DNA of 57,331 bases, counting the filler, from Jimgerdemannia flammicorona (lineage: Eukaryota): NCBI GenBank assembly GCA_003990765.1. It is 3 parts of 3 records of this genome, joined end to end, with 100 filler letters (N's around TTAATTAATTAA, not from the genome) between each part and the next. Parts side by side here need not be neighbours in the genome. Positions count along the whole stretch, not along the records: positions 1 to 19,052 come from RBNJ01002041.1; 2 more parts are not named here. One strand, given 5' to 3'. Under the pieces are notes generated by a model. That model worked only from the letters and a program-made list of their open reading frames with translations. It was not told where the DNA came from and ran no database searches. This document shows positions 1 through 57,331 of this stretch, piece by piece. The translations under genes and the position numbers were made by a program. How positions within the stretch are numbered: position 1 is the stretch's first letter; every line of letters starts with the position of its first letter.

Positions 1-510
1 TAGACTGGAGGTAATCATTAGGATTATAATAGATATTATTTTAGTAAGATCTTTTGATTGGTTAATAGATAATAATATAGTATAGTAACTAGTATCTTAG
101 TTATATCCAACTGGAACTAAGAGCTAATACAGTAATATAATTGAGACCTATAAATTTAAAGAGTGAGATCTTTCTTCTTAACTAAAATTAGAAGCTAATA
201 TAGTAATATAATTGAGGTCTGCAAGCTCAGAGAGTAGGATTAGAGTCTTTTTAAATCTTAGCCTATATATCAGTCCTTTTGAGATAGTCTTATATATAAG
301 TTCTTTACTCATCTATCATGAATCTATTCTACTTTTTATTGATTAATCGAAGAGTTTTTTTCTTTATCTCTGGCTTTTATTTAAGATTAGAAGAGTTATA
401 TTATTTAGTCTCAGTATTACTAAATCTAATATATATATATATTCTTATAGTATTGATCTAATAATTCAGCTCTAGTGAATAAATAAATCTAGTCTATATA
501 TTGTTAAGAC

Positions 511-625
511 TAGTACTCCTAAATGAATTGAATCAATTCAAATCAAATTGAATAGGGGATTTTTATATTTAAATTGAATTAAGGTCTGATTTAATTTGAA
601 TTAGTCAAATCAAATTAAATATCAA
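511..625 (+). mobile_element. Degenerate hAT-type terminal sequence (relic left end)
   Basis: TAGTACTCCTAAATGAATTGAATC resembles the TAGTGCTCCGAA terminus at 36165 and 27297 after C>T/G>A decay. It is followed by GAAT(C/T)-rich subterminal repeats. Confidence 0.45.
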
Positions 626-899
626 TTTAAAATTCTTAGTAGCTTATATCATAAGGTAATCAGTTTTTTATTTGAAAGATATATTACTTGAAATTTATAT
701 ATAAATATATAATCAAAATTTATATATAACTGAAATTCACACCTAATTAAAATTTATATATAACTAATGTATATTTTTAAAATTCTTATATACATATAAC
801 CCTAGTCTTGGTCTTGGTCTCAGCCATATCTAGTCATAGTAGTAGCTATCTAGTAAGTATTATTATATAATCTCTTTTTTAGTAGAAGATTAGAGATCA

Positions 900-1640
900 A
901 TAGATTGAGTTATTGATAGATTTTGAGAAGAGTATAATATGGGTTTCTATATCTTCTGCAATTGTTATAGCTTGTATGAGGTTGATCTTTAGTTTTTGGA
1001 GTAGTGACTTGAGTAGTAGCTTGGGTGGTTGCTTGGGTGATAGCAGTGACAGTGGTGGCTTAGATAATAGTAGTAACTTGGACTTGGGTAGTGACTTGAG
1101 CTTAGATAGTAGCTTGGGCTTAGATGACAGCTTGGGCTTAGATGGTAGCTTGGGCTTGGGTGATAGCTTGGGTGGTAGCTTGAGCTTAAGTAATAGCTTG
1201 AACTTAGGTGGTAGCTTGAGCTAGGGTGGCAGTAGCTTGGGCTTAGATAGCAGCTTGGGCTTAGGTAGTGTCTTCAGAGGCCTCAGGAGTAGAGACTTCA
1301 GGAACAACTTAAGGCGTAGCTTCTGGTATAGTTTTTGAGATGAAATGCTTAATTACTTCTTCAATTTTCTTCTTCTTCTTACATTTATCATCAGTCTTAG
1401 GTTCTTTATCATCTAACTAGATAACAATCTTATTGATAGCATTATTTATATTCTCAAAGACTTCAGAAAGATAGTCAATATAGAATTGAAGTTTTTTATA
1501 AGGTAAGATTATTTTTTGATTTTTTGGTTTATTTTTTATTATTAAAACTAGCTTATTTATATATATTTTACCTATACTTATTGTAATATCTAAAGCTCTT
1601 GATTTATACTTATTGTGCTCAGAAATGACTGTTTGGCTGG
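900..1640 (-). pseudogene. Decayed unknown coding sequence with Gln/Ala/Thr-rich repeats
   Basis: The frame of ORF 1417..1659(-) continues through TAG/TAA stops (explicable as CAG/CAA>TAR) into KKKKKIEE...PEVSTPEASED and then (Q)AQATT repeats. No family recognised. Confidence 0.3.
1005..1270. repeat. Imperfect tandem repeat with 12-18 bp units (AGCTTGGGCTTAGATGGT-like)
   Basis: Directly visible. It explains the low-complexity ORF 913..1224. Confidence 0.85.
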
Positions 1641-3465
1641 CATCACTTGGGTTATACAACCTTTGGAAAGTAACTACAACATCATTTTTGAAGAAAAGAG
1701 ACTAGTAACATAGCAATCAACAGGCAATCTGAGGTGTGTACTGGGCAGAGTGGCCTGAATACATTTGACTGGCAGCAGGTGGGGAGAGGCCCTGGCCTGG
1801 GAGGAGGTATGCAAAGACTACTGGTAGGTGGATATAGAAGGAGAGGAGGTGGTAGTGGAGAACAGAGATCTGAGAGGGCAAGCTTTGCAGAGATAGTGAA
1901 GGAGAGAAGACAGATGTCAGGGCTAGAGGGTTGGCTGAGAAAAGGCAAGGAAATAGAGAAGTGGTAGTATAGGAGGGAGTAGCCCTGGGCAGGGGGAGTG
2001 GTAGGGCTGGAGGTATAGTAGCTGGAGGGGGTGTGATGGCTGATGGAGATGAAACTGCTAATCTGGAAAAAAAATCCAGATGTGACTATGGATGGCATGG
2101 CTGAGTGACTGGGGCTTGGAAGCCAAGGAGATTTGGCAGATGGTGTAATGAGTCTGGCAGTAGTGCTGTTACTCAAGAAATCGATCTTGGCATTTACAGT
2201 GATACTGTACTTCCAGGGCCTAGCAGTGATGACGAAAATGGTACTGGGGTGACTGGAGCAGCATCCATAAAGTTTTTGAAGAGACTGAAGAGAGTAGAGG
2301 TGGGCTTTGAGGAGGTTGAGCCTTTGGAGGAAGCACTAAAGGTTGGATTGATAGTTGGAGAGGTGTGTGTTTTAATGGCATACTGTCTGAAATGGGATCC
2401 CAGGGTGGTTCAATTGATGGTGAAAGGAGTGTCCATGGTGATAGCAGTGGAGACAAGAAGGAGAGTTGAGGAGGTCATGGTGGAGTATGGAGAGGTTGTG
2501 GATATTGGATTCAGAGTCTGGGAGAGGACCTTGCTCAGAACTGGAGATGTGGATATGAGGGTTCGGCTAGCAGAGAAAGAAGCTACCAGGAAGGCAAGGG
2601 ACTGGCCTTTGAAGATGGTCTGGGGGGCAATCTTGTGTAAGGTAACAAGGGTGAAGGGGAGTGAGGAGGAGGAAGAGGACTTATTAGAAGTACTGAAAGA
2701 GTTGAGTAGTACTGTGGAGTGGTGGGCGAAGGCTTGGAAGGCTTTTGAGGAGGCAACACACTTGGAGGTAGTGGATGGAAGGCAGATTCAAGTAAATAAG
2801 GAGCAGTGGGAATGAGATCAGGGATGTAAGAGATAGAAGAAACTGCTGACAAAGATGACAGATAGGTCTCTGAAGAATATGAGTAGAATGGTGGACACAG
2901 AGAGGACCAAAGTGAGTGTCTGGGTAGGTGAGGGTAGTGGGAGTGCTGGGAAGGGGACCAGTGAGAACAGGGAGGTAACTAGCAATGATCTATATACTGA
3001 TGGTATGCTTGAGGTTTGGGAGGAGACATGGGAGGACTCCCCTATCCCTACTCTCCTTATCAGGCATGGTCCAGCTTCCTGAAGCAGAGTGGTAGAGGAT
3101 GTGCCAATGCGGGGGGCCCAGCAAGTGCAATTTAGAGTTTCAGAGGTAACAAAAGGGAGACAAGTGGTGGTGGCCAGTGAGGAGGAACTGGTGGATGTCT
3201 CAGAGGAGTAGGATGAGGCTGCAAGTGCTGGGGCTGACACCACAATACTGGAGGGCAGGAGGCCAGTGACTCCTAGAGGAAAGGAGGTGGGGAACTTACT
3301 TTGAATATACAGGAAGATGAACAACCTGGTAGCCAAGGAGCTGGGAGAGGTGGATTTGAGGGTAATGAGTGATGAGCATTAGATGCAGATCCTGCAGGGG
3401 GATGGAGTGGTGATGATATTGAAGGCAAAAATTCTTATAGTGTATCTGAAGGAGGAAGGCTATGA
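1640..3465 (+). mobile_element. LINE copy 1 (L1/Tx1-like), 5' part with decayed ORF1, interrupted by Gypsy A1
   Basis: FDWQQVGRG, ASIKFL..VEVGFEE, WDPRVVQL and RTGDVDMRVRLA match ORF1 at 52081..54009. The reading EEGY|EVDE resumes after 13887. The 5' boundary is approximate. Confidence 0.85.
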
Positions 3466-5513
3466 TGTAAGTGCACAACCTCCAAGCCACTGAAATTATA
3501 TGTCACCCTCTGAACAAGCCACTGAAATCACACGTGACCTCTGAACAAATCTGGAAATCACCTGCTTGATCATAAAGCTGAGTCAAACTGAAGTCACAGC
3601 ATATAAAGCTGAGTCAATATGAAGTCACAGAACACAAGATTTACACAAATGGAATCTTACCAATCAGGATCAAATACATATATACCAAGCACCGAGATGT
3701 GTCAAATCAGAGAACCAAAACAAAACAACAAACTACAACTTCCAAACATACAAACATGACCACTGAGATCTATACCCATATTCATGCTGACATTTGGAAT
3801 ACCATTATCAACTGAGCCACACCCTCTCTGCCCCTCATGAATATCCATAGCCTAGCACTCCTCTACTTCATGGAAGCCCAATGGAATGCTATGAATATGC
3901 TTAGTAAGGCCCACCAAATTAGACAAATCTCAAGCTACTACCAGATCGGCTGCCTCCTGGAAGGCATGATTGAACACCACTATGATACAGACATTATCCA
4001 GATGTCTCAACATCAGAAGCTCATCGCCTGCAAACATTGAGAACTCTTCTATGAGTATAGCACCATTATTCTCTATCTTCGAGTTACTACAGCTGAAATG
4101 GTTGCTACTCTATCCTATGGCCAAATTGACAATATGATATAAGAACTCAACCATAAGTACCTCGAGTATGTCAAAACTACAGACAGAACCTTCCCACACC
4201 CCAATGATTATATCCTGCAAATGCCCCAAGTTGGATACACTATAAAAGACATCTATGATATAATCCACTTCAATGAAGACAAAGCAGAAGATAATGATCT
4301 CTCTGATACCAACATGACCTCTAGCTAAGGATCTCTGCCAACCCTGATCACACCACCAACCTTGTCAATGAACTTACAACAATTTATAACAGCATATGAG
4401 ACTTATTGGGACAATGACTACTAGCACGAATACCAACCCACATTCACCCCCGATTACTTCAACTACAATGAAGAGACCAGAGAACACAACCTGTACCTCC
4501 AGACAATCCTTGAGATTGAATCAACCACCCCACTACCTGAGTATGAGTGACATGAACCACAGCCGCCAGCTTACTATAACCCTGCAACTCATAGTACTAT
4601 AATCTACCAAAGGTATGTAGACAGCGAATCTGATGAAAGTGAAGATGATGCACCCCTCCTTTGCCCACCAACACCTTATCCAGCATATGAGACTGATGAT
4701 GTCACCTTGTGGGATGGAGATGAAGTTCCAATATATTATTACCTCAGTGAACAAGAAGAAGTAATCCATGAACCACTCTTCCTAGATGACTACTTTATCA
4801 GAGATGATGCAATTGATGGTGATATTATCGAAGACTACCCAGACAGTACCTAAACCTATAAATAGCCTAGCAGTCATAATATACTTAGATTAGCCTTATA
4901 TTATGTGACTGTGAACTAACTCAGCAGTTAGACGATCTCTTGATATGTCAGATCACTCTTGTACTATATGACTACATTCCAACTCAGCAAGGCACTTAGT
5001 GCTACATCTATATCTAACATAGTCTAGATAGCCCCTCACTAGTATAAATACCCCCTCCCCCAGACCTCAGAATCTCAGACTCGAATACATAAGAATATTC
5101 TTGAATACTTCCCCCACAATATCTCTTCACACAACTACTCCTAGTATAGCAATATCATGAATAGCGAATAAATCTATTTAATAACCCACAAACCACTCTT
5201 AAGTAAATCCACTCCCCGTTAGGTCCCACTCCTAACCCCATCATGAAATTTCCTAATTGGGTATTGTCTACAGTGATATGCCAATTCAACTAAGCTGGTC
5301 TTAGTTTCTTGAAGTTTCTGAAATACAGAAAATCCTGAACATCCAGAACTAGTCTGAAAAAGGACTTTGGTTGAGATGTCAACCTGAACTTGAAATTAAT
5401 AAGTGTAGAGGATGTACTCCATATAAAATTGATCCTGACCATAAGAAAACAGTCTTTCAGAATATCCTTCCAGAACTACATAATAGTTACCCTAAAAAAG
5501 CAACCCTCTTACA
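3466..5513 (+). repeat. 5' LTR of A1 (2048 bp)
   Basis: TG...CA ends; direct repeat of 11818-13887; TATAAATA at 5043 and AATAAA at 5167. Confidence 0.95.
3756..4853 (+). pseudogene. 365-codon accessory ORF inside the family A LTR (U3), unknown function
   Basis: ATG(MTTEIY) to (EDYPDST)TAA. The span is the same 1098 nt at 12108-13205 and 49517-50614(-). The stops I traced are C>T/G>A changes that are sense codons in other copies. Confidence 0.8.
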
Positions 5514-5516
5514 ACT

Positions 5517-5531
5517 TGGTAGCAGCAGTTT
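5517..5531 (+). promoter_or_regulatory. Primer-binding site of A1 (TGGTAGCAGC..., possibly tRNA-iMet-like)
   Basis: TGG motif 3 nt after the LTR end. The tRNA identity is an inference. Confidence 0.6.
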
Positions 5532-5620
5532 ACAATCTAATTCCACTTCAAGATGCTTCCTCACCCTGCTACAAACTCTTCTGCGAATTCCTACAAGTTG
5601 GTATAAAGCCCAATCTCTGA

Positions 5621-8600
5621 ACTGAAATTTATTCTGAACCATCTGATAATCTGGAGAGAATTGAACCTGATGTACAAGAACAATTTGACCTCTACACCTG
5701 CAACAAGTGGGATAAACTTCATTCAAAGAAAGAAGTACTCTGGTTAAACCAGCAAATAGGCGAAACTCTATTCACTGAACTCCTTGCACTACACCCAGCA
5801 AGTCAAGACAAAGAAGGTCTTATTGAAGCCTTCTTTACTCTTCTCAACAAGAGTTTTGTCAGCTCCACAAATCTGAGCAACCTAGGACAACCAGCAGCAG
5901 TCTTTCTAGCCTTAGTTCCTCATGAAGCCCAAGTCTCTGTAGCCAAGTGGCTCAACTCTACCGACTTTTACTGTACCAGGACCAAGACTGCATTATACTA
6001 CCAATTCCAGAACAGCAAGGCTCACCATATTCTTAAAGAAGAAGCAAGAGAAACCCTTCATCAACTACCTGACCCCAAACCTGAAGCAGACCCTGCTACA
6101 GCCCTACCTGAATCTGAAACCAATACTGAATCTAAACTTGACTTTGAATTAAGTCTATCTGAAATCAGATATACAACTGATTCTGTCTACTTCAATACTG
6201 AGCAAACCCAATTACACGGGGACCAAACTGAAGAAGAGGAGGAGTATCTCAGTAAATTTGATCCCAGATATACCACCAAAGGAGAAGTACCTCCATCAGG
6301 ACAGAATACACCTACACAGCAACAAACAGTTATCTATCAAGCCCTCACTCCAGATCCACAACTACTACTCCAGCAACTTACACAGACCCAAAGAACCCCA
6401 TCACACTCTGCACTAGTACCTCAAGTAGTACCAGTAACACCACTACCAGTAGTCCAACCACCTCTAGTAAACAATATGGTGAACTAACAGATTCTAGACC
6501 TCACAGCCCAAGTAGCCATAATGGTAGCAACCATTACTACCTTAGCTAAACAGACCTGACCTACCAAAAATCTGAGCCTACCTACCTTCAATGGTACTGC
6601 ACAAGAAGTCTAAAGCTTTATTAGTATAGTTGACACCAACTTCAAAGCCAATCAATGGACCAATGAGCAAGTTGCAGACCACATTCTGACAAATAATCAA
6701 GACCACACTCTGGAACAACTCTTTGCTACCACTACAGCCTATGTCCGCTAAGTTATTACATTCTTCTGAGGACCTGCCAAAGAATGGTGGTGAACCCTTC
6801 CTGAAAAACCCCTCACATGGGATACCCGACCTACAGTAGTTGCTCAGAATGTAGCAAACAATGCCCCAGGATATAGAGCCCATCCTGCAGCCCCTGGACT
6901 CAAATAACTCATAATTGCTCAATACCACAGCAAAACCATGATTGCTGAATCTTGAGTAAAACTCTGTAACCTCAAATTTGACATATATGGCAAAGAAGAA
7001 TTTGAAACCTTCTGTACAAAACTCAAGTCACTCCTGAACACTGTTGGCCTAGGATATATTGCCAATGATGAAGCATGAAATGGTACAAAAGCAGACCACT
7101 TATTTGATGCCCTGCCTGAATGGCTTACTAGAAAAATCTGAGAACAAGGCCGCCCAGTTGGTTGTGACTACCAACAATAGTGCCTGGCAAGAATCAAGAC
7201 TATGGTCAAGCAAATCCTAACAGCTGGACCAATTCTGCCCTGAAGACAATTCAACAACAAGGACCAAGAAAGAAGAACCCAAGCATGAAGCATCCTGAGC
7301 TCCCTCTACATCCACCTCTTGGACACCTAGAAATCATGAACCCACCCAGCCAAGTACCTTCAAGAAACTCACTGAAGGTGAAAGAAATGAACTTCAAAGA
7401 AGCAGAGTATGCTTCTATTGCCGAAAGACAGGACATATGGCCAGTGTCTGCCCTAACTGAAAACCCCAAACAGCAACATGAGCAACTGTTACCACTCTGC
7501 ATTACCTCAACAATCTGACCACCAGAATACTGGACTTTGTCAAGTTAAGACAAACTGCTAAGGCCCCAACCAAAGGAAGTCAGAAAGCAGCTGGATATGA
7601 TCTGTATGTAGCCAAAGAAGCTACAGTTTCCAACTGAGAAGTCAAACAAGTCTATATAGGAATCAGTATCCAAATCCCTGAAGGATATGTTGGAAGCATA
7701 TGCTGTTGCAGCAGCCTAGTATTGAAAGAACTCTCAGTAGAAGAAGGAGTCATTGACGAGGATTACACAGGTGAAATTATTGTCCTCATCTGAAACCACA
7801 GTTGGACACCCTTCAAGATCCCTATTGGTTTCTGCATCACCCAGATCCTGTTCAAAAAAATTGAGTCAACCCTGACAGTCAAGGAAGTCCCTGAACTACT
7901 GCCCACCATCCAAGGATCCAAAGGATTTAGCTCATCAAACAAGGTCCCAACTCAACCTATCACAAGCAAAGAAGAACAATTCTACAAGAAGATTAAAGAT
8001 GGATATGTACCAAGTGGCTGATGCCCTCATGACATTGGAATGTACTCTTCTCAAATGATTGATGATTGCTTCTCTTGTATCAATGAACTGGCTCAAAGAA
8101 GAACTAACAGAAGAAAAGCTCCTATAACTGAAATCACCACCATTGGATCAGACAAACTGCTCACACTTAAGGCTTTTGTCAACTGAGCACCTGTCAAGAT
8201 TATGATAGACAGTGGTGCCTCAGGCAACTTCATCAATGAAGAAACAGCCAACAGACTTAAGGTCTTCACCTCTCTGGTACAACAAACCCAAGCAGTGGCC
8301 ACAGCCAATGGAACCTCACATGTTATTAGCAAGGAAGTCCACAACCTATCCTTCCGAATTGGCAACTACCGAGTATATATTACCCTCCAAATCGTACCAC
8401 TTCCTGATAATGAAATCATCCTTGAGACTCTATGGTTAAAACAAGAGAACCCCATGATCGATTGGATAAACCATTCTCTGACCATCAAGAAAGGATGCCA
8501 CAACTTCAAACTGCAAGGTGAGAAGGACCCACTTAATTCTAGTGACCCTGGACCAAAGATCACCCACATCAACAAGCTACAACTCAAGAAATTGGCCAAG

Positions 8601-11597
8601 AAATGCCCTCTCTTTGCAATCTCCATCTGCCCATCCAAAGGAGAACCCAAGAACTCTGAAGAAGATCTTTCCAAAGTTGACAGCTATGTCAGACCACTAC
8701 TCCAGAAATTTTAAGACATATTCCCGAAAAAGCTCCTAAAAGGCCTACCTCTCAAACAAGCAGTAGACCATGCAATCAAGACTATCTCAGATGCCAAACC
8801 AGCCTTCAAGTCAATCTACCACATGTCTCCAAGAGAAATTGATGCACTTAAGAAAGAAATTGACGAACTCCTAAAACAAGGATTTATTAGACCCAGTATA
8901 TCATCTTATGGTGCACCAGTCCTATTTGTTGTCAAGAAAGAAGGAGACCTGCAAATGTACATTGACTACCGCAATCTCAATGAACAGACTATCAAGAACT
9001 GTTGCCCACTACCTAGAATCAATGAAATATTTAATAGGCTCATAAACCTGCAATTCATGAGCTCCTTTGACCTGCAAAATGGTTACTGGCAAATTACTAT
9101 AAAAGAAGAAGACACCTACAAGACAGCTTTCTGAACTTGCTATGGATACTTCGAGTTCCTGGTTATGCCCTTTGGCTTAACTAATGCTCCAGCAACCTTC
9201 CAGACACTGATGAATACCATTCTGCATCTATACCTGGACAAATTCATTGTTGTCTATATTGATGACATCCTAGTCTTCAGCAAAACTCTGGAGGAACATC
9301 TTGAATACCTTGAACTAGTACTACTGAAACTCTGAGAAAACTGACTCTTTGCAAAACTCAGCAAGTGTGAATTTTTTCTGAAAGAAATTCAATTTCTTAG
9401 ATACATTGTCACTCTAAATAGAATCAAAGTAGACCCCAGAAAAATCTCTGCAATCAAGGATTGGCCCAGACCCAAGAAGCTGAAAGACCTCCAGTCATTC
9501 CTAGGATTAGCAAACTATTACAGGTGATTTGTTACCAACTTTGCTAAAATTGCTACTGCCCTCACCCAAATGACCAAGCACAGCAAGAAACAAGAACAAC
9601 CCTAGACCATGAAACAAGAGAAAGACTTCAACAATCTTGTAAATTGGAGACCTGAGCAAGATACCACCTTTTAAGCACTGAAGGATGCCTTGATAACTAC
9701 TCCAGTACTTCAAGCGGCAAATCCTGCCCTACCATATGAAGTCACTACTGATGCCTCTGATCTAGCTCTTGGAGCAGTGCTCATGCAAGAAGGACACCCT
9801 GTGGCCTATCACACCCACAAGTTCAATGATACTGAAATTAACTATGCAATCCATGAGAAGGAAATACTAGCCATCATAGATACTCTGATCTAATGGTAAC
9901 CCTACTTAGAAGGAGCACACTTCACCATATTGACTGACCACAAATCATTAGTCAATATCAAGACACAGGCTACCCTTTCTTGAAAGCAAGCCAGATAGAT
10001 GAAAGTCCTCACCAACTTTGACTATGAAATCCAGTACCACTCTGGCAAGGAAAACATTGTTGCTGATGCAATCTCCAGACCACCCATTGAAGAAGTTATC
10101 CAAACTCTGACCTTGGTTACCAATACTATCATGGAACAAATCATTACAGCATATGTTGATGATAAGGAAGCTCAAGCACTCTGAGAAATCCTGAACAGTG
10201 ATGATACTGACAATCATACTCAGTACAATTAATACCAACTGAAGGACAATGCTATCTACTATAAGAATAGACTATATGTCTCAAACAACTGAAACCTCCA
10301 AAGGACTATCCTATTCAAATTTCATGATGCCCCTATAGCTAGACATTTAGGATTTGATAAATATTATGAAGTTATCTCCTGAAACTTCTATTGGCCCTGC
10401 ATGGCAGATCAGCTCAAAACCTACATTACTTCCTGTAATGCCTGCCAATAAAACAAGTCCTCAACACTAGCAAAACCTGGCTTACTTCACCCTATCCCAG
10501 TACTATCTGCGAATTGGAAACAAATCTCTATGAACTTTATTGTACAACTATCCCGAACCAAGAATGGGAAAGATGCAATTGTTGTCTTTGTGGATTATCT
10601 CAGCAAACAAGCCCACTTTGTACCTACTACCACTACCACAACAGCACCAGACATAGCCACACTCTTATTTGACAACATCTTCTACTATTATAGTCTTCTT
10701 AAGATCATTATTAGTGACTGAGACCCAAAATTCACCAGCCATTTTTGGAAAGCCCTCCATGCACACCTTGGAACAAAACTTGCACTATCCACAGCCTTTT
10801 ACTCTAAAACTGATGGCCAAACTGAAAGAATGAACCGAACTCTGGAACAAATGCTAAGGAACTATGTTTTCTACAGACAAGATGATTGGCATGAATATCT
10901 CACTGCAGTCGAGTTCACCTATAACAACAGTAAGCAAGCCTCTCTTGGAATGACCCCATTCTTCGCCAATATTAGACAAAACCCAAACACCCCTTTGACA
11001 CTCATCCAAACTACTAAAGAACCCTCTACAGTCAAAGCTATTGAAGAATTCCTGCTCCGAATGCGTAACCTAAGCCAGATCACAATCGAGAATTTATCAT
11101 GAACTCAAGAACAACAGTCATAGTATATTAACCAACACTATAGAGAAGAAATCTTTGATATTGGAGAAAAAGTTCTACTGGACATCAGAGGATACCAAGT
11201 TGACAACCTCAAGTACAGACTATCTACAAAGCTGAACAGCAAGTTCATTGGACCATTTGAAGTCATTGTACAAGTCTCTCTAATCTCCTACAAATTGGTG
11301 CTACCAGACACTATTAAGATTCACTCAGTCTTTAATGTCCAACATCTCAAGCGATACAATGAGAATAATGATGAGCTATTTCCAAACCGGACTACCAAAC
11401 CACCTGCACCTATCATTATTAATGACCAAGAAGAATACGAAGTTGAACAAATCCTCAACAAATGTGGTCACAAGAACCACCCTGAGTACCTTGTTAAATA
11501 GAAAGGTTATCCAATCCATGATGCAACCTGGGAACCTAAGACCAATCTCCAGAATGCTACCAACTTAGTTCAGGAATATGATTCCTTGAACAACTAA
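5621..11597 (+). pseudogene. A1 gag-pol: long N-terminal extension, Gag with CCHC knuckle, dUTPase, aspartic protease, RT, RNase H, integrase, chromodomain
   Basis: (R)GPAKEWW at ~6770; CFYCRKTGHMASVC at 7410; IDSGA at 8205; VYIDDILV at ~9252; TDASD at ~9750; integrase core DGQTERMNRTLEQMLR; GPF; chromodomain EYEVEQIL..YLVK*KGY..ATWEP at ~11430-11580. Many nonsense codons. Confidence 0.92.
7530..7935 (+). pseudogene. dUTPase domain of A1, between Gag and protease
   Basis: AAGYDL, SSL, GVIDEDYTGEI and (R)GSKGFSSS correspond to trimeric dUTPase motifs. Confidence 0.9.
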
Positions 11598-11804
11598 AAC
11601 CGAATACTCTGACACCTATCCATACATACTATATACTATACCTTCTGAATATTATAATTATCACAAACCAAACCAAGAACTCAGCAAAACAAGACAAGAA
11701 TACCGACCCTCTGGAAAAATAGCAAAACTGAAAACTTTTGACCTCCCAAATGGTGTAACAACACTAGAACAAATTAGAAGGCCCCGATGAGGACATTGAA
11801 AGCT

Positions 11805-11816
11805 AAGAAGGGAGAG
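11805..11816 (+). promoter_or_regulatory. Polypurine tract of A1
   Basis: AAGAAGGGAGAG immediately before the 3' LTR. Confidence 0.85.
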
Positions 11817-11817
11817 T

Positions 11818-13887
11818 TGTAAGTGCACAACCTTCAAGCCACTGAAATTACACATCACCCTCTGAACAAGCCACTGAAATCACACATAACCTCTGAACAA
11901 ATCTGGAAATCACCTGCTTGATCACAAAGCTGAGTCAAACCAAAGTTACAGCATACAAAGCTAAGTTAATATGAAGTCACAGAACACAAGATTTACATAA
12001 ACAGAATCTTACCAATTAGGATCAAATGCATATATACTGAGCACTAAGATGCATCAAATCAAAGAACCAAAACAAAACAACAAACTATAACTTCCAAACA
12101 CACAAACATGACTACCGAGATCTATACCCATATCTGTACTGACATTTGGAATACCATTGTCAACCGAGCCACACCCTCTCTGCCCCTCATGAATATCTAT
12201 AGCCTAGCACCCCTCTACTTTGTGGAAGCCCAATGGAATGCTCTGAACATGCTTAGCAAGGTCCACCGAATCAGACAAATCTCAAGCTACTACCAGATCA
12301 GCTGCCTCTTGGAAGGCATGATCGAACACCACTATGATATAGACATTATCCAGATATCTCAACACCAGAAGCTCATTGCCCACAAATATTGAGAACTCTT
12401 CTACGAGTATAGCACCATTATTCCCTACCTCCAAGTTACTATAGCTGAAATGGTTGCTACCCTGTCCTATGACCAAATCGATGATATAATACAAGAACTC
12501 AACCACAAGTACCTCAAGTACATTGAAACCACAGACAGAACCTTCCCACACCTCAATGATCATATCCTACAAATGCTCTAAGTTGGATACACCATGAAAG
12601 ACATCTATGATATAATCCACTTCGATGAAGATGAAGCAGAAGACAATGATCCCTCTGATGCCAATATGATCTCTAGCCAAGGATCTCTGCCAACTCTGAT
12701 CACACTGCCAACCTTGCTGATGAACTTATAACAATTCATAACAGCATATGAGACTTATTGGGACAATGACCACTGGCACGAATACTAACCCGCATTCATC
12801 CCCAATTACTTCAACTATAATGAAGAGACCAGAGAATACAATCTGTACCTCTAGACAACCCTCAAGATTGAACCAACCACCCTACCACCCAAGTATGAGT
12901 AACATGAACCACAGCCGCCAGCTTACTATAACCCTATGACTCATAGTACTGTAACTTACCAAAGATATGCAGACAGCGAATCTGATGAAAGTGAAGATAA
13001 TGTACCCCTCCTTCGCCCACTAATACCTTATCCAGCATATGAGACTGATGATACCACCTTATAGGATAGAGATGAAGTTCTAATATATTATTACCTCAGT
13101 AAATAAGAAGAAGTAATCCATAAACCACTCTTCCTAGATGACTACTTCATCAGAGATGATACAATTGATAGTGATGTCATCGAAGACTACCCAGATAGTG
13201 CCTAAACCTATAAATAGCCTAGCAGTCACAGTATACTTAGATTAGCCTTATACAATGTAACTGTGAACTGACTCAGCAGTCAGATGATCTCTTGATATAT
13301 CAGATCACTCTTGTACTACGTGACTGCATTCTGACTCAGCAAGGCACTTAGTGTTACATTCATATCTAGTATAGTCCAGATAGCCCCTCACTAGTATAAA
13401 TACCCCCTCCCCCAGACCTCAGAATCTCAGACTTGAACACACAAGAACATTCCTGAATACTTCCCCCACAATATCCCTTCACACAACTACTCCTAGTATA
13501 GCAATATCATAAATAGCAAATAAATCTATTTACATAATAACCCATAAACCACTCTTAAGTAAATCCACTCCCCATTAGGTCCCACTTCTAACCCTATTAC
13601 AAAATTTCCTAATTGGGTATTGTCTGCAGCAATATGCCAATTCAACTAAGCTGGTCTTAGTTTCTTGAAGTTCCTGAAATATGAAAAATCCTGAACATCC
13701 AGAACTAGTCCGAAAAAGGACTTTGGTTGAGACATCAATCTGAACTTAAAATCAATAAGTGTAGAGGATATACTCCATATGAAATTGATCCTGACCATAA
13801 GAAAACAGTCTTCCAGAATATCCAGAATTTCCAGAATATCCTTCCAGAACTACATAATAGTTACCTTAAAAAAACAACCCTCTTATA
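11818..13887 (+). repeat. 3' LTR of A1 (2070 bp), containing the accessory ORF copy 12108-13205
   Basis: Direct repeat of 3466-5513. The terminal CA has mutated to TA. Confidence 0.95.
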
Positions 13888-16800
13888 TATGAGGTAGATG
13901 AGGGGTGGGAGACAGAGCTGGTGGGAGTCACTGGCAAGAGGGCTGAATACTGCTGGACCAAGCATTATGGATTGCAGCTCTGGTAAAAAGCCTGCCTAGA
14001 GTACTAAGAGGAATTTGAGAAGAAGGCAGATGGGGAGATGAATGAGCTGTTGACTGGATTGGAGGCTCAGAGGGCTGAAGAGAAGGTGGTGGCTGCAGAA
14101 TATAATCTGGACTTGACACAGGAGGAGATAAATATAGAGCAGTAGAGAAGGACTTGATAATACATAATTCTTCATTATGAATAGTATAACAAATATTTTT
14201 TCCTTGAATGTGAATGGGTTACAGGGTACTTATTGATATAAGAACATTTTTACTTGGCTGAAGGGATTGGAGGCTGATCTCTTCCTCTTACAGAATGTCT
14301 GGTGTGAGGATGATTTGGATAGACTGGAATAGATGAAGGAATGAGAAGGTGTGACAGTTTGGAAGGGCAAGGTTGGAATTCTGGTACAGAAAGGCAGAGG
14401 GGAGATAAGGAATGTACAGAGCTGGGAGATAGATTGGTCTGGGGAGAGTGGATATATATGGGTTGGGAGCCAGTCATGGTGGGCTCCTGCTACTGTCCTG
14501 CAGTATGGGGTGAGCATGTGGATTGAGTGAAGGGCCTATATGAGAGTGGAACTCTTGTAGAGATTGGAGTGGATATGCTCAGTAGGGACTTCAATATGGT
14601 TCGGGATGTATTGATGAATAGAACTGATGAAGGACAGGGAGCTGAGGGTCGGAGTGGAGGGCTGGCAATATGGGAGGAAGTGGAAAGACTGAGTGCTCTG
14701 GTTGATATGGGCAGAGAGTATTGGGGAGATAGGAGGGTATACACACACTGGGCTGGGGGTCTGGAGATGAGGATTGAATGAATTCTGATGGTCAGCTGCT
14801 GGGGCTTGGATGTTTGGAAGTCACTAGAGGTAGAATGGTGTCCTTGGTTGGATCATTGGGGGCTGTTAGGGCAGGGGCATTTTGGGGGGAGTGGGGATAG
14901 GCCTGGACATTGGTACCTCAATTCCTCCTTATTAGATGATAAGATCTAATGGGATGAGTAGGCTGAAGATATTCAATGGAGAGTGGAGTGCTGGAGGCAG
15001 GAAGGTGTCCCAGTTGGTATTCAGTAGATAAGGATGAAGGAGATAGCCAGAACCTACTGGAGTGAGGCTGGCAAGGAGGCTGAGAAACAGAGGAGACAAA
15101 GGGTGTGATGGGCTTCAAGTAGATTGTCTAGACTCTTGGAGAACTGGGCAAGACTGGTGACATTGGAGAGGGAGGAGGATTGGAGATTGATAAGGGTAAA
15201 AATGGAGGTTGATGAATTGCAACAGGTGTTGCAGAAAGAGAAAGAGACAAGGGTACAGAGTTTGGTAGTATAGCTTCATTGGCAGGAGTTGGAGGAAGGG
15301 GAGAGACTCTCAAAGTTTCTCACAAGAGCCCTTCAGGCGAGAAGGGTACAACAATGGTGGAAGGGGGTACTTAATGCTGATGGTATATTAGTGTATGGTA
15401 TATAAGATACATATTCTTGGATTATTAAAGAAGTATTGGAGTGGATTGTGGAGTGAGGAGGAGGGTGGGGCAGATGCTGAAGCCATTGATCAAGTGTTGG
15501 AAGATTGGCACCCTACACAAGTAGATGGGCTGGGTGACTTAGTACTACCAGTACAAGAGGAGGAGATCCACCAGGTTCTTGCCATATTAACTCTAGGTAC
15601 AGTGCCTGGGGAGGATGGTCTGCTCTGGGACTTCTGGAAGAAGATGGTGGGAGTTCCAGGAGTACTGGGTGAGATGATGGTACTGTGTAATTGGATTTTA
15701 CAGATAGGGAGATAGGTGGGAGAACAGGATCTGGGGCTGGTGATGTGGCTTTACAAGAACAAAGAAAGGCGAGAGGACTGGAAGAACTGGAGGCCAATTA
15801 TGCTATTGGATATGGACAGAAAGTTGGTTACCAAGGTAGTGGTCACAAGGCTGCAAAAGGTGGCCCAGTAGGTCTTGGGTGTTGAGCAGAGGGGCTTTGT
15901 GGAAGGCCAGCTCATCAGGGATAGTACAGCCTGAGTTCATGGAGTTATTGAAGGGGTATGAGTCAGTGGACTGGATGGGTGACTGGTCTTTCTGGACCAG
16001 AAGAAGGCTTATGATCAGATGCAGCAGGTCTGGCTGGCAAAAGTATTGGATAGGATTGGAGTCCTACACCAGTTCAGGTTAGCAATGATCAGCCTACTGG
16101 AAGGAAGTAGGGCAGCACTCATATGTAATGGACACAGAGGGGTAGTATTTCCCCTAGGTAGGGGGGTGCTCCAGGGGGACCTACTGTCTCTCATTTTGTA
16201 TGCTCTTTCTCTGGAGCCCTTCATGGATAGAATCAGATGGAAGATAGTAGGGCTCTCTATCTTTGATATTGGGTGGAAAGTAGGAGCCTTTGCAGATGAT
16301 ATGGTGGTTAGCCTGAGATCAATTGCAGATGTTGAGAAGCTTAAGAAAATAGTGGAGTGGTATGAGGAGAACTTTGGGGCTAAGCTTAATTGGCATAAGT
16401 GTAAAACAATGATATTAGGCAATAGTCTAGTTGGAGGGGAGATTATTGGAACCATCATCCCCACTAGTGAGATGGTATAGTACTTAAATATTTATCTGTT
16501 AGTATATGGGTCAGTTTTACCCAGTCTTTGGTGGGAACAGCAGATTGGAATCTGGGAGGAGGCCCTGTGGAGTTGGGGGGGTCGCCAATTGTCTCTGGCA
16601 GGGTATATTTTGATTTTGAATATCTATTGGCTGCCAAAGTTGTAGTATCTGGCTTATTATCTAACTTCCCAGCTTGGGTGGTGAAGCAATTGATGAAGCT
16701 GGCCAAGGGGTGGATCTGAGCTGGAAGATAGAGTCAGATCAGCTAGGAGGTCTTGTTCTTACTGGTGGCAAGTAGTAGACTTGGGCTGGTTGACTTTCCT

Positions 16801-17796
16801 AAGAGGCTACACTGCTTGAGAGCATGGTGACTGAAGAGAGCAGTAGAGTTGAGAGGGGGAGGCTGAGTCCCCCTATTATAGAAAGTCTGGGAGATGAGGT
16901 TCTTACTGAGAGGTTCAACTGGTAATCTCCTAGCATTTGTTGGCCTTCAGAATACTATACAATTGCATTACAAAGGCTTCTGGTGGGGGGTGGCAGAGGG
17001 GGTGTGCCATATTGGAATTCAGTAGCAGGGTAATGAAGAAGAGGAGGCTTGGGACCTGGCAATATGGAGATGGAACCATGTGTTGCTGGGCAGCATTCTC
17101 TTAATTGAGTTTGACATTAGTGATGAGATTGAATGCCAATGGGGACCAGGCCAGGATCTGTGGCCTAGCAGTTGGCAAGGAGTAGGAATTAGCGAGGAGT
17201 GGAACTGGCATAGTATTTGGGCCTAGAGTGCTGAGGTAAGGAGGTGGATATCGCTGAAGTACTGGGTGGCCTGGTGGTATATACTGAGGTGGAATGTCAT
17301 GCTCAACTTCTGCTCTAGTCACCTTATTGAGAGAGATTGCTTCAACTATAAAGAGTGTTATAATGTAGGGTAGGAAGGGGGATATATACAGATGCCTAAA
17401 CATCGGCTAGAAGAGTGTGAGATACTTAGTGCCTTTTGGTAGACTGTTGGGGATCATTTGGGGGTAGTAGGGGCTGGCATGTGGAGGTGGTGGGAGGATT
17501 TGAGAGATAGATTGGTAGGGGAGGTGGGGAAGGAATGACTTATATTAGGCTGGACTTTGGCTATTTGGGTGGGGCTGACCAGTCACTGATTATTTGTTTT
17601 TGAGGATAGGAGGAGACTAAGCTTTGAGGTCAGGCTGCTGTGATGACATAGCCTTATGGAAGATACCTTAACTGGCTGGTAGCTTGGTTGGGGGTTATAG
17701 GGTGGTCGAAGGTGTCATCTGGTAGAGAAAATCTGTAGGCAGGCTCCTTTCTCTGCTACCTTACTAGTTACAAGATTTGGTAGGCAACCTTCTGAG
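13888..17796 (+). mobile_element. LINE copy 1, 3' part: end of ORF1 and decayed ORF2 (APE endonuclease and RT)
   Basis: ATG at 14177 followed by SLNVNGL, DFN, W.LNSSLL, PGEDGL, DQKKAYD, QGDLLS and AFADD. Collinear with 54041-57331. Confidence 0.9.
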
Positions 17797-19052
17797 CATC
17801 TTTCTCCGGTAACATTCAGGTTACACAAGACTCAGACAACACTTTCTACAACGTTTTTGGTGTCCAGCGACTAACAACATGGATGGCAACGATCGATCTG
17901 GTGAGCGTACTGGCCAGGGGGATGGTGGCGCCTTTGGCTGGCAGCAGGTGGGGAGGAGGGGAGATGGTTTGGGGATGCCAGGGGCCTCGATGGCTAGCCG
18001 GGGCCCCAGCGGCAGAGGAAGGGGAGGTCTAAGGCAGAGAGGAGGGGAGAGGATGACCTTTGCTGACAAGGTCAGGATGGGGGCGATGGCTTCTGGGCTG
18101 GATAGTTGGCTGGGCCTGGGGAAGGCGTCGATGGCTACTACCGGGGGTCAAGGAGGTGCACCCCAGGGTGCTTCTGGTGGTAGGGAAGGGGCCGGAGTAG
18201 GGGCTGGAGATGTGACGGTTGATGGGGCTGTGACTGGAGATCTGGCAAAAAATCCAGATGTGACGGCAGTTGGCAATTCGGGACTTGAGGTGGGCACGAG
18301 GCCCAGGGACCTGGCGGATGGGGTGATAGGCATGGTGTCGGCCCCGTTACTCAAGAAGTCGAGGTCCGAATTCGCGGTCACGATGTGCTTCCGGGGCTTG
18401 GCAGTGACGGCGAGGATGATTTTGGGGCTGGTGGCGCAGGAGGCTAAGGGAGCAGCGTCGGTGAAGTTTTTGAGGGGAAAGGAAGGGGTTGAAGTGGGGT
18501 TCGAGGAGGAGGATGCCTTGTTGGCAGCCATGGAGAAAGGGGTGATGGTTGGTGGGGTGGTGGTCCCTATGGCTCAGTGTATGCACTGGGACCCCCGGGT
18601 GGTGCAGTTGACGGTGTTGGACCTCCCTATGGTGTCGAAGGAAAGGACCAGGGAGTTGGTTGTAGAGGCGATAAAGGAGTATGGCGAGATTGTGGACGTG
18701 GGGTTCAAGGTCTGGGAGGGCACGGAGCTTAGAACTGGAGATGTCGATGTCAGGGTGAGACTGGCTGGGAAGGAGAATACGGGGAAGTCGAGGGACTGGC
18801 CAGCAGCGCTGAGGTGGGGACAAGTGGAGTGTAAGGTCGCTAGGGTAAAGGGGACTCAGGAGGAGGAGGAGGACTTGCTGGAAGCTCTGGAGGACCTGGA
18901 AGGGGCTGTTGCAAGGAGGAGATTAGCCTGGAAGGAGTTCGAGGCCAGGATGGTGGTGGGGGAGGTGGATGGGAAGAGGGTTCGGATGGAGAAAGGGGCC
19001 TGGGAGAAGATGCAGGGGAGGAGGATTCAGAAGGAGTTGTTGGCAAAGTTGG
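17797..19052 (+). mobile_element. LINE copy 2, 5' end, truncated by the assembly gap
   Basis: Highly similar to 52011 onward and starts at the same 5' position. Confidence 0.9.
17879..19052 (+). CDS. LINE ORF1 protein (partial, open up to the gap)
   Basis: Uninterrupted frame, close homologue of 52081..54009. Confidence 0.85.
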
Positions 19053-19152
19053 NNNNNNNNNNNNNNNNNNNNNNNNNNNNNNNNNNNNNNNNNNNNTTAA
19101 TTAATTAANNNNNNNNNNNNNNNNNNNNNNNNNNNNNNNNNNNNNNNNNNNN
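19053..19152. other. Assembly gap with artificial TTAATTAATTAA linker
   Basis: 44 N + six-frame-stop 12-mer + 44 N. Identical construct at 38194-38293. Confidence 0.97.
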
Positions 19153-19987
19153 GGAAAAGAATCACAAGGCCCTAGAACCCATCCGAATTGGAGAAAAGGT
19201 TCTACTGTATCGAAATATGGTAGAAGCCTCATGGTCATGAAAACTGGAGCCCAAATGGGAAGGACCCTTCTACGTGCAAGATATCAAGGGAACTACCTTC
19301 TGGCTTAGAAAAATCTCAGGGACCATACTGCCTACCACGGTATATAGGAACAGACTCAAGAAGTACCATGAACCTATACAAGAGAAGCAAAACGTGATGA
19401 CCGCCCACGAGGTTCTAGTCCGCGAATCATAACAGCATGTCCCGTGACCAGCAGGCTATCTGTCTGGACCATTCTCTAAGGGATACGGCACTGGCAACTA
19501 CTCATCCATGAAGACTTTCGCAGTCAGAGGAGTTCGAACCGTCAACTGATTGGTCAGGATCAGAATCAGGCCCTTGCTCTATATGAAGGGAGCGACCCTT
19601 CACCATCACACCAAAATACAAAGGGAAGACACCAGCCCATAAACACCAGTTTTTGACCCCTTGCCAGAGGTTATGGGATCAGCAAATTTTTCAGGACTGG
19701 ACCAATGAATAAGGACGCTCAGGAAGATCCTAATTCAGGAGGAAGATGTAATAGTGACCCCAGAATGATGACATCAGCACAGGAGACAGCCTTTCCTTAC
19801 AAGCCACCAGATCAGAGTACAAGAAGATCATATGGCATGCAAGATAGGCAACGATGACCAACTGTGAGTTATTGTGACCACAGCACAAGCATCCTGAAGA
19901 ATATAAAAGAAGGATCAAGGAACCGCAGTAACAGCAACCAACAAGAACCCCAATCCCAAAATAGCTCAAAGACTTACCACAAACAAA

Positions 19988-20824
19988 ATGCCTGCTGCCC
20001 GCCAAACCTCAAGGTCAAGGAATCATCAAGGTATCTCAGTCGAGAAAAGGATGTTTCAAGACATCAGAAGAGCCATGAGGACCCGCTCAAGAAGGACTCC
20101 TAGCATCAACCTGGGTACTGCAGACCCTTATCACTTTATCCTCTACTGCTGTGAAATGGAAACAAGGATCACCATTGTCACCGAATACCTCCAAATGTGG
20201 CAGGAGTATGAAATAGGAAACCTCCTCTGCTGGGAGTTCCCACAGGCCAGCCCTCAAGAGCTACAAGATGCCACCCCCATAGACCTACGTGAGGCAAGGA
20301 CAGCAAAGAAGATCCATCAGATCTTCAGGCATGCACCATGGTCAATCCCCAACTTGGAGTATGTTAGAGTCTCAGACTTCAGAGACCTGTCATCCCGCCG
20401 AATCAATGCACTAGAAGTCAGGGTGGCTACAGAAGCCTGGTCCACTATCACCCTCAACAGCGAAGAAGTAGAAGACTTCTGGCACCCTATCCTTCAGGAC
20501 AACCCAGACCAGTTCCTGCAAGAGTTGATCTCAGTATTCCAAGGCCCAAGCATCCAGGTCAGACCTCCCCAGGACCCCACATTTGTCCCTTACTTTGTGG
20601 AAGAGAACCTCATAGACTGGAGAGCTCCAGATCTTGTTCCCGATTTCCCCGCCGAACATGATGACGTCATCGGTGATGACGTCATCCCACGTGACATACC
20701 CGAAGCACGCGAACCACGTGATGAAGTACGCGAAATGCGTGACCTGCATGAAGAGTTCGCAGATCTCATCTCCTTCAGTGATGATGATGATGAAGCTCCC
20801 ATGATCCTGAACTTTCTGCTCTAA
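19988..20824 (+). CDS. Intact 278-aa accessory ORF inside the family B LTR, unknown function
   Basis: Open frame wholly within the LTR and upstream of TATAAATA at 21036. A decayed second copy lies at ~45058-45885. Acidic C-terminus. Confidence 0.8.
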   Translation: MPAARQTSRSRNHQGISVEKRMFQDIRRAMRTRSRRTPSINLGTADPYHFILYCCEMETRITIVTEYLQMWQEYEIGNLLCWEFPQASPQELQDATPIDLREARTAKKIHQIFRHAPWSIPNLEYVRVSDFRDLSSRRINALEVRVATEAWSTITLNSEEVEDFWHPILQDNPDQFLQELISVFQGPSIQVRPPQDPTFVPYFVEENLIDWRAPDLVPDFPAEHDDVIGDDVIPRDIPEAREPRDEVREMRDLHEEFADLISFSDDDDEAPMILNFLL

Positions 20825-20834
20825 AAAGTTCTTT

Positions 20835-20960
20835 GTTACACTGGATAATGCCAGCACCAGTATTCTCATGTAATACTGGATAATGCCAGCACCGGTATTC
20901 TGAGGTGACGTGAAATTGTTCCAGCACTGGCATTTTGATATGATACTAAATAATGCCAGC
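20835..20960 (+). repeat. 35-bp tandem repeat in the family B U3 (2 units plus degenerate parts)
   Basis: Unit CTGGATAATGCCAGCACCAGTATTCTCATGTAA(T/C)A. Four units occur in the other copy. Confidence 0.85.
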
Positions 20961-21273
20961 CTTGGAACTTAGTAGTTTTAGTTATTGGAATTTATATTTA
21001 GCTTTATACCTTAGCAACTATTGAATTATATTTTGTATAAATACCTCTCTTATTTCTTCTGAAATAAAGTCAGTTCTATCCAGTTCACTTACACACTTCC
21101 TTGCAAGCAATCTAAGAGATAACAAGATAGTTAAAGATAAGAAGTTTGAGGACTATAAGACCTTGGGAAGGCACTCCAATAAGAACTTGCTTATAACAAC
21201 TTGAGTTAGTCTAAGAGATATACCTTGAAGAGAATCTGGCGTATTTGAAGGACTCAGTAACCACTACGTGACA

Positions 21274-24167
21274 CTGTATAGATATATTCTGTCCTGATGG
21301 AGGTGCATCTCCTTTGGTGGTATATCTGGGATCGAATTCACTGAGATACTCCTCCTTCTCTTTAGTTTGGTCCCTGTGTAGTTGGGTTTGCTCAGCATCA
21401 AAGTAGACAGAATCAGTTATATATCTGATTTCGGATGGACTTAATTCAAAGTCAAGTTCTGGTTTGGTGTTGGTTTCAGATTCAGATAGAGCTGTAGCTA
21501 GTCCTGCTTCCAGTTTGGGGTCAGATTGTTGATGAAGGGTTTCTCTTACTTCTTCTTTAAGAATATAGTGGGCCTTGCTATTCTGGAATCAGTAGTATAA
21601 TGTAGTCTTGGTCCTGGTATGGTGAAAGTTGGTAGAGTTGAGCCATTTGGCTATAGAGGCTTGGGCTTTGTGAGAGACTAAGGCTAGAAAGACTGCTACT
21701 GGTTATCCTAGGTTACTTGGATTTGTGGAGCTGATAAAACTCTTATTGAGAAGAGTAAAAAAAGCTTCTATAGACCTTCTTCATCCTGACTTGCTGGGTA
21801 TAGTGCAAGGAGTTCGGTGAATAGGGTTTCACCTATTTGCTGATTTAACTGGAGTATTTCTTTCTTCAAATGAAGTTTGTCCCACTTGTTGTAGGTATGG
21901 AGGTCAAATTGTCCTTGTACATCAGGTTCAATTCTCTCCAGATTGTCAGATAGTTCAGGATAAATTCCAGTTCAGAGGTTGGGCTTTATACCAACTTGTA
22001 GGAATTCTCAGAGGGATTTGTAGTGGGGTGAGGAAGTATCTTGAAGTAGAATTTGGATTGTAAACTGCTGCTATCAAGTTGTAAGAGGGTTACTTTTTAG
22101 GGTAACTATTATGTAGTTCTAGAAGAGTTTTCTGAAAGTTCTGAATATTCTAAAAGACTGTTTTCTTATAGTCAAGATCAATTTCATATAGAGTACATCC
22201 TCTATACTTATTGATTTCAAGATCAGGTTAACATCTCAACCAAAATCCTCTTTTGGACTAATTCTGGATGTTCAGGATTTTTCATATTTCAGGAAGTTCA
22301 AAAAACTAAGACCAGCTTAGTTGAATTGGCATATCACTGCAGACAATACCCAATTAGGAAATTTTCATGACAGAGTTAGGAGTGGGACCTAATGGGGAGC
22401 AGATTTACTTAAGAGTAGGTTGTGGGTTATTAAATAGATTTATTCACTATTCATGATATTACTATACTAGGAGTAGTTGTGTAAAGGGATATTGTGAGGA
22501 AGTACTCAGAAGTTGTGTTTGGATTGTTCAGGTCTTTAAGTTTGTTTAAGTCTGAGATTCTGAGGTCTAGGGGAGGGGGTATTTATACTAGTGAGGAGCT
22601 ATCTGGACTATGCTAAATATAGATGTAGCACTTAGTACCTTGCTGAGTCAGAATGCAGTTATGTAGTATAAGTGTGATCTGACATATCAAGAGATCATCT
22701 GACTACTGAGTTAGTTTACAGTCATATCATATAAGGCTAATCTAACTATACTATAACTGCTAGGCTATCTATAGATTTAGATACTATCTGGGTAGTCTTA
22801 AATGACATCACCATCAATGACATCATCTCTGATAAAGTAGTTATCTAGGAAGAGTTATTTATGGATTAATTCTTCTTATTCACTGAGGTAGTAATATATT
22901 GGAACTTTGTTACTATTCTATAGGATAGCATTGTCTGTCTCATATGCTGGGTATGGCATTGGTGGGCAAAGGAGGGGTACATTATTTTTGCTTTCATCAG
23001 ATTCACTATCTGCATACCTTCTATAGGTTACAGTACTATGAGTTGCAGGGTTGTAGTAAGCTGGTGGCTGTAGTTCATATCACTTGTACTTGGATGGTAG
23101 AGTGGTTAGTTCAATCTTGAGAGTTGTCTGAAGGTACAGGTTGTGTTCTCTGCTCTCTTCATTGTAGTTGAAGTAATCAGGAGTGAATATAGGTTAGTAT
23201 TCATACCAGTGGTCATTATCCCAGTAGGTCTTGTAGGTGGTTATGAACTGTTGTAAGTTCATCAGCAGTATTGGTGGACTGATCAGGGTTGACAGAGATC
23301 CTTGACTTGAGATCATGTTGGTGTCAGAGAGATCATTGTCTTCTGCTTCATCTTCATTAAATTAGATTATATCATAGATATTCTTCATCATGTATCCAAC
23401 TTGAGGCATTTGCAGAATATGGTCATTGGGGTGTGGGAAGGTTCTGTCTGTGGTCTGGATATATTCAAGATACTTGTGGTTGAGCTTTTATATTATATTA
23501 TCGATTTGGCCATAGGACAGGATAGTAACCATTTCGGCAGTAGTAACTCAGAGGTGGGGAATAAAGGTGCTGTACTTATAAAAGAGTTCTCAATGTTTGC
23601 AGGCAATGAGTTTCTGGTATTGGGACATCTGAGTGATATCTGTATCATGGTGGTATTCAACCATATCTTCTAGGAGGCAGCCAATCTGGTAGTAGCTTGA
23701 GATTTGTCTGATTCAGTGGGTCTTACTAAGCATATTCAGAGTATTTCATTGGGCTTCTATGAAGTAGAAGAGTGCTAGACTATGGATATTTATAAGGGGT
23801 AGAGGAAGTGTGGCTTAGTTGATAATAGTATTCCAAATATCAGCACAGATGTGGTTATAGATCTCAGTAGTCATATTTGTGTATGTTCAGAAGTTATGGT
23901 TGTTGTTGTTTGTTTTGATTCTCTGTTTCGACATGTCTTAGTGCTCAGTATATATGTATTTAGTCCTAATTGGTAAAATTCTGTTTGTATAAATTTTGTG
24001 CTCTGTGACTTTGTATTGACTCAGCTTTGTGTACTGTGACTTCAGTTTAACTCAGCTTCGTGATCAAGCAGATGATTTCCAGATTTGTTTGGAGGTTGCG
24101 TGTGATTTTGGTGGCTTGTTCGGAGGGTGATATGTGATTTCAGTGGCTTGAAGGTTGTGCACTTATA
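21274..24167 (-). mobile_element. Gypsy family A copy A2, 5' portion (LTR 22080-24167 plus start of the internal region), interrupted by B1
   Basis: Reverse complement of 3466 to ~6319, including the PBS region. Confidence 0.92.
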
Positions 24168-25458
24168 CAACTAGTAGTCATAGTTATCCAAAGTAGTATA
24201 ACTATATATAAATATATCTAGTATATTATATTTAATTATTATATATAAATACTCTCTATACTGAGTATATTATAATCTCAGCTCTGCTTGCCTTATATAT
24301 AAGAATAAAGAAATATTTTTATTACAATTTCTCAGATCTGACTTATTAATAATTCTGAGCCTAATTAACTTAGAATATAAATATAGCTATTTCTATCTAT
24401 ATAAGAACTCAAAAGCAATATCTAAACTCTGCTATATTAGGTAATTAGAACTCAGTACTTTCTTAAGAACTCAGAACTTAGGACCAATAGTCATATTGAT
24501 TATTCATAATATATTAATTCTATTAATATAGTTTTATTATAATTTAATAGCAGCAAATAGTTACTTTCTATCCATAAACAATCTTTTTTTAAGAATTTAC
24601 TATAGACAATCAGAACTAATCAATATTACTAATATTGTCAGTAATAGTCAAGATAAACCTTCACCCTGGATACTCCTCAGACCTAAGTAGAAAAATTTAA
24701 TAAAATTATTATCAAGTAAACCAAAACCTATACCAACTAAGAGGAGTTTGACAAACTCAATAAAAAAAACCATCTAAGAAGTATTCAACATCTTTCTTGT
24801 ATTCAATAAAGAAGTTTTCTATATTTCTAAACTTAATGAGGATTTCAACAAACTAATTGGTAGCTACTTTTATAAAAAAATATACTTAAGAATCTATTGA
24901 GGCTATAACTGAACACTTCCTAAAGAACCTCTCAAACAATTACTACTATAAAGCCAAGACCTTCTTGAACTATAAAAAATACTACTCTTATTAAAAGAAA
25001 TTTTACTTTTATTATCAAATTCTTTACATATAAGTAAAAATAATCTAATAATAAGAACTACAAGCTACCAGATCTAGTGAAGCCCCTGCTATATCATCCA
25101 GACCTAAGAAAATAATCAAAGAAATACCTAAACCAGATATTAGTAGCCCCAGCACTATTACAGAACTATCACCAAGAATATTAAGTCTACTAAAGATCAC
25201 AGCAGACCAAATAGTTATTCTATTAAAATTATTAGTCTTCAGACTCACCCATCTCAGCAATATTATGGAAGAATTAAGTTCAAATCATAATTGATATACT
25301 ATAATAATAGAAGAAGACAAAACTCAACTATCTCTAGCAAAATAATATCAGCAGATGATAAGATAGCAATATTGACTGATTAAGTAGCCATACTCACTCA
25401 AGCCCTTTATCTCAGTATTGAAATGAACAAATCTACAAAAGAACTCTACCTCACCCCA
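24168..25458 (+). mobile_element. Highly decayed, probably retroelement-derived sequence
   Basis: AT-rich with A/C-skewed, codon-like stretches similar to the Gypsy leader regions here. No diagnostic motif. Confidence 0.25.
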
Positions 25459-26830
25459 TATAAGAGGGTTACTTATTAAGATAACTGTTATATAGTTCTG
25501 GAAGAATTTTCTGGAAGTTCTAGATATTCTAGAAAACTGTTTTTTTAAGGTTAAGATCAATTTTGTATAGAGTATATCCTTTATGTTTATTGATTTTAAG
25601 ATTGGATTGATGTCTCAACCAAAGTCCTTTTTCAGACTAGTTCTGGATATTCAGGATTTTTTATATGTATTTCAGGAAGTTTAAGAAACTAAGACCAGCT
25701 TAGTTGAATTGACATATTACTATAGACAATATCTAATAAAAATTTCATAATAGAGTTAGGAGTGAGACCTAATAGGGAGTAGATTTACTTAAGAGTAGTT
25801 TGTGGGTTATTAAATAGATTTATTCACTATTTATGATATTTCTATATTAGGAGTAGTTTATATAAAGGGATATTGTGGAAAAGTGCTCAGAAGTTATATT
25901 CAGAATACTTAAGTCTTTAAGTCTAAGATTCTGAGGTCTGGGAGAGGGGATATTTATACTAGTGAGGGGCTATCTGAACTATATTGAATATAGATGTAGT
26001 ACTTAGTATCTTACTAAGTTAGAATGTAGTTATGTAGTATAAGTGTGATCTGACATATTAAGAGATCATCTGACTGCTGAGTCATTTCACAGTTACATTA
26101 TACAAGGTCAATCTAACTATATTAATAACTGCTAAGTTATCTATAGATTTAGATGCTATTTGGGTAGTCTTTGATAACATCACTATTGATGATATCATCT
26201 CTGATAAAGTAGTTATCTAGAAAGAGTGGTTTACAGATTACTTCTCCCTGCTTACTAAGATAATAATACATCAGGACTTTATTATCATTCTATAGGATAG
26301 TATCATCTGTCTTATATACTGAGTATGGAGTTAGTGGGCAAGAGAGGGGTACATCATCTTTACTTTTATCAGATTTACTGTCTGCATACCTTCTATATAT
26401 TATGGTACTATAAGTTGCAGAGTTGTAGTATACTAGTGGTTATACTTTATATTATTTATACTTAGGTGGTGGAGTTATTAGTTCAATCTCAAGAATTGTC
26501 TAGAGATATAGATTGTATTCTCTAGTCTCTTCATTATAGTTAAAGTAACTGGGGGTAAATATGAGCTAGTATTCATACCAGTGGTTATTATTCCAATAGA
26601 TCTTATAAGTGGTTATGAACTGTTATAAGTTCATCAATAAGGCTAGTAGAGTGATCAGGGTTGGCAGAGATCCCTGGCTCAAGATTATATTGACATCAGA
26701 GAGATCATTGTCTTCTGCTTTGTCATCATCAAATCAGATTATATCATAGATATTCTTCATGATATATCCAACTTAAAGTATTTGCAGAATGTAGTTATCA
26801 AGGTATAAGAAGATTCTATCTGATAATCTT
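25459..26830 (-). repeat. Truncated, decayed family A LTR (U5/R and 3' part of U3)
   Basis: Starts TATAAGAGGG (reverse complement of the LTR end) and follows the 22080 LTR for ~1.37 kb. Confidence 0.9.
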
Positions 26831-27296
26831 AATAATTATTTTAAAGAGAAAAAATATATAATCTTAGCAATATAAGTTTAGTATCTTGAGATCTTATAAT
26901 AACTCAGTTACTTTTAATAAAGTCTATAACTTCAGCTTTGAGTTAATTGAGATCTTCTATAGATAAGTGATAAGATCTTGAGATATAACTTTTTTAAGAT
27001 AAATAATATATAGTTTAAAATATATAACAGAATATATACTTAATATATATAGAGAACTTTGTTGATTTAACTATCAGTAATTAGTAGTTTTCTAATAAGA
27101 TCTTTCTAATTATTATGTTTAATTTTATTACAGAAGTAATAATTAATCCTATAATTATACTAAAGAATAAAATAGGGTTTAATAACTTTGAGCTAATATA
27201 TTATAGTATTATAGTAGTTAATAAAGTAATTTAAATCTTTTATATAAAAGTTTAATATTTAGATAATATATAATAAGCTCTCTTAATAGTATTAGG

Positions 27297-27822
27297 TAGT
27301 GCTCTGAATGAGCTAATCCAGATCAGATTTAAATCTCATCTGGATTGATTTGAATCAATCATTGTTTTGATTTCCAAATTAGACAATTAAATGTTTATAT
27401 TAATAACTTAATGAATATTTATCCAATTTTGATAATCTTAATATCATTTGAAAGCTCTTAATAAAGCCTTTCTAATGATATTAAGAATATTGAAATTGGA
27501 TCATATATTACTGAGTTATCAAGAAAAACATCTGATAAAAAAAAAAAAAAACATCTGACTTACTAATTTTAGAAATTTCTTCAAAAGAATATTTTCTTTA
27601 ATAGCTTGGCAATGTGCAATCCAATTTCAATATTCTTGATATCATTAGAAAGGCCTTATTAAGAGCATTTAAATGATACTAAGATTATCAAAATTGGATA
27701 ATTATTTATCAAGTTATTGATGTAAACATTTAATTGTCTAATTTGGAAATCAAAATAATGGTTGATTTGTGTCAATCTAGATGGAATTCAATTTAGATTA
27801 AATTGACTCATTTGGAGCACTA
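27297..27822. mobile_element. hAT-family non-autonomous fold-back element (MITE)
   Basis: TIR TAGTGCTC...GAGCACTA, ~230-bp inverted arms and an 8-bp TSD GTATTAGG/GTATTAAA. The terminus matches the hAT at 36165. Confidence 0.9.
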
Positions 27823-28684
27823 GTATTAAAGATATAAATCTTAAGTTAAGAAATAGAAGTAAAATAATAAATTATTTGGTAAGTTATATAATATTTAGAA
27901 GCTATTATAATAGATACTAATTTTGAAGATATTTATATAGTTTTTAAATAATAAAATTAAAGTTACTATTAGTTTAATATTTGTTTTGAGATATAGAAAT
28001 TTATAATCTAAATTAATAATTTAAGTAAGATCTTTAAATAGTATTATTTAATAGTTATATTGCTTTATTATTAATAGAGATTAGATTAGATAGTGTGACG
28101 GTACAGCTAGATTTGGAAGAAGGAAATAGGGAATAGACACTTGATCACACCCATTCCCAAAGTAGTATAGCATTATAGTTAGCAGTCCTCGATTTTGACA
28201 TTGTCTAAATTCTTAGACATTGTCTAAATTTTGGACATTATCCAAATCAGATACCCCGATTTAGTATAGCATTTAGACATTGTCCAAATGTTTTGACAAA
28301 GTCCAAATAACTCATTTGTTACTTAGCCACCATCTCATAGCTAGCAAACTTGTATAAATAACCCAGTATCTTCGAGTGAATAAACCTCAGATCGAAATAG
28401 TTCAAAAGCAAAGAGATAGCAAAGGAACTAGTAAGCCTGCAGACAGATACACTTCGAACTCACCCACCCTCCCCTGCAACTTCAAGAGACTCTGTGAGAG
28501 TCAGAACAGTCAAGTTTTCAAGATACAGAAATCCGACATACTTTCAAGAGTAAGCATCCGCTACGTTACAACTTGGTGCCCATTGGCTAGTGATTCAAGA
28601 CGAATTCCTCACTTTCAAGCTGAACAATGAACAACCGCCACTACCCGAACAACCATACAAACCAAGCCCCAATACCCAGACAAG

Positions 28685-31600
28685 ATGGATATAAGACCGC
28701 CAGTATTCCATGGATATACCTCAGATGAATCAATTATCACCTTCATTGATGATTTTGAGCAGTATGCTGCTGTAAGGACTCTGACAGCAGTACAGCAAGT
28801 AGCCCTCATGCCCTTCAGCCTACAAGGCCCTGCCAGAGCAGCATTCATAACCACAACCCATGCAGGAAATAATGCTGATGTCATACTGACAGCACAGAAG
28901 ACCTGGCTCCGAAACACATATTACACAGATGAGATCAAGCAAGCCCTGAAGGATCAGCTCAACACAACGTGCCAAGAAATGAGCGAGGATCCAAATACAT
29001 TCTATACCAGAATTCGATATCAGATAATTCTTGCAGATTATGCTGCTGCTACCCGAGATCAAGTAGCTGAAGCAACCTTCATGAAAGGAGTCCATCCAGA
29101 AATAGCCATGGCCATCTGCTCATTACCAGTGATTCTGGATCTGCCACAAAGGGTCACCTATGCTCAGTGATACTGGATAGCCAGACACCCACAAGACCAT
29201 ACAATGGAGAGAGTTACAGGAGTCAGAATCGAGGCACCCAAGGCAACCAGTGTGATCCCCACCACAATGATCAATCGAAACACACCTCAGCCAAAAGCTA
29301 CCGAGCAGCAAAAGAACAGCAACCCTATGGAGGAACTCGCCAAAAGGTTTGCTGAAATGACCGCCCACCTGGGAGATATGGTAAAGGAAATCCGAGGAAG
29401 ATATCACCGCCCTGTTCAGAAGTTTGCCACCACCTCAGACAAGAAGAAAGGTACCTGCTATAGCTGCGGAGAAGAAGGCCACTACTCCTACGAATGTATG
29501 AGTGAAACCAAACACAAGGCTCAATCAAGCAATGCCATACGAAACAAGGAGCAGGCCAATACAATCACCTTTGAAGAAATTGGAGAATCTGATGAAGAGG
29601 AATGGGAGGCCTATCCTGCTCAAACAATCAAGAAGGATGTTTGCAAAGAACCCTACAAGAGACCACCAGAAAGACCCAAGAAGAACCCAGTGGAAAAGCG
29701 GATGGAAACTGACACAGAAAGCCAAGTTGAAGAGATGGACCAAGATATTGAGCTGGAGCAAGCAGTTCAAGATATCATCCGAGGGACCACTCCAGCCAGC
29801 AAAGGAGAAAAAGAAAAGAAGCTTTGCAAGACCAAGACCTTCAAGTACAATATCTTCAAGGATCTCAGTCAACAAAAGGTCAATGCAACCTTTGGTCAGC
29901 TTGCAGAAATCCCAACATTCAGACAGCAAATGAGGTTTGGACTTGCCGAAACAACCAAGGAACAAGAATGGAAGATAACCAAGGCCAATAATGTTCAAGA
30001 GGACTCAGGAGAAGAAAGTGAGGACAATTGCAAAACCTCTGCTTATGCAACATACCAAATTGAGGATCGAGTCTTTGAAGCCATCATTGACACAGGAGCA
30101 GGAGGATGTCTCTTCAGTAAGAAAGCAGCAGACCGCTTAGGTTGGGATGTGGAAGAAGCAACTAAGCTAGTATTCGTCACAGCCAATGGCACAAGAGCCA
30201 CACCTCTGGGAAAGATCCAAGATGTTCCCATCAAGATTGGAGGAGCAACAATCCTAGTAGATGTAATTGTAACCAATACCACCAACTATGACATCCTCAT
30301 TGGCAATCAATGGCTTCACAAAGCCAAGGCGGTAATCGATCTCAATGCCCAGAAGATGCAGATCACCTACCGGGGACAGAAGATATGAATTCCCATCAAT
30401 GTCAACAAAGGAGTCCTGCCTGATATGGAGGAAGAAGAGAGCAAGCAAGAGGAAGCTTATATGGTGACTACCCCAAAGAAGAAGAAAGTTGGATGGATGA
30501 GTGAAGAAGAATGGTGCAAGAAGATCACAGAAGGTTATGCCCCACAAGGAGTCTGTCCTCATGGAATCAAGATGTACTGTATGGAGCATGTCAATGATTG
30601 CTACCAGTGCATCATCGGAACCAGGAAGATCTACCAGGAAAGAAGCCAGAAAGCTCTCAAAAAACAGATCAGGGAAGAAGAGAAGGAGGAAGATGATGAA
30701 CCACCAGCCCTCCTGGAGGACAGCGATGATGAAGAAGAAATCAAGGTCAAGATTCAAAAGATCCACCCTGATGCAGTCTTGCCAGAATACACATCAGAAA
30801 ATGCAACCGGAATGGACATCGCTACAGTAGAAGAAACTGTACTCAAACCCCAGACAACCACCCTACTCGCAACTGGACTAGAGATGACCATCCCAAAGGA
30901 TCATGTCGGGATTCTCAAGACAAGAAGCAGCCTGGCTAGAAGCGAAATCACAATCGAAGGAGGAGTCATTGATTCAGACTATACTGGGGAAATTCTACTC
31001 ATTGCTAGGAACCACAATTCTACAATTCCATTCCCAGTCAAGAAGAAGGACTGATTGGTACAGATGTTGATCTTCCCGATCATACAGCCAAGGATCATAC
31101 AAGTCAAGAATCTGGAGGAAATGAAAAGAGGAAAGAAAGGATTCAGATCCACAGGAAGAGGAGTATTCACCAGTACCAAGATCACTAAACTCGAGCATAA
31201 GAAGGAGGAAAACATGAGCAAGCACAGTTACACCATTGGAGACAAATTCCCACTCAAGGAGGAACTCAAGAAAATACTCCACAAATTCGAGGATGTCCTT
31301 GCCACGGATTTTAAGGATATCAAGGGAAAGACCCCACACTACTATTATGAGATAGATACTGGAGACACTGAACCAATTTATCAGAAAGCAAGACCTGTCC
31401 CACCAGCCTACCAAGAATGGCTCAGAGAAGAAATCAAGCAGATGGAAGAAGCCGGCATCATCAAAAAAGCCAGTAGCCCCTGGTCTTCACCAGTTGTACT
31501 AGCCCCGAAAAAAGGAAGCAAACCTGGAGAATTTGCCCCAAGGTTCTGTGTCAACTACAGAAAGCTCAATGCAGTCACCAAGAAGGATCGCCAACCACTG

Positions 31601-32676
31601 CCACTCATCAGCGACATTCTTATAACACTGGGAGACGAAGTACAGTCTACAGCACCTTGGACTTATACTCAGGATTCCACCAAATCGGACTCACAGAAAT
31701 GGCAAGTGAAACGTCAGCCTTCATCACCCCAGATGGAACCTACATCTACCTACGAATGCCATTTAGAATGTGCAATGCACCAGCAAGCTTTCAGCGAATG
31801 ATGAATAAAATCTTCTGTTATGACATGGGAAGATGGATGATGGTCTATGTTGATGACATAATCATCTACAGCAAGACAGCCGAGGAATATCTGCAGCACA
31901 TACAGCAGATAATGGAGAGACTAAGACAACATGGCCTTTATATCAAACCCAAGAAGTACAAGTTTGCGGAAATCGAGATCTCCTATCTTGGCCATATCAT
32001 CAATCAAGATGAAACACACACAGATCCCCTCAAAATACAAGCAGTAGTAGCATACCCAAGGCCCACTACCATCACAGAAGCCCAAGCCTTCATGGGACTT
32101 GCCTCCTACTATCGCAGATTCATTAGAGGATTCTCCAACATCGCAGGCCCAATCTACAAACTCAACAAGAAGGATACCAAGTTCCAGTGGACTGGCAGAC
32201 AACAAAAAGTATTTGACAAACTCAAGGTCAGACTAACTCAGGCACCCATCCTCAGATGACCCAATTGGATCCAAGAATTTATCCTTAAGACGGATGCAAG
32301 CGCACAGGGACTAGGAGCAGTCCTGGCTCAAAAAGAAGACAAAAAAGAGTATGTCATTACATATCTTAGCTGCGGAACCCAAGGGGCTGAAAAAGAATAT
32401 GAGTCCTACAAGTTGGAATGCCTTGCAGTCATCTGGGCTGTGGAAAAGTTCCACTACTATCTGGCTGGAAGACACTTCACCATCCAGACAGACCACTCAG
32501 CTCTCACCTAGCTATTAACAACCGGACAACCCAAGGGAATCTATGCCAGATGGATAATGAAGTTACAAGCCTATGTTGTAACCATCGTGCACCGCCTTGG
32601 AAGAACAAATTCCAATGCAGATGCTCTCTCACAGACACCTCGAACTACCTCCAACCAACAAATCAATCATGAATAA
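28685..32676 (+). pseudogene. Family C gag-PR-dUTPase-RT-RNase H polyprotein
   Basis: CYSCGEEGHYSYEC knuckle; IIDTGA; GMDI..RSSL..GGVIDSDYTGEI..RGKKGFRSTG; SPWSSPVV; YVDD; TDAS; NADALS. One frame from 28685 to ~31640 with TGA stops, then a 1-nt shift inside RT. Confidence 0.92.
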
Positions 32677-33859
32677 GGAGCTCTATTATGGAATCATCAC
32701 ATACCTGGGACAGCAAAAGATGCCCCAATATCTGGAAGAATGGATACAAACAATTATCAACAGGACATGAAAACAATTCGAAACCGATGGAGAAATACTG
32801 AAGAAAGGAAAACTACTGGTCATACCAGAACACAAGAAGGAGCAAGCGATGAAATCAGTACATGAACTTGGCCACTTAGGAGGAACAAACATACATGACA
32901 AGGCAAGAAGAACAATATGGTGGCCAGGAATGGAGGAAGATATCAGACAATTCGTCAAAACATGTGACAAATACCAGAAACAGAAACAAGACCAACAGAA
33001 TCAAGCCCCAGGATCAGCACACATAGAACCAGTACCATTTGTCCATATAGCAATGGATGTAATCGGCCCTCTACCCTTGACCCTGACTGGTAACCGATAC
33101 ATCATTGTCATCGTAGACCTTTTTATGAAGTGGATAGAAGCAGGATCTCTCAAGGAAGCCAATGCACAGTCAATTGCCAATTTCTTCCACAAGGAAATCA
33201 TCTGCCAGTTCAAGACCCCAACACAAGTAACTACAGATAGAGGAACAGAATTCGTGAACCAGCTCTTTGAGGTTCTCTACAAGAAGTACAAGATCTAGCA
33301 CATTCAGACCACAGCCTATCACTCTCAAGGAAATAGACAAGTAGAAAGGACCAACAAAACCCTCAAGAATGTTATCGTCAAGATCTGTAATAACTACGAG
33401 AACTGGAATCACTATCTGCCAATAGTATTATCTGCTCTCCGGGATATCCGATCACAAACCACCCACTTTACCCCCTGAGAAATACTGTTTGGAGAAGAAT
33501 GTTCTCAAGGAACCCTATCATCCAATGCAGATGCTGTATGGAAACATGTGGACATTGAAATATGGAGACTACACCAAATCAGGAAGAAGGCTGAGGATTA
33601 CATAACCAAGACACAGACACTACAATGGAGGAATGCGGAAAAGATCCACAAGCCCTTGGAGATTATCAAGATAGGAGACAAGGTCCTGGTGTATCGGAAC
33701 ATAGTAGAAGCTTCATGGTCATGAAAACTGGAGCCCAAGTGGGAAGGACCTTACCTTGTGCAAGATATAAAAGGGACCACCTTTTGGCTACGAAAACCCT
33801 CAGGCACAATAATCCCCACCACCATTCACCGAAACTGACTCAAGAAATATCATGGCTAG
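32669..33859 (+). pseudogene. Family C integrase, apparently a separate ORF with its own ATG
   Basis: MNKELYYGIITYL..., H..GH/CxxY remnant, MDVIGPLP, TDRGTEF, VERTNKTLK and GPY. A few nonsense codons; no chromodomain. Confidence 0.85.
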
Positions 33860-34286
33860 TAACAAAAGTACTGCAATGGCACTCAAGATCACTAGTGTTG
33901 CCCAAAGAGCCATCAAAAGACAATGGCACACCACCGAGCCTCCGACCATAGAGCTATACTATGAGGATATTCAGAGTATTATGCAGACTCATCTCTCTTG
34001 GATTTCACACTTTAGAGCCTATCAATATTGGACAGAATTCCAAGAGTACTTCAAGCTTGGACAGGTACTCAATCAGGATCCAGCAAAGATCAAGGAGGAC
34101 TGGATTGCCGAGTGTCAACTCTCCCACTCCCAGATCACTATTGCCAAAAGGATCCACAAGTTATTCCGAGAAGATGAAGCAGCGATAGACCACCTGAGAG
34201 GAGTAACTCCTACCAACTTTGAGAAAGTGAGAAGACATCATTGGGAAACAGTCATGCAGCAAATCGCACAGTACAAGGCCATATAG
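33852..34286 (+). CDS. 144-aa accessory ORF between integrase and the 3' LTR (env position), unknown function
   Basis: Intact ORF whose ATG overlaps the integrase stop. It shares motifs with the LTR ORFs of A and B. No transmembrane segment seen. Confidence 0.75.
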   Translation: MASNKSTAMALKITSVAQRAIKRQWHTTEPPTIELYYEDIQSIMQTHLSWISHFRAYQYWTEFQEYFKLGQVLNQDPAKIKEDWIAECQLSHSQITIAKRIHKLFREDEAAIDHLRGVTPTNFEKVRRHHWETVMQQIAQYKAI

Positions 34287-34827
34287 ACTGTTGAAGCCTG
34301 GGAGTTTGAATAGATGCCTCAGGGACGAGACCATCCATTCAGGAGGAAGTTGTGATGGTACAGCCAGATTTGGAAGAAGGAAATAGGGAATAGACACTTG
34401 ATTGCACCCATTCCCAAAGTAGTATAGCATTATAGTTAGCAGTCCTCAATTTCGATATTGTCTAAATTCTTAGACATTGTCTAAATTTTAGATATTATCT
34501 AAATTGGATACCTCGATTTAGTATAGCATTTAGACATTGTCCAAATGTTTTGACAAAGTCCAAATGACTCATTTATTACTTAGCCACTCTCTCATAGCTA
34601 GCAAACTTGTATAAATAACCCAGTATCTTCGAGTGAATAAACCTTAGATCGAAATAGTTCAAAGCAAAGAGATAGCAAAGGAACTAGTAAGCCTGTGGGC
34701 AGATACACTTCGAACTCACCCACCCTCCCCTGCAACTTCAAGAAGACTCTGCAAGAGTCAGAACAGTCAAGTTTTCAAGATACAGAGATCTGACGTACTT
34801 TCAAGAGTAAGCATCTACTATGCTACA

Positions 34828-35832
34828 ATATATAACTCAAAATTGGTTAGAAAAATTAATATGAAGTTAAAAAAGAAATTTATTATGATAGATATAAAAG
34901 AGAAGATATTTTAAAAGATAGAATAATATTTTTAAATTAAATCAGTATTTAGGAAAAAATTCTAATAATATCTGATGAAGATGATATTGAAAAATTATTT
35001 TATCCTGAGCTTAAAATTAAAAATTAATAAAAAATATTATATTTTTATTACCTATGATAAATCTGTATTTTATTCAAATAATAGTAAAAAATTAATTTAT
35101 ATCCTTAAGATGAAATATATTTTTTAAAAAAAGAAAAAGGATATATACTAATAGAGAGTAAATTTTTAACTAGAACAATTAGACTTTTATATTTAAATAA
35201 AGAATAACAATTATTATTTTCTAATATAACTAAAATAACTAAAGAAAAAATTAGATCAGGAGTTAATAGAGATAGTTGGTAGGCTGCTGAAGATATTATT
35301 AAATAAGTAAAAAATAAAGCAATTTCTATCTTTAAACTATATATCTTGATTATATTATAATTATTACTTTTGATAATTCAACAGAATATTAAGCATTTAT
35401 AGAAGATTTTTTAAATATTAATAAAATGAATTTAAATTGAAAAGAAAAATAAAAAAAAAATTAAGAAATATAATTTTAAAAAATAGTGAAATATAGTTCA
35501 TAAATTTTAAAGATAATTATTTTAAAGAAGAAAAAAGAGATCAACTAAAAGAAATGAAAATAATTTTACATAAAAGAGAATTATAAAAAGATAATTTATT
35601 AAAAATTTGTTAACAATATATTAAAATTAAAGAAAAACATTTAAGAAATGATTATTATATATAGAGAATTTTAGAATTACTATCTGACTTTTTAAATCAA
35701 AAATGTATACTTGAAGAAATTATTACTAAAGCTGGGCATAAAATTATTTTTTTTCCAAAATTTCATTGTGAACTTAATTATATTGAAATATATTGGAGAG
35801 CTGTAAAATTATTAATAAGAGAATATTATAAT
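34828..35832 (+). pseudogene. Decayed IS630/Tc1/mariner-like DDE transposase, probably beginning upstream of the family C insertion
   Basis: Remnants IYYD(GH)..RED, LLFDNST, DFLNQKCILEEIITKAGHKIIFFPKFHCELNYIE.YW. Confidence 0.75.
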
Positions 35833-36164
35833 TAGTACTTCCAATGAATTGAATTGAATCAATTTGAATTGAGGTCCAATTTGATTTGAGGTCTGATTTG
35901 AACTCTATTTTTAGAATTTTAATGACCCAATGAATATATATCTAAATTCAATGATTTTTCTATTTTTTTATTTATTTTTTTTATTATAAAATGAGTAGAG
36001 AATAGAGGAATAGTTTAGAGTGAGATGTGATACTATTACGGTGGATATGAAGATTGGTGGTAATGGTCAAGCAGTAGAAAATGATAAGCTTATGTGAATT
36101 TTTATAACAGAATAAGGAAACAGAATAAAGTGTTTTCTAAAGCAAGGTATAATAGATCTACAAC
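35833..36164 (+). mobile_element. Older degenerate hAT-type left end
   Basis: TAGTACTTCCAATGAATTGAATTGAATC resembles the termini at 511, 27297 and 36165. It cuts off the DDE gene. Confidence 0.45.
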
Positions 36165-36184
36165 TAGTGCTCCGAACAAGTCAA

Positions 36185-36600
36185 TTCAAATCAAATCCGG
36201 ATTCGATTCGTCACATGACGGTTTGATTCGAATCTCAAATCCGAAGCCATCCGGATCAACTTGGATTTAATCTGAATCACCCCATCCGAATCGCCCCATC
36301 CGAATCACCCATCCGAACCACCCCAATCCGAATCACTCAATCCGAATCACTCAATCCGAATCGCCCCATCTGAATCACCCCATCCGAATCACCCATCCGA
36401 ATCACCCATCCGAACCACTCCAATCCGAACCACTCAATCTGAATCACTCAATCCGAATCACTCAATCCAAATCACTCAATCCGAATCACTCAATCTGAAT
36501 CCTCCAATTTGAATCCTCCAATTTGAATCCTCCAATTCGAATTCTTCAATCCGAATCCTCATCCAAATCCTTCAACCAAATCCTCCAATCCAAATCCTCC
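36185..36600. repeat. hAT subterminal array of ATCCGAATC-core units (12-14 bp period)
   Basis: Directly visible, more than 20 units. Confidence 0.9.
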
Positions 36601-36684
36601 ACATGACTCATATGCCAGACATGTCCACAACACAACACACACACACGCATACATACACATGTACATGCAAACACGCAAACACAC

Positions 36685-38120
36685 ATGTCGACAGATCAGT
36701 CTTCAACAGTCCACAGTACCAATAATGCTTCAAGTCAAACATCCCTGATAGTTCCACACCTTCCATGCAATCCTCGCTCCGAAATCTGGCAACATTGTAC
36801 TAAGATAGGAGATGATGTTATTTGTAATTATTGCAGGTAAAAAATTAAGACGCACCTATTGACACTTTGTCTGACACACACATGATATTGTTTGACACAC
36901 ACATGATATTGTTTCATCCACCCCCATGAACTGCACTAGCCAGAAGTTCAAAATGCTTGGGGGTACGACTTCGAACATGAATCGACACATAAAAGACAAG
37001 CACTCTGACAAAATCAAAAAGAACACGGAGACAAATAAAATTGACATCCAAGCTGTGGTGGGTACATTTATCTGATTGCCTGACCATTTCTGTACCAACA
37101 ACGCCATTTAATCAAAAATTTTAGCCATACTCTTCGGCAGAATTTCAAAATCGGCTCGTTCGCTGGATTGTGTATACAATACAGACCAGCCATTCACAAC
37201 CATCAAGAGTAATCAATTGCACAGCATCTTTGACCTCCTCAAGCATGATTTATATTTGCCAAGTGCTGATACTATTCGCAAAGATGTCCTGGAGGCCTAT
37301 AGGAAGGAGCATGACAATCTCCGCCAGACACTTCAGGTAAAATAAGGGCAGCACCATGACCTTTGCAAGCTGAATTATACAAAAGAGCTCACCAATTTAA
37401 CCTCACATTCAATAAGCAGAATTCGGCAGGCAAAATTTCGTTTACAATCGACACATGGACATCCCCCAATGCAATTTCGTTTCTGGGCATTACCGGTCAT
37501 TGGATTGACCTCGATTGGTAGCTTAAATCTCTCACCCTTGACTTCGTCAAACTTGCTGGCCCTTATTCTGGAGACAACATCACAGATGCTTTTATTAGTT
37601 GTATCCGGAAGTTTGGGATCACCACTAAGGTAAAAAAGGGAGGCTTGCCATCAGGTCGGCATTTTGAGAGAGGTCCTAAACCAAACCAGATTTTATTGGT
37701 TACTTATTTTCACATAAACTTGTCAACCAAATATTTCAAGTACAGATTTTGGCCATTACGATGGACAATGCTACAAACAACTCAACATTTTTCCAAGGTT
37801 TAGCAACCAGCCTCAAACAGGAAAATGTGGCCTTCAGTACAGAAAGCTGCCATGTGCGATGCCAGGCCCATGTACTGAACCTTGCTGTTCAGGACTATCT
37901 TATGCACGTAGACAAAACATCCGAGAGAGGAGGGGCTCTGAGTATAATTTCCAAGCTGCGCAAACTGGTTGTATCAGTCTGATCGTCCCCACAACGACAA
38001 GACAAATTCGCTGTGCAGTGTAGGGCAATCAGTTTAGCCCCGAAAGAGCTTATATTGGACGTCTGTACGCGTTGGAACTCAACATTTGCAATGATCCAGC
38101 GCACGCTGGAGTTTGCTGTG
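36685..38120 (+). pseudogene. hAT transposase with BED zinc finger; predicted exons 36685-36836, 36940-37057, 37125-37336, 37420-37629, 37746-38120
   Basis: The spliced frame gives RSEIWQH..CNYC..TSNMNRHIKDKH, ISFTIDTWTSPN, ITMDNATNN, RCQAHVLNL and TRWNST. All introns are GT-AG. It carries a 5-bp duplication and two stops. Confidence 0.88.
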
Positions 38121-38193
38121 GTATGCATCCTTTTTTTCTTCGGTCGGCTGAAGCAACTGTTTCGGATGATGGAAGATTTATTTATTTAAAAAA

Positions 38194-38293
38194 NNNNNNN
38201 NNNNNNNNNNNNNNNNNNNNNNNNNNNNNNNNNNNNNTTAATTAATTAANNNNNNNNNNNNNNNNNNNNNNNNNNNNNNNNNNNNNNNNNNNN
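38194..38293. other. Assembly gap with artificial TTAATTAATTAA linker
   Basis: 44 N + 12-mer + 44 N. Confidence 0.97.
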
Positions 38294-38513
38294 TTGTATA
38301 AATAACCCAGTATCTTCGAGTGAATAAACCTCAGATCGAAATAGTTCAAAGCAAAGAGATAGCAAAGGAACTAGTAAGCCTGTGGGCAGATACACTTCGA
38401 ACTCACCCACCCTCTCCTGCCACTTCAAGAGACTCTGCGAGAGTCAGAACAGTCAAGTTTTCAAGATACAGAAACCCGACGTACTTTCAAGAGTAAGCAT
38501 CTGCTACATTACA
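38294..38513 (+). repeat. 3' half of a family C LTR
   Basis: Near-identical to 28350-28570; ends ...TTACA. Confidence 0.92.
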
Positions 38514-41500
38514 ATATATAGATCTTCCAATTAGACCAGCACTTTAAACTCACTAGAATGAAAAAAGACATATAAGTCCAATTTTCCACCATACTTCTCT
38601 AAGGAAATATAGTTATCTGGTAGTATAATCATATTATAATCACTACTTCCTATTCAAACACAAGAATTCAAAACTGAAAATCTTTCAAGAAGACCCTCCA
38701 CCAGTAGTTTAAGCCTATTAATACTACTCAGCTAGTCTGAGATAAGCTAGTAAATATCAAACAACTTAAGTCTGTATAAAGTTACAATGTATAATTTCTG
38801 TTAATTTTACTTGAGCTACTAATAATAATAGAAGACAAAAAGATAGACTGCTATATCAGAGGTCTGAAGAGAAACATATGAGTCAAGGTCAAGCTAGAAG
38901 AGTTACAGACCCTCAATGAAGCTATGAAAATTACTGATAGATTTAATATTATTACCTTTAGTAACTACTTTGAACTAAAATACTATAAGAAGAACTATTT
39001 CAAGAACTACTATAAGAACCAACCTAAAGTAATTGGCCTAGCACTAATAGATCTAGATATTATAAATAAGAAAAATAACAAACTTACTCTAGAAGAGAAA
39101 GACTATCTAAAAAAATCTGGAGCTTATTTTTTTTATCATCAAACAGGATATATTGTAACTAAATATCCTAAGAAGATTAGCAAACTCTCAAGATTAGTAA
39201 CTATATTGTCTAAAGATATACCTATCAACTCTATGACTAGTCAATCTGAACTCAAGATTAAGAAGCTTTATTCAAAGACTCAGATCTCTTAATATCAATC
39301 AGAAGGAGCCATTGACCTTGATATATACTCTATCAAACAAGTCACTATTCTAGCTAAAGATCAAACTCTAGTACCTACTGAAATTGCTGTCCAATATTCT
39401 GAAGGACATTATGTTAGAATTGTACTATGATCAAGACTCAGTATCAAATATTATTTAGATATTAGGGCTAGTGTTATTGATTTAGATTATTAAGAATAAG
39501 TTTAAGTCTTACTTATCAATCAGAAGGATCAAGACTATACAGTCAAAGAAAGAGACCAAGTCATATAAATGGTTCTGAAAAAGCCAGTCAATCCAAGATT
39601 ACAGAAGTCTAAAAACTATCTGAAACCAGATAAGATCAGAAAGATTTTAGTAGTACTGATCAAGCAGCAAGTCTTACTAAAAAATTGAGCTCAAGCTATA
39701 CTCATTTTCAAAGATCTAGTTAAAGGAAAAGAAGTTCAAGTGCTCATAGATAGTAGAGCTGCAGAGAACTTCATCCACCAGAACTTTATTGAAAACTACA
39801 AGATTCTCACCAAGTCTATACTCAAGAATGATAGTGTAGTTACTACAGATGACACACTATATCCTATTGAGTCAATTACTGCTAAACTATCTATTAAGAT
39901 TCAGAAATATTAGAAATGAATAGAATTTAAGATCACACCACTAGGAGACTATAATCTGACCTTAGGAAAACCCTGACTCACCAAATATAATCCAAACATT
40001 GATTGGTGTAAGAATAAAGTTACTTTACTTCAAGAAGGAGTCAATATTACTATAAGACAGATAAGTCTGTAAATAAGACCCCAGTTGCAATACTGTCAGT
40101 AATATGATATAAAAAAGTACTCAAGAAGGCAGTGTATGTCTTTGTTATAATAGTCTATCTCCAAAATAAGACAAGAAGCTGTCAATCAATGAAAGTATTA
40201 AGTTATTGCTTGAAGAATTCAAGAATGTCTTCCTAGATAAGCTATCTGGTCTACCATCTATATAGGAAGTTGATAATAAAATTGAACTGACTCCAGAAGC
40301 TATATAACTTAAGAAATACATATATTATATATTACTACTCAAAATTGAAAAAGTCAAGAAAAAACTAGAAGAACTACTTATATGAAGAGCCATTCAATCA
40401 AGCAAATCCCTCTATGGCTCATTAGTCTTATTTATCAAGAAGAAGGATAATACTCTGTAAATATATATAGACTACTATATACTCAACAAGCTTATAGTCA
40501 AGAACTAATATCCACTACTCTTGATTGATCAAATTTTTGATACTCTTAAGAATGTCAAGTACTTCACTAAGTTGGACCTCATGTCAGAATACTACCAAAT
40601 CTGAATCAAGTCAGAAGATATCTCTAAGACTATACATATTTATAACCTCCTTTAAACTTTACAAATTTCTAGTTCTAGCATTTGGGCTTACCAATATACC
40701 CACTACATTCCAGATCCTTATGAATAAGATATTTTAGAATTAACTATTCATTTTCTTATTAATATATCATGACAATATCTTGATCTTTAGTATAACTAAG
40801 AAATATCTCAAGTATATTCAAATAGTTCTAGAGATCTTGTAAAAATACAAGCTTTATACAAAGCTTAAGAAGTGTAAATTTTTTAAAGAACAAGTCAAAT
40901 ATCTTGGCCATATTATCTCTGTATAAGAAATTCAAGTAGACCTATATAAGATAGAGACAATTTAAGAATAATATATTCTATCAAACCTCACAGAACTCTG
41001 GTCCTTTCTTGATCTAGCTAGCTACTACTACTACTTTATCAGAAACTTCTCTGGTATTGTTGAGCTACTGACTAATCTTATAAGGAAGGCACCTAATCTA
41101 ATCATTATGTATCCTATATCTAGGACTTCTTCTGTTAACAAGCCTTTTAAGAACTCAAGAACTGCCTGATCTATACTCTAGTTCTGCATAATACAGATCT
41201 AAGATTGAAGCTCACTGTTACTACTTATATATCAAATTTTACCATTAGAGCAGTTCTATTATAAGATGATGGCAAAGAACATCATTCTATTACCTTTGAG
41301 TCCTATAAGTTAGTCCCAACTAAGCAAAGGCTAGTCACTTACAAGAAGGAGCTAATAATAATAATATATACCCTGGACTACTGGTGATACTACCTAGAAG
41401 GTATTGAATTTGATGTCATTACTGATTATTAAGCACTCAAGTATATTAATACCCAATCCACTCTATTATATCTATAAGCTAAGTAGAGTCTCAAGCTTCA

Positions 41501-44340
41501 AACCTTCAATCTAATAATCATTTATAAGCCTGGCAAGATACTTATAGTACCAGATACCTTATCTAGTGTGATGTATGGTATGAAATCGAAACAGGAAATA
41601 GACATTTGATCGCAGTACCTGAATCCAATTCCCAATATAGCTTAGCCTTACAAATAGCAGTCATATTTTATAAGTGTAGAAACTTTAACATTCGTAGAAA
41701 CTTTAGCAACTGTAGAAATTCTACAGATATAAATCCTTCATAATTGTAAAGATTCTGGCAGATGTAGAGAATTTACACTTGCTGACTTACAGAAAACATA
41801 GTCATAACTTAGCCACCTTATAGCTAGCAAAACTTGTATAAATAACCCAGTATCTTAGAGTGAATAAACCTCAGATTGAAATAGTTTAAAGCAAAGAGAT
41901 AGCAAAGGAACTAGTAAGCCTATGGGCAGATATACTTCGAACTCACCCACCCTCCCCTGCAACTCAAGAGACTCTGCGAGAGTCAGAACCATCAAGTTTT
42001 CAAGATACAGAAATCTGATGTATATTCAAGAGTAAGCATCCACTATGTTACACTAGATATCCAGACCCTACTACAATTATATAAGTTACCTTGATATATG
42101 TATGAATTTCTAGACCAGATCAGATAAGCTTATAAAGAAGATACTATTACTACTAGAGTTTTCTTGAATGAGCTTAAAGATATATATACTATTAAAGACA
42201 ATCTAATCTACCATTAAGATAAAGTTTATCTATCTGATAATATGAATCTCCACTATAAGATATTATAAGAACACTATGACTCCTCTTTTACTAGTTACTT
42301 GGAATTGATAAAATAGTTAAGAATATCTAGTATCATTACTATTAGTCATATATAGTCAAGAAAATTAAGAACTATATTACTAGCTATGACCTCTGCTAGT
42401 GCAATAAGTCTACCAATTAAGTACCAGCTAGTTTACTATAACTACTGCCAATTCTGACTAAAAAATTCAAGTAAGTTACAATGAACTTATAACTTAACTA
42501 CTATGAACTCAATCTGGTACTAATGCTATCATCATATTTGTTGATCACCTGATCAAGACTACAGTTACCAAACTAACCACTATCAATACTACTATATCTG
42601 AAATTACAAGAATCTTCTTCAAGTCTATCTTCTATCACTATGACTTACTATAAGTAATTGTCAGTAATCATGACTCCAAGTTTACTAGTTACTTTTAGTA
42701 AACTCTCTTTAAGACTCTGGGAACTCAATTGGCTATATCTACTGCCTTTTACCTATAAATAGATAGATAAACCAAGTGTATGAATAGAACTTTAGAATAA
42801 ATACTTAGAAACTATATTTCTTATAAGCAAGATAATTAGGATCATTACTTAACTTATATAAAATTTGAATACAATAATACCATCCAATCATCTACTTGTC
42901 TTTTCTTCTTTCAGCTACTCTATGGTCAAGATTCTAAGACTCCTACAAGTCTAGTTTCTTTTAAGAAAAACAGTTAAATACAAGTCTCTATTACTAAGAA
43001 CCTTATAGACAAAATGGATGAACTACTCAAGATTACTACTGTAAACCTCCAAAAGACCCAACAGCATCAAGCCAAATATACTGATAAGAAATATCATGAT
43101 ATTACCTATACTATTGGTAATCTAGTCCTACTGTTTACTGAGAATCTTAAGATATAATCTCAAGTCAACTATCTATTAAATAATTTTCAACTCAAATACA
43201 TTAGACTCTATGAGATTACTAAATAAGTCTCTATATCCTCCTACTATCTCAAGTTATCTGAAACCATAAGAGTATATCCAGTCTTTTATATGTCATATCT
43301 CAAGACCTGAAACCAGTTACAACTCTATTCTAGTTGAATTCTCAAGTTATTTGCCCCTGTAATTATTGAAGACTATATTGAGTATGAAGTTGAGAAAATC
43401 CTTAACAAGTAAATCTGCTACCATCATCCTGAATATCTGGTCAAGTGGATGGGCTTCTCCAAATATAATGCTATCTGAGAACTACTGATCAATCTCAAGA
43501 ACTCTCAAGACCTAGTTCAAGACTTTAAGGCAAAATACATTGTCCAATCTCTATAGTAACTTCTTTAGATTATTAACCATCTATGGCAATAATTAGTACC
43601 TTATACATCAGAAGTTTACTTTAGGACCCTAGAGCTAGCAGAATATTTAGTAAACAAGAAGTCTACTGAAATAAAACTACTAGCTAGATTCAAACTTCTC
43701 CCAGTTAGTTAGTCTAGTAATAGATCCTCTACTCTATATAGAAATGATCAATCTTCACCAATGTATCAATATAAGTTTGAGAAATTTTGGTTAAATATAT
43801 TTAGCCTTATATTGCCTAAGAACTCAATGAGAATATTAGTTCCTAAGGAGAGAGAAATATAATAATTTTATAGTTTTAGTACTTTTTCACATCTTTTTGC
43901 TAGTCCTTTCTTGTCTTTTCTTATATATTCTACTATGTTCTAGTACTTTTCAAATATCTAGAAATCTTCTCTTGGTACCAAGACTTTGCTAGAACATTCT
44001 TATCTTTTCTTAGCACTAAGTCTCATATCTTAGCTAGTTATAGAACCTTTAGGAATATTGTAGAATATTATTAGTCATCTTTGCTAAGAACTTATTTCTT
44101 GGCTTTTCTCTTCTTTTCTGAAATCCTTCCAGATTTTTCTTTCTGATCCTATATAAATATCCTTATTCTCTGCTTAAATAAAGCTCAGAATATTTTCTCT
44201 CAGAATTTCTTCAAGAATACTTGAACCTATAAGTATTTCTTTTGAGCTACTTTAGATCTATTAAAACTTTCAGAACTTAGTTACTTTCTCTTAAAAAAAC
44301 TAGAACTATTATATCTATATTATCTAGAGTTAGATATTAT
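38514..44340 (+). mobile_element. Heavily decayed chromovirus-like Gypsy family D (gag-dUTPase-PR-RT-RH-IN-chromodomain, PPT, putative 3' LTR from 43858)
   Basis: dUTPase remnants at ~39250-39660; LIDS(G)A at ~39745; FLVLAFGLTNIPTTFQ; chromodomain EYEVEKIL..YLVKWMGF at ~43380; PPT AAGGAGAGAGAA at ~43845. The ends are approximate. Confidence 0.8.
41567..42052 (+). repeat. Solo LTR related to family C, inserted in the family D pol
   Basis: TG...CA ends and a 4-bp TSD CTAG splitting the host DTLSRYPD. The 3' half is near-identical to the family C LTR. Confidence 0.92.
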
Positions 44341-44405
44341 ATGCTGAGTAATACTTGTTCACCTTTTTCATAAGTAACTTCTCTTCTATTTTTACCAGTA
44401 TATAC

Positions 44406-44408
<3 letters not shown>

Positions 44409-44499
<91 letters not shown>

Positions 44500-44614
44500 T
44501 ATAGTTACTCAGACTCTGCCATTTATTATCTATCTATATATATAATTATATTATCTTCTCTCACTACCCAATCCCCAAAGAGGAACTCCCCTCCTAAAGA
44601 GAAATTCCTCCTCT
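44409..44614 (-). mobile_element. Short 5'-truncated retroposed insertion with an ~89-nt poly(A) tail
   Basis: Poly-T at 44409-44497, flanked by the direct repeat AGTATATACTAC at 44397-44408 and 44615-44626. Confidence 0.8.
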
Positions 44615-44815
44615 AGTATATACTACATATATTCTTTATACTTCTATAAGAGTATTATGTACTTACTAGATAGTATATATTTTGTATAGTATTGGTAACT
44701 TTTTGTACTACTGATACTATTACTTATATGATAGTTATGGGGGTTCAGAGATATTATCTATAGTTCAGATAGAATGGGATCATTTTGTACTTATACTTAT
44801 ACTATTATTATATAT

Positions 44816-47800
44816 TGTAATAGTGACTCCAGAATGATGACATCAGTATAGGAGACAGCCTTTTCTTGCAAGCCATCAGATCAGAGTACAAGAAGATTAT
44901 ATGGCATATGAGATGAGCAATAATGACCAACTGTGAGTCATTGTGACCACAGCACAAATATCCTGAAGAATATAAAAGAAGGATCAAGGAACTACAGTAG
45001 CAGCAACCAATAAGAACCACCAATCCCAAAATAGCTCAAAGACTTACCACAAATGAAATACCTACTGCCTGCCAAACCTCAAGATCAAGGAATCACCAAG
45101 GTATCTCAGCTGAGGAAAGAATGTTCCAAGACATCAGAAGAGCCATGAGGACCTGCTCAAGAAGGACTTCTAGTGTCAACCTGAGTACTGCAGACCCTTA
45201 TTACTTCATTATCTACCACTATGAAATAGAAACAAGGATCACTATTGCTACCAAATGCCTCCAAATATGGCAGGAGTATGAAATAGAAAACCTCCTCTGC
45301 CAGGAGTTTCCACAAGCCAGCACCCAAGAGCTATAAGATGCCACTCCCATAGATATACACAAAACAAGGATAGCTAAGAAGATCTATCAGATCTTCAGGC
45401 ATGCACCATGGTTGATCTCCAACTTGGAGTATGTTAGAGTCTCAGACTTCAGAGACCTATCATCCTGCTGTATCAATATACTAGAAGCCAGGGTGGCTAC
45501 AGAAGCCCAGTCCACTATCACCCTCAACAGTGAAGAAGTAGAAGACTTCTGGCACCCTATCCTTCAGGACAATCCAGACCAATTCCTGCAAGGATTGATC
45601 TCAGTATTCCAAGGTCCAAGCATCCAGGTTAGATCTCCCCAAGACCCCACATTTGTTCCTTATTTTGTGGAAGAGAATCTTATAGACTGGAGAGCTCCAG
45701 ACCTTGTCCCCGATTTCCCCACCACAGCTAAACATAATGACGTCATTGATGACATCATCCTATGTAACATACCCAAAGTATGTAAAGTACATGAAATGCA
45801 TGACCTATATGATAAATTCATAGATCTCATCTCCTTCAGTGATGATGATAATGAAGCCCCCATGATTCTGAACTTTCTGCTCTAAGTTCTTTGTTATACT
45901 GGATAATGCCAGCACCAGTATTCTCATGTTACACTGGATAATGCCAGCACTGATATTCTCATATAACACTAGATAATGCCAGCACTGGTATTCTCATGTA
46001 ACACTGGATAATACCAGCACTGATATTCTGAGGTGATGCGAAATTGTTCCAGCACCGGTATTTTGATGTGATACTAAATAATGCCAGCATCCTGAACCTA
46101 TATAATCATCATTACCGACTCTGGAACTTAGTAGTTTTAGTTATTGGAATTTATATTTAGCTTTATATCTTAGCAACCATTGAATTGTATTTTGTATAAA
46201 TACCCCTCTTATTCCCTCTGAAATAAAGTCAGTCAAGTTCTGGTTTCACTTATACATACTTCCTTGCAAGCAATCTAAGAGATAACAAGACAGTTAAAGA
46301 TAAGAAGTTTGAGGACTATAAGACCTTGGGAAGGCACTCCAATAAGAACTTGCTTATAACAACTTGAGTTAGTCTAAGAGATATATCTTGAAGAGAATCT
46401 GACATATTTGAAGGACTCAGCAACCACTATGTGACAACTTAGTGCCCATTGGCTGGTAATTCAAGATAAATTCCTCACTTTCAAGCTGAAAAATGAACAA
46501 CCTCCACAATAACTACCCTGACTACAAGAGTTACCCCTGCAAGAATTCAAGATAAGATAGAAATGCATCTCCCCACATTCTATAGATATACTACTGAAGA
46601 GTCAATCCTGACCTTCATTGAAGACTTTGAACAATTCACCACCATATGAGCCCTTGGTGTGGATGCTCAATTGGCCCTTCTACCAGTCAGTCTTAGAGGA
46701 CCTGCCAGAGATAAGTTCAATGCAGCCACCATTGCTGATGCTGGTGCAGCCAAACTTGCCAACATAAAGGTCTTTCTTAGAACAACATATTATACTGAAG
46801 AGATCAAGCAAGCTCTCAAGGATCAACTCAATACTATCTGCCAGAGACTTAGTGAAGATCCCAACTCATTCTATACCTGAATTTGTCACCAGATTGTCTT
46901 GGCTGGCTATGATGACTGCCTCAAGGAACAAATAGTGGATTCAACCTTCCTCAAAGGAGTTCACTCTGAAATTGCCCTAGCAATCTGGTCTACCCCAGCT
47001 GCACTGACCCTTGATCAGAAAGTGGTCTTTGCACAGAGATATTGGACTGCCAGACACCCTGCCGAACACTCAATAGAGAAAATAACTGGCATCAAATGGA
47101 GTCATCAAAGCCAACTAGTATCTTATCTGCCATAGTTGTAAACAGACAACCAACCCTACCTACCCCCAAGATAGCCAAAGCTGACCCAGTGGAAGAACTT
47201 GCCAAGCAGTTCGCTGAGATGACTACACATCTCAGTGATGTTGTTAGAGAAGTCTGAAGTACCAACAGGAGACCAGTGTAGAGATTTGCAGCTGCTACAG
47301 AAGAATACAATATCATATGCTTCAGATGTGGAGAAGAAGGCCACTATGCAAAGAGTTGCATGACCGAAACAAGATACAAAGCCCAACCAAGCAATACTAG
47401 CAGAACTAGAGAACAAACCAATATAGTAGTCATTGAGGAGATCAGTGACACTGATGATGAAGAATACTATGAGGAGCTCGAATTCTACCCTGCTACTGAA
47501 GATACCAGAACCTGGTCCAAGCCCTATGATAAGAAGAGCAATAACAAGCCAGTTGGAAGACCAAAGAAGACTCCAGCTGTCACTATTCAAAGCAAGACCC
47601 AACCCGAGGAGATTGATCAAGACATGGAGTTAAATGAAGCTGCCTGCCAAATTATCGAAGGCACTACCCCAGTCTCAGGAGAAAGTGAGAGCAAGAAGGA
47701 ACAGAAGCTGCGCAAGACCAAGATCCATCAGTATGACATCTACAAGGACCTCAAGGAACAGAAGGTCAATACCACTTTTGGGCAGCTAGCTGAAGTCTCT

Positions 47801-48869
47801 GCCTTCAGACAGCAGTTGAGAGTAGGACTTGCAACTACTACCAAGAATCAAGAGTACAAGATCGTAGAAGCTCACAATGTACAAGAAGAATCTGAGAACT
47901 CAGGTGAAGAATCCAAAGACCAGCACAAGATATCAGCCTATATCCCCTGCCAGATCGAAGACTGTATCTTTGATGCCATCATTAATACTAGTGCTGGAGA
48001 ATGCCTCATGAGCAAGAAGGCAATTGATCGCTTAGGTTGGGACATTGAAGAGTCCACCAAGATGGTCTATGTCATAGCAGATGGTATACAAGCTACCCCC
48101 CTTGGCAAAATCTGAGAAGTCCCCATCAAGATAGGAGGAGCTACCATCCCAGTAGATGTGATTGTTACAAGCACCACCAACTATAACATCCTTATTGGCA
48201 ACCAATAGCTTCACAAGGCCAAGGCCATCATTGACCTCAATGCCCAGAAGATGCAGATCAACTACAGAGAAAGAAAGGTATGAGTTTCTATCAATGTCTA
48301 CAAAGAAGTCCTGCCAGACATGGAGGAAGGAGATGAAGAAGACACAGAGGTCTTCATGCACTTAGTGAACAAGAACAAGAATAAGACACCCAAGCTTACA
48401 GATGAGCAGTGGTATAATAAGATCATCGATGGGTATGCCCCTCAAGGAAGATGCCCCCATGGTACTAGAATGTACTGCTCTGAACACCTGAATGACTGCT
48501 AGTCCTATATCAGTGAAGTCAGGAAAATCTGCCAACAGAAACATGAGCAAGAAGCTGCTGAAGCAAAAAGGAAAGCTGAAGAAGATGACCAGCCCCCAGA
48601 GCTTCAAGCTGACAGTGACGATGAGGAGAAACAAGAATCAGACATCACCCTCAAGGTCAAGAAGTTTCACCCTAAAGCCAAGATCCCAGAATACAAGACT
48701 GAAGGAGCCATAGGAATGGACCTTGCCAGCATCTAAGATGTTACCCTTGAACTACAGACCACCACTCTACTTGGCACTGGAATTGGAGTCAAGTTGTCAG
48801 AAAACTATGCCAGAATTATCAAGACCAGGAGCAGTCTGACCAAAAGCAAAATCTCAGTTGAAGGAGAAG
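44816..48869 (+). mobile_element. Gypsy family B copy B2, 5' part: LTR 44816-46436, PBS, gag-PR-partial dUTPase (from ~46557), interrupted by A3
   Basis: The LTR matches 19747-21273. The internal region is collinear with family C (CFRCGEEGHYAKSC, IINTSA, GMDL). Confidence 0.92.
45892..46090 (+). repeat. 35-bp tandem repeat in the family B U3 (4 units plus degenerate parts)
   Basis: Directly visible. Confidence 0.88.
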
Positions 48870-51800
48870 TATAAGAGGGCTACTTTTTAGGGTGACCGTT
48901 ACGTAGTTCTGGAAGACTGTTTTCTTATGGTCAAGATCAATTTCATATGGAGTACATCCTCTATGCTTATTGATTTCAAGATTGGGTTGATGTCTCAACC
49001 AAAGTCCTTTTTCGGACTAGTTCTGGATATTCAGGATTTTCTGTATTTCAGGAAGTTCAAGAAACTAAGACCAGCTTAGTTGAATTGGCATATTGCTGCA
49101 GACAATACCCAATTAGGAAATTTCGTGATGGGGTTAGGAGTAGGATCTAACAGAGAGCGGATTTACTTAAGAGTGGTTTATGGGTTATGGAATAGGTTTA
49201 TTTGCTATTCATGATATTGCTATACTAGGAGTAGTTGTGTGAAGGGATATTGTGGGGAAGTGCTCAGGAGTTGTGTTCAGATTGTTCAAGTCTGAGATTC
49301 TGAGGTCTGGGAGAGGGGGTATTTATACTAGTAAGGGGCTATCTGGACTATGCTAGATATGGATGTAGCACTAAGTGCCTTGCTGAGTCAGAATGCAGTC
49401 ATATAGTACAAGTGTGATCTGATATGTCAAGAGATCATCTGACTGCTGAGTCAGTTCACAGTCACGTCGTACAAGGCTAATCTAACTATATTATGACTGC
49501 TAGGCTATTTATAATTTTAGGCGCTGTCTGGGTAATCTTCGATGACATCACCATTGATTGCATCATCTCTGATGAAGTAGTTATCTAGGAATAATGGTTT
49601 GCAGGTTACTTCTCCTTGTTCGCTGAGGTAGTAATACATTGGGACTTCATCTCCATCCCACAGGATAGCATCATCTGTCTCGTAGGCTGGATAGGGTGTT
49701 GGTGGGCGAAGGATGGGTGTATTGTCTTCGCTTTCGTCAGATTCACTGTCTGCATACCTTCTATAGGTTACAGCACTATGAGTTGCAGGATTGTAGTAAG
49801 CTGGCAGCTGTGGTTCATATTGCTTGTACTCAGGTAGTGGAGTGGTTGGTTCAATCTCGAGGGTTGTCTAGAGGTACAGGTTGTATTCTCTGGTCTCTTC
49901 ATTGTAGTTGAAGTAGTCGGGGGTAAATGCGGGTTAGTATTCGTGCCAGTGGTCATTATCTCAATAAGTCTCGTATGCAGTTATGAACTGTTGTAAGTTC
50001 ATTGGCAAGGTTGGCGGAGTGATCAGGGTTGGCAGAGATCCTTAGCTAGAGGTCATGTCAGCGTCAGAGGGATCATTGTCTTCTGCTTCATCTTCGTCGA
50101 AGTGGATTATATCGTAGACGTCCTTCATGGTGTATCCAACTTGAGGAATTTGCAGGATATGGTCATCAGGGTGTAGGAAGATTCTGTCTGTGGTCTCGAC
50201 GTACTCAAGGTACTTGTGGTTGAGTTCTTGTATCATGTCATCGATTTGGCCATAGGACAGGGTAGCAACCATTTCGCTGGTAGTAACTCAGAGGCGGGGA
50301 ATAAAGGTGCTGTACTCATAGAAGAGTTCTCGATGTTTGCAGGCAATGAGCTTCTGGTGTTGAGACATCTGGGTAATGTCTGTATTATGGTGGTGTTCAA
50401 TCATGTCTTCCAGGAGGCGGCCAATCTGGTAGTAGCTTGATATTTGTCTGATTTGGTGGGCCTCGCTAAGCATGTTCAGGGCATTCCATCGGGCTTCCAC
50501 GAAGTAGAGGAGTGCCAGGCTATGGATATTCATGAGGGGCAGAGGGGGTGTGGCTCGGTTGACAATGGCATTCCAAATGTCAGCATGGATACGGTTGTAG
50601 ATCTCAGTGGTCATGTTTGTGTGTTTGGAAGTTGTGGTTGTTGTTTTGTTTTGGTTCTCTAATTTGATGCATCTTGGTGCTCGGTATATATGCATTTGGT
50701 CCTGATTGGTAAGATTCCGTTTGTGTAAATCTTATGTTCCATGACTTCATATTGACTCAGCTTTGTACACTGTGACTTCGGTTTGACTCAGCTTCATGAT
50801 CAAGCAGGTGATTTCCAGATTTGTTCAGAGCTCGCGTGTGATTTCAGTGGCTTGTTCAGAGGGTGACGTGTAATTTTGATGGCTTGGAGGTTGTGCGCTT
50901 ACAACTCTCCCCTTCTTAGCTTTCGATATCCTCATCAGGGCCTTCTAATTTGTTCTAGTATTGTTATACCATTTGGGAGGTCAAAAGTCTGGTAAGGTCT
51001 ATTTTCTCAGAAAGTGGCATGCTCATAGTACAGTTGTCTAACGCATTGGATTCACATGTTAAAGGGTTGTGTGTTCAATGCCATGCGCTGGAAGTGATTC
51101 TGATGTCATTCACTGCTGGAGAATTTCCTCTAAGGAATCTTCTTAATGTCTATGCCTTGTTTCCCACCAGTGGTACAGGGAGAATAAGCTTGCTTTCAGT
51201 TTTGCTATTTTTCCAGAGGGTTGGTATTCTTGTCTTATTTTGCTGAGTTCGTGATTTGGTTTGTGATAGTTATAATATTCAGAAGAGTAATATATAGTAT
51301 GTATGGATGGGTATGGAATATTTGGTTCTAGTTGTTCAAAGAATCATATTCCTGAACTAGATCAGTAGCATTCTGAAGGTTGGTCTTGGGTTCCTAGGTT
51401 GCATCATAGATTGGGTAACCTTTCTATTTGACAAGGTACTCAGGATGGTTCTTGTTGCCACGTTTGTTGAGGATTTGTTCAACTTTGTACTCTTCTTGGT
51501 CATTAATGATGATAGGTGCAGGTGGTTTGGTAGTGTGATTTGGAAATAGCTCGTCATCATTATCATTGTATCGCTTGAGATGTTGAACATTAAAGACTAG
51601 GTGAATCTTAATGGTGTCTGGTAGTGCCAGTTTGTAGGAGGTTGGAGAGACTTGTGAGATAACTTCAAATGGTCCAATGAACTTGCTATTCAGCTTAGTA
51701 GATGGTCTGTGCTTAAGGTTGTCAACTCGGTATCCTCTGATGTCTAGTAGGACTTTTTCTCCAATATCAAAAGTTTCTTCTCGGCAGTGTTGGTTAACAT

Positions 51801-52010
51801 ACTGTGATTGTTGTTCTTGAGCTCATGATAAATTCTCGATGGCAATCTGGCTTAAATTGCACATTCGGAGTAAGAATTCTTCAACGGCTTCGACTGTGGA
51901 GGGTTCTTCAGTAGTTCGGATAAGTGTCAAAGGGGTGTTTGGATTTTGTCCAGTGTTGGTGAAGAATGGGGTCATTCCAAGAGAGGCTTGCTTACTATTG
52001 TTATAGGCAA
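48870..52010 (-). mobile_element. Gypsy family A copy A3, 3' part (integrase end, chromodomain, PPT, 3' LTR 48870-50903), interrupted by LINE copy 3
   Basis: Reverse complement of ~10914-13887. Confidence 0.93.
49517..50614 (-). pseudogene. Family A LTR accessory ORF, well-preserved copy
   Basis: 1098 nt. ORF-track pieces 50288..50695 and 50042..50272 are in the same frame. Confidence 0.8.
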
Positions 52011-52080
52011 CACCTTTCACCAGTAACATTCAGGTGACACAAGACTCAGACAACACTTTTTACAACGTTTTTGGTGTCCA

Positions 52081-54009
52081 ATGACTAACAACATGAACAG
52101 CAATGATCAATCTAGTGAGCGTACTGGCCAGGGGGGTGATAGCGCCTTTGGCTGGCAGCAGGTAGGGAGGAGGGGAGATGGTTTGGGGATACCAGGGGCC
52201 TCGATGGCTAGCCATGACCCCAGCGGTGGAGGAAGGGGAGGTCTGCAGCAGAGAGGAGGGGAGAGAACGACCTTTGCTGACAAGGTCAGGATGGGGAAGA
52301 TGGCTTCTGGGCTGGATAGTTGGCTGGGCCTGGGGAAGGCATCGATGGCTACTGCTGGGGGTCAGGGAGGTGCACCCCAGGGTACTTCTGGTGGTAGAGA
52401 AGGGGCCGGAGTAGGGGCTGGAGATGTGACAGTTGATGGGGCTGTGACTGGGGATCTGGCAAAAAATCCAGATGTGATGGCGGTTGGCAATTCAGGACTT
52501 GGAGTGGGCACGAGGCCCAGGGACCTGGCAGATAGAGTGACGGGCATGGTGTCAGCCCCATTACTCAAGAAGTCGAGGTCCGAATTCGCGGTCATGATGT
52601 GCTTCCGGGGCTTGGCAGTGACGGCGAGGATGATTTTGGAGCTGGTGGCACAAGAGGCTAAGGGGGCAGCATCGGTGAAGTTCTTGAGAGGAAAGGAAGG
52701 GGTTGAGGTGGGGTTTGAGGAGGAAGATGCCTTGTTGGCAGTCATGGAGAAGGGGGTGATAGTTGGTGGGGTTGTGGTCCCTATGGCCCAGTGTATGCGC
52801 TGGGACCCCCGGGTGGTGCAGTTGATGGTGTTGGACCTTCCCATGGTGTCAAAGGAAAGGACCAGGGAGTTGGTGGTGGAGGCGATCAAAGAGTATGGTG
52901 AGATTGTGGATGTTGGGTTCAAGGTCTGGGAGGGCACGGAGTTTAGAACTGGAGACATTGATGTCAGGGTGAGACTGGCTGGAAAGGAGAATACAGAGAA
53001 GTCGAGGGACTGGCCAGCAGCACTGAGGTGGGGACCAGTGGAGTGTAAGATCACTAGGGTGAAGGGGACTCAGGAGGAGAAGAAGGACTTGTTGGAGGCT
53101 CTGGAGGACCTGGAAGGGGCAGTTGCGAGGAGGAGATTAGCCTGGAAGGAGTTTGAGGCCAGGACAGTGGTGGGGGAGGTGGATGGGAAGAGGGTTCAGA
53201 TGGAGAAGGGGGCCTGGGAGAAGATGCAGGGGAGGAGGATCCAGAAGGAATTGTTGGTGAAGATGGGCAGGGGTAGGGCTGGTGGAAGCTCTGGAGAGGG
53301 GGCTGCAGGGTTGCAGGAGAGCGCCTGGGCTGAAGGGGGTGAGATGGCCCAGGGCAGGGCTCAGATTGGAGTCAGGGAGGAGAGGGAGGATAACTTGGAG
53401 GTGGATGCTGAAATGGGTGAAGGTGGGCACCCTCAGTATAGTGTTCCAAATGGGGCAGGAGGTGAGGAGGAGCTGATGGATGTGCCAGATGAAGAGTGGG
53501 ATGAGTCAGTGAGGAGGAGCGCGCTGGTGGACCCTGAGGTGGATGGGGGACAAATTGCTCAGGGGGCGGCGGAGGCAGTAGATGAGAAGAAGTGGATGTG
53601 GAAGACCCTGGAAGGGGTAGTAGCTGAGGAGCTGGGGGGTGAGGACTTCAGGGTGATGGAGGAGAGGCATTGGGAAGAGATTCTACATGGGGAAGAGGTA
53701 CCAAGGAAGATGAGGAATGAGATCCTGGCTGTCCTCCTGGAGTCTGTTGAGTATCAGGTTGATGATCAGCGAGAGGAGGAGCTTAGAGGGATTGCGAGCG
53801 ACAGGGCACTTGTCTTGTGGAACTCGAGGAAGGGACTGGAGAAGTGGTGCACAGTCTGCTTGGACTACAGGGCAGATATGGAGGAGGTGGACAGGGTGGA
53901 GTGTCAGGAAATCTTGGGGGCACTGGATGCTTGGGATATTGCGGAGGGTGAATTGGAAGCTGAGCAGCTCTTGGACTTGGTGAGGGATGAGATGAGCATG
54001 GAATTATAG
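52081..54009 (+). CDS. LINE ORF1 protein (642 aa; ancestral start probably ATG 52093)
   Basis: Intact ORF upstream of ORF2, conserved in copies 1 and 2. The central region looks RRM-like (inference). Confidence 0.85.
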   Translation: MTNNMNSNDQSSERTGQGGDSAFGWQQVGRRGDGLGIPGASMASHDPSGGGRGGLQQRGGERTTFADKVRMGKMASGLDSWLGLGKASMATAGGQGGAPQGTSGGREGAGVGAGDVTVDGAVTGDLAKNPDVMAVGNSGLGVGTRPRDLADRVTGMVSAPLLKKSRSEFAVMMCFRGLAVTARMILELVAQEAKGAASVKFLRGKEGVEVGFEEEDALLAVMEKGVIVGGVVVPMAQCMRWDPRVVQLMVLDLPMVSKERTRELVVEAIKEYGEIVDVGFKVWEGTEFRTGDIDVRVRLAGKENTEKSRDWPAALRWGPVECKITRVKGTQEEKKDLLEALEDLEGAVARRRLAWKEFEARTVVGEVDGKRVQMEKGAWEKMQGRRIQKELLVKMGRGRAGGSSGEGAAGLQESAWAEGGEMAQGRAQIGVREEREDNLEVDAEMGEGGHPQYSVPNGAGGEEELMDVPDEEWDESVRRSALVDPEVDGGQIAQGAAEAVDEKKWMWKTLEGVVAEELGGEDFRVMEERHWEEILHGEEVPRKMRNEILAVLLESVEYQVDDQREEELRGIASDRALVLWNSRKGLEKWCTVCLDYRADMEEVDRVECQEILGALDAWDIAEGELEAEQLLDLVRDEMSMEL

Positions 54010-54040
54010 GTTGAGGTCTCTTCTACAATATCTACCCAAT

Positions 54041-57000
54041 ATGAACAGTACAACTAGGATATTCTCATTGAACGTTAATGGGCTATGGGGGGCGGCTAGG
54101 AGGAAGTACATTTTTGGTTGGCTTCGGGACCTGGATGCAGACCTCTTCTTGTTACAGGATGTTCAGTATGAGGCAGATGTGGATTTACAGGATTGGACTA
54201 AGGAATGGGGGGGTGCAGCAGTTTGGAGGGGGAAAGTGGGCATTCTTGTTCGGAAAAGGATGGGGGACATTGGGGACATTGGACATTGGGGGTCGCGTGT
54301 GGTATGGGGAGTATGGAAGAGGCCTGGATGGGGCTCGCTGACAGTTGGGTCTTGCTACTGCCTGGCTGAGAGAGGGGAGAGAGTGGATTGGATTCGCAGA
54401 TTGAAAGAGGCTGGATTATTGGGAGAAGTTGGGTTTGACTGTATGGGGGGGGACTTCAACATGGTACGAGATAAGGAGTTGGATAGAACTGATAGAGGGA
54501 GAGGCATACAAGGTGAGAGTGGTGGGTTGGCAGACTGGTTGGAGATGGAAAGGTTGTGTTCTTTAGTGGACTCAGGGAGACATTTTTGGGCAGATCAGTG
54601 GGTGTATACCCATTGGGCAGCAGGACTGGGCTCTAGGATTGACTGGGTTCTAATGGCAGAGTGTTGGGGAGTAGATGTCTGGATGGTGCTGGGAGTCATA
54701 TGGTGTCCACGGTCTGATCACTGGGGGCTGCTTGGAGGGGGGAGGTTTGGGGGAAATGAGGATGAGCCCGGACATTGGTGGCTAAACTCTTCCTTGTTGG
54801 AGGATAGGACATTGTGGGAGGGTTGGGAAACAGAGGTGGTTGGAGATATCGGCAGGTGGTGGGATCAAGGACTAGTAATTGGAGACTGCTGGAGGAGGTT
54901 GAAGGTGAAGGCTCAGAGGTATTGGAGGGAAGCGGGGAAAGGAAAGAGTGCTCAGCAAAGGCAGCGGGTGATGTGGGCCTTGCGGCATTTGGCGGCACTC
55001 ATGGAGAGATGGGCGGGTGTGCTGGAGGATAGGGCCAAGGCTGATTGGTGTATTGCGAGAATCTGGCAGGAGGTGGAGGAGCTCAAAGGGGTGCTACGAA
55101 GGGAGGAAGAGGAACAACTGCAGGGGATAGTGGCCCACTTGCGATGGTAAGGGCTTGAGGAAGGGGAGAGATCTACCAGGTTCTTGTCACGGTTGTTACA
55201 AGCATGACGAATGAGGCAGTGGTGGGAGGGAGTTTTGGACAAGGATGGCGAGCTGGTGGTAGGGACCCCGGTGATTTTGGAACTATTGCGATCCCAGTGG
55301 GGGAACCTTTGGAGTGAGGATGAAGGGGGACTGGATACTCTGGACATTGAAAGGCAGCTGGGGGATTGGCACCCGGACCCTGCCATAGGACTTGGGGCAT
55401 TGGGGGACCCAGTGAGCGGCAAGGAGATTTGCAAGGTGGTGGCATCTTCGAGTAAAGGGACAGCCCTGGGAGAGGATGGACTCCCCTGGGATTTTTGGCA
55501 GAAGATGACAGGGGTGTGTGAGGTACTAGAGAAAATGAGGGCTATGTGTGATGAAATTCTTCAGTCTGGCACCTGGATTGGGGGACAGTGCTTGGGGCTG
55601 GTCTCCTTGCTTTATAAGAACAAGGGCAGGAGGGAGGATTGGAAGAACTGGCGGCCAATCATGCTTCTGGACATGGACCACAAACTGGTGACGAAGATCG
55701 TGGTGTTGCAGTTGCAAGGGATCATGTAGCAGGTGCTTGGATTGGAGCAACGTGGGTTTGTCGGTGGTCAGTTGATTCGAGATGGGACAGCCTGGGTTTA
55801 TGGAGTGATTGAAGGTGCCCAGGCTACAGGGGTGGATGGCAGATTGGTATTTCTGGACCAGGAGAAGGCTTATAATAGAGTGTGAAGAATATGGCTGGAG
55901 GGAGTGCTGAAGCGGATTGGTATCTCCCTGGGGTTCCGAGGTTCATTGGTCAGCCTTTTGGAGGACAGTCAGGCAACATTGGTCATCAATGGCCACCAGG
56001 GGGTGACCTTCCCCCTGGGCTGTGGGGTGCCACAAGGGGACCTCTTGTCACTCATATTGTATGCCCTTTCCCTGGAGCTGCTACTGGACAGGATTCGGCA
56101 TAAGATTGGCAGCTTGGACATTTTAGGGGTGAACTGGAAGGTGGGGGCCTTTGCTGATGATATGGTGGTCGGACTGAGTTCCTTGGGAGATATTGGAGAA
56201 TTGCAGAGGACAGTGGAATGGTATGAGCGGGGTTCTGGTGCTAAACTGAACTGGCACAAATGTGAGACACTGGTGCTGAGCACTGAGATTGTCAGTGGCA
56301 ATGTTATTGGGACAGTGGTTCTGGCTGGTGAACTGGTGCGCTACTTGGGGATCTACTTCTCAGTATTCAGATCTCTTCTTCCCCAGGCATGGTGGGACCG
56401 TAAACTGCTGGAGTGGGGTGATGTCTTGATGCGATGGGGAGGCCGGCATATATCCCTTGCCGGAAGGGTGATGGTGTTGAATGTGTACTGGATGCCGAAA
56501 CTGTGGTATGTTGGGTATTATTTGGATTTCCCACCGTGAGTGGTTAAGGGGTTATTGAAGATGGCGAGGTCGTGGATCTGGGGAGGGTGGTGGAGCCAGG
56601 TTGGTTAGGAGATACTCACAATGCCCTTGGAAAGAGGTGGACTGGGCTTAGTGGACTTTACTAAGCAGCTTTTATGTCTGAGAGCTTGGTGGCTACGAAG
56701 GGCAAGTGAGCTTCGAGGTTGAGAGTGGGTGCCACTCATGCAGAGGTTGTGGGAGATTCGATACTCCCCACATAGTGGCTCCAGTGACCTGCTTGCAATG
56801 GTGGCCATGAAAGGGAGCCGGAGGATGCGGTTTACAGGCTTTTGGTGGGGAGCAGTGGATGGTGCTAAGAAAATCAGCCTTCGGTGGCGAGGTGATAAGG
56901 CCGAGGAGGTTTGGGGACCGCAGATGTAGAGATGGGACAGGCTTCTATTGGGTGGTGTTCTGGTGGAGGACTTTCAGCTTGGCAAGGGTCTGGAGTGCCT

Positions 57001-57331
57001 GCGAGGCCTAGGTGGAGACCTGTGGCCTAAAGCCTGGCAGAGGGTTGGAATCAGGGAAGAGTGGGATTGGAATGGGCTCTGGCTTTGGAGCAAACAGGTG
57101 AGGCAGTGGCTGCCCCCCAAGTTCTGGTTGGCATGGTGGCGGGTCCTTTGGCGGAATGTGATGCTGAACTATTGGTCTGGTCACTTGGTGGATGGTGGGG
57201 TTTTCGAGTGCAAGGATTGTTTCAATGTTGGTCAGGAGGGAGGGGTGGTACAAACACCGAAACATTGGCTTGGTGAGTGTGAGGTTTTGGGGGAGTTCTG
57301 GAAATGTATAATGGACAGGTTAGGGTTGGGG
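54041..57331 (+). pseudogene. LINE ORF2: APE endonuclease, reverse transcriptase and C-terminal CCHC
   Basis: NVNGL, GGDFN, RIDW, SDH, NWRPIMLL, DQEKAYNRV, PQGDLLS, AFADD, YLG, GGLGL and CKDC...KHWLGEC. Contains in-frame stops. Confidence 0.92.

Follow-up and report, generated by a model that had tools for sequence, protein, structure and literature searches.

In retrotransposons, the long terminal repeats (LTRs) are regarded as control regions that do not code for protein; they are masked during annotation, and a solo LTR counts as a dead remnant. Among retroviruses, tas/bel of the foamy viruses and nef of HIV encode trans-acting accessory proteins and are 3'-end genes that overlap the LTR, and foamy virus Tas, an acidic protein expressed from a second promoter, transactivates its own LTR. 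In mouse mammary tumor virus (MMTV), passages of two papers describe the superantigen gene sag as an open reading frame (ORF) in the 3' LTR (PMC2119085, PMC2191119), and the second gives Sag as a type II membrane protein of this vertebrate retrovirus (PMC2191119). Extra ORFs also occur in Ty3/gypsy elements, and the passages concerned name ORF0 of the rice elements Retrosat2, RIRE3 and RIRE8 (PMC3485330) and brtn of the Botrytis element Boty (PMC8365987). Chromoviruses that bear a dUTPase are, in passages of a further paper, reported only from fungi, in the Tcn1-like and other clades (Postia, Phanerochaete and Tmt1 of Tuber), and a figure legend there marks an "add. ORF" in some of them; the text passages of that paper hold no mention of an ORF within an LTR (PMC2864245). 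More broadly, in titles, abstracts and passages of the open-access literature we found no description of an ORF inside the LTR of a retrotransposon.

Here we consider such a frame, called the LTR gene below, in DNA of Jimgerdemannia flammicorona (Eukaryota). The window, that is the whole stretch of DNA analysed, measures 57,331 nucleotides and joins, by way of filler letters, parts of three records of assembly GCA_003990765.1; two pairs of 44-base N runs, with 12 bases between the members of each pair, stand at 19053-19152 and 38194-38293. By position, and by position only, MMTV sag appears to be the closest analogue of the LTR gene, since in both cases, as far as the passages on sag go, a complete accessory ORF that is extra to gag and pol lies inside the LTR, so that each LTR contains it, and, for the LTR gene probably, upstream of the main promoter. 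Neither a sequence nor a fold relationship joins the two (Pfam and PDB at E<=10; fold at E<=0.001), and the product of the LTR gene is a highly acidic protein of an env-less chromovirus of fungal type, whereas Sag is given in the cited passages as a type II membrane protein. The tas/bel and nef genes share no homology with the LTR gene; they start in the internal region and overlap U3 partly, whereas the LTR gene and its candidate promoter lie wholly inside the LTR. Foamy virus tas serves as a working model for the LTR gene, the resemblance being in the proposed working only. The ORF0s and brtn are, like the LTR gene and as far as the passages describe them, lineage-restricted extra ORFs, some of them with long LTRs and some less constrained than pol. 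The brtn gene of Boty is said, in the title of its description, to be an antisense gene, and in this orientation and in its place outside the LTR it differs from the LTR gene, as does ORF0 of Retrosat2, which is placed in the internal region, upstream of gag-pol (in passages of PMC3485330). The element that carries the LTR gene resembles the dUTPase-bearing fungal chromoviruses in its protease, its reverse transcriptase (RT), its chromodomain-like pol end and its dUTPase-like part; since such elements are reported from fungi, and since the decay described below is RIP-like, the host is likely to be a fungus.

The carrier elements and their LTRs

The window is a nest of retroelements in which Pfam matches in the larger ORFs reveal gypsy-type protease, RT and dUTPase as well as LINE endonuclease and RT. 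The full element of the family considered here (family A), which we call A1, occupies positions 3466-13887. Using blastn and MAFFT, we delimited its 5' LTR (3466..5513, plus strand; 2048 bp, TG...CA) and its 3' LTR (11818..13887, plus strand; the end mutated to TA), and a 5-bp target duplication, TATGA, stands on both sides of the element (3461-3465 and 13888-13892). On the same strand, a PBS-like TGGTAGCAGCAG at 5517 follows the 5' LTR and a PPT, GAAAGCTAAGAAGGGAGAG, at 11798-11816 precedes the 3' LTR. The internal region (5514..11817, plus strand) is decayed and holds, all on the plus strand, a gag-like ORF (5621-6487), a dUTPase-like stretch found by tblastn with P0005 (7530-7943), protease and RT (8187-9134; aspartyl protease and a weak RVT_1 match in Pfam) and the end of pol, with its stop at 11595-11597, which carries what we take, by eye, to be a chromodomain-like motif. 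To judge from these parts, with the chromodomain recognised by eye and the RT match weak, the carrier element is probably a Ty3/gypsy chromovirus.

The family has three further LTRs in the window, all of them on the minus strand. A3 (48870..50903) is what a truncated element, with its pol end at 52007-51316, has as its 3' LTR, A4 (21990..24165) is the 5' LTR of another truncated element with leader and gag at 22053-21274, and A5 (25461..26822) is 5'-truncated and heavily mutated, with a GC content of 0.305. Similar G-rich DNA of the GAGGTAGA type lies outside the 3' ends of the 3' LTR of A1 (13888-13905) and of A5 (about 25445-25460), which suggests either that both copies entered members of one repeat family or that the chromovirus prefers certain targets.

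Other elements share the window. A gypsy element at 28.1-34.8 kb has a dUTPase domain (30389-31054) between protease and RT (Pfam E 4e-16). A LINE at 52027-57331 encodes a 660-aa ORF1 that belongs to no Pfam family, followed by endonuclease and RT; it combines a GC content of 0.53-0.57 with a very strong skew of G over C (0.46-0.48), and at least three partial copies of it are present in the window (also at 17797-20824 and 44816-45319). The 526 nt at 27297-27822, where the window is richest in AT (GC about 0.25), form a large imperfect palindrome, with a 78% match to its own reverse complement. Searches of the window for tRNAs and Rfam families gave no match.

The LTR gene opens with the ATG at 3756 and closes with the TAA at 4851-4853, which gives 1098 nt, or 365 codons plus the stop. 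According to blastn and the translations, this frame occurs five times in the window, in four full LTRs and in one that is truncated, and blastn and MAFFT place it at LTR positions 291-1388 of 2048 in every copy; its end lies 660 nt before the 3' end of the LTR, so it is not an internal-region ORF between the 5' LTR and gag. Copy 1 (3756..4853, plus strand), in the 5' LTR of A1, has 6 internal stops, and copy 2 (12108..13205, plus strand), in the 3' LTR of A1, has 8. Copy 3 (49517..50614, minus strand), in A3, is the least decayed with 5 internal stops, copy 4 (22777..23874, minus strand), in A4, has 13, and copy 5 (26822-26149, minus strand), in A5, comprises codons about 142-365 (the last 224), in register, with 8. 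The ATG is invariant in the four copies that include it (4/4) and the TAA is common to all five (5/5); all five in the window are broken, and no intact full-length copy was seen.

A preliminary description of this DNA, made from the sequence, had counted three copies of a frame of 1098 nt from ATG to TAA, beginning at 3756 and 12108 on the plus strand and at 50614 on the minus strand. These three stand, since blastn and the translations find the frame in register at each of them, and only the count has to be corrected, as two further copies on the minus strand (23874-22777 and 26822-26149) bring it to five. Its two examples of codons that one copy keeps as sense while others have a stop there, at 4080 (codon 109) and at 12678 (codon 191), were likewise recovered.

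Decay of the copies and constraint on the frame

The two LTRs of A1 differ by about 11%. Counted per site, C-to-T changes affect 66/374 CpA, 2/10 CpG, 13/190 CpC and 22/406 CpT, a threefold preference for CpA, and the observed over expected numbers of CpG in the five copies (15/74, 15/72, 44/90, 6/69 and 0/30) reveal a strong depletion. The copies have thus decayed after insertion, almost exclusively by RIP-like C-to-T and G-to-A transitions, and the depletion of CpG implies that CpG deamination contributes to the decay too. Because of this RIP-like hypermutation, the divergence of the LTRs is unusable here as a clock of insertion.

We aligned the five LTR copies with MAFFT, and this alignment is the basis of the counts of gaps and identity. 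Gap columns number 0/1098 in the ORF, 7/294 upstream of it and 154/799 downstream. The nucleotide identity of the ORF between copies is 86.5%, as against 91.0% and 89.5% in the flanks, and is not higher than in these. When the four full copies are taken together, stops occur at 20 sites of the sense frame, and solely the terminal one is common to all four, while the other five frames contain 13, 16, 3, 19 and 19 stops common to all four. As far as these shared stops tell, the sense frame of the LTR gene is the sole frame that was open in the common ancestor; frame -1 was not open ancestrally, because 3 of its stops are common to all four copies.

Since the two LTRs of A1 were identical at insertion, the differences between them provide a built-in neutral control. 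Within the ORF, this pair differs at 121 sites, 120 of them transitions, which are spread over the three codon positions as 46/31/44. By contrast, the sites at which the two LTRs of A1 agree and A3 or A4 differs, that is those that changed between lineages, are distributed as 53/28/97 (chi-square 10.07, p=0.0065); their subset of transversions is distributed as 5/5/15. Contrasts of synonymous and non-synonymous counts by Fisher tests were not significant in one case (p=0.14) and gave p=0.03 and p=0.014 in two others. Of two positive controls, the 3' end of pol exhibits the same pattern as the LTR gene (24/13/40), and the gag-like ORF has no phase bias (24/15/23), so that the phase test is not uniformly sensitive; in four non-coding pieces of the LTR the phase was without consistency. 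The preliminary description had held that stops or frameshifts retained by the consensus, or the lack of an excess at third positions between subfamilies, would refute a gene. From counts per site, not from a built consensus, the copies do not all share any internal stop or any frameshift, and the third-position excess is present between lineages and absent among the changes that followed insertion.

Estimates of dN/dS (Nei-Gojobori) in the sense frame are 0.16-0.25 between elements and 0.37 for the control pair of A1 LTRs, and both shifted frames reach 0.58-1.0; in this respect no third of the protein stands out from the other two. As transition bias inflates the apparent constraint, the control already being at 0.37, the argument lies in the contrast between pairs and not in the absolute dN/dS. 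Subtracting the control counts from the A1-A3 and A1-A4 comparisons leaves, by rough arithmetic, about 30 and 49 extra synonymous differences, and about -2 and 11 extra non-synonymous ones.

The sequencing run X1, a soil metagenome according to its label and perhaps the run from which the window itself derives, yielded 2771 contig pieces of the LTR. Among 12 of the 15 indel matches, none from X1 falls inside 3756-4853, and the two inside the ORF belong to one X2 contig, where, within 5 nt, the one offsets the other. Among the 40 sites listed are two at which copy 1 has a stop, and there nearly all of the X1 depth (779.7/781.7 and 450.2/468.5) supports a sense codon.

Could the frame nevertheless be non-coding, either because an A/C-rich LTR contains an open frame by chance or through its composition or because the true gene is on the opposite strand? 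Frame -1 has 8, 9, 6 and 13 stops in the four full copies, close to the numbers in the sense frame, and the sense protein belongs to no known family and gives poor structure models. Against such an explanation stand the 3 stops of frame -1 that all four copies share, the excess of substitutions at sense position 3, which corresponds to antisense position 1, the freedom of the ORF from indels and the open protein relatives in the sense frame described below. This explanation is very improbable, and we regard it as already largely refuted. We are accordingly confident, with some reserve, that the LTR gene is a genuine coding gene, which stood under purifying selection while the element lineages diverged.

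The encoded protein and its relatives

Searches of 5.8 billion protein clusters and a profile search of 1.84 billion representatives returned two credible relatives alone. P0001 has 247 aa, is open, and is 64% identical to residues 115-364, with two in-frame gaps of 2 residues and the same C-terminus; P0002, 128 aa and also open, is 91% identical to residues 1-128, the N-terminus. Both carry residues at sites where the copies in the window have stops. Their source may be the same species or a sister species, and both may be decayed copies themselves. A third match of the profile search, P0003, is a repeat protein (E 1e-7 over 37 positions) and was set aside as spurious. Scans of metagenome contigs and viral contigs gave no confirmed DNA locus for the relatives, and tblastn detected no paralogue of the LTR gene elsewhere in the window.

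With the read-through copies, P0001 and P0002 as queries, Pfam returned 0 families both at E<=0.01 and at E<=10, and the profile search of PDB gave 0 matches at E<=10. Nor was there any fold match at E<=0.001: Foldseek against PDB, using the model of residues 1-128, reached a best E of 1.6, and the generic helical bundles that it proposed were discarded. In the ESM Atlas, the P0001 query retrieved no usable feature match, its structure matches having TM<=0.30 only, and the model of P0001 has a pLDDT of 0.39. AlphaFold2 modelled the whole protein with a pLDDT of 31.5 (<50 throughout) and residues 1-128 as helical with 55.8; in these low-confidence models, helices are predicted at residues 3-141.

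The whole protein has a pI of 4.31 and a GRAVY of -0.59, and the 195 residues from 171 to 365 have a pI of 4.05, with 42 D+E and 7 K+R, 20 Tyr, 21 Pro and 8 F+W, which bears out the earlier remark that the C-terminal half is acidic and rich in Tyr and Pro. Counted by eye, the last 60 residues of copy 1 include 19 acidic residues and 14 W/F/Y/L. This tail of roughly 200 residues is probably disordered, to judge from the models. Residues 171-365 have the composition expected of an acidic activation domain, a trait that is not specific by composition alone, and such a domain would fit the tail. A reading of "PPAY" in the protein as a PPxY late domain was dropped, P0001 being without the motif.

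A protein that lacks homology to any retroelement protein might stem from a gene of the host or of a foreign source, a piece of which entered the LTR by transduction and has been carried passively, with no role for the element, and passages of the literature do document that LTR retrotransposons capture extra ORFs (PMC5408684). The changes between lineages are, however, largely synonymous, and in P0001, at 64% identity, the frame is kept with in-frame indels only; the synonymous bias and the kept frame together therefore indicate selection within the element lineage. Moreover, no host-like relative was found among the 1.84 billion representatives. We consider passive capture to be unlikely.

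Position in the LTR, expression and meaning

The coordinates that follow are those of the 5' LTR of A1, on the plus strand. Two pairs of tandem direct repeats, read from the sequence, lie within the first 170 nt of the LTR (3484..3631), and the second pair holds TGAGTCA at 3579-3585 and 3610-3616; these repeats are possibly enhancer-like. An LTR variant in X1 skips 71 nt over the upstream tandem repeats (window 3550-3622), so copies differ in how many of the enhancer-like repeats they have. A TATATA at 3679..3684, 72 nt upstream of the ATG and invariant in 4/4 copies, is a candidate promoter of the LTR gene, and the leader that follows it is A/C-rich and without ATG between 3700 and 3755. Copy 1 has, by eye, a short upstream frame at window 3619-3759, from an ATG at 3619 to a TGA that overlaps the ATG of the gene (ATGA). 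Beyond the gene, TATAAATA at 5043..5050 (190 nt after the stop codon) is invariant in 5/5 copies, where the preliminary description had placed the TATA box of the LTR, and an AATAAA poly(A) signal at 5167..5172 (314 nt after the stop codon) is conserved in 5/5 copies.

TATAAATA is a candidate promoter of the genomic RNA. Because the gene lies between the 5' end of the LTR and the conserved TATAAATA and AATAAA, it is likely to be placed in U3. The genomic RNA would then start from the main promoter at 5043 and contain the gene once, at its 3' end, the provirus having it twice. The likeliest route of expression would be a separate mRNA of about 1.45 kb that begins some 30 nt downstream of the TATATA at 3679, has the AUG-free, A/C-rich stretch as its leader and uses the poly(A) site of the LTR itself; alternatively, the gene could be expressed from a spliced subgenomic RNA. 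That the gene has a promoter of its own is conceivable, at a little under even odds.

The invariant TATATA and the AUG-free leader immediately upstream of the ATG would also suit another arrangement, in which a real gene forms part of a very long R and not of U3, the genomic RNA starting after the TATATA at 3679, with the ORF as its first cistron and repeated at its 3' end. Such an R would, however, measure about 1.5 kb, the 5' LTR would need read-through of the poly(A) signal at 5167, which is 1.45 kb from the cap, and gag would stand behind a 365-codon ORF and an AUG-containing leader of about 770 nt. In addition, the strong TATAAATA at 5043, invariant in 5/5 copies, is at the usual position 120 nt before AATAAA. 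We give this arrangement little credence, and retain the placement of the gene in U3 as the likely one.

The product of the LTR gene would begin with about 100-140 helical residues at its N-terminus and continue with the very acidic, Tyr/Pro-rich tail of roughly 200 residues. It might act as a trans-acting regulatory factor of the element, either as an activator of LTR transcription or as a chromatin or anti-silencing factor; this function, suggested by composition only, is tentative. Also speculative is the idea that each LTR is a self-contained cassette, with enhancer-like repeats, a TATATA promoter, the 365-codon gene and a poly(A) signal, that supplies a trans factor to the whole family. 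Taken together, a selected LTR gene that lies in U3, is expressed from its own short mRNA and encodes a regulatory factor is the reading that we favour, with a probability of about 0.6.

A selected gene wholly inside the LTR means that the element carries two copies of it, that recombination to a solo LTR retains the gene, and that the product could act in trans on all members of the family. From the anatomy of the LTR it also follows that the whole gene would be carried by every solo LTR, as the preliminary description had proposed, but all copies here are dead. The LTR gene yields an orphan protein family, and it would extend to an env-less retrotransposon of fungal type a layout that a few complex retroviruses are known to have, with an accessory gene in U3. 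If the LTR is indeed a self-contained cassette, even solo LTRs would stay working genes, and MMTV sag or foamy virus tas would have in the LTR gene, in a fungal chromovirus, their first counterpart among retrotransposons.

Follow-up and report, generated by a model that had tools for sequence, protein, structure and literature searches.

Introduction

What is the extra gene that three Gypsy retrotransposon families of one fungal-looking genome carry downstream of pol, and is it one gene or three? The extra genes known from LTR retrotransposons are mostly Env-like or enzymatic, with hardly any understood in fungi. Two papers on bdelloid rotifers describe LTR retrotransposons with additional ORFs (aORFs), including ORF3 types common to unrelated lineages (PMC5408684; PMC7264820), and a third mentions an additional ORF of unknown function in Gypsy elements of fungi (PMC2864245), with which the family described here may overlap. 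The rice element Retrosat2 carries its ORF0 upstream of gag-pol and outside the LTR. The brtn gene of Botrytis is reportedly another extra gene, in antisense orientation.

Here, we analyzed a stretch of 57,331 nucleotides from Jimgerdemannia flammicorona (the window), in which families A, B and C each have one extra ORF. Sequence comparisons show that these ORFs form one undescribed accessory-protein family with a common helical N-terminal domain: a non-enzymatic domain without a known family, retained in two Gypsy lineages. That the ORF is a real, homologous and selected transposon gene is very probable. No description of the domain was found in the literature searched (subscription journals and supplementary.doc files lay outside the search).

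Extra ORFs in Three Gypsy Families

Element maps were drawn by self-BLAST and Pfam, and LTR limits were set by self-BLAST, the polypurine tract and the primer-binding site. LTR core promoters were called from the motif alone, and TATA and poly(A) assignments are likewise motif-based and post hoc. All three ORFs lie within the element, 3′ of integrase and in sense orientation to gag-pol. The features of family A are as follows:

3466..5511, + strand, 5′ LTR of chromovirus A (TGTAAG...CTTACA), with TATAAATA at 5043-5050 and AATAAA at 5167-5172
3756..4853, + strand, ORF A copy in this 5′ LTR, 365 codons, 6 stops
3762-4160, + strand, shared domain of ORF A (about residues 3-135)
11818..13885, + strand, 3′ LTR of the same element, with an ORF A copy at 12108-13202 (365 codons, 8 stops)
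22082..24172, - strand, A LTR with an ORF A copy at 22780-23874 (365 codons, 13 stops)
25461..26822, - strand, partial A LTR holding the last 223 codons of ORF A (26152-26820)
48872..50903, - strand, A LTR with the best-preserved ORF A copy at 49520-50614 (365 codons, 5 stops)

Within the A LTR the ORF spans positions 291-1388, with TATAAATA at 1578, and in the 5′ LTR a TATATAC sits 77 nt before the ATG. The ORF region is present in all five A LTR copies of the window, and each of the four full copies has exactly 365 codons with zero indels; whole LTR lengths vary (2046, 2068 and 2091). The initial annotation had placed the three ORFs correctly and those of B and C are open, but the A copy that it chose is interrupted by its six in-frame stops. 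The A peptide strings that it quoted are absent from that copy, which reads YYQIGCLL and IACKH*ELFYEYSTIILYLRV; they turn out to be a mixture of copies, nearest to the minus-strand one at 49520-50614 with a stop replaced.

The dN/dS ratio, proposed earlier as a check, points to selection on ORF A. In frame it is 0.16-0.25 between A elements, below the 0.37 between the two LTRs of one A element, which serves as an internal neutral control; the two off-frames give 0.56-0.99. Because the method passes over stop codons and 271 of the 299 variable sites are transitions, a strong mutation bias, this signal is moderate and not decisive.

Family B has the gene in its LTR as well, here in an intact form:

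19737..19746, + strand, B polypurine tract AGGAGGAAGA, directly 5′ of the B LTR; an identical tract occurs in C
19747..21274, + strand, 3′ LTR of family B (TGTAAT start, GTGACA end), with the whole of ORF B inside
19902..19909, + strand, TATAAAAG, 86 nt before the ORF B ATG
19988..20824, + strand, ORF B, intact, 278 aa
20006-20437, + strand, shared helical domain of ORF B (about residues 7-150), with an acidic/aromatic tail after it
20838..20995, + strand, 35-bp tandem repeats just past the ORF B stop
21036..21068, + strand, promoter-like core of the B LTR, 3′ of ORF B (TATAAATA at 21036-21043, AATAAA at 21063-21068)
44816..46437, + strand, second B LTR (5′ LTR), with a primer-binding-site-like sequence and then gag-PR (46396-48870) after it
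45058-45885, + strand, decayed ORF B copy, ATG altered, 1 in-frame stop

The upstream side of the first B copy is cut off by a run of N. Within the B LTR the ORF spans positions 242-1078, with TATAAATA at 1290. The window has two copies of this LTR, each with the ORF region, and the only indels between them there measure 3 and 12 nt. Copy 2 also keeps TATAAAAG (44971-44978) and the 35-bp tandem repeats (45861-46088).

Family C is represented by one full element and two solo LTR fragments:

28094-28571, 5′ LTR of family C
33766..33773, + strand, TATAAAAG, 86 nt before the ORF C ATG, inside the pol coding sequence
33852..34286, + strand, ORF C, intact, 144 aa, little more than the shared domain
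34351..34828, + strand, 3′ LTR of family C (TATAAATA at 34610-34617, AATAAA at 34636-34641)

ORF C comes after the integrase tail, its ATG overlaps the pol stop (ATGGCTAG), and it ends just 5′ of the polypurine tract, so that it is internal to the element and outside the LTR; for this reason the solo LTR fragments cannot carry it.

Two Gypsy Lineages

The chromovirus-like nature of A, asserted earlier, is borne out by a Chromo domain (PF00385) at the integrase C-terminus (11124-11817, E 2.6e-13) and in a minus-strand copy (E 2.4e-10). The same scan found no Chromo domain in the integrase tail of C, and the reverse transcriptases of A and C are 37% identical over 193 aa. B and C share 52-54% amino-acid identity in gag and gag-PR, an identical polypurine tract and a similar primer-binding site, which makes them sister families; a chromodomain was detected in neither. 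The module is thus found in both A and B/C as had been claimed, but it covers two lineages and not three independent ones. Between the sisters the accessory ORF evolves much faster (about 22% identity) than gag and pol (52-54%).

A Common N-Terminal Domain

The shared domain is about 135 aa long in ORFs A, B and C. For B and C the relationship is seen directly, by BLASTP (E 0.005 at the identity given above) and by hhalign (E 4.1e-5, probability 70%). For A, direct comparisons were not significant: BLASTP of A and B gave E 1.1, shallow family profiles gave hhalign E 0.17 against B and 0.056 against C, and the shallow family HMMs of B and C reach A at E 1-3 only. A widened B/C profile was built by adding divergent relatives from an exhaustive profile search, with zero A sequences inside. 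It aligns with the A profile over 129 columns at hhalign E 2.1e-6 (probability 89%), with a score of 44.9-47.2 against a mean of 12.4 (sd 2.5, max 21.0) in 100 column shuffles and 13.4 on reversal. Run by hmmsearch on 576 six-frame chunks of the window, the widened HMM recovered all four full-length A copies (E 2.5e-9, 9.1e-7, 2.9e-6 and 3.7e-6), and its top unrelated match stood at E 0.32. The central proposal of the initial annotation, one domain common to the extra ORFs of three families, is therefore upheld by the A-free profile (E 2.1e-6, clean controls); the profile-profile check that it had suggested comes out negative for A with shallow profiles (E 0.17 and 0.056) and positive with the widened one.

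That the likeness of A to B/C is a matter of chance or composition, with B and C alone related, would agree with the insignificant direct comparisons and the family HMM matches at E 1-3, but it is largely refuted, and in our judgement barely credible, given that an A-free profile matches A in hhalign (E 2.1e-6) as well as in hmmsearch (E 2.5e-9) under clean controls (a real score of 45-47 with no shuffle above 21, 13.4 on reversal, and E 0.32 for the nearest unrelated match). Homology is confined to the N-terminal domain; comparing the C-terminal tail of A with that of the B group gives a score of 14.6, with 60 shuffles at 13.1 +/- 2.8, and the tails are, on this comparison, not homologous.

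The exhaustive search found 11 proteins or clusters at E <= 0.001 among 1.84 billion representatives, every one on short contigs without context. Intact relatives on other contigs are 38-91% identical to B and 62-77% identical to C. Scans of metagenome contigs with the relative P0021 and with alignment A4 yielded zero relatives each, and a protein atlas search with ORF B gave nothing useful. A profile from alignments A6 and A9 now enables a systematic survey.

Position of the Gene and Candidate Promoters

In A and B the polypurine tract lies 5′ of the gene, which therefore belongs to the LTR, 5′ of the TATAAATA/AATAAA core in the U3 position, and is copied into both LTRs and so duplicated at each insertion. 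In C the tract lies 3′ of the gene, making it an internal third ORF. The earlier analogy with U3-encoded genes accordingly suits A and B and does not extend to ORF C.

The distance from TATAAAAG to the ATG is exactly 86 nt in both B and C. Counting both strands, the 57 kb contain 13 occurrences of the motif, which by simple arithmetic gives an expectation of about 0.017 for a 150-nt upstream window. At the nucleotide level, the region preceding ORF B shows no homology with the pol tail of C (local score 21 against shuffles of 19.2 +/- 2.3). The B pol codons homologous to the C site read GATATCAAG and lack the TATA; in C, TATAAAAG arises from codons that differ synonymously from those of B pol.

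Protein Architecture

AF2 modeled the shared domain confidently as seven helices (pLDDT 85.3, pTM 0.77); ORF B modeled with a 12-row alignment was unusable (pLDDT 42), and a homodimer prediction for ORF C scored 0.07. The first 40 residues of ORF B have a net charge of +9 (+7 in the relative P0031). In A, B and most relatives the tails are aromatic-rich with a net charge of -7 to -13 per 40 residues; this acidic tail is absent from ORF C and its relatives. Membrane segments are usually called from a Kyte-Doolittle 19-residue mean of 1.6. The maxima here are 1.14 (A), 0.81 (B) and 0.16 (C), so that none of the three proteins has a membrane-like segment, in agreement with the earlier statement that they are not Env-like.

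The domain also matched nothing already characterized in Pfam, in PDB sequences or, clearly, by fold. Pfam gave no match for B or C, and for A a 67-aa fragment (3837-4037) had a weak PelG match (E 0.042) well under the cut-off. Across 24 family members, the top shared Pfam families (TBK1_ULD and HTH_Tnp_Mu_2) and the top shared PHROGs family match two each. The family profile reached E 1.6 at best in a PDB sequence search. Foldseek returned no match at E <= 0.001 in either PDB or BFVD (viral models), and VIA-align against 48,161 chains gave a best Z of 3.6, with Z >= 5 in none. Significant similarity to known DNA-binding or activation domains was absent from the Pfam, PDB-sequence and fold searches, and HMMs of A, B and C found nothing at E < 1 in the gag/pol regions of the window. 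The N-terminal domain of YhcG (DUF1016) was tried as a candidate and rejected (hhalign E 0.43 against E. coli YhcG and 0.24-0.35 against a 71-sequence YhcG profile).

Possible Functions

We tentatively read the ORFs as an accessory family, expressed from its own mRNA, whose product is a nuclear factor raising element expression; taken as a whole, this reading falls somewhat short of an even chance. With a candidate TATA element of its own 77-86 nt 5′ and the LTR AATAAA 3′ of the ORF, a short separate mRNA could be made, perhaps from each LTR copy in the case of A and B, and from these motifs we put a separate transcription unit for each ORF at evenly balanced. An expression-promoting function, predicted from the architecture, is possible rather than probable. 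The product would be a trans-acting nuclear factor that raises the expression of its own element, either by transactivating the LTR or by counteracting host silencing; the helical domain may bind nucleic acid or chromatin proteins, and the tail found in A and B, acidic and rich in aromatics, may recruit host factors. Both roles are speculative. Since the ORF C group has no acidic tail, a tail-dependent activation mechanism cannot be general.

A rather unlikely alternative, though the most serious one, is a replication cofactor that binds element RNA, cDNA or integrase and aids packaging, nuclear import or target choice. The small all-helical domain, as modeled, resembles many nucleic-acid chaperones and adaptors, the part conserved in C is the core domain without the acidic tail, and owing to the overlap of the ORF C start with the pol stop, genomic RNA could yield the ORF C product along with pol. 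The U3 position and upstream TATA in A and B, on the other hand, suggest separate expression, and similarity to gag, to known retroelement proteins or to any Pfam family was not found. A passenger, whether a piece of host sequence once captured or a relic, that does nothing for the elements at present is very improbable: the A copies of the window and one B copy are dead and the family is rare in databases, but the domain is retained in two Gypsy lineages with 37% identical reverse transcriptases, intact divergent homologues exist, in-frame dN/dS lies under the neutral LTR-pair control, ORF A is conserved in length without indels, and the ORF region is kept in 5/5 A and 2/2 B LTR copies.

Comparison with Known Accessory Genes

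For the expression-promoting factor that we favor, viruses and DNA transposons offer parallels. MMTV sag and the 3′ part of HIV nef are U3-encoded accessory genes, and like them A and B have coding sequence in U3 and hence duplicated in both LTRs. In foamy virus an internal promoter embedded in env drives tas/bel; family C is similar in that its candidate promoter is embedded in coding sequence, that of pol instead of env, although here both the promoter and the activity of the product are inferred from motifs alone. The ORFs differ from retroviral accessory genes in lacking any sequence relation to them, with zero Pfam matches, and in having a host that looks fungal, where theirs are vertebrate. 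VANC proteins, the anti-silencing proteins of VANDAL DNA transposons, are fast-evolving and non-enzymatic. The ORFs here would likewise encode a rapidly evolving, transposon-encoded, non-enzymatic accessory protein, the functional class that we judge most likely by analogy; VANDAL belongs to another transposon class, so the likeness is functional only.

Among retrotransposons, the aORFs are closest. They share with the ORFs here a sense-strand gene placed after pol and before the 3′ LTR in most copies, the occurrence of the same module in different LTR-retrotransposon lineages, and host elements that also have dUTPase. The rotifer ORF3s are described as recognizable enzymes or Env-like proteins, whereas the domain here has no Pfam family, and, measured against these aORFs, two of the three families here carry the gene within the LTR itself. 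If expression is indeed promoted or silencing blocked, these ORFs would represent the counterpart, in fungal retrotransposons, of the regulatory genes of retroviruses and of VANC, and a handle on escape from genome defence in repeat-rich fungal genomes.

Possible Origin of the Domain

The module may have been exchanged between lineages, or inherited and then diverged. We also considered, as an unlikely origin, that the domain is a distant offshoot of DUF3102 (PF11300), taken up once by Gypsy and then spread by recombination between Gypsy lineages. DUF3102 is a prokaryotic domain without an assigned function, found in bacteria, phages and plasmids and set apart by its hosts from a domain of Gypsy elements, but it too is helical and of similar size, and both have the pattern IG..L ... 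(S/T)..TA....(V/I)A..F in the same register. Three independent, weak signals lead to it. By fold, DUF3102 proteins rank 10 and 11 in Foldseek against BFVD (E 1.3-1.4, TM 0.37-0.44). In a protein-language-model search, DUF3102-carrying clusters make up 9 of the 30 named matches (score 0.90). By profile, the family core compared with 22 DUF3102 ORFs reaches an hhalign E of 4.5e-4 to 6.5e-4 (probability 27-33%, score 31-34), with 100 shuffles at 10.5 +/- 2.1 (max 17.2) and reversal at 13.0. Against this, when these 22 ORFs are aligned by the tool itself, the comparison falls to E 0.0061 and a probability of 6%, the Pfam DUF3102 model matches none of 24 family members at E <= 1 and all 22 bacterial comparison ORFs, and every fold match is above E 1. 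A sequence search for a solved structure of DUF3102 found none. As to exchange between lineages, the ORFs of B and C are about 22% identical against 52-54% for gag-PR and lie on opposite sides of the polypurine tract, but rapid accessory-gene evolution accounts equally well for the divergence.

A combined version of these ideas seems improbable to us: the A/B LTR as a self-contained cassette (TATA, ORF, enhancer-like repeats and poly(A) signal), solo LTRs included, that makes a trans-acting protein protecting or activating the family, with a DUF3102-type DNA-binding origin and later exchange between chromovirus and non-chromovirus lineages. Were it true, solo LTRs left after element deletion could still supply the protein. 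In the DUF3102 sample, at least 2 of the 22 proteins match coiled-coil families, e.g., Filament, at E <= 0.01.

Elements and accessory ORFs of three Gypsy families

Three Gypsy families, termed A, B and C, were delimited in the window by self-BLAST, Pfam scans of open frames and inspection of junctions, and each carries an extra gene (ORFs A, B and C). Their elements and LTR signals are as follows.

3466-5511 and 11818-13885: 2-kb LTRs of a full family A element, TGTAAG...CTTACA ends
22082-24172, minus strand: further A LTR
25461-26822, minus strand: further A LTR, partial
48872-50903, minus strand: further A LTR
5043 and 5167: TATAAATA and AATAAA of the A LTR, 3′ of ORF A
19153-21274: B fragment 1, integrase tail, then 376 nt, polypurine tract and 1528-bp LTR
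44816-48870: B fragment 2, 1.6-kb LTR, primer-binding-site-like sequence and gag-PR
21036 and 21063: TATAAATA and AATAAA of the B LTR, 3′ of ORF B
28094-28571 and 34351-34828: 478-bp LTRs of a full family C element
34610 and 34636: TATAAATA and AATAAA of the C LTR

Pfam places gag, dUTPase (E 1.6e-27), protease and RT in the internal region of family A, together with an integrase SH3 domain and, at E 2.6e-13, a chromodomain, which makes A a chromovirus. Family C codes for gag, protease, dUTPase, RT, RNase H and integrase, the Pfam scan giving no chromodomain match in its integrase tail, and the RTs of A and C are 37% identical over 193 aa. The dUTPases of these two Gypsy lineages lie at different places, between the gag zinc knuckle and protease in A (7401-8200) and 3′ of protease in C (30389-31051, E 4.1e-16), with 35% identity over 94 aa; in basidiomycete Gypsy elements the position of dUTPase is described as variable (PMC2864245). 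Of family B the window contains two fragments; in the first, the integrase tail shares 77% DNA identity with that of C. B is the sister family of C, as judged from protein identities of 52-54% in gag and gag-PR and from a polypurine tract and primer-binding site common to both. The tract, ATTCAGGAGGAAG, is found at 19732-19760 and 34337-34365 with LTR starts TGTAAT/TGTGAT, and the primer-binding-site-like sequence ACTT[A/G]GTGCCCATTGGCT is near-identical in B (46438-46460) and C (28572-28595).

Within the A LTR, ORF A spans positions 291-1388, and 5/5 LTR copies have it. ORF B (19988-20824) begins 241 nt into the B LTR, which starts at 19747 immediately 3′ of AGGAGGAAGA; since the B LTR at 44816 is flanked by unrelated AT-rich DNA upstream and by gag downstream, ORF B genuinely belongs to the LTR. 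ORF C (33852-34286) stops 64 nt short of the 3′ LTR, 5′ of the polypurine tract. The LTRs of all three families share the order of ORF position, TATAAATA and AATAAA, a motif-based reading that would place ORFs A and B in U3, and the sole positional difference among the families is whether the polypurine tract lies 5′ or 3′ of the gene. Despite their common tract, B and C have the accessory ORF on opposite sides of it. Tandem repeats of 35 bp, enhancer-like by position, lie directly 3′ of the ORF B stop and 5′ of the LTR TATAAATA (20838-20995 and 45861-46088).

One protein module in A, B and C

The initial annotation had proposed one accessory domain across the three ORFs on the basis of short shared strings; those quoted for B and C were exact, whereas those for A were a mixture of copies with one stop replaced. 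ORFs B and C matched each other by BLASTP at E 0.005 and, with their family alignments compared in hhalign, at E 4.1e-5 (probability 70%). Direct tests of A were weak, with hhalign E 0.17 against B and 0.056 against C, and in the six-frame window the family HMMs reached A at E 1-3 only. Relatives numbered 6, 8 and 1 in three word-indexed searches; of 1.84 billion proteins searched exhaustively with a joint B+C profile, 11 reached E ≤ 0.001, the divergent relatives P0018-P0023 among them. The widened B/C alignment (16 rows, A sequences excluded) matched the A alignment over 129 columns (E 2.1e-6, probability 89%), pairing A residues 3-135 with B residues 7-150. A local repeat scored 44.9-47.2, compared with 12.4 ± 2.5 (maximum 21.0) for 100 column shuffles and 13.4 for reversal, and as an HMM over 576 six-frame chunks of the window the same alignment recovered 4/4 full A copies (E between 2.5e-9 and 3.7e-6), with unrelated sequence first appearing at E 0.32. 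The proposal of a common module is thus borne out; the shared module is real and ends at about residue 135-150, with no detectable homology between the tails of A and the B group.

Are the ORFs genes?

ORFs B and C are open in the window, and relatives with intact frames are 38-91% identical to B and 62-77% to C. All database relatives (P0001-P0038) lie on JGI/IMG and ENA contigs that are short (0.5-4.8 kb), with no name or as "hypothetical protein"; lengths in this range would be compatible with transcript assemblies. Between the two B copies the indels are of 3 and 12 nt, and dN/dS is 0.40 vs. 0.56 and 1.12 off-frame. The four full A copies each have exactly 365 codons and zero indels, yet 5-13 stops, while the whole LTRs vary in length. 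Compared between different A elements, the ORF A frame has a Nei-Gojobori dN/dS of 0.16-0.25 (0.56-0.99 in the other two frames); the LTR pair of one A element, which must have diverged neutrally, gives 0.37. The selection signal in ORF A is moderate because stop codons were skipped in dN/dS and 271/299 variable sites are transitions.

These transitions (177 C/T, 94 A/G; copies 3756-4850, 12108-13202, 22780-23874 and 49520-50614) are commonest in the CpA/TpG context (78/177 C/T and 51/94 A/G), a RIP-like decay signature that is consistent with fungal DNA, and the AT-rich blocks elsewhere in the window (GC 0.25-0.32) may have arisen earlier in this way.

Candidate promoter and possible separate transcript

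TATAAAAG starts exactly 86 nt 5′ of the ATG of ORF B (at 19902) and likewise of ORF C (at 33766), and it is conserved in the second B copy at 44971. Counting both strands of the whole window, the motif occurs 13 times against 3.98 ± 1.86 expected by shuffling, 0/100 shuffles reaching 13, and by our own arithmetic its chance within a given 150-nt upstream window is about 0.017. The copy of C lies inside pol coding sequence, where B pol has synonymous codons without TATA. Nucleotide homology between the upstream regions of ORFs B and C is absent, so the equal spacing was not simply inherited. In A, an invariant TATATAC lies 77 nt 5′ of the ORF. A TATA-type motif 5′ and AATAAA 3′ suggest a short separate mRNA, which in A and B could come from any LTR. 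In C the pol stop codon and the start codon of the ORF overlap (ATGGCTAG, 33852-33859), which would also allow termination-reinitiation from genomic RNA.

Fold and known relatives

AlphaFold2 gave a confident model of ORF C from a 24-row alignment (pLDDT 85.3, pTM 0.77), with two long helices (2-22, 40-73) and five short ones, seven in all. Pfam matched neither ORF B nor ORF C, and any weak family was common to at most 2/24 family members. The PDB sequence-profile search reached a best E of 1.6, Foldseek against PDB gave 0 matches at E ≤ 0.001, and VIA-align against 48,161 chains gave a best Z of 3.6. As the initial annotation had held, the protein is not Env-like, since a membrane-like segment is absent. 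A resemblance to YhcG was rejected on testing.

One weak lead recurred among the comparisons, namely DUF3102, proteins of which ranked 10 and 11 in a viral fold search (E 1.3-1.4, TM 0.37-0.44) and clusters bearing which made up 9/30 named matches of a language-model search. Against 22 DUF3102 ORFs out of 19/401 sampled bacterial genomes (22/22 Pfam-confirmed), the family core scored 31-34 (E 4.5e-4 to 6.5e-4, probability 27-33%; shuffles 10.5 ± 2.1, reversal 13.0), and with an alternative, tool-made alignment of the same ORFs E was 0.0061 and probability 6%. Our literature search likewise found no function for DUF3102.

Proposed function and novelty

Besides the position, homology and conservation of the ORFs, which are observed, the layout of the proteins bears on what they may do. 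The N-terminus is basic in B and its close relatives (first 40 residues +9 in B, +7 in the relative P0031), and long acidic, aromatic-rich C-terminal tails are found in A, B and most relatives, ORF C being the domain alone; speculatively, a basic start with an acidic tail is the usual layout of nuclear regulators that have activation-type tails. We tentatively favour a candidate trans-factor promoting expression, either a transactivator or an anti-silencing factor. A replication cofactor instead of an expression factor seems slightly less likely, and the rest of the probability is divided among the remaining rivals. The ORFs of B and C are about 22% identical, vs. 52-54% for gag-PR, and this faster divergence would fit either an arms-race-type accessory gene or exchange.

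Extra ORFs are known as a kind in LTR retrotransposons, ORF3 modules common to several retroelement lineages being described (PMC7264820, PMC5408684), and some fungal Gypsy elements are drawn with an unnamed "add. ORF" (PMC2864245), with which the ORFs here may overlap. Our literature search found no account of this domain, nor of a conserved protein gene inside fungal Gypsy LTRs, and we rate as new the accessory-protein family, which is unusual in its U3 location and has its own candidate promoter.

Other features of the window

A GC-rich (0.53-0.57) non-LTR retrotransposon at 52011-57331 has an ORF1 of 642 aa without Pfam match, an Exo_endo_phos endonuclease and RT, and three partial or diverged copies lie at 17797-19052, 14173-16832 and 1998-2690. 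The ORF at 17879-19108 is ORF1 of this retrotransposon, interrupted by an N run. There are two pairs of 44-N runs with 12 bases between (19053-19096 and 19109-19152; 38194-38237 and 38250-38293), which are masked or gap sequence, and at both pairs an element is truncated: LINE/B at 19.1 kb and, at 38.3 kb, beside a solo C LTR. A tandem repeat array with a 14-bp period occupies 36255-36601.
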